From positions 1 through 50,680 of the forward strand of contig DDXZ01000001.1 in assembly GCA_002347295.1 (NCBI GenBank): a stretch of DNA of 50,680 bases. Direction: 5' to 3'. This stretch comes from Dehalococcoidia bacterium UBA2247 (GTDB lineage: Bacteria > Chloroflexota > Dehalococcoidia > UBA2247). Below, one piece after another: positions 1 to 50,680 of this stretch. Under the pieces are notes generated by a model. That model made no database searches. It saw nothing but the letters and a program-made list of their open reading frames with translations, and had not been told where the DNA came from. Each line of letters begins with the position of its first letter. Positions within the stretch are counted from its first letter, which is position 1. The position numbers and the translations under genes were made by a program.

Positions 1-108
1 ACTGTCCTGTTATTCAGACAGTAGTCTTTACCTTAATGCCCTGGATCCTCGATCAGGTCGAGGATGACAAACGTGGAGGTGGTGTGGATTAATACTCCCT
101 CTCCTACC

Positions 109-184
109 ATTCCGATGCAAATCGGAATCCAGTGGGGATGGTAGAGAAAATAAACTATGCCGTCATTCCCGCGCACGCGGGAAT
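109..184. repeat. Two short hairpin modules of the '...hairpin...ATCCAG' family
   Basis: attccgat-gcaa-atcggaat at 109-128, followed by atccag. Palindrome attcccgcg/cgcgggaat at 165-184, followed by atccag. The same modules recur at 47158-47198, 49261-49300 and 46980-47020. Confidence 0.6.
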
Positions 185-210
185 CCAGGGTGGCCCCCCC
201 CACCGATAGT

Positions 211-1522
211 GTCCCGAATGTGGTGGAAAAAGGAATCGGCATATACTACCCTATAGGAAAGCCAAATAAAGACAAGGGAGGATATACCGATGAAGAAAGG
301 ATACCACAAGGGACAGGAATTGACCATGTCAGAGCTGGGGTTATCGCTGGAAGAGCTTGCCGGCCAGCCACTGGAGCTGTTCGCCAGGGAGGGAGCAAAG
401 CTGCTGTTAATGGTAGGGCTGGAGGAAGAGGTCACCGCTGCTCTCATGCGCCGGCCGTATGAGCGCAGCCAAGGCCAAGGTCGTCGGTTACCGCAATGGT
501 CACCGTGACCGCCGGGTAAGCTGCGGGGCCGGTGTAATTGAGGTACCGGTGCCTCGGGTCTCAGATACCGAAGAGGCCTTTCGCTCCCAGCTGCTCGAAG
601 CCTGGCAGCGCCGCAGCAAGCTACTGGAAGAGACGATTCCTCTCCTCTACGTTGAGGGGTTATCGACGAGGGACTTCAAGCGGGCACTCAAGCCACTATG
701 GGGAAAGAGCGGATTCTCCCGCTCCAGCGTTTCACGGGCAAATAAAGCCCTCAAGGAAGCAGTGCTGGTAGCTCACGGCATCACTCGTGAAGGGGAACGG
801 GTGGTCCTGCACCTGAGCCTCGGTGGCAGAGAGAGCACCGAGTCGTGGAAGGGAGTGCTGAATGACTTGATAGAACGGGGCTTAGGACGACCTCAACTAC
901 TCATCACTGATGGTAACCCGGGACTCCTTAAGGCGATAAAGGATGTCTGGCCGGAAGCTCCGCGGCAGCGCTGTGCTGTCCACCGTATCCGGAATGTGTT
1001 GGCGAGGGTGCCCAAGAAGAAGCAGGATGAGGTCAGAAAAGCAGTAACCCGTATATTCTACGCTGCCTGTTTTGACGATGCCCGTGATGAAGCCAGGCAG
1101 TTTCTGTCCCGCTACAGCCGGGGAGTTCCCCACCGCTTGCGAGGTCCTGGCCCAACACCTTGAGGAATGCCTCACCTTCTATCGCTTCCCCGAGCGTCAC
1201 TGGAAACACATCCGCACCTCAAACGTCATCGAGCGGTCTTTCAAGGAGGTCAAGAGAAGGACCAGGGTAGTCGGTCGCTTCCCGAACGAGACATCGGCGC
1301 TGGTGATGGTTTTCAGTCTTCTGGAGGAAGAGAGGATGAAGTGGCAGAAGGTCGGGATGAGAGCCGAGGATATCGCCTGGATAGAGGAGGCATCAAAAGC
1401 ATTGGAACAAGAACCAATCAGACTGGAATTCCTGGAAGAAATGCTGGTTGCTTAAAGGGATTGACTGAGATGGCAGAAGGGAATAGGATATGGCTAGATC
1501 AAATTTCCACCAGTTATGGGAC
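211..1522 (+). mobile_element. Decayed IS256-family insertion sequence
   Basis: Imperfect terminal inverted repeats: gtcccgaatgtggtggaaa (211-229) versus the reverse complement of 1504-1522 (gtcccataactggtggaaa), 15 of 19 identical. They bracket the broken IS256-type transposase gene. I found no clean target-site duplication. Confidence 0.65.
290..1455 (+). pseudogene. IS256-family (mutator-type) transposase, inactivated
   Basis: The reading frame is split over three track ORFs (290-508, 459-1163, 1072-1455), so there are at least two frameshifts. The segment between ...ANKALKEA and VLVAHGITREGERV... looks deleted, including where IS256 transposases carry the first catalytic Asp region. C-terminal IS256 hallmarks are present (TSNVIERSFKEVKRRTRVVGRFPNE). 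Confidence 0.8.
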
Positions 1523-1626
1523 GCAGCCACCACAACGCAAAGGTTAAAACCTTTCTGGATTCTCTGCACTCTGAGGGTTCCCGAGCCAGAGCATGGCAAC
1601 ATTTTGCATAACATCAGTTATTCATC

Positions 1627-2850
1627 TTACAACGTTCTCTGCTTTTCATTAACGAATTTTTCTAATACTCTGTCTAAATAGTTTATCTGTTCATCGGTAA
1701 TATCCTGGTGAACACCGATATGAAGCCCATTATCCGCAATATAGTCCGATTCAGGGAATTGTCCTTCTCTATAACCGAGATATTTGAATCCGGCACACTG
1801 GGTAGGCATGGTCTGGAACATATTGCGGCTGTCAATGCCGTTCTTTTCCAGGTAATTGACCAGTGCATCACGAGTAAAACCGGTACCTTCTTTCAAGATT
1901 ATCGGAAAGGCATGCGGCCCGATTTTCTCATGGGCTTCTTCCTGAATAGTAAACATATATTTATCATATTTTTGGATAACCTGCATCATAGCATGCAGGT
2001 TATGTGTCCGTTTTGTCAGTATGGCAGCATACTGCTCCAGCGCTCCCAGTCCAATCGCCGCTTCCAGTTCATTCATTTTGCAGGAGAAGCCAAAGCGTTC
2101 GAAGACGAAGCGAATATCCGTATGCGCCGGATTATTGAAACGTTTGGCGCAGTAACCGGAACCGGTGCTGACGACACAGGTCTCGCATTTGCAGGCACGG
2201 CCATGGGAGCGTAAAGAACGTAATATCTCTGCTTTTTCAGTATCATTAGTAATCACAATGCCGCCTTCTCCGGTTGTGATGATATGAGCAACATAGAGGC
2301 TGAAGGCCGCTAAATCTCCCAACGTGCCTACTTTTTTGCCTTTGTATTCGGCACCATGCGCTTCCGCCGCGTCCTCAATCACTTTTAAATGATGTTTCCG
2401 GGCGATTTTGCTGATCTCATCCATTTTTGCCGGCTTACCCATGAGATGTACCGGCATAATCGCGATGGTTTTTTCAGTGATAGCACTCTCAATCAAATCA
2501 GGATTAATATTGAGAGTTTCCCGTTCGACATCAACAAACACCGGCGTGAAACCGGCATGCAAAACGGCATTTCCGGTAGCGACAAAACTGAGCGCGGGAA
2601 GAATCACTTCATCGCCGCGGTGCGCACCATAATCATAGAGAACAGCCAGAGCAAGGGCGTCGGCATCGGTCCCGGTGCTCACTGCCACTGCTTCTTTCAC
2701 CCCATAAAGAGCAGCGAATTTCTTCTCAAATTCGCGTACCAATTTACCGCTGGAGATTCTTTTACTGTCCAGTGCTTCGTTAATCAGCCGCTTCGCCGTA
2801 TCGGTGATACAAATTGTGCCAAACGGGATGCCCATTTTTTTCTCAGTCAT
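1627..2850 (-). CDS. DegT/DnrJ/EryC1-fold PLP/PMP enzyme, sugar 3-dehydratase type (RfbH/E1/ColD-like) rather than a plain aminotransferase
   Basis: 407-aa ORF with the fold signature ...DLAAFSLYVAHIITTGEGG.... His189 (codon 2284-2286) sits where aminotransferases of this fold carry the Schiff-base Lys. It is followed by SLRSHGRACKCETCVVSTGSGYCAKRF (CxCxxCx8C), resembling the RfbH/E1 region. Confidence 0.7.
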   Translation of the reverse strand: MTEKKMGIPFGTICITDTAKRLINEALDSKRISSGKLVREFEKKFAALYGVKEAVAVSTGTDADALALAVLYDYGAHRGDEVILPALSFVATGNAVLHAGFTPVFVDVERETLNINPDLIESAITEKTIAIMPVHLMGKPAKMDEISKIARKHHLKVIEDAAEAHGAEYKGKKVGTLGDLAAFSLYVAHIITTGEGGIVITNDTEKAEILRSLRSHGRACKCETCVVSTGSGYCAKRFNNPAHTDIRFVFERFGFSCKMNELEAAIGLGALEQYAAILTKRTHNLHAMMQVIQKYDKYMFTIQEEAHEKIGPHAFPIILKEGTGFTRDALVNYLEKNGIDSRNMFQTMPTQCAGFKYLGYREGQFPESDYIADNGLHIGVHQDITDEQINYLDRVLEKFVNEKQRTL

Positions 2851-3075
2851 GACTCATTCCTCTAACAATGATAAATTCTACTTAAATTCCAAATCCTAAA
2901 ATCCAAATTCCAGATAAATTCCTAAATCCTAAAATCCAATTTCCAAGCACCAAATAACAAATTACAATTAAGCCTCAAGCTTCAAGTTCCAAATCTCAAA
3001 CTACGTTTAAATTACAAACACCAAATTCCAGATAAATAGTTTGTGTTTTGTGATTTGAGATTTGGAATTTTCTCC
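2851..3075. repeat. Imperfect long palindrome with an A+C-rich arm and a G+T-rich arm, built from AAATCC/AAATTCC-type units (family copy 1)
   Basis: Internal duplications: aaatcctaaaatcca occurs twice and ccaaattccagataaat occurs twice. Left arm ttccaaatctcaaa...acaaacac (about 2985-3018) pairs with gtttgtgttttgtgatttgagatttggaa (about 3039-3068). A core at 2943-2968 matches the reverse complement of 26248-26270. Confidence 0.6.
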
Positions 3076-4653
3076 TCAGGCGTATTTTCGTTTAATCTTG
3101 CGCTGGAGCATTTCCGTGATGTGCTCGGCGACATGAGCGCCAAATTTTTCTGTAATCAACTGTAAATACACAGGGTTGCGGAAATATTCGTCAAAAGCCT
3201 GGTCGCGAAAACGTAAAACCTCAGCCGCAGAGAGGTGTTTGGTGGGGAGAGGCAAGGTCTCTTCAGCATATTGCGAATAGCCGTGCCATACTTCAGGTAA
3301 TTTAATGTCCTGTTGAATCGCCTCTTCATACAATGTGGAGCCGGGATAAGCCATGGCAGTATAGAAGTTGATATACTCAAAGTTATAAGCTTTTGCCATA
3401 TCAAGTGTCGCGCGCATCGTCTCCAGGTCATCATCAGGAAGACCGAAGATAAAATTACCGATAATAGAAATACCTGCCTCTTTCGTCATTTCAATTGCTT
3501 TTTGGGTGACATCTTCTTTCGTTTTCTTACGAACACCCTGGCGGACTATCTCACTGGCGGATTCAAAGCCATAAGCCAGCCAGTTAATTCCCGCCTGTTT
3601 CATTTTGCGCAGCATAGGAGCAGTGACGGTATCCACCCGGGCATAAGCCCAGATATTCAAATCATAACCACCGGCGATAATAAGGTCGCAGATACGGTTC
3701 ACCCGTTCTTCATCGAGAGCAAATAGTTCGTCGAGGAACTTGATATTTTGCACGCCGTATTTTTTCACCAGCAAATCAATCTCGGCGACTACCTTTTCCG
3801 GACTGCGGAGACGAATTCCGGGTTTACCGTTATAGAGTGCTCTCACATTGCAGTAGCTGCAATTGAAAGGACATCCCAGGCTGGTGTAAATAGCGGCATA
3901 GGGCTGCCTGCGGTCAAGATGAGCGAAACAGTGCCAGTTATGTGCCCGATACTTCTCCATAGGTAATAAATCCCACGCTGCAAAGGGCAATTCATCCGGG
4001 TTAACCAGAGGCGCCGGAGGGCTTGCGATAACCTTACCCTGACGAAGATACCAGAGGCCGGGAATGGTACAACCGCTGACATCTTTGCCTGCTTTTAATG
4101 CTTCCAGGAGAGGCAAAACAGTAGCAAACCCTTCGCCCTGGCAAACAAAATCCGCTTTTTCTTCTTTGAGAGTCCGTTCGGGAAGAGCTGATGTGTGCAG
4201 GCCGTTGAAAAACACCTTGATATGGGGAGCCTTTTCTTTAATTGAAGCGGCAACCTCGCCGGCGGCCGTCATTTTGGGAGTAGAGGAAGCGGAAGGATTG
4301 GAACCGAGGACAATAATTCCCGCCAGCAGAGGATTATACTCCGCAACCCGGGCGGCTGTTTGCTGCGGGTTGAGATTCTCCGCTTCGGCATCGATAATCT
4401 TTACCGAATACCCTTGTTCGCGGATATATGCTGCGAGCACGCCCGCCCAGAGCGGCGGTTCGATACCGGCGAGGGAAGCACCCAATCCGCCATAGACCTG
4501 TGTCCGTGCTCCAGGATTGACTAAAAGTAAATCAAGCTTTTGTTCCAACGGATATTCTTTAACCTTCCCAAGTATATTTTTTATTATTGTAACCAGCGCA
4601 GGATGCCGGTGGTGATGCTGGCAACATCCAGGCCAAGATGAGAATGTAAACAT
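3076..4653 (-). CDS. B12-binding-domain radical SAM enzyme (class B type)
   Basis: N-terminal Rossmann-like B12-binding region (LLLVNPGAR...) and the radical SAM cluster motif GCPFNCSYCNV. The annotated 5' end overlaps the upstream gene by 70 nt. The true start may be the internal TTG at 4548 (codon 36, giving ..EQKLDLLLVNP). Confidence 0.85.
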   Translation of the reverse strand: MFTFSSWPGCCQHHHRHPALVTIIKNILGKVKEYPLEQKLDLLLVNPGARTQVYGGLGASLAGIEPPLWAGVLAAYIREQGYSVKIIDAEAENLNPQQTAARVAEYNPLLAGIIVLGSNPSASSTPKMTAAGEVAASIKEKAPHIKVFFNGLHTSALPERTLKEEKADFVCQGEGFATVLPLLEALKAGKDVSGCTIPGLWYLRQGKVIASPPAPLVNPDELPFAAWDLLPMEKYRAHNWHCFAHLDRRQPYAAIYTSLGCPFNCSYCNVRALYNGKPGIRLRSPEKVVAEIDLLVKKYGVQNIKFLDELFALDEERVNRICDLIIAGGYDLNIWAYARVDTVTAPMLRKMKQAGINWLAYGFESASEIVRQGVRKKTKEDVTQKAIEMTKEAGISIIGNFIFGLPDDDLETMRATLDMAKAYNFEYINFYTAMAYPGSTLYEEAIQQDIKLPEVWHGYSQYAEETLPLPTKHLSAAEVLRFRDQAFDEYFRNPVYLQLITEKFGAHVAEHITEMLQRKIKRKYA

Positions 4654-5519
4654 TCTCTGCTGGCATACTGAAAAACGTACTGGTTCTCTGTTCCTAATCG
4701 TTTCAATCGTGATTGGCAGCCATTATCCGCCATAACTTCGGCAACAATACTGCCGATGCCGCCGGCAACCAGGTCTTCCGCCAGTGTCACCACCGGCTTA
4801 TTCTTTCCCATAACCTGGAGCAGTAAATTATCATTAACCGGACTGAGACGGTAAAGATCAACAATTGCAGCATCAATAGAGTGTTTGAGCAGTTCCTCTG
4901 TCACTTTAAATGCCTGGTGCACCATCATTCCGGAGGCGATAATAGTCATGTCTTTGCCTCGTTTTAGTAATGCCAGGCCGTCAGAAAAGTCATGCTTCTC
5001 TTCATAGCGTAAAGGAAACTTTTCCCGGTCCAGACGGATATATTTCGGCCCGGGGTCGCGGTAAGACATCCCGGCAAAGGCGGCGACCATAATATTATCC
5101 GAGGGATTATAGACAGTCATGCCGGGAAGAATGCGCATAACGGCAGCATCTTCAGTGGCGTGATGGGTGGGACCGGATGTAGAATAAGAATACCCTGCTC
5201 CTACGCCAACTGCAGTGACATGAAGTTTCATGCAGCATAAATCAAGTTTAATTTGCTCAAAGCAGCGTAAGGTGACAAAGGGAGCAATAGAGTAGATATA
5301 AACAATTTTACCGCTTAGAGCAAGACCGGCGGCAATAGTTACCATGTTCTGCTCCGCCACTCCGGCATTGATATACTGGCGGCTAAGGTCGGTCCGAAAT
5401 TTATCCAGACTGGGAGCGCCAAAATCACCGGTCAAAAGCATGACCCGGTCATCCTGACGTGCGATATCATACAGGGCATCAAAAAAGGCGTCTCTCATGC
5501 TGATATCAGCAATTTTCAT
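4584..5519 (-). CDS. Transketolase, C-terminal (pyrimidine-binding) subunit of a split transketolase
   Basis: 311-aa ORF with typical TktB-like sequence (GDFGAPSLDKF..., GVAEQNMV, GPTHHATEDAAVMR). It overlaps the N-terminal subunit gene by 14 nt. Confidence 0.85.
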   Translation of the reverse strand: MKIADISMRDAFFDALYDIARQDDRVMLLTGDFGAPSLDKFRTDLSRQYINAGVAEQNMVTIAAGLALSGKIVYIYSIAPFVTLRCFEQIKLDLCCMKLHVTAVGVGAGYSYSTSGPTHHATEDAAVMRILPGMTVYNPSDNIMVAAFAGMSYRDPGPKYIRLDREKFPLRYEEKHDFSDGLALLKRGKDMTIIASGMMVHQAFKVTEELLKHSIDAAIVDLYRLSPVNDNLLLQVMGKNKPVVTLAEDLVAGGIGSIVAEVMADNGCQSRLKRLGTENQYVFQYASRECLHSHLGLDVASITTGILRWLQ

Positions 5520-6369
5520 GGTCTGACCCCCTGTTTAATTCATTCTCTTTCTGCTGCAGCTCTTCTCGTGCCAGGGAAATGTATTTTCCGGAAACAGAAG
5601 TCGCATGCCAGAGAGGGATATTCTCCATAAAAGAGAGTCCTTTCCCTTTGGTGGTTTGCGCGATTAGAACCAGTGGTTTCTCTGACTTCCGGGAGCGGAA
5701 ATTTGCTAATGCCTGGAGAATATCAGGGAAAGAGTGCCCATCGATAACAGTGGCATCCCAGCTAAAGGATTGCCATTTTTCAGCGAAAGGGTTTAAACGG
5801 AGAAAATTCTCCGTAAAATCGGTAACTCCCAGAAAATTGCGGTCTACAATAGCCACCAAATTGTTCAGTTGGTGATGTCCGGCAAACATGGCTGCTTCCC
5901 AGACAGAACCTTCCTGACATTCTCCATCGCCCAGCAAAACAACCGTCATATATTGCTCTTTATTCATCTTCGCTGCCAGCGCCATGCCCGAACCCAATCC
6001 CAGTCCATGACCTAACGAACCGGCAACAACTTCTGTTCCCGGGATATTATTCTCGGCGATTGCTCCCAGTATACAATTTTCCTGACAGAATGTTTCCAGA
6101 TTATGCAGCGGGAAAAACCCCTGGTCTGCCAGTATGGGATACAGGCTGATAGCATGACCTTTACTCATAATAAAACGGTCCCGTTCCGGCCAGAGCGGAT
6201 TTTCGGGGTCAACTCTCAGGATACCGCCATAGTAGAGAGAAACGAGAATTTCTACACTGGAAAAGGCAGAAGCGAGGAATCCGGTATTAGCACGCACGCA
6301 CATTTCCAGTGTTTGCCGGCGCACCCAGTTCGCTTTTCTTTCCAGTTTTATTATTTCTTGCCCTGACAT
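5506..6369 (-). CDS. Transketolase, N-terminal (ThDP-binding) subunit of a split transketolase
   Basis: 287-aa ORF with the ThDP motif region GSLGHGLGLGSGMALA and LLGDGECQEGSVWEAAMFAGHHQLNNLVAIVDRN. Confidence 0.85.
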   Translation of the reverse strand: MSGQEIIKLERKANWVRRQTLEMCVRANTGFLASAFSSVEILVSLYYGGILRVDPENPLWPERDRFIMSKGHAISLYPILADQGFFPLHNLETFCQENCILGAIAENNIPGTEVVAGSLGHGLGLGSGMALAAKMNKEQYMTVVLLGDGECQEGSVWEAAMFAGHHQLNNLVAIVDRNFLGVTDFTENFLRLNPFAEKWQSFSWDATVIDGHSFPDILQALANFRSRKSEKPLVLIAQTTKGKGLSFMENIPLWHATSVSGKYISLAREELQQKENELNRGSDHENC

Positions 6370-6390
6370 ATATTTGTTCTCCTGAAACTC

Positions 6391-7383
6391 TTAAGATTTC
6401 TCGGGCTCGTAAAAAATTATCTGACTGCCCCGATTTTCAAATTGAAAGGGGACATATAGGAGCTTATTTAAACTCTTCTTGATTTGAGTTTGTACTTCAG
6501 GCGGCGCGAAGAACAAAATAAATCCCCCTCCGCCGGCACCTAAAAGTTTTCCTCCCAGGGCTCCGGCACTGCGAGCAGCAGTATAGATATCATCAATCTC
6601 TGTTGTGGATATCTTATTGGTCAGGCTTTTCTTAAGGCACCATGTTTCGTGGAGCAGCTTACCAAAATCCGTTAAGTCATTACCATTGAGGATGGAGATT
6701 GCCTGGAATACCATTTGATACATTTCATGCAATGTTTTCTTTTTATTAGGGGTCTCTTTTATCTGTTCCCCGGCAATTTCAGAAGCTCTGCGCGAGAAGC
6801 CGGTAAAAAACAACATGAGACTTTTCTGGAATAGCGCCAGTTTTTCACCATTGATAGTAATCGGCTTAACTTGAATGGATGGTTCTCCTTTTCCAATTTC
6901 AATTTGATTAAAGCCCCCGAATGCGGCCATAATCTGGTCCTGCGAACCCACATTTTCTTTAATCATCTTTTGTTCGATATGAATAGCATTGAGAGCCAGC
7001 TCTATTTTACCCGGGATAGTACCTTTCAAGGCGTAAAGGGCATTTAAAAGACCGACGGTAAAGGCCGAACTGGAGCCTAACCCGCTCATGGCAGGCAAGT
7101 CACCGTCGTGGTGTATCTCTACTCCCTGAGCGATATTCATGAAGCGCAGAGTTTCCCTTGCCGAGGGATGCTGTATTTCATCAATATTACGGACCTGCTC
7201 CATTCTGGAATAGATTATACGGTGCTTATGCTCAAAGAACGGTGGTAAATAGCGGCAGGTAATATAGCAATATTTATTGATGGTGGTGCCTAATACGGCA
7301 CCGCCGTTTTCCTCGTACCATACGGGATAATCGGTTCCACCACCGAAAAAAGAAATCCGAAACGGAGTCCGACTGATAATCAC
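6391..7383 (-). CDS. hddA: GHMP-family sugar kinase, D-glycero-D-manno-heptose 7-phosphate kinase-like
   Basis: N-terminus RTPFRISFFGGGTDYP...GGAVLGTTINKYCY and GHMP motif PAMSGLGSSSAF. It sits with gmhA and gmhB in the same operon direction. Confidence 0.65.
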   Translation of the reverse strand: MIISRTPFRISFFGGGTDYPVWYEENGGAVLGTTINKYCYITCRYLPPFFEHKHRIIYSRMEQVRNIDEIQHPSARETLRFMNIAQGVEIHHDGDLPAMSGLGSSSAFTVGLLNALYALKGTIPGKIELALNAIHIEQKMIKENVGSQDQIMAAFGGFNQIEIGKGEPSIQVKPITINGEKLALFQKSLMLFFTGFSRRASEIAGEQIKETPNKKKTLHEMYQMVFQAISILNGNDLTDFGKLLHETWCLKKSLTNKISTTEIDDIYTAARSAGALGGKLLGAGGGGFILFFAPPEVQTQIKKSLNKLLYVPFQFENRGSQIIFYEPEKS

Positions 7384-7426
7384 GCTATTGTCTCACTATT
7401 ATTTATCGAATGCTCTCCCCAACTAT

Positions 7427-8359
7427 TTAGATATTACTGAACTGATTTCTTTTGATGACCTGATATCCTTTTATCAGTTCCGTGATACCCTGCTGTAATG
7501 ATACATCCGGTTGATAACCGGTAGCTTCAATCTTGGCATTACTCACGATGTAATTTCTTTTATCAGGGTCTTCACCGACCGAAGCTTCCACAAAGTAGAA
7601 AGCGGGTATCTGTTTTTTAATCTCTTCACATAATTCCCATTTACTTAAGTTAGCTGTGGAAAGACCAACATTATACGCTTCATTTTTCATTTTAGTGAAA
7701 TTATCCAGGCAATGGATAAATGCTTTGGCGACATCCCGGACATGAACATAATTTCTCTTGAAATGAGCTTCAAAAAGAATAATAAAACGATCGTTAACGG
7801 CACGATAGGTAAAATCATTTACCAGCAGGTCCAGACGCATGCGGGGGCTGACTCCAAAGACTGTTGCTAATCTTAACGTAATGGCATTGCCGGCATGCAG
7901 GACAGCTTGTTCTGCTTCTACTTTCAGACTGCCGTAGAGAGAGACAGGATTTAAGGGAGTATCTTCGGTACAGTAAATTCCTTCCTGTCCCACTCCGTAA
8001 CCACTGTTTGTTGTCGGATATATTATTATCTGGTTACTATGGCGTAATTCCAGAAGCATTTTAATAGCATCAAGATTAGTAGTGCGTGCTGCAATCGGGT
8101 CTTGAGCACAGAGGGGTGCTCCCGTTAAGCAGGCCAGAGGGATGATTGCATCCACATCCTTTAAATATTTTGAAATGACGGATTTATCACGTGTATCACC
8201 GCGAACTATGTCCAGATTTTTGTTATTACAGCAGTCGAGTAATGACGACTGGTTATACATGAAGTTATCCAGTGCCACGACCTTATGGCCTTGATTCAAT
8301 AGAGCTGGCACTAATATAGAACCAATAAAACCAGCAGCACCCGTTACCATTATTTTCAT
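7427..8359 (-). CDS. NAD-dependent sugar-nucleotide epimerase/dehydratase (extended SDR)
   Basis: Canonical MKIMVTGAAGFIGS Rossmann motif and SDR-like core. 310 aa. Confidence 0.85.
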   Translation of the reverse strand: MKIMVTGAAGFIGSILVPALLNQGHKVVALDNFMYNQSSLLDCCNNKNLDIVRGDTRDKSVISKYLKDVDAIIPLACLTGAPLCAQDPIAARTTNLDAIKMLLELRHSNQIIIYPTTNSGYGVGQEGIYCTEDTPLNPVSLYGSLKVEAEQAVLHAGNAITLRLATVFGVSPRMRLDLLVNDFTYRAVNDRFIILFEAHFKRNYVHVRDVAKAFIHCLDNFTKMKNEAYNVGLSTANLSKWELCEEIKKQIPAFYFVEASVGEDPDKRNYIVSNAKIEATGYQPDVSLQQGITELIKGYQVIKRNQFSNI

Positions 8360-8388
8360 GACAGAGTCTCCATTTCTTTACTCACGTA

Positions 8389-9327
8389 TTATTGATGCAT
8401 CTCTTCACTTATGCGTTGATTCCGGTACCATTGGTACGTTTTACGAATTCCTTCTTCCAGATTATTTTTTGGTTTCCAGCCCAGTTGGCTTAATCTATCA
8501 GTATCTAATAATTTCCGTATTGTACCATCCGGTTTGGTTTTATCAAAGACCACATCTCCGCTAAATCCTACAATATCTTTTACCAGTAAAGCTAAATCCT
8601 TGATCATCATGTCTTCACCGTAACCGATATTGATAATTTCAGAACTATTATAATTGTCCATCAGAAAAACACAGGCATCCGCCAGGTCGTCGATATACAT
8701 GAATCCGCGACGGGGCGTACCGGTACCCCAGAGAGTAATACTATTTTTCTCCTTCGTTTTAGCATCATGAAACTTATAAATTAAAGACGCCAGCACATGT
8801 GCTGTTTCCGGATTAAAATCATCATGCGGCCCATAGAGATTGTCCGGAATTACGGAAACGAAATTAGTATGATATTGTCTATTATATGATTGACACATAC
8901 GTATCCCGGCAATTTTAGCGATAGCATAAGATTCACTGGTAGGTTCCAGTAGCCCGGTCAAAAGATATTCTTCTTTCATCGGCTGCGGACACACCCGGGG
9001 ATAAATACAGGAACTTGCCAGGAAAATCAGCTTCTTAACCTGCGACTGCCAGGCAAAATGAATCACATTATTTTGAATCTGGAGATTACTATAAATAAAT
9101 TCCGCCGGATATGTCTGATTAGCGATAATGCCGCCTACCCTGCCCGCAGCCAGAAAAACATATTCCGGTTTCTCAATTAAGAAAAAATTTCTAACAGCTA
9201 ACTGGTCAGTAAGGTCTATCTCTGCCGTAATAATATTGGTGTATCCTCTGTCCTTAAGACAGCAGATGAGAGACAATCCCTCCATTCTTGATTTGTCAGC
9301 AATAAATATCCTGGAATCTTTGTTCAT
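8389..9327 (-). CDS. GDP-L-fucose synthase-like (Fcl/WcaG family) SDR epimerase/reductase
   Basis: Collinear with E. coli Fcl as I remember it (VGGIIANQTYPAEFIY, SSCIYP, SYAIAKIAG, LYGPHDDF, KPDGT.RKLLD). The N-terminal glycine loop reads IADKSRMEG instead of GxxGxxG. Confidence 0.75.
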   Translation of the reverse strand: MNKDSRIFIADKSRMEGLSLICCLKDRGYTNIITAEIDLTDQLAVRNFFLIEKPEYVFLAAGRVGGIIANQTYPAEFIYSNLQIQNNVIHFAWQSQVKKLIFLASSCIYPRVCPQPMKEEYLLTGLLEPTSESYAIAKIAGIRMCQSYNRQYHTNFVSVIPDNLYGPHDDFNPETAHVLASLIYKFHDAKTKEKNSITLWGTGTPRRGFMYIDDLADACVFLMDNYNSSEIINIGYGEDMMIKDLALLVKDIVGFSGDVVFDKTKPDGTIRKLLDTDRLSQLGWKPKNNLEEGIRKTYQWYRNQRISEEMHQ

Positions 9328-9347
9328 ATCACCATTCTAATGATAAA

Positions 9348-9971
9348 TCAGGATTGGTTTGTCTGCGCTATAATCCATTCTACTGCCTCATATAAATTTG
9401 TCGCAATATGGTCGGACGCCGGGGGAATTTTTACCTGTTGACCCGGCAACTTGTTATCAAGGAGCAAAATTGTTTTGCATCCTGCCCCACGGCCGGCTTC
9501 AATATCGCTCATTTTATCACCGATAAGAAAAGATTTATTTAAATTGATATTGAGTTCTTCGGCGGACTGACGGAGCATTCCCGGATTGGGTTTTCGACAA
9601 TTACATTCTCTTCTGTATTCGGGGATAATTCCTTCCGGATGATGGGGACAATAGTATATCTTATCGATAAAAGCATCTTCCTGAGACAGGAGCTGCCGGA
9701 TATAATCATTAATGTCACGAACAACTTCTTCTGTAAAATAACCTCTGGCAACACCGGCCTGATTGGTAACTACTACCACTTTGAACCCATTTTTGTTCAG
9801 TAATTTAATGGCAGCGGCTACTTGTGGTAAAAATCTGACTTTGTTTCGTTCATGAAGATGGTCAGTGTCCTCAACAATTGTCCCGTCTCGATCCAGAAAT
9901 ACTGCCTTTACCACTTCAAATCCTTTTAGTTTCTTTATCATTACTGAATAGTTGTGCTTCGACAAGTTCAC
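9348..9971 (-). CDS. gmhB: D,D-heptose 1,7-bisphosphate phosphatase (HAD family)
   Basis: FLDRDGTI..., VVVTNQAGVARGYF, YYCPHHPEG...C.CRKPNPGML and GDKMSDIEAG. The start is probably the internal Met at MIKKLKG (9944). Confidence 0.8.
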   Translation of the reverse strand: MNLSKHNYSVMIKKLKGFEVVKAVFLDRDGTIVEDTDHLHERNKVRFLPQVAAAIKLLNKNGFKVVVVTNQAGVARGYFTEEVVRDINDYIRQLLSQEDAFIDKIYYCPHHPEGIIPEYRRECNCRKPNPGMLRQSAEELNINLNKSFLIGDKMSDIEAGRGAGCKTILLLDNKLPGQQVKIPPASDHIATNLYEAVEWIIAQTNQS

Positions 9972-10536
9972 ATACGATATGACCGATAGTGATATGTGCT
10001 TCCTGGATACGAGCCGTATTGTGGGAAGGTACGGCTAAGACCAGGTCTGCTATCTCTGCCATCTTTTCCCCATTAGCTCCGGTGAGAACGATAGTCCTGG
10101 CTCCTTTACTTCGGGCAGCTTCCAGTGCTTCCAGTACGTTGCGCGAATTACCACTGGTGCTGATACCGATTACGATGTCTTTTTCCGTCACCAGCGCTTC
10201 CACCTGACGGCTAAACACCATATTGTAATCATAATCGTTGGCTACCGCTGTTAATATGGAGGTGTTGGTAGTGAGAGCAATGGCGGGAAGGGCTTGTCTC
10301 TCTAATTGGAATCGTCCTACCAGTTCCCCGGCAATATGTTGTGCATCAGCCGCACTACCACCATTACCGCACAGAACTACCTTACCATTATTTTTGAACA
10401 CATCAATAACAAGATTCACCATGAGTTCTATATCACCAGCCATAGTCTGTGCTATGGTTGCCTTTAAGCGGGCATTTTCTCTGAGCCTGCTTATAATTTC
10501 ACTTTTAACAGTGTTTTTATGGTACATATTATTCAT
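9916..10536 (-). CDS. gmhA: Phosphoheptose isomerase (SIS domain)
   Basis: GNGGSAADAQHIAGELVGRF, ISTSGNSRNV and VLTG motifs. The track ORF extends to 10635, but Met34 (MNNMYHK, ATG at 10536) is the more plausible start. Confidence 0.8.
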   Translation of the reverse strand: MNNMYHKNTVKSEIISRLRENARLKATIAQTMAGDIELMVNLVIDVFKNNGKVVLCGNGGSAADAQHIAGELVGRFQLERQALPAIALTTNTSILTAVANDYDYNMVFSRQVEALVTEKDIVIGISTSGNSRNVLEALEAARSKGARTIVLTGANGEKMAEIADLVLAVPSHNTARIQEAHITIGHIVCELVEAQLFSNDKETKRI

Positions 10537-10644
10537 TGAGCACGGCCCCGGATTACTTTCAATCAATAAAACATTATAGTGCACAGTAATACTAAGGTAA
10601 AGGCTTTTATTGTTCCGCGACCCGTATTGCGTCAAATTAAACTG

Positions 10645-11470
10645 TTACCGTAGTCCTTGATGTTGCATATTAGTATTACCGGCATTTACCGGATGACGTG
10701 CCAGTTGCCACAGTTGTTCCAGGAGGTCATTAATCTGTTTCAGAAGAAGTACCGGATTGAGCCTCTGGTAAATATCCGCCAGCTCTTTTCTTTTTGCTTC
10801 TGTGAGCACACCGAATGCCAGTAACAGGCTGATAGGGTGTCTGTGCTTTATCATAGACCTTATGCACCCGGGCTCCATTCCTTGTCTTACAAAGAAGCTT
10901 CATTGTGGGCTGGAAGAAGTTAATATAGAGTCTGACCAGCAAGTAGAGCTTTTCCAAGCAGTGATATGCTGCATGGGAGGTATAACCGGTCATAGCCCAC
11001 CAGACGGCGCAGACGTTACCATTCTTCTGTTCGATATGGCAGCTATCATTCTTCTTATAGGAGCGGGAATGGGTAAAAGTGATTCTCTCCTTTTGACAAT
11101 AAGCATAAAGCTGATGGTTAATAAACTCGCTACCCTTATCCGAATCCAGTCCCAGTAAAGGAAAAGGAAGCCGTTGACGCATCTTGTGGATAGCACCACC
11201 AACACGCTGCTATCCTTTTTCCCATACCGGGAGACATTCTGTCCAGCCACTGGCAATGTCTACTCCACAGAGAGTATTCAGGTAAAAACCTTCCGTACGC
11301 TCACCGCAGTGAGCAACTAAATCTGCTTCGAGAAAACCTGGCTTATTCTCCTGCCAGTCAGCAAAGGTCCTCACCGGGATGGCACCCTTGAGCCAGTTCC
11401 CGGCTGCACCGGCTGACTTCCCCGTAAGATATTTTTCGGCCGATTAGCCGGTGTGACATCATGGCCAAGG
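10645..11470 (-). pseudogene. DDE (rve/integrase-core) transposase, inactivated
   Basis: My translation of the minus strand gives ...KGAIPVRTFADWQENKPGFLEADLVAHCGERTEGFYLNTLCGVDIATGWTECLPVWEKG*QRVGGAIHKMRQRLPFPLLGLDSDKGSEF.... There is an in-frame TAG. A frameshift near 10860 separates the body (10730-11182) from the C-terminal piece (10645-10878). The N-terminal part is degraded. Confidence 0.7.
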
Positions 11471-11643
11471 TGCGGGTACTGATCCCACTTAAGAACATCA
11501 TTATATGCCCTGTTACCTACTATCGTAAGTCTAATAAGGAAGTAGAAGAAAGCAAGGAGCGATAATAAACCGAGCGTGCTAAGCCCTAACAGAGTGTTGA
11601 AAACCAGAGGCAACGGCTTAAAGCCCTGTTTTTCAACACCCTG

Positions 11644-13140
11644 CTAGGATTCTGTGGGCGCGCTTCCGCTTCCTCCAATATTTTGATCTGCCCGTGAGTT
11701 ATCGGCTGGTGGTTCCGCAGGTTGTACCGTTATAACAATAGGGTTGTCCGGATCTCCCTGTCCCGGAAAAGCAACAACTACCGTTCCTTCTGGTGCTGCG
11801 GTAACGGTAGTATTACTCCCGGTATTATCTGTAGTATTGCTTTGTGACGGTGGCCCGGGGTCGGTCTGCCCTGATTCTGCCGTGGAACCATCTGACACCT
11901 GTTGTCCCGGTGTAATGGAAGGTTCCGCAGCATTATTATCCAGGGAGATTTGAGGTGATATACTCTGTCCCTGGGGTTCCGCTGTATTAATAAAATTATT
12001 ACCGGCAGTGTCCCCGGCGTTTCCCTTACTCTGAGTTGTTGGTGTCTGTGGTGTTTCTGATGTTGTATTCTGGTTGGTATCCGCTGGCTTATCAGAATTG
12101 TCCGTAGTAGGGGTTTCTGGTCCAGCTATAGCGGCTCCGGTTATTTCTTTTCCAAACTGCTGTAATCTCTCATATTCCTGTTGAGTATTCCCCGCCAGAG
12201 CACCATTACTATTAGCGGCTTCCGTATTGGCGCGATTTAACCTGTTTCCCATTACTTCGCGATTTAGTTGCTCCGCCCTGCCGGGATTTATCTCAGCTAA
12301 GTTTTGCATCGCTCTGACATGACTATTAAGTGCAATCTCTTTAGTCTGAGTTAGTAGTTCTCGGGCAAACTCAGGCATATGATCTTCCAGAGAATCCAGC
12401 CTGTTGAAATGGTCCAGTATATTGAGCGTAATGGCTTCCATGGCCATTTCTCTTTTGCTTGATTTCTCGGCTTTAGTAATTGCCAGATTGAGATTTTTCT
12501 CATATCCGGAAATAGCGAGAGCGATTTTTTCTTCTTTGGATACAATATCAGGAGCCATTTCTTCAAGATAGGTCCGGGTGAAGTTCAGGGTAAATCCGGA
12601 AGCGACAACCTCTACCGGCTCGGTCGGCAACCCCAGTATTGCTTCTATTTCATCAAGGCGTGTACTGGCAAATTTTAGCTCTAAATCTACTTCCGCTGCA
12701 TCATCAATCGTAATAACACGCTGTAATTGCTCTGTATTCAGCTTAACAGGATAAAGATTGTCTCCGGGCAGACTGGATTGAGCCGCATAAGCGACACCGG
12801 TTCCGGAGATAACGATAACCAGCAATACCGCTACTACGGTTGTGACGGCACGGGACCATCCTGCAAGCCAGTAAGGTTTTGCCAGCGGCCATAATCCTTT
12901 ACGCTCCCTTTTTCGTACCTGATCGGCATATATCTCTTCCATCAGCTTAACTCTGGTACTGATTTTAAATTGAGCGGAAGGGCCGGTGGTTAGCGGCTCG
13001 TTAATATTAATCGCCATACGCAGCAGCGGCTCTAATTCCTGACGGAGATCAGGATGTTGATTAAGACATTCAGCAAGCTCAATCTTACCTGCCTTGATAT
13101 CATCTATACATTGAATGAGGATTTCTTCTATATTATCCAC
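11644..13140 (-). CDS. Anti-sigma factor-like membrane protein with a long Pro/Thr/Ser/Asn-rich C-terminal tail
   Basis: Its GTG start shares one nucleotide with the sigma-factor stop (TAGTG), suggesting translational coupling. It has an N-terminal helical anti-sigma-like segment, one TM segment (AVTTVVAVLLVIVISGTGVAYA) and an extracytoplasmic domain. Confidence 0.7.
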   Translation of the reverse strand: MDNIEEILIQCIDDIKAGKIELAECLNQHPDLRQELEPLLRMAININEPLTTGPSAQFKISTRVKLMEEIYADQVRKRERKGLWPLAKPYWLAGWSRAVTTVVAVLLVIVISGTGVAYAAQSSLPGDNLYPVKLNTEQLQRVITIDDAAEVDLELKFASTRLDEIEAILGLPTEPVEVVASGFTLNFTRTYLEEMAPDIVSKEEKIALAISGYEKNLNLAITKAEKSSKREMAMEAITLNILDHFNRLDSLEDHMPEFARELLTQTKEIALNSHVRAMQNLAEINPGRAEQLNREVMGNRLNRANTEAANSNGALAGNTQQEYERLQQFGKEITGAAIAGPETPTTDNSDKPADTNQNTTSETPQTPTTQSKGNAGDTAGNNFINTAEPQGQSISPQISLDNNAAEPSITPGQQVSDGSTAESGQTDPGPPSQSNTTDNTGSNTTVTAAPEGTVVVAFPGQGDPDNPIVITVQPAEPPADNSRADQNIGGSGSAPTES

Positions 13141-13706
13141 TATGGATCCTTTTCTACAATCTTTTTTAATTCTATCAACCCGCGATGCAGAATTACCCGT
13201 ACTGCGCCTTCACTTTTATCCAGTGATGCCGCTATTTCGGCATAAGAAAAATCTTCAATAAATCGCAGCAGAATTACCTGCTGCTGCTCTCCTTTTAATT
13301 GTCTGATTGCCTTACGAATTTGCTCTTTTTCATAATGAGATTCAGCCGATTGGGCGGGATCATTACCAGAAGCAAGATCAATACTATCGATATCCACCGC
13401 CCGATTATTTTTTCCGGAGCGGTAATGATCAATTACCAGATTATGGCTTATCTTGATGAGCCAGGCGAGAAAAGAAGCGGTAGTTTTCTTATATTGCCCG
13501 ATCACCTTCCAGGCTTTGAAAAAAGTCTGTTGTGTGATATCTTCAGTATCAGGAATACTGCCTACCCGATAATAAACATGCCGGTATACACGGTCAACAT
13601 ACATATCGTAGAGACCTCCGAAAGCACTGGCATCTCCTCCTATTGCTTTCTCAATTAGTAAATTAATTTCCTCAGTTGTTACCCTGCTATCCAATTGTTT
13701 CTGCAA
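13140..13706 (-). CDS. ECF-type sigma-70 family RNA polymerase sigma factor
   Basis: Region 2 (DTEDITQQTFFKAWK...) and region 4 (FSYAEIAASLDKSEGAVRVILHRGL) signatures. TTG start, preceded by AAGAGGAA. Confidence 0.9.
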   Translation of the reverse strand: MQKQLDSRVTTEEINLLIEKAIGGDASAFGGLYDMYVDRVYRHVYYRVGSIPDTEDITQQTFFKAWKVIGQYKKTTASFLAWLIKISHNLVIDHYRSGKNNRAVDIDSIDLASGNDPAQSAESHYEKEQIRKAIRQLKGEQQQVILLRFIEDFSYAEIAASLDKSEGAVRVILHRGLIELKKIVEKDP

Positions 13707-13720
13707 GTACTGTTCCTCTT

Positions 13721-13750
13721 ATTAAACGTATCATCTGAAAAATTGTTACA
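13721..13750 (-). promoter_or_regulatory. ECF-type promoter candidate for the sigma/anti-sigma operon (autoregulation)
   Basis: The minus strand reads TGTAACAA-N14-CGTTTAAT. The -35-like box and spacing match the three plus-strand sites. The leader to the TTG start is very short, which lowers confidence. Confidence 0.5.
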
Positions 13751-13756
13751 AACACT

Positions 13757-13786
13757 TGTAACAAAAGATCCTCCGCTACGTTATTA
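13757..13786 (+). promoter_or_regulatory. ECF-type promoter candidate upstream of the small secreted-protein gene
   Basis: TGTAACAA-N14-CGTTATTA, 31 nt upstream of the ATG at 13818. Its -35 box forms a 9-bp inverted repeat with the divergent site (ttgttacaa-acac-ttgtaacaa). Confidence 0.6.
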
Positions 13787-13817
13787 TATCAAACCATTAT
13801 ATTTTAAGGAGGATCAC

Positions 13818-13973
13818 ATGAAAAAAATAGTTATTGCTCTGTTAGTAGTTCTGACACTGGTTATTATTATTGCTGCTCCTGCTTTCGCAGGGGGTGACAA
13901 GGTAAGGGGAGATGACGGGCAGGGTGCTGTCAATCAGGTGCAGATAATGGATCCCCCTCCTTTCCAGCCATAA
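13818..13973 (+). CDS. Small secreted protein (51 aa; signal peptide ending AFA, about 27-aa mature part)
   Basis: GGAGGA RBS 7 nt before the ATG. MKKIVIALLVVLTLVIIIAAPAFA|GGDKVRGDDGQGAVNQVQIMDPPPFQP. Followed by an intrinsic terminator. Confidence 0.6.
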   Translation: MKKIVIALLVVLTLVIIIAAPAFAGGDKVRGDDGQGAVNQVQIMDPPPFQP

Positions 13974-14046
13974 AACCGCTATCGGGGTTTCCTGATTTCC
14001 CGGAAAAAATATATATATATTAAGAAATTGTTTCATCTTTCAGATG

Positions 14047-14077
14047 AAAACCGCCTGTAACAAACAGGCGGTTTTTT
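14047..14077 (+). terminator. Intrinsic terminator
   Basis: Stem aaaaccgcctgt / acaggcggtttt with a 5-nt loop and a T-run. Confidence 0.65.
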
Positions 14078-14085
14078 CGTTATTA
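14056..14085 (+). promoter_or_regulatory. ECF-type promoter candidate upstream of the lipoprotein gene
   Basis: TGTAACAA-N14-CGTTATTA. The -35 box lies in the loop and descending arm of the preceding terminator. Confidence 0.55.
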
Positions 14086-14135
14086 ATTAATGAAGATTTG
14101 TTTGTAAAAAGACGGAAATGAAGGAGGAAATAATA

Positions 14136-14762
14136 ATGAAGAAAAGATTGCTGGTAATTCTAACATTAGCTTCATTGCTTTTATTGGCGATAGGCTGTGG
14201 AGGTTCACCTGGCCCCGCAACATCCGTACCGACGGTATCTCCTACCCCGACATCAATACCGGCAGAAAAATTATTTCTGGAGCTTACGGAGCCTTCTGGT
14301 GAAGCAATATCCAATGTATCGCGTATTCCTGTATCCGGGAAAACTTTGCCTGATGCTGTGGTAAGTATTAACGGAATAATCGCGGCCGTAGATTATCAGG
14401 GTATATTCCACGGCGAAGTCAACCTTGAAGCCGGCCCTAATATCATAGAAATAGTAGCGAGTGATTTTTATGGTAATGAAAAATCATCTATTTTGACCGT
14501 GATTTATGTTGCCGCACTACCCCTGACTGTTACCGAACCCCTTAATAATGCAGTAGTGATATCACCATTATTGACCGTAAAAGGAATCACTAATGCCGAT
14601 GCTGTTGTCAGCATAAACGGGAAGATTGTATCCGTAGATGCATCCGGTAATTTTAGCGAACCCGTAACTCTGGAGGCAGGACCAAATCTCATCGAAGTAT
14701 TAGCCAGCGACTTCTATGGTAATTCGGCTAATGTTATGGTTACCGTGATATACAGCCCTTGA
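14136..14762 (+). CDS. Lipoprotein with two tandem Ig-like repeat domains
   Basis: AAGGAGGA RBS. MKKRLLVILTLASLLLLAIGC lipobox. Two repeats of about 70 aa (...DAVVSINGIIAAVDYQGIFHGEVNLEAGPNIIEIVASDFYGN... and ...DAVVSINGKIVSVDASGNFSEPVTLEAGPNLIEVLASDFYGN...). Confidence 0.8.
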   Translation: MKKRLLVILTLASLLLLAIGCGGSPGPATSVPTVSPTPTSIPAEKLFLELTEPSGEAISNVSRIPVSGKTLPDAVVSINGIIAAVDYQGIFHGEVNLEAGPNIIEIVASDFYGNEKSSILTVIYVAALPLTVTEPLNNAVVISPLLTVKGITNADAVVSINGKIVSVDASGNFSEPVTLEAGPNLIEVLASDFYGNSANVMVTVIYSP

Positions 14763-14766
14763 AAAT

Positions 14767-14796
14767 GTAACAAATAAACCAGGTTTTCGTTATTAC
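14767..14796 (+). promoter_or_regulatory. ECF-type promoter candidate upstream of the DUF5666-like gene
   Basis: TGTAACAA-N14-CGTTATTA, 53 nt upstream of the ATG at 14850. Confidence 0.55.
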
Positions 14797-14849
14797 TTAT
14801 GAGAAAATCAAACAAAAAAAGACAATCAAATTTCAGGAGGATATAAACA

Positions 14850-15758
14850 ATGAAAAAGTCAAGAATTATTTTAGGAATATTAATCAGCGCAGCACTATTG
14901 GTCACTAGCGGAAACGCAGTACTGGCTCAGAGTAGTGAGGCTACACCTACGCCAGAAGTAGTGGCCCCGGCGGAACAACTGTATCAGGGAATTACAGGTA
15001 TTGTGGGCACTGAGAGTGATCTCGCCGGTGGTACTATCAAGATTGAAACCAAAAGCCTCGGCGAGGTAGCTGTTCTTCTTAATGATAGCACTATTTATAA
15101 AGTACCCGGACAGGATGAGGCCACCAGGAACGATATAGAAATAGGGAGCCGATTGGCTATTCTGGCCACGGTAAATGAAGACGGAAGCTATACTGCGGTA
15201 CGGGTGATGATTATACCTGACGTCGCAACACGAAAGCATATCAGTGGCATAGTAGTATCCGTAGAAAACAAGATAATGACTGTTATCAATGCTGCCGGGG
15301 AAACTATGACAGTTGAACTCCCCGAAGGGGTAAAGGGGGGAACAGTAGGCGAATTTATATCAACATCCGTACGGAAATCTCCGGGTAAAGAGACTCCTGT
15401 CGCCAGTGGAACACAGACAGCAGCGGAAGTCCAGACCAGGTTACAAACCCATCTGAATACTGCAGCGGGACAGCAAGCCGCTACACAGGCCGAGGTACAA
15501 ACAAAAGAGCAGACTATGGCACGATTAGGAGAGAAACTGGAGGGATTAATGCTCCGCAATAAAGATGTGCTGGAGCAGGTAATGGCCAAAGCACCTGAGG
15601 CGGCTAAAGCTTCTATTCAGGCCGCGATTGGTAATTGTGAGCAGAGAATGGAACAAGCTCGTCAAACTATCCAGAACGCCTATGCTGCGGCCGGTATGTC
15701 CCAAAATGGGACACAGGAAGGGTCTCAATCCGGCGCTGCCGGAGCTCAGGGAAAATAA
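14850..15758 (+). CDS. Secreted protein, DUF5666-like beta-rich N-terminal part plus Ala/Gln-rich helical C-terminal part
   Basis: Signal peptide MKKSRIILGILISAALLVTSGNAVLA. RBS AGGAGGA. 302 aa. Confidence 0.7.
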   Translation: MKKSRIILGILISAALLVTSGNAVLAQSSEATPTPEVVAPAEQLYQGITGIVGTESDLAGGTIKIETKSLGEVAVLLNDSTIYKVPGQDEATRNDIEIGSRLAILATVNEDGSYTAVRVMIIPDVATRKHISGIVVSVENKIMTVINAAGETMTVELPEGVKGGTVGEFISTSVRKSPGKETPVASGTQTAAEVQTRLQTHLNTAAGQQAATQAEVQTKEQTMARLGEKLEGLMLRNKDVLEQVMAKAPEAAKASIQAAIGNCEQRMEQARQTIQNAYAAAGMSQNGTQEGSQSGAAGAQGK

Positions 15759-15788
15759 TAAGATATTACTGATAGACATTACTTGAAA

Positions 15789-15811
15789 GGGCAGGTTTAT
15801 TAAACCTGCCC
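15789..15811. repeat. REP-type hairpin (gggcaggttt-att-aaacctgccc), also placed to act as a terminator
   Basis: Same stem as the REPs flanking the RAYT gene at 42.4-43.0 kb. Followed by ttatttttt. Confidence 0.65.
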
Positions 15812-16349
15812 TTATTTTTTATATTAATAAAATAATAGATTAACTCTTCTGGAATAAATAAGTACCAAATCAAAAAACAAAATCAGTATGGCCTGTTACT
15901 GATCACGAGGACCAGTAGAGAAGATGCAAAACATTGAAGTAAGTAGTACAATAAAAGCCAAGTATACGGCTTTTTGGGCTGTCACGTGACTGCTCCTGAA
16001 ACAATCAAGTCAAGAACTCTAACTAAAAGGTGGACCAATAACCTGCAGAGGCCACTGAGTTACAGAGATAAGGAAATATATTAAAATGGGTACTAAATCT
16101 CTTGAAGAACTAAAGGTATTTATCGAGAGGATAAATAAGACAAATAAAAAGAGTCGTAAACATACTGGCAATAACGAGGGGCGCAGCTGGAAGAAGAAGA
16201 AGAAGTAACCCTACCCCCGCTATTAATATGCTCCAGCTTGGAGCCCTACCGCTAGTTCAGTAAACTACTATCGTTTTACCTTTGACAGGATATAATCAAG
16301 CTCAATGGGTATGTTTCGGTCATTTTGCTTGACCGTGAATATTTTTATA

Positions 16350-17132
16350 TCACTTCAGTTGAAAAAGACGGTTAACATTCTCTGTGGTTATTTGTTCTGC
16401 TTCAGTGAGAGGTATTTCCAGTATCTGTGCCATTCGCTTCAGAGTTAGAGCCACATATGATGGCTCATTGCGGCTGCCGCGGTATTGTTGCGGAGGGAGA
16501 AACGGACAATCGGTTTCCACGAAGATTCTATTCTGTGGAATACTGCGTATGATATCAGTCATATGGCAAGCGTTGGGATAAGTGATTGTTGCTGTGAACG
16601 ACAGATAGAATCCCATGGCAATATATCTTTGTGCTTCGCTAATATCTCCGCTGAAACAATGGATTACCCCCGGTGCCCGGCTCTCCGGGCGGCGTTGTTT
16701 TTGCCAGGTATCCAGTATGTTAATTACTTCGTTCTGTGCCTGTCGGGAGTGAATGATGACCGGAAGGTCCAGTTCCCCGGCTAAATCAAGTTGCTGCCGG
16801 AAGACACCTAGCTGTATTTCACGTGGTGACAGGTTGCGGTAGTAATCCAGTCCGATTTCGCCGATAGCAGCCACCTTATTATCCCGGGCCATTTTGCGTA
16901 AGGTAATTATATCTTCCCTGCCCACCCCGGCGGCATCGTGGGGATGGAATCCCACAGCAGGAATTATTGCACCATACTTCTTTGCCAGTTCTATTGAGAC
17001 CCGGCTTGATTTCAGGTCAATCCCTACGTTTATTATTTTCCCTACGCCGGATTCTATGGCACGAGCGATAACATAGTCACGGTCGGACCGGAAGGCATCC
17101 ATATCCAGGTGGGCATGAGAATCAATGATCAA
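16350..17132 (-). CDS. TatD-family metal-dependent hydrolase/DNase
   Basis: IIDSHAHLD..., GEIGLDY, IHSR, ETDCPFLPP. 260 aa. Overlaps the metG stop by 4 nt. Confidence 0.9.
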   Translation of the reverse strand: MIIDSHAHLDMDAFRSDRDYVIARAIESGVGKIINVGIDLKSSRVSIELAKKYGAIIPAVGFHPHDAAGVGREDIITLRKMARDNKVAAIGEIGLDYYRNLSPREIQLGVFRQQLDLAGELDLPVIIHSRQAQNEVINILDTWQKQRRPESRAPGVIHCFSGDISEAQRYIAMGFYLSFTATITYPNACHMTDIIRSIPQNRIFVETDCPFLPPQQYRGSRNEPSYVALTLKRMAQILEIPLTEAEQITTENVNRLFQLK

Positions 17133-18796
17133 TCTTCGCTGCGCAATCTTGCCATCTCCTGCTCAACAACTTCTTCTTCCAGCTTGTTAAAAAGCGGTGT
17201 GGGTGACGGCAGTTTTTGTCCGGCAGGTAGATGATGGATGCTCCAGCCGTCATCTTCGAGACGGCCTTCGCATCCCAGTAACTGATGCAGTTTCGCCGAA
17301 CTAAAGGGAATAAAGGGATATAGTATTGTTTTAAGGCAGGAGATAATGGAAAGAGCGACGTTTAATGTTGTTGCCGTAGTGGTCCGGTCGGTCTTGATAG
17401 TCTTCCAGGGGGACTTTTCTTCCAGGTAACGGTTCCCTTCCTGGGCCAGAGTCATAGCCAGACGTATTCCTTCCCGGAAATGACATTGGGCCAGGGCTTT
17501 ATCCACAATGGAAAGAGTGTTTTCTGCCAGAGAGAGTAGTGCCTTGTCCCGTTCATCCTGTTCCCCGGCGGGAGGGACACTATTGTCAAAGTTGCGGCAG
17601 GTTATGGCGAGGACACGGTGTACCAGGTTGCCGTAAGTTGCCACCAGTTCATTATTGTTACGGCGGAGCCATTCCGACCACGAGAAATCAGCATCTCCCG
17701 TTTCCGGCATATTTGCGGAAAGCATATAACGCAGCGGATCGGCGGCGTAGCGTTCCAGATAATCCGGCAGCCAGACCGCCCAGTGACGGCTGGTGGAAAA
17801 CTTTTTCCCTTCCAGAGTGAGAAATTCGTTGGCCGGGACGTCAAAAGGTAGATTTAATCCTCCATATCCCATTAACATGGCCGGCCAGATGATAGCATGG
17901 AAGGGGATATTGTCTTTGCCGATAAAGTAATATGTTTTACCATCTCCCTGCCAGAAGGGACGCCAGGCATCCTCTTTGCCCTGTAGCTGTGCCCATTCCA
18001 TACTGGCGGAGAGATAGCCGATAACTGCCTCAAACCAGACATAGATACGCTTATTTTCAAATCCGGGTAAGGGTATGGGAATACCCCATTCCATATCACG
18101 GGTAATAGCGCGGTCTTTCAAGCCACTTTTGAGATAGTTAGTGACGAAATTCAAGACGTCCGGCCGCCAGTGAGTTTGCTGCTTTACCCAGGCGAGCAGT
18201 TTATTTTCAAAGGCACTGAGGCGGAGAAAGAAATGTTCTGATTCCCGTGCTTCCGGGGTAGTCTGGCATAATTTACAGCGTGGGTTGATTAAATCAAGAG
18301 GATTGAGCGGTTTCCCGCAAATATCACACTGGTCGCCGCGTGCTCCTTCATAACCACAGTGGGGACATTTTCCTTCGACATAACGGTCAGGAAGATAACG
18401 TTGACAGTGTGGACAGTAGAGCAAATTCATACTGTCTTTATAGATGTAATCTTTTTTCAATAGTGTGAGAAAAATATCCTGAGTAACCTTAATATGATTT
18501 TCTGTTTCAGTATTAGTATAGAGGTCGAAACTGATGCCCATACGTTCCCAGCAGTCATAGAATTGCTGGTGATAGCGGTTAGCTATTTCCCGGGGTGAGA
18601 CTCCTTCTTGTTCGGCATGTATTGTAATCGGTGTCCCGTGCATGTCGGAACCGGAAACCATGAGAACTTCATTTCCCTTTAGACGGTGATAGCGGGCGAA
18701 AATATCCGCGGGCAGATATGCCCCGGCAATGTGACCTAAATGCAGCGGGCCGTTGGCATAAGGCCAGGCTACTCCAATTAATATATGTTCACTCAA
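17129..18796 (-). CDS. metG: Methionine--tRNA ligase
   Basis: Class I HIGH motif (PYANGPLHLGH), zinc knuckles (CPHC...CDIC) and a KMSKS-like KFSTS motif. 555 aa. Confidence 0.95.
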   Translation of the reverse strand: MSEHILIGVAWPYANGPLHLGHIAGAYLPADIFARYHRLKGNEVLMVSGSDMHGTPITIHAEQEGVSPREIANRYHQQFYDCWERMGISFDLYTNTETENHIKVTQDIFLTLLKKDYIYKDSMNLLYCPHCQRYLPDRYVEGKCPHCGYEGARGDQCDICGKPLNPLDLINPRCKLCQTTPEARESEHFFLRLSAFENKLLAWVKQQTHWRPDVLNFVTNYLKSGLKDRAITRDMEWGIPIPLPGFENKRIYVWFEAVIGYLSASMEWAQLQGKEDAWRPFWQGDGKTYYFIGKDNIPFHAIIWPAMLMGYGGLNLPFDVPANEFLTLEGKKFSTSRHWAVWLPDYLERYAADPLRYMLSANMPETGDADFSWSEWLRRNNNELVATYGNLVHRVLAITCRNFDNSVPPAGEQDERDKALLSLAENTLSIVDKALAQCHFREGIRLAMTLAQEGNRYLEEKSPWKTIKTDRTTTATTLNVALSIISCLKTILYPFIPFSSAKLHQLLGCEGRLEDDGWSIHHLPAGQKLPSPTPLFNKLEEEVVEQEMARLRSED

Positions 18797-18987
18797 AGTT
18801 TATCCTCCCTGAATTAGGCTTATTCTAGCATAATCAGTACTTGATTTTCATTAACAGAAGATGTTCAATCGTACGAAAATTAAGAAGCAATTGAATTTAA
18901 TTGCTAAATGCCGTATGATGCGTGCCAATATATTAAAATAGAGTGCTTCGTCCATTTTTAAAAACATATAAATTAAAAGGAGGGTCA

Positions 18988-19590
18988 ATGGAAAGTAAAA
19001 TCAGCGAGGTAATAGCGAAGATAAAGGATACCACGGCTAATCCATCCCCACTAGGACTGATGGGGTTTGGTATGACTACAGTCTTGCTGAATCTACACAA
19101 TGCCGGTCTTTTTGGATTAAACACAATGATACTTTCTATGGGTCTATTTTACGGAGGGATGGCCCAGATAATTGCCGGTATTCAAGAGTGGAAGAAAAAC
19201 AATACATTTGGAGCAACGGCATTTACATCTTATGGCCTCTTCTGGCTGTCACTGGTTTTCTTATTAGTATTTCCCAAAGTAGGATGGGGAGATGCGGCTA
19301 ATTCTACCGCAATGGCGTCATATTTTATCATGTGGGGTATATTCACCGGTGTCATGTTTGTCGGTACATTACGACTGAATAAGGCACTACAGTTTGTATT
19401 TGCCTCACTAACGATTTTGTTCTTTTTGCTTGCTATCGGAGACCTTAGCGGTGTAACGACAATTACCAGAATTGCCGGTTTTGAGGGAATAATTTGTGGT
19501 CTATCAGCAATATATGCTGCTCTGGCGCAGGTACTTAATGAAGTATATGGTAAAGTGGTCTGGCCAATAGGTCCAGTTGCTAAAAAATAG
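18988..19590 (+). CDS. satP: GPR1/FUN34/YaaH-family acetate/succinate channel
   Basis: [14 protein letters not shown] signature and six predicted TM segments. AAGGAGGG RBS before the ATG at 18988; the track ORF starts 45 nt earlier. Confidence 0.8.
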
Positions 19591-19615
19591 AAATTAAGTT
19601 TTGTTATTGGTATGT

Positions 19616-19656
19616 CAGGGACAGTATTAATCATTAAATACTGTCCCTGGTTTTTG
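19616..19656. terminator. Bidirectional intrinsic terminator between convergent genes
   Basis: 13-bp perfect stem cagggacagtatt / aatactgtccctg, followed by gtttttg. Confidence 0.7.
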
Positions 19657-20475
19657 TTATAAGGATAACCACAATCGGTATAGTTCTTTACGTGGTAAAC
19701 CGGTTATTTCTGCCAGTTGCCGAGTTGCTTCACGGGCCGGAATACCTTTCTGACGCAGGTGGCGGAGTTCGGTGAGTAGCTTGTCTGTTTCGATCTCTGT
19801 GGTTCCGGTATTACCTTCGATTACCAGGGTAAATTCTCCGCGCGGTTCCGTAAAATGTTCCTGGGCCTGTTCTACTTTGCCACGGAAGACCTCTTCATGT
19901 ATCTTGGTCATTTCACGGCATATTGCTACTCTGCGATTGCCCAGTATATCCCGGATATCCTGTAATGCTGCCTGTACGCGGTGAGGCACTTCAAAGATAA
20001 CCAGTGTTCTTTTTTCTCCGGAAATAGATTTCAGCAAGTTTCTCCGTTCTCCTTTTTGACGCGGGAGAAAGCCAATAAAAGTAAATTGTTGCAGCGGTAA
20101 GCCGGAAGCCATCACTGCGGCTATCGGTGCGGCTACTCCCGGTACAGGAACTACTTTTATATCCTGTTCTATTGCCGCGGCAATCAATTTATAACCCGGG
20201 TCGCTCATGCCTGGTGTCCCGGCATCTGATACCAGGGCAATGTCTTTTTCCTGTAATGTTTGCAGGAGATAGTCCAGCTTCTTCTCTTTGTTACGTTCGT
20301 GGTAACTGGTTAAGGGAGTTTTAATATTGTAATGCCGAAGCAGTATGTTGGTGGTGCGGGTGTCTTCAGCCGCAATCAGGCCTACCTCTTTTAAAACGCG
20401 CAGTGCGCGCAGGGTAATATCTTCCAGATTACCAATTGGTGTCGCAACGATATAAAGTGCTGGCATTATTCCCAT
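19657..20475 (-). CDS. rsmI: 16S rRNA (cytidine1402-2'-O)-methyltransferase
   Basis: LYIVATPIGNLEDITLRALRVL...AEDTR and SDAGTPGMSDPG motifs. 272 aa. Confidence 0.9.
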   Translation of the reverse strand: MGIMPALYIVATPIGNLEDITLRALRVLKEVGLIAAEDTRTTNILLRHYNIKTPLTSYHERNKEKKLDYLLQTLQEKDIALVSDAGTPGMSDPGYKLIAAAIEQDIKVVPVPGVAAPIAAVMASGLPLQQFTFIGFLPRQKGERRNLLKSISGEKRTLVIFEVPHRVQAALQDIRDILGNRRVAICREMTKIHEEVFRGKVEQAQEHFTEPRGEFTLVIEGNTGTTEIETDKLLTELRHLRQKGIPAREATRQLAEITGLPRKELYRLWLSL

Positions 20476-20589
20476 GATAACTTAGCTTATTAGTAATGAC
20501 AAGAGTACCATTAGTCATTGATATTATTTTTTATCTCCGCAGTATATGTGTATAGACGCTTATTATGTCAGAGTTGTATAATACTGACT

Positions 20590-21603
20590 ATACCTCAAAT
20601 TAATATCTACCGGGGATAGTGCAAAAAGTGTGAAATCTGTGTCGCTTTTTTGTCCGAAGAAAGCGATTGAGACTAGTAAATCCTCTTATCCTGTTGTGCG
20701 TGATGCGACGAAATGTAACGGGTGTGGTTTATGTGAAATGCGCTGTCCTGATTTTGCCATAGTGGTACAGGGAAAGAAGCAAGCCGATGAGTAGAGTAGT
20801 TAAACCCGGGCAGAGACGTATTCTGATGCAGGGTAACGAAGCCTGTGTCCGGGGCGCACTGGCAGCGGGGTGCCGCTTCTATGCCGGTTATCCCATTACT
20901 CCTGCTACGGAAATAATGGAACTCTTTGCCCGGGAACTGCCCCGGATTGACGGTGTCTTTATCCAGATGGAAGATGAACTTGCCAGCATGGGTGCGGTTA
21001 TTGGTGCCTCACTGGCAGGGAAGAAGAGCATGAGTGCAACCAGTGGCCCGATTTTTCTCTGATGCAGGAACATATCGGTTTCGCCTGTATGGTGGAAGTA
21101 CCCTGTGTTATTGTTGATGTCATGCGCGCTGGTTCCAGCACCGGTCTGTCCACCCAGCCCTCTCAGGGGGATATTATGCAGGCACGCTGGGGAACGCATG
21201 GTGATCATCCTATTATTGCTCTGGCACCCTTCTCGGTGACAGAGTGTTTTATCCTGACACTACAGGCGTTCAATCTGGCCGAAAAATACCGTACCCCCGG
21301 TGATTGTTCTGGTAGATGAAATGATTGCCCACATGCGGGAAAGTGCCGCGCTGCCCCCGGTGGAATCCCTTGTTATTGAAACTAGACATAAACCAACCAT
21401 GCCTCCGGAATGGTATATTCCTTATAGTGATCCAGGGACAGGTGTCCCGCCGATGTCCGAGTTTGGCTCAGGCTATCGCTAAAAGATTTTCCCCCGAGGG
21501 GGTAAAGATTAACCTTGCTGCTTTTGACGAAGCGCTGAAATTTGCCCGGAAATTGAAAACCACGACTATTACCAGAGTTGTGGAAGACAGCTTCAGCATC
21601 TAA
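20590..21603 (+). pseudogene. Relic 2-oxoacid:ferredoxin oxidoreductase operon (delta, alpha fragments and a gamma tail; beta missing)
   Basis: Delta remnant: the CKKCEICVAF(CP) motif is preceded by TAG (20617-20619) and shifted out of frame by a T6 run (20646-20651) from ...CPKKAIE...CNGCGLCEMRCPDFA. Alpha is in three frames (20787-21062, 21062-21319, 21300-21482), with a shift at the C5 run 21294-21298. After ...FGSGYR the sequence jumps to a gamma-like C-terminus (AKRFSPEGVKINLAAFDEALKFA). Confidence 0.75.
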
Positions 21604-21747
21604 CCGTAGTGCTTCAAGCTACTCGTGGTGGATTTGTGAAATTATTATGTTAGTGATACTGCAAGAGTTAGCCAACAATTAGTGTTAGACTTTTTCTTTT
21701 CGTTTGCTCCACTTTCGGGCAGAGAGTATACTTTACAGAGAAATAAT

Positions 21748-22413
21748 ATGTCCAGCATCGTAGAAAACATTAAAATACTGCAGGCAGAACTTCCGTCATG
21801 GGTCACCCTGGTCGTCGTGGTAAAACAGCGCACACTTGCTGAAATCCGGCAGGCTCTTGATGCAGGGATAAGTGTTATTGGAGAAAACTATGTCCAGGAG
21901 GCACTGACAGTTAGTGAATTTGTTCGGGGTCGGGCAGAGATGCATTTTATCGGACATCTGCAAAAGAATAAAGTGCGGCAGGCAGTAAAATTGTTCGACA
22001 TGATTGAAACGGTAGATTCTTTACCGCTGGCACAGGAAATCAGCCGCCGCTGTAGCGAAGCAGGGAAAATAATGCCTGTTCTTATTGAAATAAATAGTGC
22101 GCGGGAGGAACAAAAGAGCGGGATTTTCCCGGAACAGGCAGAGGAGCTGGTGAGAAATATATCTTGCCTGAACGGTATAAAAATTGTGGGTTTGATGACC
22201 ATGGGACCGTATTCGGCTGACCCGGAAGATTTGCGGCCGGCCTTTATTACTACCGGTAAGTTATTTCAGCGACTTAAAGCGCTTAATATTCCTGGTACGG
22301 AGATGAAGTATCTCTCTATGGGCATGAGTAGCTCTTATCGTATTGCTATTGAAGAGGGAGCAAATATGGTACGAATCGGAACAAAGATATTCGGTGAGAG
22401 GACGGAAGATTAA
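21748..22413 (+). CDS. yggS: YggS-family pyridoxal-phosphate homeostasis protein
   Basis: LVVVVKQRT...GENYVQE, HFIGHLQKNK and MGMSSSYRIAIEEGANMVRIGTKIFG. Start taken at MSSIVENI (21748). Confidence 0.85.
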   Translation: MSSIVENIKILQAELPSWVTLVVVVKQRTLAEIRQALDAGISVIGENYVQEALTVSEFVRGRAEMHFIGHLQKNKVRQAVKLFDMIETVDSLPLAQEISRRCSEAGKIMPVLIEINSAREEQKSGIFPEQAEELVRNISCLNGIKIVGLMTMGPYSADPEDLRPAFITTGKLFQRLKALNIPGTEMKYLSMGMSSSYRIAIEEGANMVRIGTKIFGERTED

Positions 22414-22414
22414 C

Positions 22415-22891
22415 TTATCTTTCCAGGTTATCAATTCTCTTTTTCATTCTCTGCCAGTGTGTTCCCCGCCAGTATATCCGGTGACAACCGGGACAAAGCA
22501 TGTATTGTTCCTGAGTCCGAAAGATATAGGGAGGGACGATTCCCTTTACTTCCTCCTTACTTTTTGGTTCCAGTAAAGTATTACATTCCATACAGCGGGT
22601 AAACTGCCGGGTATAACATTCCAGTCCCAATTCTTTCATTACCTGCTCCAGTTGCTCTTTTGTCCGGTCGCTCCGGATTAAAACAGCTTTTACCTCATGG
22701 TTGGTAATGACACGGCGTTGCAGAATCTGGGTGTCCCGGGTGAGTAATACACGTCCCTCTTTGTGAGCAATTTTCACCAGTTCTCCGTCATCTGTGCCTT
22801 GGAGCAAAATAGCATCATATCCAATCATGCGCAACCATTTTGCTAATTGGCCGACATTTTCATCAACAATGAATTTCACAGGAACTACCAT
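22415..22891 (-). CDS. Mut7-C RNase domain (PIN-like plus C-terminal zinc ribbon, DUF82) protein
   Basis: FIVDENVGQLAKWLRMIGYD..., then CMECN...CPGCHRIYWRGTHW. Confidence 0.75.
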   Translation of the reverse strand: MVVPVKFIVDENVGQLAKWLRMIGYDAILLQGTDDGELVKIAHKEGRVLLTRDTQILQRRVITNHEVKAVLIRSDRTKEQLEQVMKELGLECYTRQFTRCMECNTLLEPKSKEEVKGIVPPYIFRTQEQYMLCPGCHRIYWRGTHWQRMKKRIDNLER

Positions 22892-22957
22892 TTATCCGGA
22901 TAGACAGTCTATATTCCCTGTTTCGGTATTTATTTCATCTTCAGGCCGATATCTTGC

Positions 22958-23974
22958 CTAAAGCCAGCCTCGTTTGCGGACAAAGCGGATGAGTATCACA
23001 AATAATAACACCATAGCCCCAACAAGAACAGGAAATCCCCATTTACTATGGCCCAGTGGCAAAGGAACATTCATGCCATATATTGAAGGGATAATAAGCA
23101 TAGGGCTTACTACCGCTGCCACAATGGCCATAATCCGCATTATTTCCTGAAGATGGTGGGAAGTGAGCCAGTTATTGATATCGCTGATAGTATTGATATC
23201 TTCCCGGTATTCCTCCAGTAAGTCCCAGATTTTATTTAAATGGTCACCGATATTACCAAAGTAAATATCGAGGTCTTCATCAGTATTTTGAGGGAGAAAT
23301 TCCCACCTCTTATGTTCCAGCGAATTAAGTATTTTTATCTGGGGGCGGATAATACGCCGGAAGGCGGTAATATTACGTCTTATCAGTAAAGTCTTTTCTA
23401 CATTTTTTATACTGGTTTCTACCAGGGCTCTATCCTCGGCTTCATCGAGGTTTTCCCCAATTTTATCCAGTATGGGATAACAGTAGTCTACCAGTTCATC
23501 AATGATATAGTAAAGGAGATAACCGGCGCCACGTTTCATATTTTCATAGCATAAACTACGGTCAATGGAACATTCCCGGAATAATCTGGTCATCGGTTTC
23601 AGTTCGCCGGAATGAATGGTAACAAGATAATCTCTCCCCACGAAGATACATACCTGGCTGGGCAACATAGCACGTGTGTCTTTATGAAATCTGGGGAAGT
23701 GAAGCAGGATAAAGACGTACTCATCGTACTCATCTATTTTAGGTCGCTGAATGCGGCTCAAACAGTCTTCCAGATCCAGAGGATGGAATTTATACTGCTC
23801 TTGCAGATAGTTCATCTCTTTAGTGGTAGGACGTTCGATATTAAGCCACGTCAAACCACTTTGCTGGATAGTTTGTATCCGCAATTCACTGCCAAACATA
23901 TTAATCTGAGGATCCATTTCTGGTACTGTCATATTTCTCTTAAAATAATAATGCTTATTGCGTGCTGTTACCAC
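22958..23974 (-). CDS. corA: CorA-family magnesium/cobalt transporter
   Basis: C-terminal YGMNV motif between two TM helices. 338 aa; the start is uncertain and a later Met is possible. Confidence 0.85.
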   Translation of the reverse strand: MVTARNKHYYFKRNMTVPEMDPQINMFGSELRIQTIQQSGLTWLNIERPTTKEMNYLQEQYKFHPLDLEDCLSRIQRPKIDEYDEYVFILLHFPRFHKDTRAMLPSQVCIFVGRDYLVTIHSGELKPMTRLFRECSIDRSLCYENMKRGAGYLLYYIIDELVDYCYPILDKIGENLDEAEDRALVETSIKNVEKTLLIRRNITAFRRIIRPQIKILNSLEHKRWEFLPQNTDEDLDIYFGNIGDHLNKIWDLLEEYREDINTISDINNWLTSHHLQEIMRIMAIVAAVVSPMLIIPSIYGMNVPLPLGHSKWGFPVLVGAMVLLFVILIRFVRKRGWL

Positions 23975-23994
23975 CTCCCCTTAGGGAGAGAGAA

Positions 23995-24654
23995 TTAACT
24001 TTCTGTAATAGTTATCCGGATTATTTTATCTCCGGTAAACTGAGGATTCTCTGTCGGGTCACGGGGAGTAAGTGACTCAAGAACATCCATACCGGAAATC
24101 AACTGACCGAAAACACTATAACCACCATCGAGCCAGGGAGTAGCGGCATAAGTAATAAAAAACTGGCTGCCGTTGGTATCAGGGCCGGCGTTAGCCATAG
24201 AGAGTGTACCGGCTAAATGCTTATGCTCACTAATTTCGTTATCAATATAATAACCGGGACCACCCATACCGGTTCCGGTGGGGTCACCGCCCTGTGCCAT
24301 AAAACCCGGGATAACGCGGTGGAAGGTGACACCATCATAGAATCCTTCCCGGGCAAGAAAGACAAAGTTATTGACGGTAACCGGAGCATCCTGCGCAAAA
24401 AGCCCCAGCACAATATTTCCTTTTTCCGTTTCAATAGTTGCGGTATATATTTTGCTGGTATTGATAACCATTTCCGGTGGTTTGCTATAAGTTTTAATTG
24501 TCATTGTTGCTGTCGCTGCAGGTGTTATTGTTGCTGTCGCTGTGGACACCGGGGCTTGTGTCTCTTGACTACAACCGTATAGTGGTACCAGTAATACTAT
24601 GAGAACGAATAAAACACGGAGTAAAAAAGAAACTTTTATCATCGGGTAGAACAA
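23995..24654 (-). CDS. Cyclophilin-type peptidyl-prolyl cis-trans isomerase, lipoprotein/secreted
   Basis: [15 protein letters not shown] and GSQFFIT. N-terminal signal with LYGC lipobox. Confidence 0.9.
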
Positions 24655-25077
24655 TCCTCATCACATAAAGATAACAGGCACCACCGACGTATAATAAAAA
24701 CATGGAACAACGGAAAGTTAAGATATTTCTCGCGGTGATGCTATGTATGAAGGAGAAGACCTCCTGCCTCTTAAATTCAATAGGCATAACATACCCTACC
24801 AGCACAGGAAACAGCAATTTCCCCACTGGCACAGGTTTTCTGGTTTACGGACTTTCTTTTTACCATATCAGACGGAAAGTTCTTGATAGTCCCTCCGGCT
24901 CGACACTTAACAAAAGAGACCTATAACAAAACCCTCCGTCTATTTCTGTATATGGTATGTAACAAAATACTCTACAGACTGTCTACCAAATAGGAAGAAG
25001 CACAGCTCTCCCCCGCTACATCCGTAAAACCAGATAACTCACCTCTCCTTTAAGAGGCGCAGGTCAGTCTCTTTTAA

Positions 25078-25218
25078 TTAGGCCTTACCAATACGAAAAA
25101 CTTTGGTTCCGCATTTGGCGCAGGTACCCTGGGTTGCCGGGCGTCCATTTTTCATTGTGATTGACTTGGGATTTTTGACATCTACCTTAGCTCTGCATTT
25201 TACACAATAGGCCTGCAT
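25078..25218 (-). CDS. Small zinc-ribbon protein (DUF5679-like), 46 aa, absent from the ORF track
   Basis: My translation: MQAYCVKCRAKVDVKNPKSITMKNGRPATQGTCAKCGTKVFRIGKA. AAGGAGGAGAAA lies directly upstream of the ATG. It has two CxxC pairs. Confidence 0.6.
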   Translation of the reverse strand: MQAYCVKCRAKVDVKNPKSITMKNGRPATQGTCAKCGTKVFRIGKA

Positions 25219-25386
25219 TTTCTCCTCCTTCACGGTGACGCTGTATTATGCGTTCACCTACATTTGTGCAGAGACTATCATCTTAAAATCCATTTGTCAA
25301 TAGGAATAAAGTATGCTCAAGGTCTTTTTCACTTGCATATCGTGGTAAAATTATCTTTTCACGTGGAGAGATAAGGAGATATTTAC

Positions 25387-25416
25387 TTGACACTCTTCTT
25401 AAGCTACGCTTATAAT
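25387..25416 (+). promoter_or_regulatory. Sigma-70-type promoter of the tRNA array
   Basis: Consensus TTGACA (25387-25392), an 18-nt spacer and consensus TATAAT (25411-25416). tRNA-Ala begins 18 nt downstream. Confidence 0.6.
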
Positions 25417-25433
25417 TTCCCTTGTCTCTTAGC

Positions 25434-25506
25434 GGGGATATAGCTCAGTTGGGAGAGCGCTGCATTCGCATTGCAGAGGTCGGGGGTTCGACTCCCCCTA
25501 TCTCCA
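25434..25506 (+). tRNA. tRNA-Ala (anticodon CGC)
   Basis: Cloverleaf folded by hand. Acceptor GGGGATA/TATCTCC contains the G3:U70 alanine identity pair. Anticodon loop TTCGCAT, T-loop GGTTCGACT. CCA not encoded. Confidence 0.92.
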
Positions 25507-25541
25507 GTTAAAAATTGAACAGGAGGGTGATTAGGATTCAT

Positions 25542-25615
25542 GCCCCTGTAGCTCAGAAGGATAGAGCAGCGGTTTCCTAAACCGCGAGTCGGGCGTTCGA
25601 ATCGCCCCAGGGGTA
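25542..25615 (+). tRNA. tRNA-Arg (anticodon CCU)
   Basis: Acceptor GCCCCTG/CAGGGGT, anticodon stem GCGGT/ACCGC, loop TTCCTAA, T-arm GGGCG-TTCGAAT-CGCCC. CCA not encoded. Confidence 0.9.
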
Positions 25616-25659
25616 CTGTGAGCGGACAGCCCGAGGTTCTCCCTGGGGTGTAATGAGTT

Positions 25660-25736
25660 AGGAGTGTAGCTCAGATTGGTAGAGCAGCGGTCTCCAAAAC
25701 CGCCGGTCGCGGGTTCGAATCCTGCCACTCCTGCCA
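25660..25736 (+). tRNA. tRNA-Trp (anticodon CCA)
   Basis: Acceptor AGGAGTG/CACTCCT, anticodon loop CTCCAAA, T-loop TTCGAAT. 3' CCA encoded (25734-25736). Confidence 0.9.
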
Positions 25737-25784
25737 GTTTTGTACTGGCAGAACAGGGGAGAAAAGATTAAACTCCGGATATGG

Positions 25785-25871
25785 GCCGAGGTGGTGGAAT
25801 AGGCAGACACGCTGTCTTGAGGGGGCAGTGAGCGAAAGCTTGTAGGAGTTCAAATCTCCTCCTCGGCACCA
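25785..25871 (+). tRNA. tRNA-Leu (anticodon GAG)
   Basis: Acceptor GCCGAGG/CCTCGGC, anticodon stem CTGTC/GGCAG, loop TTGAGGG, long variable arm, T-arm AGGAG-TTCAAAT-CTCCT. CCA encoded. Confidence 0.9.
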
Positions 25872-25890
25872 ATATAGGCAAGTGTAACGG

Positions 25891-25965
25891 GCGGAAGTAG
25901 TTCAGTGGTAGAATGTCTCCTTGCCAAGGAGAAGGTCGCGAGTTCGAATCTCGTCTTCCGCTCCA
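25891..25965 (+). tRNA. tRNA-Gly (anticodon GCC)
   Basis: Acceptor GCGGAAG/CTTCCGC, anticodon loop TTGCCAA, T-arm GCGAG-TTCGAAT-CTCGT. CCA encoded. Confidence 0.92.
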
Positions 25966-26081
25966 ATTAATTATAAAAACCATTTATTCCCACTCATGTT
26001 ATCATTGCGCGGATAGCCTGTCCCGTACTTGATACGGGATGGCAATCTGATGGAGGTGAAATATAAGGTAGTCGGTAGTAT

Positions 26082-26154
26082 GGCGATGTGGCCAAGAGGT
26101 TAAGGCGGGGGTCTGCAAAACCCCTATTCGGCGGTTCGAATCCGCCCGTCGCCT
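26082..26154 (+). tRNA. tRNA-Cys (anticodon GCA)
   Basis: Acceptor GGCGATG/CGTCGCC, anticodon stem GGGGT/ACCCC, loop CTGCAAA, T-arm GGCGG-TTCGAAT-CCGCC. CCA not encoded. Confidence 0.9.
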
Positions 26155-26160
26155 TTTATT

Positions 26161-26298
26161 TTAATAATCAAATCTCAAACACCAATAACCAAACAATCAC
26201 CAATAAACCAAATCTCCAACTAGGTGTTTGACTGTTGGTCATTGAATATTGTAATTTGTTTAGTGCTTGGGAATTGGTACTTGGTCATTTAACCACCG
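26161..26298. repeat. A+C-arm / G+T-arm imperfect palindrome (family copy 2), between tRNA-Cys and tRNA-Leu
   Basis: Left arm aatcaaatctcaaacaccaataaccaaacaatcaccaataaaccaaatctccaac, right arm gtttgactgttggtcattgaatattgtaatttgtttagtgcttgggaattggtacttggtcattt. The reverse complement of 26248-26270 (ccaagcactaaacaaattacaat) matches 2943-2968, apart from one substitution and a 3-nt indel. Confidence 0.6.
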
Positions 26299-26384
26299 GC
26301 CGGGGTGGCGGAACAGGCAGACGCGACGGACTTAAAATCCGTTGGGAGTAATATCCCGTGTGGGTTCGACCCCCACCCTCGGCA
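26299..26384 (+). tRNA. tRNA-Leu (anticodon UAA)
   Basis: Acceptor GCCGGGG/CCTCGGC (one G:U pair), anticodon stem ACGGA/TCCGT, loop CTTAAAA, long variable arm, T-arm GTGGG-TTCGACC-CCCAC. CCA not encoded. Confidence 0.9.
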
Positions 26385-26772
26385 GACCTTATTTATGCTT
26401 AAATTCTCTTCATTTGGCATTTAATTTATCCTCCTCTATCAGCATTACAGATAATAATAACTCTACTATCTCGAAAAAGTATAAGACCGTTACGTTTTTT
26501 GCTGAATTCTTTAAGGCTGTTAGCAGACGTGAATTATTGTCAGGGAGGATTTCCTTATTAGGTGATAATTGAAGACGTAGTGACGATTAAGTGACATTAG
26601 GCGAGACGGTAGCTAGAGGGAAATAATAAAATAGGTTATATTTGTAATTGAAGATATTGGTAGAAAATGGATTGGTTTTAGCATTAAAGAGAATAAGTAT
26701 TAATATAACTCAATTTTAGGAGCGATGTAATTCAGTGCATCAGCAATGTCAATTTAATGGGTCGGAGAAAAT

Positions 26773-27396
26773 ATGAATAAAGATTTAATATATCCAAGGC
26801 AAAACGACAAACAAACGGTTTACTTAAAGTCAGTTATTAACAACCCTAATATCATTGTTGGGGATTATACAATGTACAATGACTTTCACAATGACCCACG
26901 TGATTTTCAAAAGAACAATGTGCTTTATCATTATCCAATTAATAAAGATAAACTGATAATAGGTAAATACTGTTCAATTTCATGTGGAGTAAAGTTCATT
27001 TTTACTTCTGCAAATCATACCCAAAGGTCGTTGTCAACTTATCCTTTTCCGATATTTTTCAGCGAGTGGTCTTTAAATAGAGATGATATCACCAAAGCAT
27101 GGGATAATAAGGGAAATACTATTATTGGAAACGATGTTTGGATAGGCTATGAAGCAATTATTATGCAAGGAGTAAAGATTGGTGATGGAGCAATTATCGG
27201 AACCAGGGCTGTTGTAACCAAAGATGTTCCACCATATACAATTGTTGGAGGCGTTCCGGCAAATGTAATAAAAAAAAGGTTTAAGGATGAAATAATCAAC
27301 AAACTTATTGATACGCAATGGTGGAACTGGGAAGATATAAAGGTGAAAGAAAAGCTTCAAGACATAATCAACGGAAATATTGGAGGATTAAGATAG
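26773..27396 (+). CDS. vat: Xenobiotic acyltransferase (hexapeptide-repeat), Vat-type streptogramin A O-acetyltransferase-like
   Basis: Collinear with Vat(D)-type enzymes as I remember them: LYHYPI..DKL.IGK(F/Y)CSI, ANH...[47 protein letters not shown] and WWNW. The gene is visibly more AT-rich than its surroundings. Confidence 0.85.
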
Positions 27397-27634
27397 TTTA
27401 ACTTTTCACCTGATACAAAATCCGAACAGTATCATTCATTCGTACGCATGACAGGACAGACATTCCAGATCCTTTTACTGATCTGACCCCCAAAAACGAT
27501 ACCAGATATAATATCGCAATAAGGGGGCTTGGAGTGTACCCCATAACGATTGCTAACAAAGAATACGAGACTGGTTATAGGGTAGTTTAGAAGAGAATTC
27601 TGGTATCGGATGTCAATAACGTAAACCAAACCTC

Positions 27635-27925
27635 TCATGCTGCCAGTAATCCCTGGTAATATTTCTGGATGTATGCTGCCGGGGATAAATAACCCAACCC
27701 GACCTGCAAACGCTCCCGGTTAGAGAAGATTTCTATGTACTCTCTTATCTCAGCCATCGCTTCCCGCCGAGTGCGGTAATAGCTGTGGTACACCAATTCC
27801 TGTTTGAGAATGCCCCAAAAACTCTCCATCGGTGCATTATTATAACAGTTCCCTTTCCCGCTCATTGATATTACCAGCCCAAATATCTTCATTTCGGTAC
27901 CGAGGTATCTGTTGACGGTGACATT
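27635..27925 (-). pseudogene. IS3-family transposase (OrfB) C-terminal fragment
   Basis: ...ISMSGKGNCYNNAPMESFWGILKQELVYH...REAMAEIREYIEIF(S)N.ERLQVGLGYLSPAAY is the conserved IS3 OrfB tail. Everything N-terminal of about 27925 is missing; a stop lies immediately upstream. Confidence 0.75.
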
Positions 27926-28037
27926 TTATACGTAGAGGTCAACATTCAAACCTGCCTCGTTCGTACAAATTGGGGGACACCTGTCTGCACAGGAATGACG
28001 GAGCGGGATGGATTCTTCGCGATTTTATCCCGTATTC

Positions 28038-28601
28038 CTACCTTTGTTTTTTAATGAGGGAGAGGAATTCGGTGCGGGTAGAGGTGTCTTTACGAAAAAT
28101 GCCTCTCATGGCTGAGGTAACTACAATGCTATCCGATGTTTTTACGCCTCTCATGCTCATACATAAGTGCTGCGCTTCCACCACCACTCCTACCCCCATG
28201 GGTTTGACCGCGGTCATAATAGCATCGGCTAATTGCGAAGTTAATCTTTCCTGAAGCTGTGGACGGGCGGCGATGATACTCAATGCCCGTGCCAGTTTGC
28301 TGATTCCCACTACCTTACCGGCCGGGATATAACCAATGTGGGCCACACCAAAAAATGGTAATAAGTGATGCTCGCACATAGAATAGAACTGGATATCCTT
28401 CAGAGCAACCATTTCTTTGTGTTCTTCATTAAAACCGGTGTTGAGTACTTCTGTCGGGTCTAACCCGATACCGGAGAAAATTTCTGCATACATCCGGGCG
28501 ACGCGCTTTGGTGTATCTACCAGACCTTCACGGTGCGGGTCTTCTCCAATAGCTTCAATTATTGCCTGAGCGGCTTTTTCGATTTTTGCCTCATCAATCA
28601 A
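28038..28601 (-). CDS. folE: GTP cyclohydrolase I
   Basis: [25 protein letters not shown] and QLQERLT motifs. 187 aa. Confidence 0.92.
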
Positions 28602-28668
28602 TTTTTATATATCCTTCTATCTTAAAGTAAAGTACACCGCAATGTAATTCTTTTTCCAGATATATCCC

Positions 28669-28878
28669 TTAGAGAAAAGTTTCAATCTCTTCGCCGCGTT
28701 CGTTTTTCCTCTTTTTCAGGTAGCCCTTTTCGCGCGAACATTTTTCACAAAAACGGGATTCTTTGCCACTCTCGTCATCATATACATAGGCATAACGCTC
28801 GGGGTGGCGCATGGTCTTTCCACATGAGTCGCAGTTCATTTCGCCGGTAACGATAAGGCCAGCAATTTTTTCAGCCAT
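28669..28878 (-). CDS. Small zinc-ribbon protein of unknown function
   Basis: 69 aa with CDSCG...CEKCS (two CxxC pairs). Coding status inferred only from ORF length, its position in the gene string and the motif. Confidence 0.5.
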   Translation of the reverse strand: MAEKIAGLIVTGEMNCDSCGKTMRHPERYAYVYDDESGKESRFCEKCSREKGYLKKRKNERGEEIETFL

Positions 28879-28893
28879 TATTTTCCTCCAATT

Positions 28894-30201
28894 TTATGAC
28901 TCCACACGGATGAAATTACCAATTTCTTTGACCACGGGTAATTCTGCCATTTGTTTCAGTGCTTGCTGCACGAACGATTCTTTGGCCGGATGGGTCATAA
29001 TCACAATTTCAGCAGTTTGTTTTTCTTCGTCAGCCAGTTTTTGAATGACTGAGGAAATACTGATATCACTTTCACCCAGGACACGGGTTATCTGTGCCAG
29101 AACACCTGGTTTATCCTCGACATTCATGCGGATATAATAACGGGTAACAATTTCAGAAACAGGCTTGATTTGTTTTGGGGTACCAAATTTTACACCGAGG
29201 GAAGGTCCCTTACCGGTATAAATATTATGTGCGGCATGGATAATATCTCCGGCAACATTACTTGATGTTGGTGCCGCTCCGGCTCCCCGGCCGTAGAACA
29301 GAGTTTTTCCGATAAGGTCACCTTCAATCTGGATGGCATTGAAGACTCCATCTACTTTTGACAGGAGCATATCACTGGTAATGAAGGTGGGATGGACTCT
29401 TACTTCGATACTATTATTAACTTCCTTGGTTATTGCCAGTAGTTTGATGATATATCCCAGTTCCTGGGCATAACGAAAATCACGTGAGGTCAGTCTGGTA
29501 ATACCTTCGCGATAGACGTTATCGGGGTGGACGCGGGTGTGGAAACCGAGGGTAGCAAGTATAGCGATCTTATAGGCAGCATCCTCGCCCTCGACATCAC
29601 TGGCGGGATTAGCTTCGGCAAATCCCTGTTCCTGGGCTTCCTTAAGAGCAGTAGGAAGGTCCATTTCACTTTTTGCCATGTTAGTTAGTATGTAGTTGGT
29701 GGTGCCGTTAATAATAGCATAAATGGTATTGATTTTATTAGCAATCATTTGATTGCGCAGAGGGTCTATGAGTGGTATGCCGCCACCGACACTGGCGCTG
29801 AAAAAAATATCTACGCTGTGTTCCTGTGCAATTTTCAAAAGGTCGTAACCGTGTCTGGAAATGACATTTTTATTGGCAGTGACAACCCATTTGCCTTTAC
29901 TGAGAGCTTCTTTCATAAAATCTACGGCAGGATGTTCTCCGCCGATAAGTTCTACCACGATATCAATATCAGGGTCGTTTAAAACATCAGCAGCACTGGT
30001 GGAAAATATGGCTTGACCCCCTTTAAGGACGTTTATTCTTTCCGGATTAGTATCAGCCGCTCTTTTCAGAACCAGCGGGCATCCAATCTGCCAGGAAAAG
30101 CTTTCTGCTTTTTCAATAAGAACGCGGGCGGTACCCGCTCCGATGGTTCCCAGACCGATTAAGCCGATATTTATCTGACTTTTTTTATTGTCCTGCTTCA
30201 T
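28894..30201 (-). CDS. hom: Homoserine dehydrogenase (with C-terminal ACT domain)
   Basis: IGLIGLGTIGAG Rossmann start, central NAD_binding/homoserine dehydrogenase motifs (GIINGTTNYIL, EADP..DVEG.DAA.K) and an ACT-like tail. 435 aa. Confidence 0.9.
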   Translation of the reverse strand: MKQDNKKSQINIGLIGLGTIGAGTARVLIEKAESFSWQIGCPLVLKRAADTNPERINVLKGGQAIFSTSAADVLNDPDIDIVVELIGGEHPAVDFMKEALSKGKWVVTANKNVISRHGYDLLKIAQEHSVDIFFSASVGGGIPLIDPLRNQMIANKINTIYAIINGTTNYILTNMAKSEMDLPTALKEAQEQGFAEANPASDVEGEDAAYKIAILATLGFHTRVHPDNVYREGITRLTSRDFRYAQELGYIIKLLAITKEVNNSIEVRVHPTFITSDMLLSKVDGVFNAIQIEGDLIGKTLFYGRGAGAAPTSSNVAGDIIHAAHNIYTGKGPSLGVKFGTPKQIKPVSEIVTRYYIRMNVEDKPGVLAQITRVLGESDISISSVIQKLADEEKQTAEIVIMTHPAKESFVQQALKQMAELPVVKEIGNFIRVES

Positions 30202-30210
30202 CCTGTACTC

Positions 30211-31230
30211 CTAAATATGTTCTGCAACCCATGCATATTTATCAGTAGTGAAGTTATAATTAATCGCACTGGAATATATGCGTTGTTTAAGCCAACTCTC
30301 CACATATTTGGCCTGAACCAGAGTCAAATTAGTCTCATCGAGTGTACGTGACTCCTCTTTCTCAGATACTTTGAAAATATAGTAGGATGTGGCGTTACTA
30401 TTGGCTACCGGCTCGCTTATTTCACCCACGGCAAGATTGAAAATGACATCGGCATAATCTTTAGATAGAGCATCATAGGCATACCATCCCAGATCTCCGC
30501 CGGATTCCGCAGTGGAATCAAGCGATTTTTCCATAGCAACAGTAGCAAAATCTTCACCGTCATCCAGCCGCTGTTTTATTTCTGTCGCTTCCTCTTCAGT
30601 AGCAACCGTGATGATATTTACATGTACTTGTGGAGCAGTATCCGCCACTTCTTTATTCAAATAATCCTGTACCAGAGTGGTATTTATCAGTTGTATCCGG
30701 GTCATGAGGCGATATTCTTCATCAGTCATGTTATATTGCTTCAGTTGTTCCTTATAAAGATTATCAAAGTCCTCTGTCGCTGCTTCTTCTGTCTCCGATT
30801 CCGGCATAACTTCTTTCTTTATCTGCTCGGTTATCTGTTCATCGGTAATGGTAATTCCGTATTCTGATGCCGCCTGGGACATCAGTTCGTTATTAACAAT
30901 CATATCCGTGATATCCGGTAGTAAAGAAGCAAGGTCCGAATATTTGCCGGGGTCTGTGATGCCCTGGGTTTGCAGGGTATAACGTGCCCTTGCTACATAT
31001 TGTCTCATAGTTAGACTGGTATCATTGATGGTTAGCGCATTTTCCCGCCATGGCTTGTATTGGGAATCATAAACGCCGTAACCTGTCAGCGCGATAGCGC
31101 AAATAATGACAAAGACGCCTGCTATCTGGATAAGACGCTGTCTTTTCTGATTTCTCTTGACCAGAGAGAAATGTTGTTTGCTTGAAGCAGGTTTATTTTT
31201 CCTGATATTAAGACCTACCTTTTTTCTCAA
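30211..31230 (-). CDS. Membrane-anchored parvulin-type peptidyl-prolyl isomerase (SurA-N-like plus PpiC domain)
   Basis: N-terminal TM helix (IQIAGVFVIICAIALTGYGV). C-terminal rotamase region (...GEDFATVAMEKSLDSTAESGGDLGWY...GEISEPV). Confidence 0.8.
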   Translation of the reverse strand: MRKKVGLNIRKNKPASSKQHFSLVKRNQKRQRLIQIAGVFVIICAIALTGYGVYDSQYKPWRENALTINDTSLTMRQYVARARYTLQTQGITDPGKYSDLASLLPDITDMIVNNELMSQAASEYGITITDEQITEQIKKEVMPESETEEAATEDFDNLYKEQLKQYNMTDEEYRLMTRIQLINTTLVQDYLNKEVADTAPQVHVNIITVATEEEATEIKQRLDDGEDFATVAMEKSLDSTAESGGDLGWYAYDALSKDYADVIFNLAVGEISEPVANSNATSYYIFKVSEKEESRTLDETNLTLVQAKYVESWLKQRIYSSAINYNFTTDKYAWVAEHI

Positions 31231-31364
31231 AACTTCCTCCGAAAACAGTCAAATTTTTTACTATAAGCATTGCCCTACACAAGAAGAGGCTTTACAGAAA
31301 AGCAAAAGTAAGCCTCTTAAAAGATACCAATAAAATGTATTGTTGTTTCTTTTCAAATAGCAGC

Positions 31365-31685
31365 TTAATGAGGAGTGGTAATTCCCGTTTTGTGAACAAA
31401 GGAAGATGTATAAGGCAATAAAGCGATATGACGTGCTCTTTTTATCGCCAGGGAGAGGGCACGTTGATGCCTGGCACAGACGCCGGTACGGCGCCGTGGT
31501 TCAATCTTTCCCCGGGTAGAAATGTAGCGGCTAAGCATGTTAGCATCTTTATAATCTATAGAGCTCGATTTGTTAACACAAAAGGTACATACTTTGCGTC
31601 GGACAATATACCTTTTGTTGCTCGGACCTTTCCTCTGTTGCTTGTAATCTTTATCTTTGCGTCCGCCGTCTCGTGAATAAGCCAT
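31365..31685 (-). CDS. rpsR: 30S ribosomal protein bS18 (long form, 106 aa)
   Basis: Core RRKVCTFC...IDYKD...L.RYIS.RGKI.PRR.TG.CA.HQR.L..AIKRAR..ALLPY. Located in an rpsF-ssb-rpsR string. Confidence 0.85.
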
Positions 31686-31751
31686 TGTATCTTTTTAATA
31701 ATCCTCTCAATATTAAACTTTGTCTCAAGTTTTCTTATTTACTAAAACCGG

Positions 31752-32174
31752 TTAGAAGGGGAGATCCTCCGCACTGATATCTCCTTCTCCTTCTGACTTT
31801 ATTTCTGCCACGCTGTCCTCTTCTCCCGGGAATGAAGCAGTACCTGTTTTATCCAGAAAAAGGACCCTACTGGCAATGACTTCAGTGCGATAGCGTTTTT
31901 GGCCGTCCTGCCCATCCCAGCTCCGTGTTTGTAATCTGCCCTCGACATAAGCGCGTCTGCCTTTTGACAGATATTGATTACAGGTTTCCGCGAGTTTATT
32001 CCAGGTTACTATGGTGAACCATTCGGTTTCCTGCTTGCGTTCACCGTCAGGAGTGACACGATTGGAGGTGGCAGCGATACGGAAGGTTGTTACCGGATTA
32101 CCATTGGGGGTAAACCGCATCTCCGGATCAGCCCCCAGGTTACCGATAATCATTACTTTGTTTAATCCTACCAT
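31752..32174 (-). CDS. ssb: Single-stranded DNA-binding protein
   Basis: OB-fold N-terminus (LNKVMIIGNLGADPEMRFTPNG). Acidic C-terminal tip ...EDLPF. Confidence 0.92.
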   Translation of the reverse strand: MVGLNKVMIIGNLGADPEMRFTPNGNPVTTFRIAATSNRVTPDGERKQETEWFTIVTWNKLAETCNQYLSKGRRAYVEGRLQTRSWDGQDGQKRYRTEVIASRVLFLDKTGTASFPGEEDSVAEIKSEGEGDISAEDLPF

Positions 32175-32217
32175 AATTGCCTCGATTCAAAACCGCATTT
32201 TCCCGGAATCAGGGAAA

Positions 32218-32505
32218 CTAGTCGTCTATTTTAATGACCAGATGACGGATTACTTCTTCTGCTATAAGCAGATTCTTTTCTATTTCTGCTATTTTATCAG
32301 CCGTTGATTTGAATTTCGCCAGGAAGTAAATGCCTTCCTCGGAACGATTTATGGGATAAGCCAGCTTACGTTTACCCCACTGATTTATTTCTGTAATTTG
32401 CCCGCCTCTATCAGTGATAAGCTTACTTACCTTATCTACAACTCCCGGCAGGCTCTCATCGGTAACCTGCGGGCTAACAATTACAGTCAATTCATAGTCG
32501 TGCAA
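32218..32505 (-). CDS. rpsF: 30S ribosomal protein bS6
   Basis: MHDYELTVIV... and WGKRKLAYPI. 95 aa. Confidence 0.9.
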   Translation of the reverse strand: MHDYELTVIVSPQVTDESLPGVVDKVSKLITDRGGQITEINQWGKRKLAYPINRSEEGIYFLAKFKSTADKIAEIEKNLLIAEEVIRHLVIKIDD

Positions 32506-32572
32506 TGAAATATCCCTTCCTGAATATAAATGATGTTCACATTATAATCTTATGTAACAATACCGTCAACGA

Positions 32573-33850
32573 TTACTCGCCCGGGGTTGAATCAGGCACG
32601 GGGAAGCGATGGCATAGCTCAAGAACAGCCTTTTGTGCCTTATTTTTTACACCTGAATCATCAATATGAGTGATTACTTCATATATAATATGTGCGATTT
32701 GCTTCATCTCGGCAGGACCGAAACCTCGTGTTGTTACTACGGGAGTACCCAGACGAATGCCGCTGGCAATACGTGGCGGTTGGGGGTCGAAGGGGATGGC
32801 GTTGCGATTAACACAGATTCCGATAGCATCCAGAGCCTTTTCGCAGATATTTCCGGTAATACCGGTACGGGAGAGATCAACCAGCATCAAGTGATTATCG
32901 GTTCCCCCGGAAACGATACGTAAACCCAGCTTTTGCAGTTCTTCTGCCAGAACACGGGCATTCTCTACTACTGACTTCTGGTAATTTTTAAATTCCGGCT
33001 GCATTGCCAGTTTAAAAGCAACTGCTTTAGCGGCAATGATTTGCTCCAGCGGCCCTCCCTGTACTCCGGGAAATACTGCAGAATCTACTTTTGCTGCTAA
33101 TTCCTGACGACAGAGAATGAATCCGCCGCGCGGTCCCCGTAACGTTTTATGTGTGGTTGAAGTAACAATATCGGCATAGGGTACGGGAGAAGGATGAATA
33201 CCCGCGGCTACCAATCCGGAAATATGTGCCATATCTATCATCAGGCGAGCCCCTACGGTATCGGCAATATTACGCAGCCGGGCGAAATCAATGATACGGG
33301 AATATGCGCTGGCTCCGGCGACAATAAGAGCGGGACGGTGCTGGAGTGCCAGATTTTGTACTTCATCATAATCCAGTAATTCTGTCTTCCGGTTAACGCC
33401 GTAGTGGACAAACCGGAAGAGCTTCCCGGAAAAACTTACCGGACTACCGTGGGTAAGATGTCCGCCGTGAGCGAGACTCATTCCCAGGACAGTATCCCCG
33501 GGTTTAATTACGGCAAAATATGCTGCCATATTTGCCTGGCTGCCGCTATGTGGCTGGACATTGGCATGTTCCGCCTGAAAAAGCTCTTTTACTCTGCTTA
33601 TTGCCAGATTCTCAATAGTATCCACGATTTCGCAACCACTGTAATAGCGGGAACCGGGATAACCCTCAGCATATTTATTGGTGAAAACAGAAGCTTCTGC
33701 TTCCATTACATCGCGGCTGACGTAGTTCTCTGAAGCAATGAGGATGATATTATCCTGTTGCAGTGCTACTTCTTTATTAATTAAGTCAAATATTTCCGGG
33801 TCGTTCTGCGATAACATTAACCGTGATTCCCCTTTTATTCCGGCATACAA
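32573..33850 (-). CDS. glyA: Serine hydroxymethyltransferase
   Basis: LIASENY, GYPG.RYY.GC and the PLP-lysine region [14 protein letters not shown]. The start is probably the internal [10 protein letters not shown]. Confidence 0.95.
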
Positions 33851-34096
33851 TAAAAAACTACCCTTGCCTGTAAGGTTGCTTAACCGTCGAGCAACGATAG
33901 TAAAACCATTTTCAAACTATAAACCACGCGCTAGTTTACACTAGCCCTCTGATTTGTGTCAACGCGAATGCGAAGCGAAGCATGAAGGCATTTGAGTTGC
34001 ATTTTGCGGTAAGATAATATATTTTGGCGTTAGTGCGGCAAGATTTTTATTCTCAGGGCAGTAAAATTAATTTCAGGCCAGCTTAAAAGAGTTTTT

Positions 34097-34402
34097 ATGA
34101 TGCACATCGGAGTTTGTCAAATAGAGATGCGTATCCCGGAGAGTCATTCGCTCAAAGATAAGCGGCATGTTGTGAAATCTATCATCAGCCAGGTGCGGAA
34201 TAAGTTTGAGATATCTATTGCCGAAATAGAGCATCAAGATAACTGGCAGATTGCTTCTCTGGGGATAGCCTATGTCAGCAATGACGCCCGTCATGCCAAT
34301 GAGGTGCTCTCCCGGGTAGTGGGTTATCTCCAGGAGAGTAGAATAAAAGCAGAGATACTGGACTATTCTATCGAGGTTATTCCTTTTTCGGAATCAGGCT
34401 AA
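34097..34402 (+). CDS. DUF503 (YlxP-like) protein
   Basis: (M)HIGVCQIEMRIPESHSLKDKRHVVKSII..., typical of the family. About 100 aa. Confidence 0.8.
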   Translation: MMHIGVCQIEMRIPESHSLKDKRHVVKSIISQVRNKFEISIAEIEHQDNWQIASLGIAYVSNDARHANEVLSRVVGYLQESRIKAEILDYSIEVIPFSESG

Positions 34403-34500
34403 GGGATAGCGGCTCATGTCGTTTATCGATTATCAGTGAATATAATTCTGCCATAGATTACCGCAGGAACTATGATGCCAATCGAGCTTGTACCGTAAGT

Positions 34501-34528
34501 TTGACTGTATTTTATTATGTGGTATAAT
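34501..34528 (+). promoter_or_regulatory. Strong sigma-70-type promoter with extended -10, not attached to an annotated ORF
   Basis: TTGACT (34501-34506), a 16-nt spacer, then TGG-TATAAT (TATAAT at 34523-34528). Confidence 0.5.
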
Positions 34529-34534
34529 AGTTAT

Positions 34535-34850
34535 AGTTGGAGTGGGGACTAGAGCCCCGTTACCAGTAAGGGAGGAAGTGCTATGGCCAAACAGTCAACG
34601 CTTTGTATCTGGCTATATCCTAGTAGATGCTCCTCACTGGTGAGGAGGACTTGATTAGCTCGATCTTCAGTGAGGAGCTAAAGGAAGGTTCTCGAGCTCC
34701 TTGTGCCTAATAATGACCTGCAGGTTATTTAAAATGTAAGGTAATCTGATTGTGATAATCAGGAGGGAGGAGTAGGGAACGAAATCTCCGTCAGTCGAAT
34801 AGGGTGAATGGAACTGAGCCACAGGCGTAAAGGAGTCTGTGGCTCATTAA
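34535..34850 (+). ncRNA. Candidate structured transcript of unknown class (or leader/micro-ORF RNA)
   Basis: About 315 nt between the promoter and a terminal 9-bp hairpin (gagccacag/ctgtggctc, 34816-34845). Several internal hairpins: ctcctcac-tg-gtgaggag, aggagct...agctcct, ctgatt-gtgat-aatcag. A 23-codon ORF lies at 34583-34654 behind GGGAGGA. No ORF of 60 aa or more on either strand. Confidence 0.3.
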
Positions 34851-34928
34851 TTATAATAAACAATATACTTGAAAATCATTTGTCATTGCGAAGCTTGTTC
34901 CTTACTTAATGCTCTATAATAATGTTAT

Positions 34929-35753
34929 ATGGCGAAAAATAAATACAAATTGCTGGTAACGGATATCGACGGCACCCTGCAAAGCGAAACAGGGGAAATT
35001 TCCTTGGAAGACAGAGCTGCTTTAATGAGCATACGCGAGCGCGGGATGCAGGTGGCTGTTTCTACGGGCAGAATTACTACCGCCTGCCGGGATTTGTTCG
35101 AGCTGCTTTCTCTGGGGGGATATCATATCTTTTGTGATGGTGCTTTGGTCAGTGATATCACCGGTAAAAGCATTATTTACCAACAGGCATTGGGGGACGA
35201 ACTGGTGCAGGAGACGATTGATTTTGCCCATACACATAACGTTTATCTGGAACTGGCGACAGGAGCAGAATATTTTGTGGAGCAGGAGACCGAAGCTACA
35301 CTTGTTCATAGTAAATTGCTTAACATGGAACCGCAGGTGGTTAATTTTGCAGAATTAAAGGTGAAGTCAGATATTATTAAGGAAAATCTCGTCAAGGTAT
35401 GTCCGGATGAAGAAGAAGGCATCAGCGCTTTCCGGGAAATGTTCTCCGGGAGGACCAGTATTTCGCGTGTTAATATACCCCGTTTCCCTGGTGTGGACTT
35501 CATTAATATTGTTGCCTGTGATGTATCGAAAGGCAGAGCGACTGAAAGACTGGCACGGCATCTGGGTATTACCATGGATGAGGTGGTAGCGCTGGGAGAC
35601 GGGATGAATGATGTTTCTATTATTGCGATTGCCGGATTGGGCATTGCGATGGGGAGTGCCCCGGAAGCAGTAAAGAAAGCAGCGGACTATGTCACTCTTG
35701 ATGCCATGCATAACGGGGTGGCTTACGCTATCAAGAAATTTTTGCTGGACTAG
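34929..35753 (+). CDS. Cof-type HAD-IIB sugar/phospho-metabolite phosphatase
   Basis: LLVTDIDGTL, STGR and GDGMNDVSI motifs. 274 aa. Confidence 0.85.
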   Translation: MAKNKYKLLVTDIDGTLQSETGEISLEDRAALMSIRERGMQVAVSTGRITTACRDLFELLSLGGYHIFCDGALVSDITGKSIIYQQALGDELVQETIDFAHTHNVYLELATGAEYFVEQETEATLVHSKLLNMEPQVVNFAELKVKSDIIKENLVKVCPDEEEGISAFREMFSGRTSISRVNIPRFPGVDFINIVACDVSKGRATERLARHLGITMDEVVALGDGMNDVSIIAIAGLGIAMGSAPEAVKKAADYVTLDAMHNGVAYAIKKFLLD

Positions 35754-37603
35754 AGATGTTCTTTAATACTTTCCGCTGCGTTCCGGGTCATTCCGGATAC
35801 CCCGGATAATTCTTCCAGTGAGGCATTTTTGATTCCACGGACCGACCCGAATTTTTGTAATAACGCTTTTTTCCGTTTACTGCCGATACCCGGTATGTCA
35901 TCTAACTGTGAAGAGAGAGATGTTTTACTGCGTATCACGGTGTGATATCCCAGGGCGAAGCGGTGTGCTTCATCGCGGGTACGCTGGAGTAAATGAAGTG
36001 CCGGTGAGTTCGCAGGCAGGGTAACCGGAGCGCTTTTATTGGGAAGAAATATCTCCTCTTTCTCCTTGGCAAGAGCGATGACCGGTATCCTGGTGATGCT
36101 CAAATCCCGTAATATTTTTAAAGCGATGTGCAGGTGTCCCCGTCCGCCATCGATAATAATAAGGTCGGGGAAAATAGTCCATGGTTTTTCCTCTATAGTG
36201 GATGATGTTTCCGGTGCTTCTTCTCTCTTTGCTTCACTATGGAGGAACCGGCGCCGCAGGACTTCTCCCATCATGGCATAATCGTCGGTACCTTCCACTG
36301 TTTTAATACGGAAACGCCGGTAGTGTTCTTTGCGGAACTTTTCATTGTCGAAAACTATCATACTGCCTACGGCAGAAGTACCGCTGATATTGGAAATATC
36401 ATAACATTCAATACGCTGTGGCAGTGACGTTAGATTAAGTTTTTCCTGAAGTTCCTTGAGGGCAGTATGAATCATACCCGGTTCGGATAATTGTTTAATA
36501 CGCCAGTGCTCCATTCCTAATCGGGCATTTTTCTCTGCCATATCCAGGAGATGTTTTCCTTTACCCCGCTGGGGGATGACCAGAGTGACACTGCTACCTC
36601 TCCGCTGCGTTAACCAATCCCGGAGAAGGGGTATATTTGTTGGTGGATAAGAGAGAAGAATCCGTGGTGGTATATGTGGACTGGAGCCGTAGAATTGTTC
36701 GATAAAGCTGGTGATGACATCGTTTTTACTTTCATCCTGCACGCCATGCAGCATGAATTGTTCCTGTCCGATGAGTTTACCTGTCCGTATGAAGAGTATT
36801 TCCACACATGCTTGATTGCCCTCAGTAACTATGGCAATAACATCCTGTTCCCCACCGCCGGGAGAAATTACTTTCTGTCTCTCCATAATATCATGTACTG
36901 CTTCTAACCGGTCACGGAGCAGAGCCGCTTTCTCAAATTGTAGTTCCCGGGAAGCCTTCTTCATCTGGCTTTCCAGACCGCGCATCACCTGTTTTCCTTT
37001 CCCTTCCAGAAAAAGAATAACCTGTTGCATCATATCGTTATATTCCGTACGGGTTACCGCACCAATGCAGGGCCCTAAACAACGGTGCATGTGGTATTCC
37101 AGGCAGGGGCGGGTATCGCTACCGGTAATTGATTTGGTACAGGTACGGAACGGAAAGATTTTACTTACCGCTTTAATTGTTTCGCGTACAGAGTGGGCAC
37201 TGGCGAAGGGACCGAAATAGCGCGCTCCGTCCTGTTCCCAGCGGCGGGTGAAATAAAGGCGGGGCCAATCTTCATTGAAAGATATCTTGATATAGGGATA
37301 TGTTTTATCGTCTTTGAGCAGTACATTATAACGAGGGTGATGCTCTTTAATAAGATTACATTCCAGCAGGATAGCTTCTAGTTCGGAGTCGGTCATGATA
37401 AAATCAATACCCGAGACTTTTTCCACCAGGTTTTGTGTTTTGACCGGTAAAGTGGCCGCTGGAGCAAAATAGGAGCGTACCCGCTGACGCAGCCGGGCGG
37501 CTTTACCAACGTAGATAACCCGGTTTTCTTCATCACGGAAGAGATAGACCCCGGGTTTCTCCGGTAATACTCTGACACATTCCTTAAGACTTTCTCTATT
37601 CAT
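35750..37603 (-). CDS. uvrC: Excinuclease ABC subunit C
   Basis: GIY-YIG N-terminus (PGVYLFRDEENRVIYVGKA), UVR domain, Endo-V-like domain and a C-terminal (HhH)2 (IPGIGSKRKKALLQKFGS). 617 aa. Confidence 0.95.
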   Translation of the reverse strand: MNRESLKECVRVLPEKPGVYLFRDEENRVIYVGKAARLRQRVRSYFAPAATLPVKTQNLVEKVSGIDFIMTDSELEAILLECNLIKEHHPRYNVLLKDDKTYPYIKISFNEDWPRLYFTRRWEQDGARYFGPFASAHSVRETIKAVSKIFPFRTCTKSITGSDTRPCLEYHMHRCLGPCIGAVTRTEYNDMMQQVILFLEGKGKQVMRGLESQMKKASRELQFEKAALLRDRLEAVHDIMERQKVISPGGGEQDVIAIVTEGNQACVEILFIRTGKLIGQEQFMLHGVQDESKNDVITSFIEQFYGSSPHIPPRILLSYPPTNIPLLRDWLTQRRGSSVTLVIPQRGKGKHLLDMAEKNARLGMEHWRIKQLSEPGMIHTALKELQEKLNLTSLPQRIECYDISNISGTSAVGSMIVFDNEKFRKEHYRRFRIKTVEGTDDYAMMGEVLRRRFLHSEAKREEAPETSSTIEEKPWTIFPDLIIIDGGRGHLHIALKILRDLSITRIPVIALAKEKEEIFLPNKSAPVTLPANSPALHLLQRTRDEAHRFALGYHTVIRSKTSLSSQLDDIPGIGSKRKKALLQKFGSVRGIKNASLEELSGVSGMTRNAAESIKEHL

Positions 37604-37745
37604 TTAATGTAAATTTTATCATAGTGTTTACAGGGGAACAAAAAGCGGGGAGAGAGGTATTGTAGATGAGCAAACATCCAAATATAATGTAATATAAGAA
37701 AGTGTGGCTAAATTTTTTATGAGAAGCACTTTACTCCGCATTTGT

Positions 37746-37775
37746 TTGACAAAAAACATGTAATATTTGTAGTAT
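37746..37775 (+). promoter_or_regulatory. Sigma-70-type promoter candidate for acs
   Basis: TTGACA (37746-37751), an 18-nt spacer, TAGTAT (37770-37775). Confidence 0.4.
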
Positions 37776-37851
37776 TATTAGGTTTACTCTGTGAAAATAC
37801 GGAGGAAATAGTTTAGAAAAAATAATTTGATTATAAGGAGGCATTCTGACT

Positions 37852-39831
37852 GTGGCAGTAAACGAAGAAAAAATCATTAAGTCTATGATGGCAGAGAACA
37901 GGGTTTTCAATCCTCCCAAGGAACTCAGCGCCAGGGCTTATATCAAGAGCCTGGATGAGTACAAGAAAATCTATAAGAAATCCGTTGATGACCCAGAAGG
38001 GTTCTGGGCGGAACAGGCTAATGAACTGGAATGGATCAAAAAATGGGATAAGGTTCTCGAAGAAAGATTTGACGAAGGTTATCACCGGTGGTTTCAGGGT
38101 GGCAAGCTTAATGTTAGTGCTAACTGTCTGGACCGGCATGTCAAGACCTGGCGGAAGAACAAAGCTGCTATCATCTGGGAAGGCGACGCTCCCGGAGAGA
38201 GCAAAATTTTAACTTATCAGCAGCTACATTACGAAGTTTGTAAATTTGCTAACGTATTAAAGAAACTCGGTGTCAAGAAAGGCGATCGTGTTTCTATTTA
38301 TTTACCCATGATTGTAGAATTACCCATTGCCATGTTGGCCTGTGCTCGCATCGGTGCGATACACAGCGTCGTCTTTGGCGGTTTCAGCGCGGAAGCTTTG
38401 CTTAACCGTATCAATGACTGTGCGGCTGAGGTTGTTATCTGTTGCGATGGATATTTCCGCGGCGGAAAAGTTATTAACAGTAAATCCAATGCAGACGCTG
38501 CAATGGATGGTGCTCCTAAAGTGAAAACCGGTATTGTTGTAAAGAGAGCCGGCAATGAAGTTGCCATGAAAGAGGGACGTGATCTCTGGTGGCATGAATT
38601 AATGTCTGCACCCGATATTACCGCTGTTAACGAACCCGAAGTTATGGATGCGGAAGATCCCCTGTTCATTCTCTACACCAGTGGCAGTACGGGTAAGCCC
38701 AAGGGAGTTTTACATACCCAGGCCGGTTATCTCCTCTACACTACAATAACTTCTCGCTGGATTTTCGATATTCATGATGAAGATACTTACTGGTGTACCG
38801 CCGACATTGGCTGGATTACGGGACATAGCTACATTGTCTATGGTCCTCTTTCCAATGGTGCCACCTCTGTAATGTTCGAAAGTGTACCGACCTATCCCAA
38901 TCCCGACCGCTTCTGGGAGATCGTAGAAAAATACAAGATAAACATATTCTATACCGCTCCTACTGCGCTACGTTCACTGATGAGAGAAGGCAATGCCTGG
39001 GTAGAGAAACATGACTTGAGCAGCCTGCGCATTCTCGGTTCAGTGGGTGAGCCTATCAACCCCGAAGCATGGATGTGGTATTTTAACATTGTTGGCAAGG
39101 GCAAGTGTCCCATCATGGATACCTGGTGGCAAACCGAAACGGGTGGTATCTGTATTACCCCGCTTCCCGGTGCTATTGCGACCAAGCCGGGTTCTGCTAC
39201 ATTACCGTTCCCCGGTATTCAGCCCGCTGTTTTGAGGGCGGACGCTACCCGTGCCAGTGTTAACGAAGGTGGCTCGCTGGTTATTACTAAACCCTGGCCC
39301 GGTTTGATGAGAACTGTTTACGGTGATCCCGAACGATTCCAGAAGACCTACTTTGGTCCCTTCAAGGGTGTTTACACCGTTGGTGACGGTGCCCGTGTCG
39401 ACGAGGATGGTTATTACTGGTTGATGGGTCGTCTTGATGATGTTATCAAGGTATCAGGACACCGTCTGGGCACCGCTGAACTGGAGAGCGCTTTGGTGAG
39501 CCATGCTTCAGTAGCGGAAGCAGCCGTTGTTCCTATGCCTCATGATATTAAAGGTGAAGGTATCTATGCCTTCGTTACCGTAAAATCCGGTGTCGAGAAG
39601 ACGGATGCTTTGAAAAAAGAGCTTATTGCTCATGTACGTAAGACCGTTGGACCTATCGCCAGCCCGGATAAGATTCAATTTGCCGATGCTCTGCCCAAGA
39701 CGAGAAGTGGCAAAATTATGAGAAGAATTCTGGTTAAGATTGCTTCCGGTAAGGTAGATGATATGGGCGATACTTCTACCCTGGCCGATCCTTCTGTCGT
39801 CACTACTCTGGTTAACGAAAGAGTAAAGTAA
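37852..39831 (+). CDS. acs: Acetyl-CoA synthetase (AMP-forming)
   Basis: GTG start after AAGGAGG. Motifs [19 protein letters not shown] and the C-terminal [11 protein letters not shown]. 659 aa. Confidence 0.95.
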
Positions 39832-39862
39832 ATCCGTAAAACGGACAATAAGTAAAGCTAGT

Positions 39863-39901
39863 AAACCCACCGCTGTCTCGAGATAAGACAGCGGTGGGTT
39901 T
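39863..39901 (+). terminator. Intrinsic terminator-like hairpin after acs
   Basis: 16-bp perfect stem aaacccaccgctgtct / agacagcggtgggttt with a 7-nt loop. The downstream T-tract is interrupted (tttacttattt). Confidence 0.6.
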
Positions 39902-40004
39902 ACTTATTTCATATTTTTGCAATAAATAGCAATTGGTGTAATAATACGAGATAGTAAAATATTTATGTTAGATTTCGGAGCAATTCCGGGACGATGAGAG
40001 GCCA

Positions 40005-41579
40005 ATGAATATACTTTTAGTTTATCCGCAATATGTTGATACTTTCTGGAGTTTCAAGCATGCTTTGAAATTTGCTTCCAAAAAAGCAGCTTTTCCTCCT
40101 CTGGGATTACTTACTATGGCCGCGATGCTTCCTCCGGAGTGGGAGAAGAAAGTCGTTGATATGAATGTGGACAAACTGACTGATAAAGATTTAAAGAAAG
40201 CAGATTATGTCTTTATCAGTGCTATGGTGGTGCAGTGGGAATCTTCTCGGGAAGTGGTTGACCGGTGTAAGAAACTGGGTATAAAAACCGTTGCCGGCGG
40301 CCCCTTGTTTACCATGGTTCCGCAGGAATTTCCGGATGTTGACCATCTCGTACTGGATGAAGCGGAAACAACATTGGCTCCTTTCCTCGAAGACCTGAAA
40401 AACGGGTGTGCTAAAAAGATGTATCGTGCGCCGGTTGATGTCTGGCCTGATGTTACTAAAACTCCTGTCCCTATGTGGGAACTGATAAAAATGAATAAAT
40501 ATGCTTCGATGAATGTTCAGTATTCCCGTGGTTGTCCCTTTGATTGTGAATTCTGTAACGTGACTACACTTAATGGACACCGTCCCCGTACTAAAACAGG
40601 AGAGCAGATAGTAAACGAACTGGAATCACTTTATAAGGTGAACTGGCGGGGTGCTGTCTTTGTTGTTGATGATAACTTCATCGGTAATAAGAATAAATTA
40701 AAGAAAGAAGTACTCCCGGCTATTTCCGCGTGGATGAAGGAAAAAAAATATCCTTTCCATCTTAATACCGAGACATCGATTAATCTGGCCGATGACGTTG
40801 AACTGATGGATATGATGACTGATGCCGGGTTTAATACCGTGTTTATTGGTATTGAAACTACCAACGAGGGAAGCCTGGAGGAATGCCACAAGGTACAGAA
40901 CCAGAAACGTGACCTGGCAGAGTCAGTTAAAAAAATACAAAACCATGGTATACAGGTGCAGGCGGGCTTTATTGTGGGATTTGACAGTGACCCGCAGTCA
41001 ATCTTCCAGGAGCAGATTGATTTTATCCAGAAGACCGGTATTGTTACCGCTATGGTCGGTATGCTCATGGCTCCGCCGCAAACCAGGTTGTATCGCCGCA
41101 TGGAGAAAGAAGGTCGTATTATACCGGGTGGGTCAGGAGATAATACTGACGGTTCCACCAATGTTATCCCCAAGATGGGCTATGAAAAGCTCTTCAATGG
41201 ATATCGTAAGATTGTACAGACCATCTATTCTCCGGAGCAATGTTATCAAAGAATTAAAACATTTATCAAAGAATATAAGCCGCCCCGCAAGAATTGGGGC
41301 CGGAAGTTGCCCGGTTTAAGCGATATTAAGTCTCTTCTCCATACGGCTCTGGTGCTGGGAATAAGAGAGAAGGAAAGATGGGTTTACTGGAAACTCGTGA
41401 TATCCACTTTATTCAAACGGCCCCGCTTTCTTCATCTTTCGATAACGCTCATGGCATACGGATACCATTTCCGTAAAGTTGCCGATAAACTGCGTTATCC
41501 TCCTGTCAGCAGAATGACACCAATGCAGCCGGTAACGGCGAATGCAGGGAACGAAAAGTCTAACCAGAACGTTAATTAA
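40005..41579 (+). CDS. B12-binding-domain radical SAM protein with DUF4070-type C-terminal extension
   Basis: MNILLVYPQY... B12-binding-like N-terminus, cluster motif GCPFDCEFCNV and a long helical C-terminal region. 524 aa. Paralogous in architecture to 3076-4653. Confidence 0.85.
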   Translation: MNILLVYPQYVDTFWSFKHALKFASKKAAFPPLGLLTMAAMLPPEWEKKVVDMNVDKLTDKDLKKADYVFISAMVVQWESSREVVDRCKKLGIKTVAGGPLFTMVPQEFPDVDHLVLDEAETTLAPFLEDLKNGCAKKMYRAPVDVWPDVTKTPVPMWELIKMNKYASMNVQYSRGCPFDCEFCNVTTLNGHRPRTKTGEQIVNELESLYKVNWRGAVFVVDDNFIGNKNKLKKEVLPAISAWMKEKKYPFHLNTETSINLADDVELMDMMTDAGFNTVFIGIETTNEGSLEECHKVQNQKRDLAESVKKIQNHGIQVQAGFIVGFDSDPQSIFQEQIDFIQKTGIVTAMVGMLMAPPQTRLYRRMEKEGRIIPGGSGDNTDGSTNVIPKMGYEKLFNGYRKIVQTIYSPEQCYQRIKTFIKEYKPPRKNWGRKLPGLSDIKSLLHTALVLGIREKERWVYWKLVISTLFKRPRFLHLSITLMAYGYHFRKVADKLRYPPVSRMTPMQPVTANAGNEKSNQNVN

Positions 41580-41621
41580 TCAGGTAAGTTTAATTAATTA
41601 TCTTAATTACTGGTTGGTGTA

Positions 41622-42320
41622 ATGATTAAAGCCATATTTTTTGATTTGCATGGTACTCTGGCATATTTTTATCCGCCGCGGCATGAAATTCATGTCATCG
41701 CCGCCCGCGATTGCGGTGTTACAGTTAGCTCTGAAGCAATATTGAAAGCACTTCCTCTGGCGGATGAGGCATGGAAAAGTGTTATTACGAACCAGGGGAA
41801 AGAAGACGGGAAAGGCCAGAACAATAGTAAACCGGGAGCATTTTACGAACAGGAATTATTGCGCCGATGCGGAGTGGAAGTAACACTGGAAACTGCGGCA
41901 AAAATCATCGATGGTTTCTGGAAACTTATGGCACATTTTGTCCCATATGATGATAGTATCCCGACATTAAAACTCCTGAAAGAGCGGGGATTTATTCTCG
42001 GTGTCCTCACTAATATTGCCGGCGGAGATGTTAATGTTATCTGCGATAATCTGGGGTTTACTCCTTATCTTAATGTGGCAGTAAGCTCGGAGGAAGTGGG
42101 AGCGGGAAAGCCGGATGCCCCGATATTTCTTAAAGCGTTGGAGCGTGCCGGTGTTAAGGCTGATGAGTCCATATATGTTGGTGATAAATATAATATCGAT
42201 GTCCTCGGGGCTCGGGGAGTGGGTATTAATCCGGTGCTTCTTGATCGTGATAACGCTTCTCCTGATGTTAATGATTGTCCCCGCGTCCGGACATTGAATG
42301 AGGTAGTGGCGCTGCTATAA
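41622..42320 (+). CDS. HAD-IA family hydrolase
   Basis: IFFDLHGTL (a DxD-position variant), LTN and YVGDKYNIDVLGARGVG motifs. 232 aa. Confidence 0.75.
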   Translation: MIKAIFFDLHGTLAYFYPPRHEIHVIAARDCGVTVSSEAILKALPLADEAWKSVITNQGKEDGKGQNNSKPGAFYEQELLRRCGVEVTLETAAKIIDGFWKLMAHFVPYDDSIPTLKLLKERGFILGVLTNIAGGDVNVICDNLGFTPYLNVAVSSEEVGAGKPDAPIFLKALERAGVKADESIYVGDKYNIDVLGARGVGINPVLLDRDNASPDVNDCPRVRTLNEVVALL

Positions 42321-42368
42321 CGCGCGGGCATAATATGTGTGTGGAATTATTTGTTATAAGATAGGATT

Positions 42369-42393
42369 GTAGGGGCAGGTTTTAAACCTGCCC
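42369..42393 (+). repeat. REP hairpin, upstream flank of the RAYT gene
   Basis: gtaggggcaggttttaaacctgccc: stem gggcaggttt/aaacctgccc with a 5' GTAG tetranucleotide. Confidence 0.75.
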
Positions 42394-42427
42394 ATTTTAT
42401 TAAATTTATGTAAATGGGACTTATGGT

Positions 42428-42964
42428 ATGCAATCTCGTCATCCCTCAATGAGATTAAGAAATTATGATTATACCAGGCCAAATGCATATTTTGTTACTA
42501 TTTGTACTTACCACCGACAGATACTTCTGGGGAAAATAAATAATGGGATGATGGATTTGAATTCTTATGGTGATATTGCATTATCATGCTGGGAGAAGAT
42601 ACCGGAACACTATTCTGCGATTACATTGGCTTCATTTACAGTTATGCCTAATCATATTCATGGAATTATAATTATAGGTGATAATGATATTCGGGCAGGT
42701 TTAAAACCTGCCCCTACAAAATACTCGCTTTCTGAAATTGTGCGTGCATTCAAGACGTTTTCGGCACGAGATATAAATCAGGCAAGAAAGACCCCGGGTA
42801 GTCCTGTCTGGCAGAGATATTTTTATGAACATATAGTACGGTCGGAAGAAGAATTCAATCAAATTTCAGAATATATTATTAATAATCCGTTAAAATGGAT
42901 ACTGGACAAAGAAAACCCGGAAAGAAAAAATTCAGTGGATATTCTGCCATTTGAGCATGGATAA
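42428..42964 (+). CDS. REP-associated tyrosine transposase (RAYT; IS200/IS605-like Y1 HUH enzyme)
   Basis: HUH motif in VMPNHIHGII. C-terminal Tyr region WQRYFYEHIVRSEEE. 178 aa. Flanked by cognate REP hairpins. Confidence 0.8.
   Translation: MQSRHPSMRLRNYDYTRPNAYFVTICTYHRQILLGKINNGMMDLNSYGDIALSCWEKIPEHYSAITLASFTVMPNHIHGIIIIGDNDIRAGLKPAPTKYSLSEIVRAFKTFSARDINQARKTPGSPVWQRYFYEHIVRSEEEFNQISEYIINNPLKWILDKENPERKNSVDILPFEHG
42693..42717 (-). repeat. REP hairpin inside the RAYT coding sequence (inverted orientation)
   Basis: gggcaggtttaaaacctgcccctac is the exact reverse complement of the 42369-42393 REP. It is translated in frame as RAGLKPAPT, just after the HUH motif. Confidence 0.8.
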
Positions 42965-43024
42965 TGATATTTTAATAGCAGCTATCATATTATTTTAAAA
43001 TTTGTTATTACCGTAAATTCTCTT

Positions 43025-43049
43025 GTAGGGGCAGGTTTAAAACCTGCCC
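43025..43049 (+). repeat. REP hairpin, downstream flank of the RAYT gene
   Basis: gtaggggcaggtttaaaacctgccc. Same orientation as the upstream copy, with the loop shifted by one T/A. Confidence 0.75.
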
Positions 43050-43104
43050 GCCTGTGTTACGGAGTATTGTCTGATTGAGGAAGGAAGCTCTACAGTATAA
43101 TAAT

Positions 43105-43268
43105 GGTAACGTTCCCTTTTGGTTGATATTAAAATCATCACAATAATCCATACCGACGCGGGTGCCCTTTGGGCAGGGTATCCAGAAGTTAAATTATTTG
43201 ACTAGATTCGCACCCAAAGGGTACCCGTCAACGGAATGGAATAGAAAACAACCAAAAGGGAACGTTAC
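43105..43268 (+). mobile_element. MITE-like element, copy 1 (about 164 nt)
   Basis: 20-bp perfect terminal inverted repeat gtaacgttcccttttggttg / caaccaaaagggaacgttac. Flanks ataataat and ataatagt (7 of 8) look like an 8-bp target duplication. Internal hairpin gacgcgggtgccctttggg...cccaaagggtacccgtc. Confidence 0.7.
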
Positions 43269-43288
43269 ATAATAGTAATGTTTTCTTA

Positions 43289-46200
43289 TTACGCTCTTCC
43301 TGTCGCCAGTTCAGTTAATAACTCTTCCAGTTCCTTCTGCCAGCTATTGTCTCCGGCTTTACGGCGCAGCATGAGACTTTTCCCATCCCAATTCCCCCCA
43401 CCGTGCCTTAACCGGGTAACCAGACTGGGGCGAATGTCCATATTTTCCGTTATCCAGAGGACAATATATTCTTTCTCTGCGGAGATGGAGCGGATACTGG
43501 CTTTTGCTGCCAGTGATTTTATTTTCACGGCATAGAGCAAGTTTTCCACCTCCAGAGGTATTCTGCCGAAGATATCCCGCATTTCTGCGGCAACATTATC
43601 CACTTCCTCCGGTGTTTTTATTGAAGCTAAACGGCGGTAGAAATTAAGCCGGGTATCCACGCCGGTGATGTAATCTTCCGGGATATGCGCATTTAATGGT
43701 AAATTAATAGTGGGCATATGTGCTTCCATGATAGAGGACGGAGCTGTTTCTTCTTCTAGATTGCCTTCGGAAATCTTCTTTTCCCTTTCTGCCCGCAGAC
43801 GGGCAACATTCTCCGCCAGCAGGCGGCAGTAGAGGTCAAATCCCACCGCGGCGATATGGCCGCTTTGTTCTGCTCCCAGGAGATTTCCTGCGCCGCGTAT
43901 TTCCAGGTCTTTCATCGCTATCTGGAAACCAACCCCGAGGTCGGTTGCTTCGAAAATGGTCGCCAGCCGTTTCTCGGCAGAGGAAGTGAGCCTTCTACCC
44001 TTGCCGTAAAGAAAATAGGCATAAGCCCGTTCACTGCTCCGCCCCACCCTGCCTCTTAGCTGATAAAGCTGTGCCAGTCCGAAAGAATCTGCTTCGTTAA
44101 TGATTAGAGTATTGGCCCGCGGGATATCCAGCCCCGATTCGATAATCGTGGTACAAACAAGGATATCGGCTTCCCCTTCGGCAAATTTCTGCATTACCTC
44201 TTCCAGTTCGTTATTGGCCATCTGGCCGTGTGCCACCAGAATTTTTGCTTCCGGTATCAGTTCGGTCAGATGCCGGGTAATGCGATTGATGTTATGAATA
44301 CGGTTATGGACGAAGAACACCTGCCCTTTCCGTTCTATTTCGCGCAGTATCACTTCCCGTACCAGTTTATCATCATATTCGCTCACACTGGTCTTGATCG
44401 GCAGGCGGTTTTCCGGTGGAGTCTCCATAATACTGATATCGCGTGCTCCGGCCAGGGAAAGATGCAATGTGCGCGGTATCGGTGTTGCGCTGGCAGTGAG
44501 AAAATCGACTTCCTTGCGCATTTTTTTTAATTTTTCCTTGTCGGCTACGCCGAAGCGCTGCTCCTCATCTACGATAACCAGTCCCAGATTTTTGAACTTC
44601 ACGTCCTTCTGTAACAGGCGGTGTGTCCCGATGCAGATATCCACCGTGCCATCGGCCATGTCCGCTAAAATCTTTTGTTGTTCTTTTCGGGAATTAAAGC
44701 GGCAGAGGACATCTATTTTCACGGGGAAGGGTGCCAGTCTTTGTTTAAACGTCATATAATGCTGTTGTGCCAGTACCGTGGTGGGGACGAGGACGGCTAC
44801 CTGCCGGCTGTCCATCACTGCTTTAAAAGCCGCCCGGAGAATGACCTCGGTTTTACCGTAGCCGACATCACCGCAGATGAGACGGTCCATGCATTTTGGC
44901 TTTTCCATATCTTCTTTCACCTGGCGTACTGCTTCCGCCTGGTCGGGGGTCTCGGTAAAGGGGAAAGAATCCTCCAGTTCATTCTGCCAGGTTGTATCCG
45001 GCAGGTAGGCATGCCCCGTTGCCAGTTCCCTTTCGGAATATAATGCCAGCAGGTCACGCGCCATTTTTTCAGTGGATTCTTTCACCCGTCGTTTCAGGCG
45101 TGACCAATCCTGGGTTCCCAATCTTGTCAGTACCGGTTCACCTTCGCCCGCACCGACATAGCGGTTAATCCGGTCGAGCTGATCCAGAGGAATATAGAGC
45201 TTGTCACCGGCGGCATATTCCAGAATGAGATATTCTCTTTCTATGGAATCGTCCGGCATTTTTGTTATTCCCGTGAAGCGGCCGATGCCGTGTTCGATAT
45301 GCACCACATAGTCACCCAGAGTGAAATCACTGAGAGACAACGGCTTTGCCGTCTTACGCCGCACTGGGTAGCGACGGGGTTTCACAATGCCGAAAAGTTC
45401 GGCATCGGTTAAGAGAATGGTCTTATTCAGACGGCCGGTGCCCCATCCTGCACTGAGAGCACCGTCAATTAATGTCAAAGAGCCGGGACGGGGTAACGTA
45501 TTAAGTTGTGAAATAACGGGTACGTTCAGTCCTTCCTCTCCCAGCAATTCCGCCATACGCTTTGCCTGCCGCGTAATCAGAATAAGACGGCGTTTTCCGG
45601 CGGCCATTTCCCGAGCACCGGCGAGCAAAGGTTCCAGTTGTCCGCCATAATGTGGTGCCATAGAAAAATCCAGTTTGTAGCTCTGTTCTGTTTCACTTCC
45701 GCTGTCCCAACGGCAAAATTGCACCTGTGTTCCGGTACGGTTCAGACTATCCATTAATTCCGCAGCAGTAAGGTAAGGACGGTGCTCTGCTTCGGCAAAA
45801 TCTTCCTCTTCACGGCACCGTTGCCGCAGATGTTCTATCCGCTCTTCTGTTTCCCAGGCGGAATTTTTGATATCCAGAGGCTCATTCAGCAGAAATATAG
45901 TATTCTCCGGTAAATAATCCATAAGGGTATCGCTGATATCAATAGAATCGGTTGTATCGGAAAAAGCATCACCTGGCGGGGCAATAACCAGTGACTGAAT
46001 CTGCTTCAGGGAACGCTGTGTTACCGGGTCGAAGAAACGGATGCTCTCAATATTATTCCCGAAGAATTCGATACGGGCGGGTAAATCATTCCCCGGAGTA
46101 TAAATATCGAGGATTCCCCCGCGGCGGCTTACCATGCCCGGCATCTCTACTGCCGCTTCTCTCTGGTAACCCATAGCGACCCATCCGGCGAGGAGTTTGA

Positions 46201-46684
46201 GCGGTTCTGCCTCCATCCCGACCCTCAGTTCATAACTGGCGGAAGAGAATTTTTCCCGTGAGATTATCTTTCTCATTAAAGCCGGTGCCGATGTGATAAC
46301 AATGGTATTATTTAATGTGGTTCTGTTCTCGGAAGCAGCTTCTGCCAGTGTGGAAAGTATGTGCAGGCGCTCCTGAACGAGCGTACGGCTCGGCGCCAGG
46401 TGTTCATAGGGCAAAGTGTCCAGGTCGGGGAAAAGCAGTATAGTGGTCTTCTCACTGCACCAGACGAGTATCTCATCGTACAATTGCCGGGCGTTATCCG
46501 GTTCAGGGGTAACCAGAAATAAAGGAGAAGTTATCCGGGAGGAGAAAGCGCTAATAACGAACGGTTTGGCTGCATCTGGTACAATAACACGGTGCCGGCT
46601 ATTAGTCTGCGCTACATCCCGTATTAAGCGGGTGTAAGCAGGCATATTATCGATAAGAGAAAGCAAACAACTAAAATCCGCCAA
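43289..46684 (-). CDS. mfd: Transcription-repair coupling factor
   Basis: 1131 aa. UvrB-homology N-terminus, CarD-like RNAP-interaction domain (DYVVHIEHGIGRF) and superfamily-2 helicase motifs (GDVGYGKTEV, DEEQRFG, TATPIPRT, GQV.FV.NR, QLRGRVGRS). Confidence 0.95.
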   Translation of the reverse strand: MADFSCLLSLIDNMPAYTRLIRDVAQTNSRHRVIVPDAAKPFVISAFSSRITSPLFLVTPEPDNARQLYDEILVWCSEKTTILLFPDLDTLPYEHLAPSRTLVQERLHILSTLAEAASENRTTLNNTIVITSAPALMRKIISREKFSSASYELRVGMEAEPLKLLAGWVAMGYQREAAVEMPGMVSRRGGILDIYTPGNDLPARIEFFGNNIESIRFFDPVTQRSLKQIQSLVIAPPGDAFSDTTDSIDISDTLMDYLPENTIFLLNEPLDIKNSAWETEERIEHLRQRCREEEDFAEAEHRPYLTAAELMDSLNRTGTQVQFCRWDSGSETEQSYKLDFSMAPHYGGQLEPLLAGAREMAAGKRRLILITRQAKRMAELLGEEGLNVPVISQLNTLPRPGSLTLIDGALSAGWGTGRLNKTILLTDAELFGIVKPRRYPVRRKTAKPLSLSDFTLGDYVVHIEHGIGRFTGITKMPDDSIEREYLILEYAAGDKLYIPLDQLDRINRYVGAGEGEPVLTRLGTQDWSRLKRRVKESTEKMARDLLALYSERELATGHAYLPDTTWQNELEDSFPFTETPDQAEAVRQVKEDMEKPKCMDRLICGDVGYGKTEVILRAAFKAVMDSRQVAVLVPTTVLAQQHYMTFKQRLAPFPVKIDVLCRFNSRKEQQKILADMADGTVDICIGTHRLLQKDVKFKNLGLVIVDEEQRFGVADKEKLKKMRKEVDFLTASATPIPRTLHLSLAGARDISIMETPPENRLPIKTSVSEYDDKLVREVILREIERKGQVFFVHNRIHNINRITRHLTELIPEAKILVAHGQMANNELEEVMQKFAEGEADILVCTTIIESGLDIPRANTLIINEADSFGLAQLYQLRGRVGRSSERAYAYFLYGKGRRLTSSAEKRLATIFEATDLGVGFQIAMKDLEIRGAGNLLGAEQSGHIAAVGFDLYCRLLAENVARLRAEREKKISEGNLEEETAPSSIMEAHMPTINLPLNAHIPEDYITGVDTRLNFYRRLASIKTPEEVDNVAAEMRDIFGRIPLEVENLLYAVKIKSLAAKASIRSISAEKEYIVLWITENMDIRPSLVTRLRHGGGNWDGKSLMLRRKAGDNSWQKELEELLTELATGRA

Positions 46685-46786
46685 ATTAATATTCCTTTAC
46701 CAACACGTACAGGGCTGGTTATCAAGCCAGCCCACCCCCCGATTTTATCACTCTTTAAGCGGCGCTGTCATTCCGTCACTATCCGC

Positions 46787-46940
46787 GGTAGCGTTCCCTT
46801 TTGGTTGATATTTAAATAGTGATAAATATCCCATACCGACGCGGGTGCCCTTTGGGCAGGGTATCCAGCCTATACACCACCCCTCTGGATTCCGTTTTAC
46901 AACGGAATGGTAGGGAGAACAACCAAAAGGGAACGCTACC
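46787..46940 (+). mobile_element. MITE-like element, copy 2 (about 154 nt)
   Basis: 21-bp perfect terminal inverted repeat ggtagcgttcccttttggttg / caaccaaaagggaacgctacc. Exact 8-bp direct duplication ctatccgc on both flanks (46779-46786 and 46941-46948). The left about 85 nt and right about 35 nt are homologous to copy 1; the centre differs. Confidence 0.8.
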
Positions 46941-47278
46941 CTATCCGCTGTCGTTCTGGATAAGTACAGCTAGCCTGCCCCGTATCAGGTACGGGGTAAA
47001 CTCCAGCGGGAATCCAGGGTATTGTCATTGCGAGGAGGCCATCAGGCCAGGCCGAAGCAATCCGGTGTGGGGGGAACACTACAAACTTCAAACAATTAAC
47101 TGTTTATTAACTCCTGAAAGCTGATTGCCAAAAGCCGACTGCTATTTACCTGCGCATCACCATTCCGATGCAAATCGGAATCCAGCGGTGGGGTATGGCG
47201 GCAGCACAAACCGCAAACTATTAACTGTTTACTAATCTCTGAAAGCTGACGGCTGCTTGCTGAAAGCTATCTCTATTT
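46941..47278. repeat. Mosaic array of short hairpin modules, partly a tandem duplication
   Basis: Modules: ccccgta-tcag-gtacgggg; cgggaatccag; gtcattgcgagg...gccgaagcaatcc; attccgat-gcaa-atcggaatccag (47163-47184). Two 44-nt units, acaaacttcaaacaattaactgtttattaactcctgaaagctga (47081-47124) and acaaaccgcaaactattaactgtttactaatctctgaaagctga (47206-47249), are about 83% identical. Confidence 0.65.
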
Positions 47279-47863
47279 TTATCCTGCCGTTGGTTTTCCT
47301 CCCACCGGCCATGATTTAGTTTCCAGCGGTTTACAGATAATTTCACTGATATGCAGGTCGTGTAATCTATTGGAAGAAGCGGCGGTGGCAACGATGGCGG
47401 TATCGGCACCGCTGCCGGTACCGGCTATGGCAATGACCTTTTCGCCCACCGCTGCTCCACCTCCGTTAGCCGCCATCATGATAATTTCTACGCAGACCTT
47501 CATTCCCTGACAGAAAGTACGCAGCAAAGTAGCTATCAGTGCCGGTGCCAGTGTGCCGTAGAGAGGTTCGGTATGGAAAAGCATTGTTCCGAAGTAGACG
47601 CAGTGACCTTTTTCTTCCAGTTTCCGGACTACCTCTGCCGGGAAAGGCTGTGTCTCCCGGAAGCCATACTGCCAGGGGATAACGACCATTTGAATTCCGG
47701 TTCCGGTAAAACGTTCCGCCGCCAGGCGGGCGGTATCGCCCCGGGTAGAAGCGAGGACAATCTTATTAATGCCTCGTTTTTTTGCCCGCTCGATTACCAG
47801 TTGCAGTGTTTTTTCCGTATTCTCTTTACCCGGCTGCTCAAAATAAGTGATTTTCTCTTCCAT
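47279..47863 (-). CDS. Pyruvate kinase alpha/beta (C-terminal) domain-like protein
   Basis: 194 aa. YFEQPGKENTEKTL...IVLASTRGDTA...GQGMKVCVEIIMMAANGG...IAIAGTGSGADTA is typical of stand-alone PK_C-like proteins, as recalled. Confidence 0.65.
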   Translation of the reverse strand: MEEKITYFEQPGKENTEKTLQLVIERAKKRGINKIVLASTRGDTARLAAERFTGTGIQMVVIPWQYGFRETQPFPAEVVRKLEEKGHCVYFGTMLFHTEPLYGTLAPALIATLLRTFCQGMKVCVEIIMMAANGGGAAVGEKVIAIAGTGSGADTAIVATAASSNRLHDLHISEIICKPLETKSWPVGGKPTAG

Positions 47864-48025
47864 TAATTTCTCTCCTGTTAATTTATACTGTTAAACAAAT
47901 CCGAAGCACGAAATCCGAAATCCGAGACAATATCAAAAGTATAATATTAAATGAACAAAACGTTTCGTTGGTAGTGTTTCGGGAAATTAGATTTGTTTCG
48001 TTTTTCGACATTCGAATTTCGAATT
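47864..48025. repeat. A+C-arm / G+T-arm imperfect palindrome (family copy 3)
   Basis: aaatccgaagcacgaaatccgaaatccgagacaa ... cgtttcgttggtagtgtttcgggaaattagatttgtttcgtttttcgacattcgaatttcgaatttca. Same architecture as 2851-3075 and 26161-26298. Confidence 0.55.
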
Positions 48026-49213
48026 TCATCCTGTCAATCCCGTGACCCATCCCGACGCCCAGGCCCAGGCAAGGTTATAACCCCCTCGCTTCCCGTTCAC
48101 ATCTAAAATTTCTCCGGCGAAATAGACATTCTTCTTTATCCGGGATTCCAGCGTTTCCGGATTGACCTCAGCAACAGCCACGCCGCCGCCGGTGAATTCT
48201 GCCTCATTCCAGCCGCGTGTGCCGCTAATTTTAAAATGCCGTTCTTTTAGAGAAGTAATTATCGCATCAATATCGTCTTTCTCCGGAATACTTTTCAGTA
48301 CCGCGCCGAATTTATTCGGTAAAATACCTGCCAGCAGGTCTTCCGCGGCAACTTTTCCCTTTCTTCGCCTGACGATGATGTTCCGTAATTCTTCTTTCTC
48401 CATAAAGGGCACCATGTCTACGACAAGAGAGACATCGTTTTTATGCTGCCGGTGCAGTGCCAGCGAGATTTCCTCGCTAACATCGAGGATACATGTCCCG
48501 GAAAGGCCATATCTGGTAAAGAGTAGTTCTCCCTGTATGGACTCGCCCGTTTTACCGTCGATGATGCTATGTACCCGTGCTAGGATACGCTGTCCCTGTA
48601 GTAAAAAACAGAGATTGTCCTTTACTACCAGGGGTACGGCGCAGGGGATGGGTTCAATAATGGTATGCCCCAGAGTGCGGGCGATCTCATAAATATTTCC
48701 GTCCGCGCCGAAGGCGGGATATGTTTTCCCGCCGCCCGTAATAATAATCTTTGTGCCGGAGATTTCCTTTCCGTCCTGAGAAGAAACGATAATTCCACTG
48801 CGGGAAGACGAGATGGCGGAACAGTTGAAATTATATTCCACCGGAACGGACAGCCGCTGTAATTCCATCTCCAGTACTTTCAGTACGGAAGCGGCCTGGT
48901 TCGTGACGGGGAAGATACGTCCCTCGCGGGAATAAGTTTTCAGCCCCAGGTTTTCGAAAAAACTGAGCATCCGGGATTTATTAAATTTACGGAATATTGT
49001 TTCTACCAGGGTACGCGCCGTCGCATTATAAAATTCCGGGCGGAGGTCATCGTTAAGCAGATTACAGCGGCCGTTGCCTGAAGCAAGGATTTTTCGTCCC
49101 AGCTGCGGCATCTTCTCGCAGATAACAACAGAGCCTCCTGCCCGTGCGGCACTGATAGAGGCAACAATCCCTGCCGCACCTCCCCCGATAACAATTGTCT
49201 CATAATTTTTCAT
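48026..49213 (-). CDS. HI0933/BaiN-family NAD(P)/FAD-dependent oxidoreductase
   Basis: IVIGGGAAGIVASISAA...GNGRCNLLN start and C-terminal GGYNL.WAW.SG. 395 aa. Confidence 0.85.
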   Translation of the reverse strand: MKNYETIVIGGGAAGIVASISAARAGGSVVICEKMPQLGRKILASGNGRCNLLNDDLRPEFYNATARTLVETIFRKFNKSRMLSFFENLGLKTYSREGRIFPVTNQAASVLKVLEMELQRLSVPVEYNFNCSAISSSRSGIIVSSQDGKEISGTKIIITGGGKTYPAFGADGNIYEIARTLGHTIIEPIPCAVPLVVKDNLCFLLQGQRILARVHSIIDGKTGESIQGELLFTRYGLSGTCILDVSEEISLALHRQHKNDVSLVVDMVPFMEKEELRNIIVRRRKGKVAAEDLLAGILPNKFGAVLKSIPEKDDIDAIITSLKERHFKISGTRGWNEAEFTGGGVAVAEVNPETLESRIKKNVYFAGEILDVNGKRGGYNLAWAWASGWVTGLTG

Positions 49214-49466
49214 CCTGACGTTACTTTAGAATGCTCGCTCTCCTTTCGTCAACTGTATCTCCCCTTACCATCCCGATGAAAATCGGGGGTCCAGAGGAAT
49301 TTTGCCTTATTGTGCACAACCTTTCTCTCGCCTTTGATGGGAGAGACTGAATGAGAGTGAAATGTCATTGCGAGCGAAGCGTGGCAACCTAGTTGTGGGG
49401 GTGAGCTACACAAATCAGAAACTGTCGACTGCGAACCATCCGCTGACTAGTGCCTACGGACAGCTT
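49214..49466. repeat. Mosaic array of short hairpin modules
   Basis: atcccgat-gaaa-atcgggggtccag (49270-49293). A 43-nt module ctttctctcgcctttgatgggagagactgaatgagagtgaaat (49321-49363). gtcattgcgagcgaagcgtggcaacc (49364-49389). Confidence 0.65.
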
Positions 49467-49895
49467 TTATATTAGTTCCGGATGATTTTCTGGCAGCCAT
49501 TGATCAAGCATGGTTTTGAGATTTTTCGCCAGATCAATTACTTCGGAAACTTCCCGTTCGGAGACCATGCCGATTCTCTCATAATCACTTATGTTGCGTT
49601 TCCGGCGGAAATTATCGAACTTCTTAATAGTCTGAACGTCCGGCTGTAAAGTAAAAGCCAGAGATTGAATTGACCAGTAATGATGATTGGCGCCGGCAGC
49701 TAGAGCGGCTATTGTAATCATAAGTGCGGCGTTATAGGCTGTAGCGAATCTTCTATCAGTACTGAGATTAATTACGAGAGCGTCCTTCAGATCACGTTCG
49801 TATACCGATATGAGCTGGTTAATCTCGTTCTTGCGTGTTCTATGTGATTTTAATTTACCTTCATTCAGCCAGTCTGCCAAGCTCATTATCATCAC
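49467..49895 (-). CDS. HEPN-like helical protein, partner of the upstream nucleotidyltransferase (non-canonical motif)
   Basis: 142 aa, all-helical looking. Overlaps the upstream NTase gene by 35 nt. The C-terminal motif FRRKRNISDYE resembles the HEPN R-x4-H site, but has Tyr where His is expected. The family assignment is inferred, not demonstrated. Confidence 0.45.
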   Translation of the reverse strand: MMIMSLADWLNEGKLKSHRTRKNEINQLISVYERDLKDALVINLSTDRRFATAYNAALMITIAALAAGANHHYWSIQSLAFTLQPDVQTIKKFDNFRRKRNISDYERIGMVSEREVSEVIDLAKNLKTMLDQWLPENHPELI

Positions 49896-50511
49896 CTATA
49901 AGAAAAATCTTATCTTCTTCAAGTACCGTTTTCACAAAGTAGTGGTCTTCCCGAATTTTTTTTCGGAACTCAGAGACAGGATAAACCACAATATTTATTT
50001 CCCGATGCAGAGATTCTTCTGCCGGAGTTAATATGGTAATTGCTTCGTCGAAAGTAATTTCTCCAATAAGCATTACATCAATATCACTGGCTTTACTATC
50101 TGCGCTACGGGCAATCGAACCGAAGATAAAAGCAACCCTGATTTTATCTGTGTCTTTTTCCAGGGCTTTCCGGATAACATCGGCGACCCCGAATGTTTTT
50201 CGTACAATGTTTTTAAGTTCGTTAAATATTAGTGAATCGGGATTAGCTTGATAATATACATGATTACCTCGTATCGTGCGCAATATAATTGCGGCATCGG
50301 TAAGCTGCCGTAATTCCCGCTGCAAAGGGCCGAGTCCCACTCCGGTAAGCCGTACAATCTGGCGCAGATAATAAGCTTCATTCGTGTTTCCATAAAGCAG
50401 GGCCAGGACAAGGCGGCGTGTTTTACCAAAAAGCGTTGTACCAATGGTATTATCAAAGAGCTTTGTAATCATATTGATTACAATCGTAACCTTTATAGTT
50501 ACATTAGTCAA
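49861..50511 (-). CDS. Winged-helix (ArsR-like) plus minimal nucleotidyltransferase (MNT) fusion protein
   Basis: N-terminal wHTH (RRLVLALLYGN...YYLRQIVRLTGVGLGPLQRELRQL). NTase motif FGSIARSADSKASDIDVMLIG (GS-x10-DxD). Confidence 0.75.
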   Translation of the reverse strand: MTNVTIKVTIVINMITKLFDNTIGTTLFGKTRRLVLALLYGNTNEAYYLRQIVRLTGVGLGPLQRELRQLTDAAIILRTIRGNHVYYQANPDSLIFNELKNIVRKTFGVADVIRKALEKDTDKIRVAFIFGSIARSADSKASDIDVMLIGEITFDEAITILTPAEESLHREINIVVYPVSEFRKKIREDHYFVKTVLEEDKIFLIGDDNELGRLAE

Positions 50512-50606
50512 GTTTTATGCTAGAGTGCAGTCGCTCCCTACTTGATATAGGAAAGAGTTTTGGGGGGGGAGGATTCTTTAATTATAAATCTTATCTCGTC
50601 AATCAT

Positions 50607-50680
50607 CTTCCTCTCTCCCTTGATGGGAGAGACTGAGTGAGAGTGAAATTGTTCCTCTTCCTATTGTCATTCCCGCCTCC
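50607..50680. repeat. Hairpin-module array (second copy of the 43-nt module, then gtcattcccgc..., truncated by the window end)
   Basis: cttcctctctcccttgatgggagagactgagtgagagtgaaat (50607-50649) matches 49321-49363 at 39 of 43 positions, in the same orientation. Confidence 0.65.

What the first reader, a model, noticed from the sequence alone, without database searches (positions are those of the whole stretch)
1627..10635. IS-bracketed heptose-nucleotide tailoring cluster with an unusual enzyme combination (3-dehydratase type, split transketolase, B12-radical SAM)
Nine co-oriented, tightly packed or overlapping genes make up this cluster:
- Three encode the front end of the nucleotide-activated glycero-manno-heptose pathway: GmhA isomerase, an HddA-like GHMP kinase and GmhB phosphatase.
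- Two are SDR epimerase/reductases; one is Fcl-like, as in the GDP-heptose modification pathways of Campylobacter capsule loci.
- Two encode a split ThDP-dependent transketolase.
- One is a class-B (B12-binding) radical SAM enzyme.
- One is a DegT-fold enzyme with the hallmark of 3-deoxygenating dehydratases.

In the established yersiniose pathway, an E1-type 3-dehydratase is followed by a ThDP enzyme (YerE) that adds a two-carbon branch to a keto-sugar. An analogous logic applied to a heptose, plus a radical SAM C-methylation or rearrangement, would give a 3-deoxy, branched and/or C-methylated heptose. I am not aware of a described pathway for that.

No nucleotidyltransferase (HddC-like) or glycosyltransferase is visible. 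Dead transposase genes sit at both ends, so the cluster may be truncated.
Basis: partly seen in the sequence, partly recalled or inferred. Interest (0 to 1): 0.7.

Follow-up and report, generated by a model that had tools for sequence, protein, structure and literature searches.

The report
Truncated heptose-sugar tailoring operon, widespread, uncharacterised
Nine intact genes in a Dehalococcoidia genome are a cut-down copy of an operon found in hundreds of bacterial and archaeal species; it builds a GDP-activated seven-carbon sugar, removes its 3-hydroxyl and then alters its carbon skeleton with a radical-SAM enzyme and a thiamine enzyme, by chemistry nobody has yet described.

Summary
**Observation: confirmed.** All nine minus-strand genes are real, intact and under purifying selection. 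Degraded IS256-family and ISNCY-family transposase genes flank them. No nucleotidyltransferase or glycosyltransferase lies anywhere in the window.

**New findings**
- The second SDR is a 58%-identical homologue of Cj1427, the GDP-heptose C4-dehydrogenase.
- The DegT protein has His in place of the catalytic Lys, plus a conserved four-Cys loop.
- The Fcl-like enzyme keeps every epimerase and reductase catalytic residue.
- The radical SAM gene marks a module present in at least 597 species across many phyla.
- In 44 well-flanked loci it sits with the kinase (39), a His-type DegT (39), the Cj1427 homologue (34), the Fcl-like gene (30), an HddC-like guanylyltransferase (26) and a two-subunit ThDP enzyme (41).
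- The ThDP enzyme is either transketolase-type or pyruvate-dehydrogenase-E1-type, never both. One relative fuses the radical SAM enzyme to E1-alpha.

**Reading.** This is a GDP-heptose pathway that runs colitose-like (C4 oxidation, C3 deoxygenation, epimerisation/reduction), plus an unknown carbon-skeleton step by the coupled radical SAM and ThDP enzymes.

The yersiniose-like C4 branch is possible but disfavoured, because the invariant Fcl catalytic residues imply that the 4-keto group survives. 3-Deoxyheptose chemistry itself is already published. I found no paper on the whole module.

The parts
9916..10536 (-). gmhA, sedoheptulose-7-phosphate isomerase (206 aa; the mechanical ORF runs up to 10635)
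   Evidence: TIGR00441 scores 222 bits against a cut-off of 209. SIS_2 domain. Start taken from the 99%-identical contig L087.
9348..9914 (-). gmhB, heptose 1,7-bisphosphate 7-phosphatase (188 aa, GTG start)
   Evidence: TIGR00213 scores 163.9 bits against a cut-off of 149.6; PRK08942 scores 175 against 178. The N-terminus carries DRDGT.
8389..9327 (-). Fcl-like bifunctional 3,5-epimerase/4-reductase
   Evidence: E 5e-96 to E. coli GDP-fucose synthase 1BWS. Ser107, Cys109, Tyr136, Lys140 and His179 equivalents are all present. Cys, His and Lys are invariant in 43 of 43 module copies.
7427..8359 (-). Cj1427-type GDP-heptose C4-dehydrogenase homologue
   Evidence: Gapless alignment over 308 residues to PDB 6VO6/6VO8, E 6e-121. 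The equation 6VO6 = Cj1427 rests on my own knowledge. 50-78% identical copies occur in 53 related loci.
6391..7383 (-). HddA-like GHMP sugar kinase
   Evidence: Best NCBIfam match is HddA (E 1.5e-41, 143 bits, far below the 600-bit cut-off). The closest solved structures are all heptose kinases (3K85, 4USK, 4N3O). In relatives it most often sits next to the HddC-like transferase (26 adjacencies).
5506..6369 (-). ThDP enzyme, transketolase N-terminal (diphosphate-binding) subunit
   Evidence: Transketolase_N. E 6e-64 to the split transketolase of Carboxydothermus hydrogenoformans, 6YAK. The GDGE...N motif is conserved in the module's copies.
4584..5519 (-). ThDP enzyme, transketolase pyrimidine-binding/C-terminal subunit (overlaps the N subunit by 14 nt)
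   Evidence: Transket_pyr plus Transketolase_C. E 7e-44 to 6YAJ. Arg9, His119 and Arg162 are invariant in 27 of 27 copies.
3076..4548 (-). B12-binding-domain radical SAM enzyme (490 aa, TTG start), signature gene of the module
   Evidence: B12-binding plus Radical_SAM domains. CxxxCxxC is invariant. Best families are HpnJ and BchE. AlphaFold model pLDDT 91.8; best fold match is AprD4. Relatives occur in at least 597 species.
2851..3075 (.). Repeat-rich AT-rich spacer between the radical SAM gene and DegT
   Evidence: Direct repeats of 17-29 nt, and an inverted repeat 2984-3000 / 3054-3070 that is 94% complementary. The related contig L087 ends inside it.
1627..2850 (-). His-type DegT-fold enzyme, predicted PMP-dependent sugar 3-dehydratase with a four-Cys loop
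   Evidence: E 4e-58 to E1 (3BCX). His189 replaces the catalytic Lys. C220, C222, C225 and C234 are conserved in 25 of 37 copies of this subtype.
157..1547 (+). Degraded IS256-family (Mutator-type) transposase gene, split over several frames
   Evidence: ORF 459-1163 matches only part of Transposase_mut (E 2e-48). The neighbouring pieces lie in other frames.
10645..11613 (-). Degraded ISNCY-family transposase gene (fragments)
   Evidence: ORF 10730-11182 is about 50% identical over 118 aa to genes annotated as ISNCY family transposase (E 1e-28). It is broken into four short ORFs. Homology with the 99% relative L087 stops at 10607.

Best explanation
The region is a truncated but still functional copy of a widespread, conserved and so far uncharacterised operon that makes a modified GDP-heptose for a surface glycan.

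**Steps resting on close homology**
1. GmhA isomerises sedoheptulose-7-phosphate.
2. The HddA-like kinase and GmhB give heptose-1-phosphate.
3. [quoted passage not shown] It is present in relatives and missing here.
4. The Cj1427 homologue oxidises C4.
5. The His-type DegT enzyme removes the 3-hydroxyl.
6. The Fcl homologue epimerises and reduces the 4-keto sugar. Steps 4-6 are the heptose counterpart of the Gmd/ColD/ColC colitose route.

**Inferred step**
- The radical SAM enzyme and the two-subunit ThDP enzyme act as a pair to change the carbon skeleton.
- Most likely they work on the exocyclic C6-C7 side chain. The radical SAM enzyme would create or modify a carbonyl there, by AprD4-like dehydration or by methylation.
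- The ThDP enzyme would then add a two-carbon unit, from a ketose phosphate in transketolase-type operons such as this one, or from pyruvate in E1-type operons. The product would be a 3-deoxy higher-carbon sugar.

**State in this genome.** IS activity has removed the guanylyltransferase, glycosyltransferase and export genes that flank the module in related Dehalococcoidales.
For: **Homology of the individual enzymes**
- The second SDR aligns without gaps over 308 residues to PDB 6VO6, 58% identical, E 6e-121.
- The Fcl-like enzyme keeps the catalytic residues of E. coli GMER. Cys, His and Lys are invariant in 43 of 43 module copies.
- His replaces Lys in all 60 module DegT proteins.

**Synteny in 44 loci with at least 7 kb on each side**

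| Neighbour | Loci |
|---|---|
| GHMP kinase | 39 |
| DegT | 39 |
| Cj1427-like | 34 |
| Fcl-like | 30 |
| HddC-like transferase | 26 |
| ThDP pair | 41 (E1 type 25, Tkt type 16, never both) |

- The transferase cluster's best NCBIfam match is HddC.
- One relative is a radical SAM/E1-alpha fusion protein sitting in the same context.
- At least 597 species carry the radical SAM gene.

**Context in relatives**
- Related Dehalococcoidales and other loci continue into Wzm/Wzt or Wzx exporters and glycosyltransferases.
- Solidesulfovibrio magneticus plasmid pDMC1 carries the full set plus an L-2-hydroxyglutarate oxidase gene. That fits Cj1427's use of alpha-ketoglutarate as oxidant (PMC10680097).

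**Function in this genome.** pN/pS is 0.12 against a 99%-identical relative.

**Radical SAM fold.** The best structural match is the diol dehydratase AprD4, TM 0.73/0.79.

**ThDP subunit.** The transketolase C-terminal subunit's candidate substrate-binding residues (Arg9, His119, Arg162) are invariant in 27 of 27 copies.
Against: - No biochemical data exist for the radical SAM or ThDP step. Its substrate, position and order are inferred.
- Three related loci carry a Gmd-like 4,6-dehydratase instead of the Cj1427 homologue. That would remove the C6 hydroxyl needed for a 6,7-diol dehydration.
- The known sugar-nucleotide precedents for ThDP enzymes (YerE, AviB1/B2, Pau11/12) all act at C4 of a 4-keto sugar.
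- The kinase scores far below the curated HddA cut-off.
- The Azospirillum plasmids keep only the Fcl-like gene (in A. lipoferum 4B), the radical SAM gene, the kinase and a NUDIX gene.
- Without a guanylyltransferase in view, production in this organism is unproven.
Confidence: 0.5

Rival explanations
1. The 3-deoxy-4-keto-heptose is the acceptor for a yersiniose-type ThDP carboligation at C4. The radical SAM enzyme C-methylates the sugar or the new branch. The product is a 3-deoxy-4-C-branched heptose.
For: - Every established ThDP step on sugar nucleotides adds an acyl group to C4 of a 4-keto sugar, and for the YerE group the acceptor is 3-deoxygenated (PMC9306805).
- Two-subunit E1-like enzymes (AviB1/B2, Pau11/12) are proposed to do the same from pyruvate (PMC4753412).
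- A His-type 3-dehydratase always accompanies the ThDP enzyme in the module.
- Half of the related operons use a PDH-E1-type pair.
- The radical SAM enzyme has the class-B architecture shared with C-methylases such as TsrM, TokK and CysS.
Against: - The Fcl-like enzyme keeps the Cys/His epimerase pair and the reductase Lys in 43 of 43 copies, and sits inside the compact operons. It needs a 4-keto sugar with acidic neighbouring protons, and C4 branching would destroy that.
- The ThDP enzyme here is transketolase-type. The natural acceptors of that type are aldehydes, not ketones (established knowledge).
- It is not a YerE-family protein.
Confidence: 0.2
2. The module makes a carbocyclic higher sugar of the caryose type (4,8-cyclo-3,9-dideoxy-nonose). 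A two-carbon unit from the ThDP enzyme ends up bonded to both C4 and C7 of a 3-deoxy-4-keto-heptose. The radical SAM enzyme forms the ring-closing C-C bond.
For: - The caryose skeleton equals a 3-deoxyheptose plus a C2 unit bridging C4 and C7, which matches the enzyme set (inference).
- A 2022 review states that the origin of caryose is unknown. It lists radical SAM enzymes (HpnJ, calditol synthase) as carbocycle formers (PMC9092360).
- The radical SAM enzyme's two best family matches are HpnJ and BchE, both implicated in forming five-membered carbocycles.
- The radical SAM/E1-alpha fusion fits consecutive steps.
Against: - This is purely structural reasoning.
- It gives no role to the invariant Fcl-like epimerase/reductase.
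- I could not examine the genome of Trinickia (Burkholderia) caryophylli.
- The matches to HpnJ and BchE are far below their curated cut-offs (173 against 578 bits).
- Transketolase-type operons would give a 9-hydroxy sugar rather than a 9-deoxy one.
Confidence: 0.1
3. The transketolase pair is ordinary pentose-phosphate transketolase placed here to supply sedoheptulose-7-phosphate, and the radical SAM enzyme is an unrelated neighbour.
For: - The pair is 38-45% identical to a biochemically active split transketolase (6YAJ/6YAK).
- It keeps the ThDP motifs and candidate substrate-binding residues.
Against: - In the same syntenic slot 25 of 44 loci carry a PDH-E1-type pair instead, which cannot make sedoheptulose-7-phosphate. 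The two types never co-occur.
- The ThDP pair sits with the radical SAM gene in 41 of 44 loci.
- One protein fuses the radical SAM enzyme to E1-alpha.
- Most loci with a ThDP pair lack gmhA.
Confidence: 0.03
4. In this particular genome the cluster is an inert remnant. IS insertions have cut it off from activation, transfer and export genes, so no product is made.
For: - Degraded transposase genes lie at both ends.
- No HddC-like gene or glycosyltransferase lies in 50 kb.
- Related Dehalococcoidales loci have these genes immediately adjacent.
Against: - All nine genes are full-length.
- Against a 99%-identical relative there are 49 synonymous and 21 non-synonymous differences, pN/pS 0.12.
- The missing genes may lie elsewhere in the genome.
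Confidence: 0.12

Closest known systems
Campylobacter jejuni capsular GDP-heptose modification pathways (Cj1423-Cj1430; HS:5 3,6-dideoxyheptose route)
   Same: - Same precursor logic: GmhA, HddA, GmhB, HddC.
- A Cj1427-type C4-dehydrogenase, 58% identical.
- A PLP/PMP-dependent C3-dehydratase.
- An Fcl-family C4-reductase.
- GDP-3-deoxy-4-keto-heptose has been made in vitro from exactly these activities (PMC10680097, PMC10440746).
   Different: - C. jejuni uses separate cupin epimerases and reductases. Here one Fcl-like enzyme keeps both catalytic sets.
- C. jejuni has no ThDP enzyme and no B12-domain radical SAM enzyme in these pathways.
- The DegT here carries a four-Cys loop.
GDP-L-colitose pathway (Gmd, ColD, ColC)
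   Same: The order 4-keto formation, then His-type 3-dehydratase, then Fcl-homologous epimerase/reductase, on a GDP-linked manno-configured sugar.
   Different: - The substrate is a heptose.
- The 4-keto group is made by a Cj1427-type dehydrogenase that keeps the C6 hydroxyl, not by a 4,6-dehydratase.
- Two further enzymes (radical SAM and ThDP) are integral.
CDP-yersiniose pathway (E1/E3 3-deoxygenation, then YerE ThDP carboligation, then YerF) and AviB1/AviB2, Pau11/Pau12
   Same: - A His-type dehydratase with Cys ligands like E1.
- A ThDP enzyme in the same operon.
- E1-alpha/beta-type pairs in half of the related operons, as in avilamycin and paulomycin clusters.
   Different: - The ThDP enzyme is not of the YerE family.
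- No E3 reductase gene.
- GDP-heptose rather than CDP- or TDP-hexose.
- An invariant Fcl-type 4-reductase argues against C4 branching.
- An obligatory radical SAM partner.
Class-B (B12-binding domain) radical SAM enzymes acting on sugars: AprD4, HpnJ, GenK, OxsB
   Same: - N-terminal Rossmann-like B12-binding domain plus radical SAM core with CxxxCxxC.
- Best fold match is AprD4; best sequence families are HpnJ and BchE.
   Different: - At most about 20% identical to any solved member.
- Far below every curated family cut-off.
- Forms its own large family: 4905 representatives at E below 1e-30.
- Tied to heptose genes and a ThDP enzyme.
Split transketolase of Carboxydothermus hydrogenoformans (PDB 6YAJ/6YAK)
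   Same: - Two-gene architecture.
- 38-45% identity.
- ThDP-binding motif and candidate substrate-binding Arg/His residues conserved.
   Different: - Embedded in a sugar-nucleotide operon.
- Interchangeable with PDH-E1-type pairs across genomes, so not a pentose-phosphate-pathway enzyme.

Membership tests
[quoted passage not shown] | Sedoheptulose-7-phosphate isomerase GmhA | tested here: met
   TIGR00441 scores 222 bits against a cut-off of 209.
[quoted passage not shown] | Heptose-7-phosphate 1-kinase HddA | tested here: inconclusive
   The best family is HddA but it scores 143 bits against a cut-off of 600. The nearest solved structures are all heptose kinases. In relatives the kinase sits next to the HddC-like gene.
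[quoted passage not shown] | Heptose 1,7-bisphosphate phosphatase GmhB | tested here: met
   TIGR00213 scores 163.9 against 149.6; PRK08942 scores 175.1 against 178. Anomer specificity was not resolved.
[quoted passage not shown] | Heptose-1-phosphate guanylyltransferase HddC | tested here: not met
   No homologue anywhere in the window; the best tblastn E-value is 0.002 and spurious. An HddC-like gene is present in 26 of 44 related loci.
C. jejuni-type GDP-heptose C4 modification | Cj1427-type NAD-dependent C4-dehydrogenase | tested here: met
   58% identity, gapless over 308 residues, to PDB 6VO6, E 6e-121. Activity itself is not testable here. The equation 6VO6 = Cj1427 rests on my own knowledge.
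C. jejuni-type GDP-heptose C4 modification | Separate cupin (RmlC-like) C3/C5 epimerase | tested here: not met
   None among the nine genes. The Fcl-like enzyme retains its own Cys/His epimerase pair instead.
Sugar 3-dehydratases (E1/RfbH, ColD) | His in place of the PLP-binding Lys | tested here: met
   His189 aligns with the Lys of perosamine synthase and the His of E1. His is present in 60 of 60 module copies.
Sugar 3-dehydratases (E1/RfbH, ColD) | E1-type [2Fe-2S] ligands (C-X57-C-X1-C-X7-C; motif recalled from the literature) | tested here: inconclusive
   The CxC pair aligns with E1's. The distal first Cys is Ala here. Instead there is a conserved CxCxxC-x8-C loop, present in 25 of 37 copies of this subtype. 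Metal binding is not testable here.
Sugar 3-dehydratases (E1/RfbH, ColD) | Dedicated E3 reductase partner | tested here: not met
   No such gene in the cluster or among the conserved neighbours.
Yersiniose-type C4 branching | YerE-family (acetolactate-synthase-like, FAD-binding) ThDP enzyme | tested here: not met
   The ThDP enzyme is a split transketolase (Transketolase_N, Transket_pyr, Transketolase_C). An acetolactate synthase model gives only a marginal hit, E 7.6e-4.
Transketolase | ThDP/Mg motif GDG...N and candidate substrate-binding Arg/His residues | tested here: met
   Both are conserved in the window protein and in all 27 module copies. A housekeeping role is contradicted by synteny.
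Class-B radical SAM enzymes | N-terminal B12-binding domain plus CxxxCxxC radical SAM core | tested here: met
   Pfam B12-binding scores 65.9 bits against 32.1; Radical_SAM scores 69.4 against 29.5. The three Cys are invariant. The fold matches AprD4, TsrM, OxsB and TokK.
Class-B radical SAM enzymes | Cobalamin use and methyl transfer | not testable with these tools
   The nearest fold neighbour AprD4 is a dehydratase, and the other neighbours are methylases. Sequence alone does not decide between them.
Composite transposon | Two copies of the same IS, or matching terminal repeats, bracketing the cargo | tested here: not met
   The left remnant is IS256-family and the right remnant ISNCY-family. 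BLASTN finds no repeat shared by the two flanks.

The most novel reading that the evidence does not exclude
The conserved radical SAM plus ThDP pair converts a GDP-3-deoxy-4-keto-heptose into a nine-carbon sugar. This could be a chain-extended nonose or a caryose-like carbocyclic sugar, whose biosynthesis is currently unknown. Either way it would be a new kind of radical C-C or C-O chemistry on a nucleotide sugar, and the product would decorate cell surfaces in hundreds of mostly uncultured species across more than 15 phyla.
Probability: 0.3. Interest if true: 0.85.

Novelty: new variant of a known kind. Interest (0 to 1): 0.62.

Why it matters
- **Established part.** Heptose-nucleotide tailoring has been worked out in detail only in Campylobacter.
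- **What this adds.** This module shows that a related pathway is spread across Chloroflexota, Omnitrophota, Planctomycetota, Nitrospirota, Cyanobacteria, Desulfobacterota, Firmicutes and even archaea. It carries two extra, obligatory enzymes whose joint reaction on a sugar nucleotide has no precedent.
- **Likely yield.** Solving it would probably give a new sugar, a new class-B radical SAM reaction and a functional label for a family with thousands of members.
- **Tractable systems.** A cultured carrier exists (Solidesulfovibrio magneticus RS-1, plasmid pDMC1), and the Raushel laboratory has published methods for the substrate. The question can therefore be tested directly.
- **Possible link.** It may also bear on the unknown origin of caryose.

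Tried and rejected
- **Housekeeping transketolase.** Rejected. The E1-type pair replaces the transketolase pair in the same slot and the two are mutually exclusive. A radical SAM/E1-alpha fusion also exists.
- **Composite transposon.** Rejected. The flanking IS remnants belong to different families and share no repeats.
- **Pseudogene remnant.** Weakened by pN/pS of 0.12 against contig L087.
- **Hidden or degraded nucleotidyltransferase in the window.** A tblastn search with 39 relatives found nothing.
- **Literature.** I searched for heptose with radical SAM, transketolase, thiamine, cobalamin and carbocycle terms. Nothing described the module. Searches on caryose found only a statement that its origin is unknown.
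- **Confirming the PDB code.** Two Cj1427 papers I wanted for checking the PDB code are not held.
- **YerF and Pau7 as precedents for an Fcl-like branch reductase.** Pau7 is an aldo-keto reductase and YerF's family was not stated, so there is no support.
- **ThDP enzyme as electron donor.** I considered that the ThDP enzyme might feed electrons to the radical SAM and Fe-S enzymes. No evidence bears on this, so I left it as a remote idea.
- **Third protein-database search.** I ran no further search on looking for Trinickia caryophylli, because a top-120 list was unlikely to reach that organism.

Full report
**1.

The window carries nine co-oriented minus-strand ORFs between 1627 and 10635. Pfam and NCBIfam assign them, in order of transcription, as follows:
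- GmhA, above the curated cut-off.
- GmhB, above the subfamily cut-off.
- An Fcl-like SDR.
- A second SDR.
- A GHMP kinase whose best family is HddA.
- The two halves of a split transketolase.
- A B12-binding-domain radical SAM enzyme.
- A DegT-fold enzyme whose best family is RfbH.

Homologues and a 99%-identical metagenomic contig (L087) place three true starts downstream of the mechanical ORF starts. With those starts the genes are 1-43 bp apart or overlap by 14 nt. The exception is a 225-bp repeat-rich spacer before the DegT gene.

The rest of the window is housekeeping: MetRS, TatD, RsmI, CorA, FolE, homoserine dehydrogenase, SHMT, UvrC, Acs and Mfd. It holds no glycosyltransferase and no sugar nucleotidyltransferase. 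MetRS relatives place the organism in Dehalococcoidia.

**2. The flanks**

- The left flank is an IS256-family (Transposase_mut) gene broken across frames.
- The right flank holds fragments about 50% identical to ISNCY-family transposases.
- The two flanks share no repeats, so this is not a composite transposon.
- Homology with the 99%-identical contig stops at 10607, exactly at the right-hand junction.

**3. The genes are alive**

Over 7.6 kb the window and L087 differ at 71 positions with no indels. Of these, 49 are synonymous and 21 non-synonymous, giving pN/pS of 0.12.

**4. What the individual enzymes are**

*Second SDR.* It aligns without a gap over 308 residues to PDB 6VO6/6VO8, 58% identical, E 6e-121.
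- Cj1427's use with alpha-ketoglutarate is described in PMC10680097.

*Fcl-like enzyme.* It matches E. coli GDP-fucose synthase at E 5e-96 and keeps Ser107, Cys109, Tyr136, Lys140 and His179.

*Kinase.* Its nearest solved relatives are all heptose kinases.

*DegT enzyme.*
- It has His where aminotransferases carry the Schiff-base Lys, as in E1 and ColD.
- It also has a CxCxxC-x8-C loop that overlaps E1's Fe-S Cys pair.

*Transketolase pair.*
- It is closest to the active split transketolase of Carboxydothermus hydrogenoformans.
- It keeps the ThDP motif and the candidate substrate-binding Arg and His residues.

*Radical SAM enzyme.*
- It has the canonical CxxxCxxC.
- Its best curated families are HpnJ and BchE, far below their cut-offs.
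- A confident AlphaFold model (pLDDT 91.8) is closest to the 1,2-diol dehydratase AprD4, followed by the methylases TsrM, MgmA, CysS and TokK and the ring-contracting OxsB.

**5. The decisive evidence is comparative**

*Size and spread of the family.*
- The radical SAM protein belongs to a large family, with 4905 cluster representatives at E below 1e-30.
- A scan of one genome per species found relatives in at least 597 species.
- These span Chloroflexota, Omnitrophota, Planctomycetota, Nitrospirota, Desulfobacterota, Cyanobacteria, Elusimicrobiota, Verrucomicrobiota, Firmicutes (Pelotomaculum), Alphaproteobacteria and archaea (Methanoperedenaceae).

*Conserved neighbours.* I clustered all ORFs of 83 loci without regard to annotation. 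In the 44 loci with at least 7 kb on each side, the neighbours were:

| Neighbour | Loci of 44 |
|---|---|
| GHMP kinase | 39 |
| DegT enzyme | 39 |
| Cj1427 homologue | 34 |
| Fcl-like enzyme | 30 |
| ~241-aa nucleotidyltransferase (best family HddC) | 26 |
| Two-subunit ThDP enzyme | 41 |

*The ThDP pair.*
- It is PDH-E1-type in 25 loci and transketolase-type in 16, never both.
- tblastn recovers a pair in two of the three apparent exceptions.
- One family member (P0123) is a fusion of the radical SAM enzyme with an E1-alpha domain, in the same gene context.

*The DegT enzyme.*
- All 60 module DegT proteins, in four sub-lineages, have the His substitution.
- Only distant second copies in those loci have Lys.

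*gmhA and gmhB.*
- They are occasional members (8 and 3 of 44 loci).
- Loci that carry gmhA include Dehalococcoidales, other Chloroflexota and Pelotomaculum.
- My own inference is that such lineages lack an LPS heptose pathway to borrow from.

**6. Context in relatives**

- In related Dehalococcoidales and other loci the module runs straight into Wzm/Wzt or Wzx exporters, glycosyltransferases and methyltransferases.
- A cultured carrier exists. Solidesulfovibrio magneticus RS-1 plasmid pDMC1 encodes, in order: two GT2 enzymes, the radical SAM enzyme, a NUDIX protein, the kinase, E1-alpha, E1-beta, the Fcl-like enzyme, DegT, the Cj1427 homologue, the nucleotidyltransferase, a GT-C glycosyltransferase and, close by, an L-2-hydroxyglutarate oxidase.
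- That last gene would recycle the by-product expected from a Cj1427-type enzyme that uses alpha-ketoglutarate as oxidant.
- Measured against these relatives, the window copy has lost the guanylyltransferase at its upstream end and the export and transfer genes at its downstream end. Those are exactly the places where the IS remnants now sit.

**7. Mechanism**

*Firmly inferred from homology.*
- C4 is then oxidised, and C3 is deoxygenated by the His-type PMP enzyme.
- The resulting GDP-3-deoxy-4-keto-heptose has been made in vitro with the Campylobacter enzymes (PMC10680097).

*The Fcl-like enzyme.*
- Its Cys/His epimerase pair and its reductase Lys are invariant in 43 of 43 module copies.
- It must therefore act on a 4-keto sugar.
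- The three enzymes together form the heptose counterpart of the Gmd/ColD/ColC colitose route.

*The radical SAM and ThDP enzymes.*
- They are left without an assigned site, and they are tied to each other by synteny and by the fusion.
- C4 appears to be reserved for the Fcl-like enzyme.
- Transketolase, and likewise DXS, adds C2 units to aldehydes.
- The nearest fold to the radical SAM enzyme is a sugar diol dehydratase.
- I therefore favour remodelling of the exocyclic C6-C7 side chain followed by a two-carbon addition. This step is inference, not demonstration.

**8. Rivals**

It also explains why a 3-dehydratase is always present. It leaves the invariant Fcl-type catalytic residues unexplained.
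- *A caryose-like carbocycle.* The skeleton is a 3-deoxyheptose with a C2 unit bridging C4 and C7. It fits the enzyme inventory and the HpnJ/BchE resemblance. A 2022 review says the origin of caryose is unknown (PMC9092360). I could not test it.
- *A housekeeping transketolase.* Excluded by the E1/Tkt alternation.
- *An inert remnant.* Made unlikely by purifying selection.

**9. Novelty**

- Every enzyme belongs to a known superfamily.
- The conserved combination with a radical SAM/ThDP pair is not described in any paper I could find.
- All database names for these proteins are generic.
- I rate it a new variant of a known kind: an uncharacterised, widely distributed branch of nucleotide-heptose tailoring that probably includes a new radical SAM reaction.

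Noticed in passing
window 2851-3075: The 225-bp spacer between the radical SAM and DegT genes consists of AT-rich direct repeats (17-29 nt units such as AAATTCCAAATCCTAAA) and a 17-nt inverted repeat that is 94% complementary (2984-3000 / 3054-3070). The related short-read contig L087 breaks inside it.
   Followed up: partly
window 40005-41579 (with 41622-42320 and 42428-42964): A second, unrelated B12-binding radical SAM gene with a DUF4070 domain. It is followed by a HAD hydrolase gene and an IS200-like Y1 transposase gene.
   Followed up: no
window 106-132, 46876-46918, 47159-47185: A short palindromic element (ccattccgatgcaaatcggaatccag) recurs near the left IS remnant and twice around 47 kb, once inverted. 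It looks like a REP-type intergenic repeat.
   Followed up: partly
window 25434-26384: A cluster of seven tRNA genes (Ala, Arg, Trp, Leu, Gly, Cys, Leu) on the plus strand. It is not adjacent to the sugar island.
   Followed up: no
window 11644-13706: An ECF sigma factor gene and a downstream DUF5667-containing protein (probable anti-sigma factor) sit directly beside the right-hand IS remnant.
   Followed up: no
P0137, P0142, P0144, P0153 (radical SAM family members): Several homologues of the radical SAM enzyme are interrupted by inteins (Intein_splicing, PT-HINT and LAGLIDADG domains) inside the radical SAM core.
   Followed up: partly
L089 (Solidesulfovibrio magneticus RS-1 plasmid pDMC1) 25447 onwards: An L-2-hydroxyglutarate oxidase gene (lhgO) lies a few genes downstream of the module. 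This fits recycling of the L-2-hydroxyglutarate expected from a Cj1427-type dehydrogenase.
   Followed up: partly
L088 and L090 (Azospirillum lipoferum 4B and A. ramasamyi plasmids): A reduced variant keeps only the radical SAM gene, the kinase and a NUDIX hydrolase (with an Fcl-like gene detected only in A. lipoferum 4B), next to an approximately 1127-aa hypothetical protein. No ThDP enzyme, DegT or Cj1427 homologue lies within 12 kb. The core pairing of kinase and radical SAM enzyme may therefore have a role beyond the full pathway.
   Followed up: partly
L006, L012, L013, L024, L028, L073 and others: Many related loci carry one to three additional, distant (21-29% identical) B12-domain radical SAM paralogues and SAM methyltransferases next to the module. 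This suggests further tailoring of the same sugar.
   Followed up: no

Follow-up and report, generated by a model that had tools for sequence, protein, structure and literature searches.

The target gene and the surrounding cassette

The window analysed here, a stretch of 50,680 nucleotides from Dehalococcoidia bacterium UBA2247, carries on its minus strand an open reading frame (P0001, positions 1627-2850) with a stop-free translation of 407 amino acids, predicted to be a PMP-dependent NDP-4-keto-sugar 3-dehydrase of the Fe-S type. Upstream of this gene lies a spacer of 225 nt that folds no better than shuffled sequence (z -1.2). Together with its upstream neighbours, all likewise encoded on the minus strand, this target gene forms a cassette of nine open reading frames, all of which are intact. 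The GC content of the cluster (40-50%, compared with 42.6% for the genome) is uninformative with regard to recent horizontal transfer.

The adjoining gene encodes a B12-binding radical SAM enzyme (3076-4653; Pfam B12-binding and Radical_SAM), whose best NCBIfam matches, HpnJ and BchE, are both below the cut-off, and it recurs in 38 of 44 large homologous loci. It is followed by a split transketolase-like ThDP enzyme (4584-6369; Pfam Transketolase_N, Transket_pyr, and Transketolase_C) consisting of a C-terminal (4584-5519) and an N-terminal subunit (5506-6369). A GHMP kinase (6391-7383; Pfam GHMP_kinases_N and _C) has HddA as its best NCBIfam match, with 143 bits against a cut-off of 600, and occurs in 39 of the 44 loci at 55-67% identity. 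The SDR_A protein encoded at 7427-8359 resembles Cj1427, an NAD-dependent dehydrogenase of C. jejuni, both in sequence (phmmer against PDB 6vo6, 6e-121) and in structure (Foldseek against 6VO6, 56% identity, TM 0.96). Cj1427 functions as a GDP-heptose C4-dehydrogenase (PMC10680097). The next gene (8389-9327) encodes an Fcl-like SDR of the epimerase/4-reductase type (NCBIfam GDP-L-fucose synthase, 429 bits, cut-off 500; PDB 1bws, 5e-96). Its GxxGxxG motif is degenerate, and since this degeneracy recurs in many other loci, we regard it as a family trait rather than a sign of decay. Positions 9348-10635 encode the phosphatase GmhB (9348-9971; TIGR00213, 163.9 bits, cut-off 149.6) and the sedoheptulose-7-P isomerase GmhA (9916-10635; TIGR00441, 222 bits, cut-off 209).

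Compared with the GDP-heptose pathway of the C. jejuni type, GmhA and GmhB are thus found above cut-off, the Cj1427 homolog is a strong match, and the HddA-like kinase is a weak one. An HddC-like nucleotidyltransferase is missing from this cluster and present in 37 of the 44 other loci; contig C10 of the genome encodes an NTP-transferase that shares 41% identity with the cassette type. A Mutator/IS256-type transposase fragment (459-1163, plus strand; a partial match to Pfam Transposase_mut that covers profile positions 175-302 of 379) lies immediately downstream of the target gene, at a site where other loci carry glycosyltransferases. With the HddC-like gene missing and IS debris flanking the cluster, the pathway in this genome may be incomplete.

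Active-site histidine, cysteine loop, and comparison with E1

The target has the DegT/DnrJ/EryC1/StrS fold, as revealed by the Pfam profile PF01041 (334.6 bits, cut-off 19.8, 1e-99) and by Foldseek, which matched the model to PerA, E1, ColD, and PseC with TM scores of 0.8-0.85; E1, with 0.84, is among the top matches. In sugar aminotransferases of this fold, the Schiff-base Lys resides in an S-[FL]-x-x-x-K motif. The corresponding segment of the target reads FSLYVAH(189)IITTGEGG. The phmmer alignment with E1, the CDP-6-deoxy-L-threo-D-glycero-4-hexulose 3-dehydrase (RfbH/DdhC/AscC) of Yersinia pseudotuberculosis (PDB 3BCX), covers the full length (E 4e-58, ~31% identity) and places His189 on E1 His220, which corresponds to His188 in ColD (review PMC8987622). 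The first-pass annotation had assigned the protein to this fold with His in place of the Schiff-base Lys, and both assignments hold. Its interval 2149-2286 is exact as well: on the plus strand, the His189 codon CAT appears as ATG at 2284-2286 and the Cys234 codon TGC as GCA at 2149-2151. It had also asked for an alignment that might reveal a Lys shifted by a few residues. Because none of 121 homologs (65-100% identical to the target, from many phyla) has a Lys inside or beside the Schiff-base motif, we conclude from the alignments that the catalytic Lys is missing and not merely displaced.

The cysteine segment GRAC(220)KC(222)ETC(225)VVSTGSGYC(234)AKRF (2149-2193, minus strand) contains the putative Fe-S ligands. 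C220, C222, and C234 align with C251, C253, and C261 of E1, and the last of them precedes a shared xKRF element (C234-AKRF in the target, C261-KKRF in E1). The spacing, CxCx2Cx8C in the target and CxCx3Cx3C in E1, differs, as had been suspected at first reading. In 2004, Agnihotri and coworkers reportedly described the cluster ligand motif of E1 as C-X57-C-X1-C-X7-C (C193, C251, C253, and C261); our numbering of the ligands follows this motif, whose spacing is consistent with the 3bcx sequence. The column of C193, which we take to be the fourth cluster ligand of E1, is occupied by Ala162 in the target (codon at 2365-2367, minus strand; EDAAEA compared with EDCCDA in E1) and by Ala in all 121 homologs. 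Thus, three of the four E1 ligand positions are matched, C193 is replaced, and the loop has an additional invariant Cys, C225. A fifth, family-specific Cys, C352 (codon at 1795-1797, minus strand), is conserved in 119 of the 121 homologs; neighbouring clades have Gln or His in this column. The AF2 model has a mean pLDDT of 82.8, but values below 50 at residues 187-194, 217-240, and 243-255. The model is thus too unreliable in the Cys loop to judge whether the Cys residues converge; the four invariant Cys residues probably hold an Fe-S cluster. In E1 and SpnQ, a [2Fe-2S] cluster is bound by four Cys residues around the PMP, and ColD has no cluster (review PMC8987622).

RfbH (NF011936, equivalog) is the best NCBIfam match of the target, yet the score of 281 bits remains below the cut-off of 423, and genuine RfbH-like representatives reach 442-591 bits. 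E1 works with a dedicated E3 partner (AscD), an FNR-like [2Fe-2S] reductase, and the E1/E3 system is hard to reconstitute (PMC7851689). The absence of an E3-type reductase from the window, noticed in the first-pass annotation, extends to the whole 98.4%-complete genome, in which no FNR/E3-type domain (PF00175) was detected. The sugar context differs too, with GDP-heptose for the target and CDP-glucose for E1. We therefore rejected the target as an RfbH ortholog on the basis of its score, its position outside the RfbH clade, the Ala in the C193 column, and the lack of E3.

Conservation, phylogeny, and distribution of the cassette

His189, C220, C222, C225, and C234 are invariant in all 121 homologs, and the PLP/PMP-site residues G60, D160, S184, Y186, and F89 are invariant as well (38-121 homologs compared). 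K221, located within the Cys loop, is conserved in 111 of the 121. Given the invariance of His189 and the four loop Cys residues, the pattern is not a product of chance. The target itself retains every family-invariant residue. The homologs are carried by uncultured bacteria of many phyla, almost all of them anaerobes.

The 150 representatives compared fall into clearly distinct His-type and Lys-type groups. In the phylogeny suggested at the outset, the target family branches apart from the RfbH clade and belongs to a superclade in which loop-less lineages are found as well. Of 27 loop-bearing His-type representatives, 24 have the pattern CxCxxCx6-9C, and the same CxCxxC...C loop occurs in proteins that exceed the RfbH cut-off, such as P0152. 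His-type DegT proteins are naturally fused only to domains of sugar-nucleotide enzymes, namely NTP-transferase, SDR, or GT domains, and no redox partner was found among these fusions. With a view to placing ColD in the tree, the loop-less His-type representatives P0162, P0143, and P0140 were compared with the PDB; perosamine synthase or E1 was the best match in each case, and ColD in none.

The co-directional cassette, comprising GmhA/GmhB, HddA-like kinase, Cj1427-like dehydrogenase, Fcl-like SDR, B12-radical-SAM enzyme, and two-subunit ThDP enzyme, is conserved in ~40 loci. The entire Cys loop has been lost in a monophyletic sister subclade of the target family whose members are encoded in the same cassette, so the chemistry of the cassette is evidently possible without the loop. 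Some of these loop-less cassettes carry an extra Lys-type DegT paralog beside the His-type protein, which argues that the latter does a different job. A ThDP enzyme, with TK and PDH-E1 types alternating between loci, is encoded in 27 of 29 Cys-loop loci versus 3 of 13 loop-less loci. This link between Cys loop and ThDP enzyme goes back to a single loop-loss event and is suggestive only. Unbiased ORF clustering of 51 loci revealed no conserved reductase or ferredoxin; beyond the core, only glycosyltransferases, HAD proteins, and NTP-transferases emerged. Our literature search found no paper on a cassette combining heptose genes, radical SAM enzyme, transketolase, and GHMP kinase.

Proposed reaction and alternative readings

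We consider it fairly probable that the target is a PMP-dependent Fe-S 3-dehydrase resembling E1 and SpnQ, with a GDP-4-keto-heptose as its substrate and a general ferredoxin or flavodoxin as its electron source. Despite its annotation as "aminotransferase", it is most likely not an aminotransferase. The gene context points to GDP-heptose, and not CDP- or GDP-6-deoxyhexose, as the substrate class. Given the neighbouring GmhA, GmhB, HddA-like kinase, Cj1427-like dehydrogenase, and Fcl-like SDR, GDP-D-glycero-4-keto-D-lyxo-heptose is the most likely substrate and a GDP-3-deoxy-4-keto-heptose the most likely product. A C3-dehydratase turns the product of Cj1427 into GDP-3-deoxy-4-keto-heptose in vitro (PMC10680097). 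In the proposed reaction, PMP and the C4 keto group of the NDP-4-keto sugar would condense to a ketimine, His189 would take the C4' proton, and the C3 hydroxyl would leave. Two one-electron reductions of the PMP-sugar-ene intermediate via the Fe-S cluster would then regenerate PMP and release the 3-deoxy-4-keto sugar. The putative cluster would be held by the loop residues C220, C222, C225, and C234, possibly together with C352. Because the genome lacks an E3 reductase, the electron donor would be a general low-potential ferredoxin or flavodoxin, as in SpnQ.

SpnQ, the dTDP-4-keto-2,6-dideoxyglucose 3-dehydrase of the spinosyn forosamine pathway, is a His-type Fe-S enzyme without a dedicated E3 and the closest mechanistic analogue of the target for electron supply. 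General ferredoxin/flavodoxin reductase pairs serve as its electron source (review PMC8987622). The SpnQ substrate, a dTDP-2,6-dideoxyhexose of an actinomycete antibiotic pathway, is unlike that proposed for the target. The product of the target would then be processed further: the ThDP enzyme would introduce a branch at C4, the B12-radical-SAM enzyme would attach a methyl group to carbon, and the Fcl-like SDR would act as an epimerase or reductase. In yersiniose biosynthesis, E1/E3 is followed by the ThDP enzyme YerE and then by YerF, and two-carbon branching enzymes of the AviB1/AviB2 type are also known. The likeness, a 3-dehydrase followed by a ThDP enzyme that could attack the C4 keto group, is one of gene content only, and the ThDP enzymes of the cassette are of the TK or PDH-E1 type, not YerE homologs.

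The Ala in the C193 column, the placement of the family outside the RfbH clade beside loop-less lineages, and the loop-less sister subclade count against a redox-type 3-dehydrase. One rival reading is a ColD-like non-redox 3-dehydratase, in which elimination by His189 would be followed by hydrolysis of the enamine, PMP would be recovered from L-glutamate, and the Cys loop would bind a structural metal (e.g. Zn) or form disulfides. ColD, the GDP-4-keto-6-deoxymannose 3-dehydratase, and the GDP-heptose C3-dehydratase of C. jejuni HS:5/HS:11 are His-type DegT-fold enzymes that 3-deoxygenate GDP-4-keto sugars, and the target aligns with ColD (PDB 2gms) over its full length (E 1e-48). The C. jejuni enzyme runs on PLP and glutamate (PMC10440746) and takes the Cj1427 product as a substrate (PMC10680097). 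The GDP-sugar context, with the Fcl-like SDR here and an HddC-like transferase in sister loci, is compatible with such an enzyme, as are the occupation of the same cassette by loop-less relatives, the grouping of the family with loop-less lineages instead of RfbH, and the lack of E3. However, ColD and the C. jejuni enzyme have no Cys cluster and recycle their cofactor with L-glutamate, whereas the target loop is homologous in position to the cluster loop of E1, conserved without exception in 121 sequences of many phyla, and shared with proteins above the RfbH cut-off such as P0152; its restriction almost entirely to anaerobes is consistent with an oxygen-sensitive cluster. We therefore regard a ColD-like reaction as unlikely. 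That the protein is an ordinary sugar aminotransferase, with its catalytic Lys shifted or supplied elsewhere, for instance by the widely conserved K221, is extremely improbable. SpnQ does transaminate as a side activity if it is given PLP and glutamate but no reductase (review PMC8987622). The shifted Lys, however, is ruled out by the E1 alignment and the conservation among the homologs, and the clean separation of His-type from Lys-type representatives and the distinct Lys-type paralog in some loop-less cassettes likewise argue against transamination.

Another reading concerns the locus rather than the enzyme family: the family would be functional, and the gene in this genome a remnant, stranded in an IS-bracketed cassette that is decaying, and without a product. 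The transposase fragments directly downstream, the missing HddC-like gene, the lack of adjoining glycosyltransferases (unlike in other loci), and the degenerate Rossmann motif of the Fcl-like SDR are in line with decay. Yet the open reading frames are intact, the family-invariant residues are all kept, the genome has an NTP-transferase related to the cassette type on contig C10, and the degenerate motif is common to many other loci, so that we judge a mere remnant to be quite unlikely. Very doubtful, finally, is the idea that the four-Cys loop and the two-subunit ThDP enzyme form a functional pair replacing E3. Here, a ThDP-bound C2 enamine derived from pyruvate or a ketose would be oxidised, and its two electrons would be handed to the cluster of the 3-dehydrase and reduce the PMP-sugar-ene, a PFOR-like powering of sugar deoxygenation. 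In a less radical version, the cassette may make an undescribed 3-deoxy, C4-branched, C-methylated heptose by means of a 3-dehydrase whose self-contained CxCx2Cx8C cluster site would be both ancestral and prevalent; the E1 motif known from the literature would then be a derived exception.

Returning to the E1/SpnQ-like Fe-S 3-dehydrase, the enzyme type is known, and its widespread variant and the associated pathway are unstudied. To our knowledge, E1 and SpnQ are the only two Fe-S/PMP 3-dehydrase systems that have been studied. Among environmental bacteria, the E1-like Cys loop commonly takes the form seen here, with a different putative ligand set that lacks C193 and includes an extra loop Cys, and the family is tied to GDP-heptose instead of 6-deoxyhexoses and has no E3 partner. 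The loop-less sister clade in the same cassette provides a natural control for the role of the putative cluster. Thousands of database entries named "aminotransferase" are likely mislabelled. In Omnitrophota, Planctomycetota, Elusimicrobiota, Nitrospirota, Chloroflexota, and others, the cassette is probably responsible for a surface sugar that has yet to be described.

Histidine motif and cysteine loop of the DegT-fold protein

The DegT-fold open reading frame (1627-2850, minus strand) translates cleanly into a protein of 407 amino acids, and the PF01041 profile (DegT/DnrJ/EryC1/StrS fold) spans its full length (1e-99). Both motifs described in the first-pass annotation, FSLYVAH(189)IITTGEGG and GRAC(220)KC(222)ETC(225)VVSTGSGYC(234)AKRF, are present in the translation, and the codon positions proved exact, with CAT for His189 at 2284-2286 and the last Cys codon at 2149-2151. 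The protein was compared with all PDB sequences by phmmer. The E1 dehydrase (3bcx) gave a single full-length alignment with an E-value of 4e-58. ColD (2gms) was also aligned over the full length, with a lower score (1e-48). For the true aminotransferases (PerA, QdtB, and a metagenomic sugar transaminase), good alignment was limited to the N-terminal 220 residues of the target and broke at the Cys loop.

In the phmmer alignment with E1, His189 corresponds to His220, Tyr186 to Tyr217, C220 and C222 to C251 and C253, and C234 to C261, the next residues being AKRF and KKRF, respectively. Where E1 has EDCCDA (C192, C193), the target reads EDAAEA. Agnihotri and coworkers reportedly defined the E1 ligands in 2004 as C193, C251, C253, and C261 (C-X57-C-X1-C-X7-C), and the spacing in the 3bcx sequence is consistent with this motif. 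In E1 and SpnQ, four Cys residues around PMP hold a [2Fe-2S] cluster, which ColD lacks, and all three enzymes carry His in place of Lys (PMC8987622). The AF2 model of the target (overall pLDDT 82.8, pTM 0.85) retrieved E1, PerA, and ColD in Foldseek at TM 0.8-0.85; pLDDT fell below 50 at residues 187-194 (His motif), 217-240 (Cys loop), and 243-255.

Conservation and phylogenetic position

Thousands of relatives were retrieved from 5.8 billion proteins, and the best 120, sharing 65-100% identity with the target, were analysed. They originate from Chloroflexota, Bacillota, Omnitrophota, Nitrospirota, Brocadia, Syntrophorhabdaceae, one CPR lineage, and others, and their database names are generic aminotransferase or none. 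His189, C220, C222, C225, and C234 are invariant in all 121 sequences (target plus best 120), as is Ala162 in the column of E1 C193; C352 is found in 119/121, and the PLP/PMP-site residues are invariant among the homologs. Such invariance across 121 sequences indicates strong selection on the His/Cys pattern, which is thus no accident of a single ORF.

When 1.84 billion cluster representatives were searched exhaustively with HMMER and the matches were aligned and classified, His-type DegT proteins proved numerous and diverse. Against the RfbH model, RfbH-like proteins proper reach 442-591 bits, and they possess both a Cys at the C193 column and the Cys loop. Several His-type lineages, including the target's family, have the four-Cys loop without a Cys at the C193 column, and several others have no loop whatever. 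The pattern CxCxxCx(6-9)C occurs in 24 of the 27 loop-bearing His-type representatives, and 17 of these 24 lack the C193-column Cys. Thus, the target-like ligand arrangement is the common one, and the published E1 arrangement is in the minority in sequence space. In a FastTree phylogeny rooted with Lys-type proteins, the target's family grouped tightly as one clade (support 0.99) and fell outside the RfbH-like clade, which had a support of 1.0. The superclade holding the family (0.94-0.96) has basal branches with the four-Cys loop and inner ones that include loop-less lineages. This topology points to an ancestral loop that was lost repeatedly, with support of only 0.81-0.87 at the intermediate nodes. 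The loop-less His-type representatives P0162, P0143, and P0140 had perosamine synthase or E1, not ColD, as best PDB matches. In a separate large His-type clade (P0140, P0146, P0153, P0158, and others), an acidic HGRDSIYLSIDDDD-type loop replaces the Cys loop, and fusions to GT1, GT2, SDR, or methyltransferase domains are frequent; its PDB matches include no characterised member.

A reading of the target as an aminotransferase was rejected: the Schiff-base position holds His, not Lys. RfbH is its best curated NCBI family, but the score of 281 bits, reproduced in a genome-level repeat, stays below the cut-off of 423 bits; together with the position outside the RfbH-like clade, this led us to reject an RfbH ortholog. 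A His-type 3-dehydrase is very likely, and the Cys loop probably binds an Fe-S cluster.

The putative heptose cassette and the predicted substrate

Nine co-directional genes, all of them intact, form the cassette, and the target, which comes last, retains every family-invariant residue. Ahead of it are GmhA and GmhB (both above cut-off), an Fcl-like SDR (8389-9327, minus strand; GDP-fucose synthase model, 429 bits; PDB 1bws, 5e-96), a second, Cj1427-like SDR (PDB 6vo6/6vo8, E 6e-121), an HddA-like GHMP kinase, a split transketolase as ThDP enzyme (4584-6369), and a B12-binding radical SAM enzyme. The substrate reading hinges on the second SDR. Its model matches, with TM 0.96 and 56% identity, PDB entries whose titles name Cj1427, a C. 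jejuni dehydrogenase that depends on NAD; these structures were solved with GDP-D-glycero-D-manno-heptose. The Cj1427 product is converted in vitro to GDP-3-deoxy-4-keto-heptose by a C3-dehydratase (PMC10680097). Since the cassette encodes a Cj1427-like SDR and no 4,6-dehydratase, the substrate of the target is most likely GDP-D-glycero-4-keto-D-lyxo-heptose; a GDP-4-keto-heptose is, on balance, favoured. E1 and ColD act on 4-keto-6-deoxy sugars, whereas the proposed substrate keeps its C6 hydroxyl.

The N-terminus of the Fcl-like SDR (near 9277-9297) has a degenerate Rossmann motif, IADKSRMEG. Many orthologous cassette loci show the same degeneracy (e.g., VGHNDIIENSL), and others retain AGHNGLIGSA. 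Because it recurs in many loci, the odd GxxGxxG looks like a subfamily trait rather than decay, and the nucleotide cofactor is perhaps altered or lost. The target is separated from the radical SAM gene by 225 bp (2851-3075), in which an A/C-rich run precedes a G/T-rich one; the RNA form of this spacer folds no better than shuffled sequence (z -1.2).

Family loci were taken from one Brocadia genome, one Omnitrophota contig, and 72 species genomes. In the 44 loci of 15 kb or longer, neighbours were a GHMP kinase (39/44; 55-67% identical), the B12-radical-SAM enzyme (38/44), the Cj1427-like SDR (37/44; 50-75% identical), an HddC-like NTP-transferase (37/44), and the Fcl-like SDR (29/44). A two-subunit ThDP enzyme was present in about 30 of 42 loci, and the cassette genes were co-directional nearly throughout. 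The ThDP slot is occupied by the transketolase type, as in the window, or by PDH-E1 alpha/beta (e.g., L003:3892-5912); the interspersed placement of both types on the DegT protein tree suggests that non-orthologous enzymes replaced one another repeatedly. When all ORFs were clustered without bias, the only additions were glycosyltransferases (including GT9 heptosyltransferase-like ones), HAD phosphatases, and NTP-transferases. Natural fusions of His-type DegT proteins involve only NTP-transferase, SDR, GT2, or GT1 domains.

The cluster in the window contains no HddC-like transferase. The nearest HddC-type NTP-transferase, the only cassette-like one in the genome, lies on contig C10 (984-2045; L086), is 41% identical, and carries a fused C-terminal hexapeptide-repeat domain. 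It adjoins MFS and TRAP transporter genes, with no sugar cluster there. Just downstream of the target, Mutator/IS256-type transposase fragments and a 126-aa ORF (157-1163, 1167-1547, plus strand) were found; the fragments occupy the site where other loci carry glycosyltransferases. Given a 53% identical partial copy of the 126-aa ORF on contig C10 (4645-4797), this region probably represents a repeated remnant of a mobile element and possibly also an assembly break point. A second glycan cluster on contig C56 (L087:1925-7624) encodes another B12-binding radical SAM enzyme, with 31% identity to that of the window, a UDP-GlcNAc 2-epimerase, two SDRs, and a GT4 glycosyltransferase.

Loss of the Cys loop and electron supply

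Homologs in loci L049-L068, L075, and L077 (e.g., L061:9947-11140), 53-59% identical to the target, have kept the His motif and lost the whole Cys loop, thereby providing a natural control. They come from Omnitrophota and Planctomycetales MAGs and form one clade nested within the cassette-associated family. As they still adjoin the Cj1427-like SDR, B12-radical-SAM, kinase, and NTP-transferase genes, the predicted C3 chemistry of the cassette can evidently be carried out without the loop, presumably in the manner of ColD. In loci of 15 kb or longer, the ThDP enzyme was present in 3/13 loop-less versus 27/29 Cys-loop loci, and a Lys-type DegT paralog in 9/13 versus 4/29. These counts hint at a functional link between Cys loop and ThDP enzyme or, alternatively, at a switch of the loop-less clade to a 4-amino product; the association is beyond statistical testing, because the loop was lost only once in this family.

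The unbiased ORF clustering revealed no ferredoxin, flavodoxin, or reductase conserved across the loci. No FNR-type NAD-binding domain was detected anywhere in the window's genome (1.52 Mb, 72 contigs, 98.4% complete), which therefore encodes no E3/AscD homolog. The earlier statement that the window lacks an E3-type reductase thus holds and extends to the whole genome. SpnQ receives electrons from general ferredoxin/flavodoxin reductase pairs, not from E3 (PMC8987622). If the loop carries a redox cluster, the electrons must, without E3, come from a general ferredoxin or flavodoxin, the route described for SpnQ, or from a component of the cassette.

Within the reach of sequence analysis, these results support the first-pass interpretation. 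The target is best described as a member of a distinct, widespread, uncharacterised clade of predicted E1/SpnQ-like 3-dehydrases, distinguished by a four-Cys loop that is self-contained, the lack of an E3 partner, and a setting in a putative GDP-heptose tailoring cassette.

Follow-up and report, generated by a model that had tools for sequence, protein, structure and literature searches.

The locus lies in a 50.7-kb window, by which we mean the whole stretch of DNA that was analysed, and consists of a minus-strand operon encoding an ECF sigma factor and a single-pass membrane DUF5667 protein, divergent from three plus-strand genes whose exported products carry a signal peptide or lipobox, all of them gene calls on which we agree with the original prediction. 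Its features are listed below with the basis of each call in parentheses. Transposase genes and their remnants also occur near the locus.

11644 to 13140, minus strand: putative anti-sigma factor gene, 498 aa (gene order, topology, DUF5667)
13140 to 13706, minus strand: ECF sigma factor gene, 188 aa, TTG start (Pfam, NCBIfam and PDB matches)
13704 to 13720, minus strand: ribosome-binding site (RBS) AAGAGGAA at 13713-13720, then the TTG start at 13704-13706 (read from the sequence)
13721 to 13750, minus strand: predicted autoregulatory promoter of the sigma/anti-sigma operon (exact motif match)
13757 to 13786, plus strand: predicted sigma-dependent promoter of the peptide gene, TGTAACAA-N14-CGTTATTA (exact match)
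13818 to 13973, plus strand: 51-aa secreted pre-peptide gene (signal peptide, Shine-Dalgarno sequence AAGGAGG upstream)
14043 to 14081, plus strand: intrinsic-terminator-like hairpin and U-tract 3' of the peptide gene (stem search, RNA fold)
14056 to 14085, plus strand: predicted sigma-dependent promoter of the lipoprotein gene (exact match, 26.8 bits)
14136 to 14762, plus strand: lipoprotein gene, 208 aa, lipobox LAIGC (two Ig-like Glucodextran_B domains)
14766 to 14795, plus strand: predicted sigma-dependent promoter of the OB-fold protein gene (exact match, 23.8 bits)
14850 to 15758, plus strand: 302-aa secreted OB-fold protein gene, called "DUF5666-like" in the original prediction (signal peptide, AF2, Foldseek)
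15787 to 15813, plus strand: terminator-like hairpin closing the plus-strand gene set (12-bp stem, then a T-run)

The bipartite motif TGTAACAA-N14-CGTT has exactly four matches in the window, all inside 1.1 kb (13725-13750 on the minus strand; 13757-13782, 14056-14081 and 14766-14791 on the plus strand), against a mean of 0.00 and a maximum of 0 in 100 dinucleotide-preserving shuffles of the window, and the recurrence that drew attention to this locus is thereby confirmed. The full 30-nt units end in CGTTTAAT at 13721-13750 (minus) and in CGTTATTA at 13757-13786, 14056-14085 and 14766-14795 (plus); three of the four positions are as originally given, and the third plus-strand copy starts at 14766, not 14767. 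One copy precedes the sigma/anti-sigma operon and one each of the three exported-protein genes, always 15 to 55 nt 5' of a start codon with a Shine-Dalgarno sequence. By itself TGTAACAA occurs six times in the window (1.67 expected), and the two extra copies at 24958 and 32553 have, as had been claimed, no CGT box at the correct spacing. Scanning the window at a threshold of at least 14 bits with a position weight matrix (PWM) built from 117 distinct homologous sites returned only the same four sites, with the peptide site lowest (17.3 bits) and the lipoprotein and OB-fold sites at 26.8 and 23.8 bits; the best score in shuffled windows was 17.2 bits, reached in one of ten. The spacers of the four sites show no sequence relatedness, so the sites are not copies of a repeat element, and an Rfam search of positions 10000-17500 gave subthreshold chance matches only. 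The 9-bp inverted repeat reported between the divergent genes is present (TTGTTACAA-ACAC-TTGTAACAA, 13743-13764), and most likely arises only because two -35 boxes stand back to back.

Products of the sigma operon and of the plus-strand genes

The sigma factor contains regions 2 and 4 of sigma-70 only (Pfam Sigma70_r2, 55.9 bits, residues 32-98; Sigma70_r4_2, 56.8 bits, residues 128-178), the ECF (group 4) type, and passes the cut-offs of Sigma70_ECF (27.1 bits, cut-off 21.1) and TIGR02937 sigma70-ECF (98.6 bits, cut-off 42.9). The best of 109 matching NCBIfam models was TIGR02952, "BldN family", at 149 bits, under its cut-off of 206.45. Among PDB sequences the best match was 6dxo_A (E 2e-28), followed by SigW (5wuq, E 7.6e-17), and the sigma factor and 6dxo_A have the signature AFGxLYDxYxDxVYRxxYYRVG in common; 6dxo_A appears to be a BldN-type structure, although a literature search found no mention of 6DXO and the RsbN-BldN paper cites structure 6C03. 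These matches place the protein closest to the BldN type. About 16 residues precede region 2, which begins near residue 17-32, and no other sigma gene was found in the window.

The promoter predicted for the sigma operon has its -35 box, TGTAACA, at 13744-13750 and its -10 box, CGTTTAAT, at 13721-13728, placing an AAC -35 and a CGT -10 about 16 to 17 nt apart in front of the sigma factor's own gene. The -10 box is immediately adjoined by the RBS AAGAGGAA, and both the TTG start with its Shine-Dalgarno sequence and the layout CGTT-N6-AGAGGAA-N6/7-TTG are conserved in orthologues. Given the usual distance from an ECF -10 box to the transcription start, this arrangement implies a leader of only about 11 to 13 nt.

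The second gene of the operon begins with a GTG that overlaps the sigma stop codon (TAGTG), and its product has a helical cytoplasmic N-terminal domain, a single transmembrane helix, a DUF5667 outer domain and a low-complexity tail. Residues 123-168 match DUF5667 (PF18915) at 33 bits (cut-off 27), the domain is present in 78 of 78 homologues, and the gene lies 3' of sigma in 79 of 84 orthologous loci. An AF2 model (pLDDT 74) places helices at residues 2-16, 22-46 (kinked) and 56-80 and the transmembrane helix at 90-113. Its place in the operon, the stop/start overlap and its topology lead us to infer that this protein is an anti-sigma factor. A profile of 20 such N-terminal domains matched nothing among PDB sequences or in Pfam, and the AF2 model of the domain found nothing in the PDB at E <= 0.001 with Foldseek; against NCBIfam there was one weak "antisigma" match (E 0.0019), and neither a zinc-binding HxxxCxxC motif nor a class I anti-sigma domain was detected. 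Public annotation calls this partner only "DUF5667 domain-containing protein" or "hypothetical," and a literature search for DUF5667 found no mention.

On the plus strand, the signal peptide of the pre-peptide ends in AFA and would leave a mature peptide of about 27 aa, GGDKVRGDDGQGAVNQVQIMDPPPFQP. The hairpin 3' of its gene has a 13-bp stem at 14046-14076 with six G-C pairs, followed by TTTTTT, and folds at -20.8 kcal/mol (z -6.7; 0 of 200 shuffles equally stable); a GC-rich hairpin and U-tract placed 3' of a stop codon make 14043-14081 a predicted Rho-independent terminator. Its loop and 3' arm are at the same time the -35 box and spacer of the lipoprotein promoter. The lipoprotein matches PF09136 over two stretches (83 bits). 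Four nucleotides past its stop codon begins the promoter predicted for the third gene, whose product has a signal peptide, as claimed, and matches DUF5666 (PF18914) below threshold (19.2 bits, cut-off 27). An AF2 model of this protein (pLDDT 76; strands at 45-190, helices at 191-280) predicts two OB-fold beta-barrels and a C-terminal helical hairpin, Foldseek returned tandem OB folds (Mpa inter-domain, CusF, CcmE), and its homologues form 34 clusters, all from Chloroflexota/Dehalococcoidia, all unnamed and with no precomputed Pfam domain. A search of the literature on DUF5666 found nothing relevant.

The motif in orthologous Dehalococcoidia loci

We compared the locus with 84 orthologous loci (404 kb; sigma factors 50 to 64% identical), which hold 131 sites of the form TGTAAC-N16/17-CGTT against 1.35 expected. 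Upstream DNA was sufficient in 80 loci, of which 74 have an exact match some 40 nt 5' of the sigma start, in 55 distinct sequences; the remaining six have near variants, with one or two mismatches in five and a shortened spacer in L064. A further 56 sites are on the sigma strand in 55 cases and lie almost without exception no farther than about 2.6 kb from the sigma gene; the 82.7 kb at distances beyond 3 kb contain none. The original view that the motif is specific to this locus stands for the 50.7-kb window and the 404 kb of related loci, and within that scope only. The -35 8-mer, identical in all four copies of the window, varies at its eighth base in relatives, and the conserved units are TGTAACA and CGTT(A/T)(A/T). 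Two promoter flavours recur across the family, the window included, with CGTT(T/A)A before sigma genes and CGTTAT in 36 of 40 distinct target sites.

Conservation at short range is seen in L096, where the putative anti-sigma factor is 90% and the OB-fold protein 84% identical and all four sites occupy equivalent places; counted by eye, the boxes show no change and the spacers 11 substitutions, three of them in the sigma-operon promoter and four in the peptide promoter. The 5' arm of the terminator-like hairpin is missing from L096, in which the upstream gene differs.

Homologues of all three target genes recur next to sigma genes, usually behind the motif. Those of the peptide occur in the sigma loci L018, L060 and L064 (57 to 63% identity), with a one-mismatch variant upstream in L064 (TGCAAC-N17-CGTT), and another occurs in L096. 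The lipoprotein and OB-fold gene pair stands beside sigma with motif sites in front in L013/L092 (two sites upstream of the lipoprotein homologue, which is 66% identical in L013), L093 (two sites), L095 and L096; the OB-fold gene keeps its own site in L096 and lacks one in L013 and L093, where it trails the lipoprotein gene. In L094 the pair adjoins groESL, with no sigma gene on the fetched stretch and no motif, and these target genes are therefore not always under such control.

None of the public RNA runs contains the window, which was found in DNA metagenomes only, and a run search with L092 found 5% of its words. Metatranscriptome contigs on the relative L042 show that the locus is expressed there and do not resolve 5' ends: one begins 9 nt 5' of a predicted promoter's -35 box, others cross the sigma promoter, coverage has a gap at the intergenic promoter region in three of four runs, and contig ends at 6899, 6963 and 6981 around a predicted start near 6941 map no start site.

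Readings of the four sites

We propose that RNA polymerase, when it carries the ECF sigma factor of 13140-13706, uses all four sites as promoters, and we would assign this reading a probability of about 0.85. The ECF promoter assignment that accompanied the discovery of the motif is supported by comparative sequence evidence, namely footprinting at long and short range and cores and spacing identical to those of the sigma-BldN site. Since some genomes hold paralogous sigma loci, the adjacent sigma factor is not the sole conceivable reader, and genuine ECF-type promoters might be read mainly by, or shared with, a paralogous ECF sigma factor encoded elsewhere. The MAG T3Sed10_156R1, with two sigma loci (L002 and L004) and nearly the same motif at both, lends this some substance, as do the systematic differences between sigma and target promoters in the bases flanking the cores. 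It nevertheless seems unlikely, given that the window holds no second sigma gene, that the motif tracks the sigma gene in every locus examined with nothing beyond 3 kb, and that both promoter flavours have identical cores and spacing.

Readings without an ECF sigma factor fare worse. The perfect inverted repeat between divergent genes, together with the partly palindromic TGT-AACAA-ACA at 14056, could indicate operator half-sites, with a regulator dimer, for instance, bound on TTGTTACAA-N4-TTGTAACAA; yet the repeat is not conserved (some 110 nt separate the divergent promoters of L064), most loci contain only one oriented copy, the partner CGTT is invariant and always on one side at 16 to 17 nt, the extra sites are with one exception oriented like the gene downstream, and no regulator gene besides sigma is conserved in the locus, all of which makes operators very improbable. 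The sites would have a similarly slim chance of being ordinary housekeeping sigma-70/SigA promoters with a coincidental likeness to ECF sites: CGTTATTA is AT-rich and resembles a -10 box, and the peptide site includes a weak sigma-70-like sequence, GTAACA-18-TATTAT at 13758-13787, with 9 of 12 matches, but sigma-70-like sites number 10 in the window against 11.6 in shuffles, and in relatives CGTT is invariant while the bases of the would-be TAnnnT vary (TTAAGC, TTTAGT, TTATAC). That the motif recurs by chance, or is a piece of some dispersed repeat or mobile element, as the transposase genes nearby might bring to mind, is effectively refuted by the absence of any match in all 100 shuffles, by the unrelated spacers and by a position relative to start codons that is constant in at least 80 independent loci.

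If the four sites are promoters of the adjacent sigma factor, its domain 4 would bind TGTAACA as the -35 element, and CGTT(A/T), the -10 element, would be bound and melted by its domain 2. At rest, as gene order, stop/start overlap and topology suggest, the co-translated DUF5667 protein would use its cytoplasmic N-terminal domain to keep sigma at the membrane, and, by analogy with other ECF systems, an envelope signal received through the DUF5667 outer domain may inactivate the anti-sigma factor. Free sigma would then transcribe its own operon from 13721-13750, giving positive feedback through a very short leader that starts approximately at the RBS, and, from three separate promoters, the genes for the 27-aa mature peptide, the tandem-Ig lipoprotein and the secreted tandem-OB/coiled-coil protein. 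The terminator of the peptide gene would be built into the lipoprotein promoter, from which we propose that each gene forms its own transcription unit.

Known ECF systems and implications for Dehalococcoidia

The Bacillus subtilis SigW-RsiW system has the same general design, combining a sigma factor of domains 2 and 4, a cotranscribed membrane anti-sigma factor, autoregulation, an AAC -35 with a CGT -10 and an envelope regulon, and SigX and SigM follow the same plan. The -10 box is CGTA for SigW and CGAC for SigX, whose site reads TGTAAC-N17-CGAC, and CGTT here. In contrast to the B. subtilis ECF systems, the putative anti-sigma factor here has no HxxxCxxC zinc motif and no detectable class I domain, and its outer domain is DUF5667. 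ECF sigma factors usually autoregulate and adjoin their regulators and targets, properties used for promoter prediction (PMC7826278), and the locus, as read here, shares these traits with the generic module (autoregulation, co-encoded regulator and targets, and a group-specific bipartite promoter); its architecture is textbook ECF (PMC7826278).

The closest parallel in sequence is Streptomyces BldN, for which PMC2375139 reports the site CGTAAC-N16-CGTTGA, with cores and spacing equal to TGTAAC-N16-CGTT(A/T) here. BldN has been placed in ECF121, without a motif being given, and is made as a proprotein (PMC7826278), whereas the sigma factor here has no N-terminal pro-sequence and falls under the cut-off of TIGR02952 despite this being its closest family model. 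RsbN is, as proposed for the partner here, a single-pass membrane anti-sigma factor, with a short helical cytoplasmic domain of about 117 aa (PMC6101532) against about 85 aa here. The RsbN domain is of the three-helix class III type; the model here has three main helices before the transmembrane helix (pLDDT 74), and we found neither sequence nor fold similarity to RsbN in the N-terminal domain. The BldN regulon consists of small secreted surface proteins, the chaplins and rodlins (PMC6101532), where here a peptide, a lipoprotein and an OB-fold protein are predicted and no chaplin, rodlin or bldM homologue is involved. A BldN-dependent promoter of its own drives rsbN (PMC6101532), and comparably a motif site lies 5' of, or within, the anti-sigma/DUF5667 gene in many relatives of our locus. 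The bldN gene is described as controlled by BldD, while the sigma gene here carries its own motif, and the host here is a nonsporulating anaerobe, from a lineage of Dehalococcoidia sampled in metagenomes of hydrocarbon and sediment.

About 30 of the more distant relatives have the motif, an RBS and an in-frame ATG inside the anti-sigma coding sequence, whereas in the closest relatives the motif instead precedes a separate gene for a secreted DUF5667 paralogue; a search of the window revealed no such paralogue. At the intragenic site the -10 codons are CGT for R in all cases and TAT for Y in 96%, in a set picked with a pattern spanning the -35 codons, of which only the -10 and K-R-R/ATG codons are unbiased. 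If the internal site is indeed a promoter, activated sigma would make a membrane DUF5667 protein without the sigma-binding domain, adding a feedback or decoy layer of a sort that is not known from other ECF systems. Tentatively, and with the odds somewhat against so broad a proposal, the locus may be a member of a Dehalococcoidia-wide counterpart of BldN-RsbN, in which the DUF5667 partner would be an unrecognised type of anti-sigma factor, the output would be dedicated cell-surface proteins (the 27-aa peptide, the tandem-Ig lipoprotein and the tandem-OB/coiled-coil protein), and in about 30 members an internal promoter would yield a short DUF5667 product.

Anaerobes of the class Dehalococcoidia are abundant in sediments and at hydrocarbon- or organohalide-impacted sites, and most are uncultured; to our knowledge almost nothing is known about the regulation of their transcription. 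The regulatory logic proposed here, that of a small stress-type switch, is standard for ECF systems and alters no general concept. What is gained for this class is a confident and directly testable assignment of a sigma factor to its promoters, a promoter model resting on the 117 distinct sites and a small predicted envelope regulon, together with a promoter/sigma pair that, being orthogonal, is a possible genetic part, and a functional label, that of probable anti-sigma factor, for the family now annotated as "DUF5667 domain-containing."

The sigma locus and its four bipartite sites

Within the whole 50,680-base window, TGTAACAA-N14-CGTT has exactly four matches, and 100 dinucleotide-preserving shuffles of the window contained none, which bears out the four bipartite copies of the original prediction; the coordinates given there agree with ours except for the last plus-strand copy, which starts one base earlier (14766, not 14767). 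Its source, an uncultured Dehalococcoidia bacterium, has been detected in metagenomes from hydrocarbon settings and oil facilities. No second sigma gene was found within the window.

Genes and sites of the sigma locus (window coordinates)
11644-13140, minus strand: putative anti-sigma gene, 498 aa, GTG start, DUF5667 domain
13140-13706, minus strand: sigma gene, 188 aa, TTG start, only Sigma70_r2 and r4 domains
13725-13750, minus strand: motif match on the sigma side; full unit with -10 octamer 13721-13750, CGTTTAAT
From 13757, plus strand: motif match on the peptide side; full unit 13757-13786, CGTTATTA
13818-13973, plus strand: pre-peptide gene, 51 aa, signal peptide ending AFA
From 14056, plus strand: motif match on the lipoprotein side; full unit 14056-14085, CGTTATTA
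14136-14762, plus strand: lipoprotein gene, 208 aa, lipobox LAIGC, two Glucodextran_B Ig-like domains
From 14766, plus strand: motif match on the OB-fold side; full unit 14766-14795, CGTTATTA
14850-15758, plus strand: secreted protein gene, 302 aa, DUF5666 match below threshold
15787-15813: second, terminator-like hairpin closing the gene set

Counted without its partner box, TGTAACAA occurs six times in the window (1.67 expected), and its copies at 24958 and 32553 do lack a CGT box at the right distance, as had been noted. No sequence is common to the four spacers, so the motif is a bipartite signal rather than a repeated element, and all four sites lie 15-55 nt upstream of a start codon with a Shine-Dalgarno sequence. 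The predicted inverted repeat between the divergent -35 boxes was found at 13743-13764 (TTGTTACAA-ACAC-TTGTAACAA); its tight form is not conserved (as in the orthologous locus L064), and we take it for a side effect of promoters placed back to back. A hairpin at 14043-14081 (-20.8 kcal/mol, z -6.7, followed by a U-tract), likely the terminator of the peptide gene, encloses the site at 14056, its stem top and loop forming the -35 box and its 3' arm and U-tract the spacer.

The sigma stop codon and the GTG start of the 498-aa protein overlap as TAGTG, and this protein has a single transmembrane helix in addition to its helical N-terminal domain, the DUF5667 domain and a low-complexity tail. Position, coupling and topology make it a putative anti-sigma factor; its N-terminal domain matched nothing known among PDB sequences, in Pfam or in a Foldseek search of the PDB, and databases name the family "DUF5667 domain-containing" or hypothetical. 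For the 302-aa protein the predicted structure is a pair of OB-fold barrels and then a helical hairpin. The ~590-nt gap between its gene and the TatD gene contains a 40-aa lysine-rich ORF (16086-16208, plus strand) with the C-terminus KKKKK.

Conservation of the sites in related loci

The closest comparison is L096, a related locus (anti-sigma 90% and OB-fold protein 84% identical) in which the genes diverge in the same way and each of the four sites has kept its place. A count by eye gave 11 substitutions for the spacers together and 0 for the TGTAACA and CGTT(A/T)TTA/TAAT boxes, the eighth base of the originally proposed 8-mer being changed in the L096 sigma promoter. Ahead of its lipoprotein gene stands a different gene, and the 3' hairpin arm (the spacer) is kept and the 5' arm absent, so the promoter is the conserved element and the terminator a local addition. 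Between the peptide and lipoprotein genes L096 carries an extra gene (L096:3219-3683) without a motif of its own for a very hydrophobic 154-aa repeat protein with a weak DUF3096 match; it is absent from the window, where the terminator hairpin stands instead.

One genome scan and one metagenome scan with the sigma protein yielded 84 orthologous loci (50-64% identity, 404 kb in total), in which TGTAAC-N16/17-CGTT occurs 131 times against 1.35 expected. For 80 loci the available DNA extends 75 nt or more upstream of the sigma gene, and 74 of them (55 distinct sequences) have an exact site ~40 nt before the sigma start codon, with a spacer of 16 nt in 56 loci and 17 nt in 18. Variants take its place in the remaining six, five with one or two mismatches and L064 with a shortened spacer. 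In all of these loci, as in the window, AAGAGGAA comes directly after the sigma-promoter -10 box, with TTG 6-7 nt on, which under the usual ECF geometry would leave the sigma mRNA a leader of only ~11-13 nt. Of 56 further sites, 55 are on the sigma strand and all are within ~2.6 kb of the sigma gene; none was found beyond 3 kb in 82.7 kb of related loci. Sigma promoters in the family read TGTAACA(T/A)T...CGTT(T/A)A and lie directly against the ribosome-binding site, whereas target promoters read TGTAACAA(A/T)...CGTTAT in 36 of 40 distinct sites (a flavour also written CGTTAT(A/T)), a split that the window matches exactly (13721-13750 versus 13757, 14056 and 14766). The two flavours may differ in strength or kinetics.

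The best of 109 NCBIfam models for the sigma factor is TIGR02952, "BldN family" (149 bits, below the 206-bit cut-off), followed by the SigM family (98.7 bits). Among solved structures its best relative is 6dxo_A (E 2e-28; common signature AFGxLYDxYxDxVYRxxYYRVG), probably the RsbN-BldN complex (the RsbN-BldN paper itself cites 6C03). The site that BldN reportedly recognizes at bldMp1 is CGTAAC-N16-CGTTGA (PMC2375139), equal to the window motif in -35 core, spacing and -10 core, which independently supports the adjacent sigma factor as the one that recognizes the sites. Two side cases concern paralogues and distant relatives. L002 and L004 are paralogous sigma/anti-sigma loci of one MAG (T3Sed10_156R1) with nearly identical promoter motifs, making cross-talk possible, and in L002 a site at 3361 precedes another anti-sigma-like gene. 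In two Patescibacteria MAGs (L006:6633 and L007:6725; sigma 28-35% identical), TGTAACAAATAC...CCGTC lies between sigma and the membrane-protein gene that comes next, resembling the bldN-rsbN arrangement; the DNA upstream of sigma yielded no site in either.

Predicted targets and putative anti-sigma genes in relatives

Peptide homologues 57-63% identical (mature part GGDKVRG..GQGAVNQVQ.MDPPPFQP) recur in sigma loci L018, L060 and L064. The L064 copy diverges from sigma and is preceded by a variant, TGCAAC-N17-CGTT; those of L018 and L060 come after a motif-driven gene. Another 51-aa gene takes the corresponding place in L096. The lipoprotein and OB-fold genes are paired in every occurrence examined, and the pair stands behind the motif in L013/L092, L093, L095 and L096. 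Two tandem sites ~100 nt apart precede the lipoprotein gene in L013/L092 (4393 and 4494) and L093 (5165 and 5264), with no ORF between them; they may be left over from a peptide gene since lost, act as a tandem promoter or belong to a short RNA. A pair ~50% identical adjoins groES/groEL at L094:5140-6879, where the motif is absent and the stretch fetched has no sigma gene, so the link of the pair to sigma is frequent and not obligatory.

The most unusual result comes from other loci, not from the window itself. In ~30 more distant orthologues (L002:6764, L039:1191, L046:5752, L055:5661, L086:2163 and ~25 more), a full TGTAAC-N16-CGTTAT site falls within the anti-sigma ORF, and in 30 of 31 cases this ORF runs on without a break. 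The codons GTA-ACA...CGT-TAT are invariant and the residues between them variable (peptide A-V-T-K-W-x-W-x-R-Y), only the -10 and K-R-R/ATG codons being unbiased because the set was picked with a pattern covering the -35 codons. At 44 nt past the site comes AAGAGGAGG (K-R-R), then an invariant in-frame ATG opening the transmembrane helix, which is followed by the outer domain (DUF5667 or DUF4382). This arrangement suggests that sigma would induce an anti-sigma isoform without the sigma-binding domain. The closest relatives of the window instead have a separate secreted paralogue of the anti-sigma outer domain (~315 aa, DUF5667 52 bits) behind the motif, directly after the anti-sigma gene (L001:7921, L017:3493, L018:6895, L042:6908, L047:4975 and others).

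Neither the intragenic site nor the secreted paralogue was found in the window, where IS481-like transposase debris takes the paralogue's place. Directly downstream of the anti-sigma gene, 10645-11613 (minus strand) holds several short ORFs in different frames, one with a weak IS481-family transposase match (E 3.4e-4); L096 carries at the matching position a 220-aa rve transposase gene that is still intact, and the window copy is thus a decayed insertion sequence. Together with the two transposase genes listed here, it shows several mobile-element traces in 50 kb.

Other features of the window
459-1163, plus strand: Mutator-family transposase gene, truncated
25434-26384, plus strand: cluster of seven tRNA genes (Ala, Arg, Trp, Leu, Gly, Cys, Leu)
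42428-42964, plus strand: IS200-like (Y1_Tnp) transposase gene

A probable autoregulated ECF module

The window had no match among public RNA runs. Metatranscriptome contigs on L042 show sigma, anti-sigma and a motif-driven DUF5667 gene expressed in sediments and soils; in three of four runs they do not cover the intergenic promoter region, and their ends define no start sites. Within the window and the 404 kb of related loci, the proposal of a compact ECF-sigma regulon is supported by the sigma promoters in 74 of 80 loci, the unchanged boxes of L096, the BldN-site match and the recurring targets. Judging from sequence comparison, we consider it highly probable (about 0.85) that the four sites are promoters read by the BldN-like ECF sigma factor encoded in the locus itself; the module would then be autoregulated and have three exported proteins as its outputs. 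Its design follows the usual ECF pattern (PMC7826278), and the locus thus adds a member to a known kind; its main use is as a first sigma-to-promoter assignment in Dehalococcoidia.

Follow-up and report, generated by a model that had tools for sequence, protein, structure and literature searches.

The window, by which we mean the whole 50,680-nt stretch of DNA that was analysed, carries an intact gene for the transcription-repair coupling factor Mfd (1131 aa; 43289..46684, minus strand), recognized by its Pfam domains and homologues and lying between two short MITE insertions. Copy 1 (43105..43268, plus strand) is 164 nt long and follows the mfd stop codon on its downstream side at a distance of 20 nt, and copy 2 (46787..46940, plus strand) is 154 nt long and precedes the mfd start codon by 102 nt. 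Upstream of mfd, the best sigma-70-like sequence (ATGACA-18-TAAAAT with a TG; 46742..46771, minus strand), a candidate by consensus match only, lies outside copy 2, 15 nt from its left end, and is therefore not interrupted by the MITE. The elements might have some effect on mfd; metatranscriptomes X19 to X21 contained no coverage of this region. Directly to the left of copy 1 is a RAYT-like Y1 transposase gene (42428-42964), which is flanked by hairpins of another sequence, GGGGCAGGTTTAAAACCTGCCCC.

Ends and interior of the two elements

Both elements are bounded by perfect inverted repeats, as a first-pass annotation of this DNA had proposed. The arms of copy 1 are complementary at 20/20 positions (left arm GGTAACGTTCCCTTTTGGTTG, 43105..43125, plus strand; right arm, 43249..43268, minus strand, 20 nt long, with A at 43269 instead of C as the 21st base), and those of copy 2, identified by inverted-repeat match, are complementary at 21/21 (left arm GGTAGCGTTCCCTTTTGGTTG, 46787..46807, plus strand; right arm, 46920..46940, minus strand). 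The sequence GTARCGTTCCCTTTTGGTTG has exactly four matches in the window, at 43106-43125(+), 43249-43268(-), 46788-46807(+), and 46920-46939(-), with 0 expected from 100 shuffles. The true ends of the elements are GG...CC, not GTAA, and GTAA or GTAG begins at the second base. Together with related elements described below, they give the 21-nt consensus GGTA[A/T/G]CGTTCC[C/A]TTTTGGTTG, and the left arm of copy 1 matches the consensus end of IS6-like insertion sequences at every position.

The two copies have ~82 nt on the left and ~40 nt on the right in common (82 to 95% alike) and differ in their centers, which agrees with the earlier description, as does the statement that they encode nothing. 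They are non-coding and shorter than the ~600 bp that bounds MITEs; the only ORF overlapping them (46819-47124) has no Pfam match, and the sole match in an Rfam scan of 42000-48000 (E <= 1) was a chance RT-11 hit inside mfd, so the MITEs belong to no known RNA family.

The interior lacks IS sequence and is made of small CCATWCCG...CGGWATCCAG hairpin modules. The suggested link to the small "...ATCCAG" modules therefore stands, with CCATACCGACGCGGGTGCCCTTTGGGCAGGGTATCCAG occurring at 43148-43185 and 46831-46868. At these positions (plus strand), module A (CCATACCG..GGTATCCAG, with a nested GGGTGCCCTTTGGGCA hairpin) is identical in the two copies. Module B of copy 1 (43202..43239, minus strand) is a degenerate module in inverted orientation that also contains a nested hairpin; it pairs with module A, making copy 1 a nearly full-length palindrome. 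In copy 2, module B has the simple form CCATTCCGTTGTAAAACGGAATCCAG (46885..46910, minus strand), whose family is also represented by solitary modules at 107-132 and 47160-47185. The MITE interior consists of one small hairpin module present twice in inverted orientation, and this module is very abundant in the genome. The predicted single-strand folds are strong in both cases, at -44.4 kcal/mol (z = -10.6) for copy 1 and -42.1 kcal/mol (z = -7.8) for copy 2.

Target duplications, an empty site, and copy number

Copy 2 is a canonical insertion. The exact 8-bp target duplication reported for it, CTATCCGC, is present on both sides (46779..46786 and 46941-46948; 8/8), and the element was found in all strains seen. 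The flanks of copy 1 (ataataat and ataatagt) do agree at 7/8 positions, as had been noted, but the real duplication is the 5-bp ATAAT (43100..43104 and 43269-43273), as revealed by the empty allele. This allele, CTCTACAGTATAATAATAGTAATG, is present in L015, and contigs in runs X4 and X8, which come from different studies, join 43099->43269 and skip 169 nt. Because the 169 nt added at copy 1 correspond to the 164-nt element plus the 5-nt ATAAT, the duplication is 5 bp long, and the apparent 7/8 match is partly original flank. The strains with the empty site are 0.45% and 1.3% diverged, and the search for empty-site alleles that had been recommended thus identified copy 1 as an insertion polymorphism. 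Compared with the canonical form, 4 nt are missing from the right junction of copy 1 (the terminal C plus 3 nt from the duplication), and for this reason copy 1 is probably now immobile.

Logan contigs are broken ~30 nt inside each MITE, which is the pattern expected of repeated DNA, and the MITE pair explains the assembly breaks on both sides of mfd. MITE ends are present at a depth of ~7x to 24x that of unique DNA. Run X1 yielded at least six distinct left flanks, and some flanks were found in run X4 only. Several further copies, which the first-pass annotation had suggested looking for, therefore exist, and contig depth and distinct flanks place the copy number at roughly 7 to 12. An end-to-end joint (43268->46786) was rejected as a case of abutted elements; it represents opposite ends of a single 4966-nt contig, which is situated between two other MITE copies. 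When genome contigs were scanned for the end, one solo match was found in L001 (a Chromatiaceae MAG), with no partner arm or transposase and against ~2 matches expected by chance, and the scan of viral contigs returned a single solo end in L016. Overall, the inverted ends, the duplication, the insertion polymorphism, and the presence of several copies bear out genuine transposition, and both elements are genuine MITEs.

Insertion sequences bearing the same end

The same 21-nt end bounds insertion sequences of 1.36 to 2.15 kb (1357-2154 bp) in Chloroflexota and metagenome contigs, so that full-length elements with the termini of the MITEs, for which the earlier annotation had advised a search, do exist. 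Four of the nine complete relatives are 1435-1499 bp long. Elements bearing this end are L005 (1462 bp), L011, L013, L014, L017, L018, L025, and L026, along with L008, which is visible at one end, and the MITE end is identical to theirs or differs by 1 to 3 mismatches. The transposase-bearing set comprises 11 elements, 10 of which have this end (the nine complete ones and L008), the other being L022, whose end has diverged. A perfect 8-bp duplication flanks every one of the nine complete insertion sequences (and 11/12 elements overall), and GG starts 18/20 tabulated ends in addition to the four ends of L025 and L026. Two cargo-carrying cassettes (0.5 to 0.8 kb) likewise have GG...CC ends and intact duplications.

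Each relative encodes a protein of ~310 to 360 aa with an N-terminal CxxC zinc finger and a DDE_Tnp_IS240 domain, and a small passenger gene or second ORF is often present after tnp. The Pfam domain scores 52.7 bits on the L005 ORF (cut-off, 27) and is annotated on all homologues. Among NCBIfam models, that of the IS6 transposase matches best, at 96 to 109 bits and along its full length; these scores do not reach the NCBI curated IS6 equivalog cut-off of 125, and the branch is therefore peripheral. The closest relatives with an annotation are ISCpe7 IS6-like transposases (~30% identity), which share the conserved D, D, E, and K residues; a search of ISCpe7 for ends resembling those of the MITEs found none similar. 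The branch is large, with 2351 transposase homologues at E <= 1e-10, the majority of them in Chloroflexota and in metagenomes from the subsurface. Two Logan contigs with such homologues come from samples other than the oil-field runs, and the named relatives of both the window Mfd and the transposases are Chloroflexota/Dehalococcoidia. The host, an uncultured bacterium, is probably a member of the Chloroflexota.

The MITE ends are therefore those of a zinc-finger branch within the IS6 family, in which "IS6" is to be read only in a broad sense because the transposases score below the equivalog cut-off and because ISDsp3 was placed outside all IS6 clades by Harmer and Hall. The earlier assignment to IS66 is wrong and is replaced by one to the zinc-finger IS6/ISDsp3-like branch. 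The GTAA termini had been taken as a sign of IS66, but the ends begin GGTA, and the base following GTA can be A, T, or G. The same 21- to 22-nt end consensus connects full insertion sequences of a little-studied, large branch with cargo cassettes and MITEs. That the autonomous partner is absent from the window was confirmed by tblastn with the transposase, which gave no match. When L005 was compared with runs X1 to X4, four metagenomes holding this organism, there was no match at >=80% nucleotide identity, a comparison in which 21-nt matches alone are not reported by the aligner and which says nothing on diverged partners.

The mirrored A:T to G:C change noticed earlier is real and is the sole difference between the ends of the two copies, with A43109/T43265 in copy 1 (A/A type) and G46791/C46936 in copy 2 (G/G type). 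However, the proposal that symmetric recognition or a hairpin is under selection does not follow. No site of the end varies more than position 5 (8 A, 8 T, and 4 G in the 20 tabulated ends; 10 A, 10 T, and 4 G in all 24), and the arms are unlike at this position in 6/12 elements, all with intact duplications, so that the mirrored change is no sign of selection. Among the first ten elements, concordance of the arms at position 5 (6/10 observed versus 0.36 expected; P = 0.11) was not significant and became 6/12 with L025 and L026 added.

Origin of the MITEs and comparison with known elements

We consider it likely, with a probability of about 0.85, that both elements are non-autonomous deletion derivatives of the ISDsp3-like zinc-finger IS6/IS26 branch, which is common in Chloroflexota. 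A transposase of this branch, encoded by a full-length copy at another site in the genome or in the population, would act in trans and bind the 21- to 22-bp ends GGTA-N-CGTTCC-C/A-TTTTGGTTGA, and the element would be inserted with an 8-bp staggered cut. Several observations weigh against this reading: the window encodes no such transposase, L005 has no close match in the four metagenomes, the transposases fall short of the IS6 equivalog cut-off, and copy 1 has a duplication of 5 bp and not 8 bp. In addition, the classical IS6/IS26 cointegrate route leaves the simple insertion of a 160-bp MITE unexplained.

The alternative that survives best, although we regard it as rather unlikely, accepts the same origin but views the elements as fossils with no active partner left, in which case the copy 1 polymorphism would be due not to a recent gain but to loss through hairpin-stimulated slippage between the two ATAAT repeats. 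The failure to find a partner, both in the window and with L005 in runs X1 to X4, is consistent with this view, as are the damaged end of copy 1 and the imperfect likeness of the shared parts, and the empty allele is the exact product expected of slippage between 5-bp repeats. Nevertheless, perfect 20- to 21-nt ends are kept in both copies, whereas most full-length relatives have 1 to 3 arm mismatches, and there are many copies with different flanks, some of them confined to run X4. The unrooted copy 1 polymorphism may reflect either gain or loss.

Far less probable is an origin as REP/REPIN-like palindromes moved by the neighboring Y1 (RAYT-like) transposase instead of as DDE-type MITEs. The RAYT-like gene does adjoin copy 1, both elements are strong hairpins, and small palindromic modules are plentiful in the genome. 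Y1 transposases produce no target duplication, however, and 8-bp duplications are found at copy 2 and all relatives; moreover, DDE insertion sequences have identical ends, and the hairpins flanking the RAYT gene differ in sequence. The weakest alternative, mobilization by an IS66 TnpC encoded elsewhere, draws on the 8-bp duplication of copy 2 and on GTAA/GTAG from the second base of the ends, but it can practically be set aside given the GG...CC ends of copy 2, the nine complete insertion sequences, and the two cargo cassettes and given that 10/10 transposase-bearing elements with this end are of the IS6 type, none being of the ~2.5-kb three-gene IS66 type.

IS6-type transposases are not known to move other than through cointegrates. 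We speculate, as a doubtful extension of the preferred reading, that the simple duplication-flanked insertions seen here (154- to 164-bp MITEs and 0.5- to 0.8-kb cassettes) may mean that the ISDsp3-like branch uses another pathway (cut-and-paste or copy-out) or resolves cointegrates across only ~150 bp, and that hairpin-templated correction of both arms might have produced the perfect MITE arms, which would explain the mirrored A-to-G change. IS6-family MITEs are rare in the literature, and their existence is relevant to the question of whether cointegrate formation is the only route open to every IS6-like transposase.

Among known systems, the IS6 family is characterized by 8-bp duplications and ends starting with GG (PMC6807381, PMC7986276). 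IS26 and IS257, its classical members, have GG ends, the 8-bp duplication, and the DDE domain family in common with the elements described here. In contrast to these compact, single-gene elements of ~800 bp, which have 14-bp ends and no zinc finger and form cointegrates only, the relatives of the MITEs are 1357-2154 bp long, have a zinc-finger extension, and often carry a second ORF. IS66 elements also have an 8-bp duplication and GTAA within their ends, but they are ~2.5 kb long and carry tnpA, tnpB, and tnpC, genes that no element with the MITE end has. The zinc finger and DDE_Tnp_IS240 are features of the zinc-finger IS6-like insertion sequences as well (ISfinder clade h/VII, e.g., ISCpe7). 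ISDsp3 from Dehalococcoides sp. BAV1 is 1456 bp long and has a 319-aa protein, an 8-bp duplication, and a passenger gene (PMC6807381, PMC7986276); by this published description only, the relatives resemble it in length, protein size, duplication, passenger gene, and Chloroflexota host. Insertion sequences of the ISDsp3 and ISCpe7 types carry a transposase, whereas the window elements have none.

The closest counterparts in form are the two IS6-family MITEs in ISfinder, MITEBth2 and MITEHarch3 (PMC6807381, PMC7986276), which at 227 and 336 bp are likewise short and non-coding with IS6-family ends. The window elements are smaller, come from another host, and have other ends, and, unlike MITEBth2 and MITEHarch3, they contain unrelated hairpin modules rather than IS remnants. 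As such, the MITE pair is an ordinary addition to an already known element type.

Structure and mobility of the elements flanking mfd

The 50.7-kb window contains exactly four occurrences of the motif GTARCGTTCCCTTTTGGTTG, arranged as two inverted pairs, against 0 expected from 100 shuffles. Two noncoding MITEs flank mfd (43289-46684, minus strand): copy 1 (43105-43268), whose arms are complementary at 20 of 20 positions, and copy 2 (46787-46940), with arms complementary at 21 of 21 positions and CTATCCGC immediately flanking both ends. The right end of copy 1 reads ...GTTAC and then A, the terminal C being absent. The copies have ~82 nt on the left and ~40 nt on the right in common and differ in their centers, and their ends are unlike only at position 5 (the N of GGTA-N-CGTTCC), where A is paired with T in copy 1 and G with C in copy 2. 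Pattern counts, arm complementarity, and alignment agree with the first-pass annotation on the arms, duplications, shared parts, and mirrored change, the copy 1 junction being treated below. Copy 1 lies 20 nt past the mfd stop codon. Copy 2 is 102 nt ahead of the start codon, 15 nt upstream of the sequence that best resembles a promoter; mfd itself is intact.

Both copies are laid out as end, AT-rich spacer, forward hairpin module (A), variable linker, reverse hairpin module (B), and end. The module, CCATWCCG-loop-CGGWATCCAG, also stands free at 107-132 and 47160-47185, and the proposed link between the MITEs and the "...ATCCAG" modules therefore holds. A nested GGGTRCCCTTTGGGYR hairpin is found in module A and in module B of copy 1 but not in module B of copy 2; the unlike centers are due to this hairpin difference and to the linker. 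Copy 1 folds into a near-complete palindrome (-44.4 kcal/mol, z = -10.6), and copy 2 folds less completely (-42.1 kcal/mol, z = -7.8).

Both copies are mobile elements, genuine products of transposition as originally proposed, on three lines of evidence. First, a 3,578-nt Logan contig, recovered by exact look-up with the window Mfd protein, ends 30 nt inside each element, the behavior of a k = 31 assembly at a repeat. Second, in a contig encoding a 98%-identical Mfd (L015), the copy 1 site is empty and reads CTCTACAGTATAATAATAGTAATGTTTTC, with copy 2 in place, and an identical 169-nt skip (43099 to 43269) was found in sequencing runs X4 and X8 from two separate studies, whose strains show 16 and 47 base differences from the window in 3.5 kb. 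Third, the ends have ~7 to 24 times the depth of unique flanking DNA, at least six distinct left flanks occur within one metagenome, and the single-organism data set X3 holds an additional copy with another flank. This suggests roughly 7 to 12 copies, some of which may belong to co-occurring organisms.

The filled and empty alleles, set side by side, show that the copy 1 insertion comprises the 164-nt element plus a 5-nt ATAAT repeat, with no 8-bp repeat; the 7-of-8 duplication initially assigned here is not upheld, as the "agt" of the right-hand octamer is original flank in the empty allele. A canonical event would add 165 + 8 nt; the two figures would agree if the right junction had lost 4 nt (C plus ATA) in a single event. 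The empty allele is as compatible with an ancestral site as with loss by slippage between the two ATAAT repeats.

Other small repeats are found nearby. Immediately left of copy 1, 42367-43050 resembles a RAYT gene accompanied by its REP sequences, judging from sequence matches: an open reading frame (ORF) at 42428-42964 (plus strand, 178 amino acids [aa]) matches Pfam Y1_Tnp and the REP-associated tyrosine transposase model NF047646 (70 bits, cutoff 80), is flanked by GGGGCAGGTTTAAAACCTGCCCC hairpins (42367-42393 and 43023-43050), and contains a third copy (42687-42719) coding ...RAGLKPAPT.... Free-standing modules of the form CCATTCCG-loop-CGGAATCCAG lie at 49267-49296 as well as at the two sites named earlier. 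Modules and other short palindromes (e.g., GCCCCGTATCAGGTACGGGG) fill the intergenic DNA right of copy 2 (46941-47300), where contig depth in several metagenomes is ~40 times that of unique DNA. Two intergenic direct repeats, 47081-47145/47206-47270 (65 nt, 74% identity) and 49321-49363/50607-50649 (43 nt, 91% identity), are probably further members of the genome's small-repeat population. Three tRNA-like sequences in tandem at 25547-26142 were reported as a repeat family ending GGTTCGAATC.

Elements sharing the MITE ends

A metagenome scan for the end yielded eight loci. With mismatches allowed, three of these loci have paired ends with perfect 8-bp duplications: L003 (2127-2966, 840 bp, TGCTAATG), L004 (339-819, 481 bp, CTCGTAGC), and L005 (1,462 bp, GTTACGAA). 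The transposase region of L005 (761-1730) consists of a zinc-finger ORF (761-1039), a frameshift, and a DDE ORF (1086-1730) that matches Pfam DDE_Tnp_IS240 at 52.7 bits (cutoff 27) and has the IS6 transposase as its top NCBIfam model. The right end of L005 is the exact window MITE end, and the left one departs from it at position 6; the 92-aa N-terminal product was found again in several public sources.

A search with the read-through L005 protein returned 2,351 homologues (E ≤ 1e-10), the named ones belonging to Dehalococcoidales or Chloroflexota. Among nine homologues retrieved together with flanks, seven elements (L011, L013, L014, L017, L018, L025, and L026) have GGTA-N-CGTTCC-C/A-...TTTGGTTG ends and perfect 8-bp duplications, and with L005 (n = 8) they span 1,357 to 2,154 bp; L012 duplicates the L011 record, and L019 and L020 repeat L018. 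In L008 an exact end adjoins a 73%-identical transposase, L022 is a diverged relative with no visible duplication, and L021 has a single diverged end only. The full-length proteins align with the whole of the IS6 model and score 96 to 109 bits, below the curated cutoff of 125. Their closest annotated plasmid relatives are ISCpe7 IS6-like transposases (~30% identity), with which they have CxxC pairs and D, D, E, and K residues in common.

The IS66 family named in the first-pass annotation is therefore rejected, since elements with these GG-starting ends and 8-bp duplications encode an IS6-type zinc-finger transposase (DDE_Tnp_IS240). The elements are correctly placed with a zinc-finger IS6-like branch that resembles ISDsp3.

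L003 and L004 are nonautonomous, lack a transposase, and each carry a single small membrane-protein-like ORF (177 and 111 aa, respectively); they are similar to mobile insertion cassettes, with sizes between those of the insertion sequence and the MITE. The 10 nt adjoining the left MITE end (GATWTTAAWW) resemble the corresponding nucleotides of these cassettes, and no similarity was found between the MITE interior and the subterminal parts of full insertion sequences. A second ORF begins at the transposase stop codon or overlaps it in L011 (2519-2992), L013 (2448-3020), and L005 (1727-2206), encoding a small protein whose N terminus has a membrane-like segment (42% identity between L011 and L013); the L005 product, the sole one scanned, matched no Pfam family. 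This ORF may be the counterpart of the ISDsp3 "passenger gene." An isolated 20-nt sequence identical to the G-type end occurs in a Chromatiaceae MAG (L001, JACKMT010000003.1, 7500-7520), with neither partner arm nor transposase found within the 8 kb examined; it could be a chance match (~two are expected in 596 Gb) or a remnant of transfer outside Chloroflexota.

Variation at position 5 of the ends

No site of the ends varies more than position 5 (8 A, 8 T, and 4 G in 20 tabulated ends; 10 A, 10 T, and 4 G in 24 ends from 12 elements once L025 and L026 are included), and the remaining positions are nearly all invariant. Left and right arms read A/A in copy 1 and L005, G/G in copy 2 and L014, T/T in L013 and L017, T/A in L003, L011, L018, L025, and L026, and A/T in L004. 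The mirrored change is best explained by two hits at a site free to vary; arm concordance in the first ten elements was 6 of 10 versus an expected fraction of 0.36 (P = 0.11). Hairpin-templated correction is a weaker alternative: the palindromic MITE arms are flawless in both copies and most 1.4-kb relatives have one to three arm mismatches, a pattern that such correction could produce, with two copies being too few to test it. Selection for symmetric recognition or a hairpin, as first suggested, is not supported, because arms are unlike in 6 of the 12 elements and all six have perfect duplications, and position 5 symmetry is therefore not required.

Proposed mobilization and comparison with ISDsp3

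We consider it quite probable (roughly 85%) that an IS6-type, ISDsp3-like transposase, provided in trans, recognizes the MITE ends and that insertion occurs by an 8-bp staggered cut. The ends, duplications, polymorphism, copy number, and association of this end with the transposase are observed; the mobilization in trans and its chemistry are what we infer. The window holds no partner transposase, and the L005 nucleotide sequence was not found in four metagenomes. To our knowledge, classical IS6 elements move via cointegrates only. Simple MITE insertions would therefore require either that cointegrates be resolved over ~150 bp or that the zinc-finger IS6-like branch follow another pathway.

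The host fits an ISDsp3-like branch, as the named relatives of the window Mfd (50 to 56% identity) are Dehalococcoidia/Chloroflexota; the organism occurs in oil-field, hydrocarbon, and groundwater metagenomes. IS6 family members have 8-bp duplications and GG-starting ends, one clade has an N-terminal zinc finger, and only two MITEs are on the family list (PMC6807381, PMC7986276). ISDsp3 of Dehalococcoides BAV1 (1,456 bp, 319 aa, 8-bp duplication, passenger gene) was placed outside all clades (PMC6807381, PMC7986276), and its published profile resembles, by description, the elements bounded by these ends.
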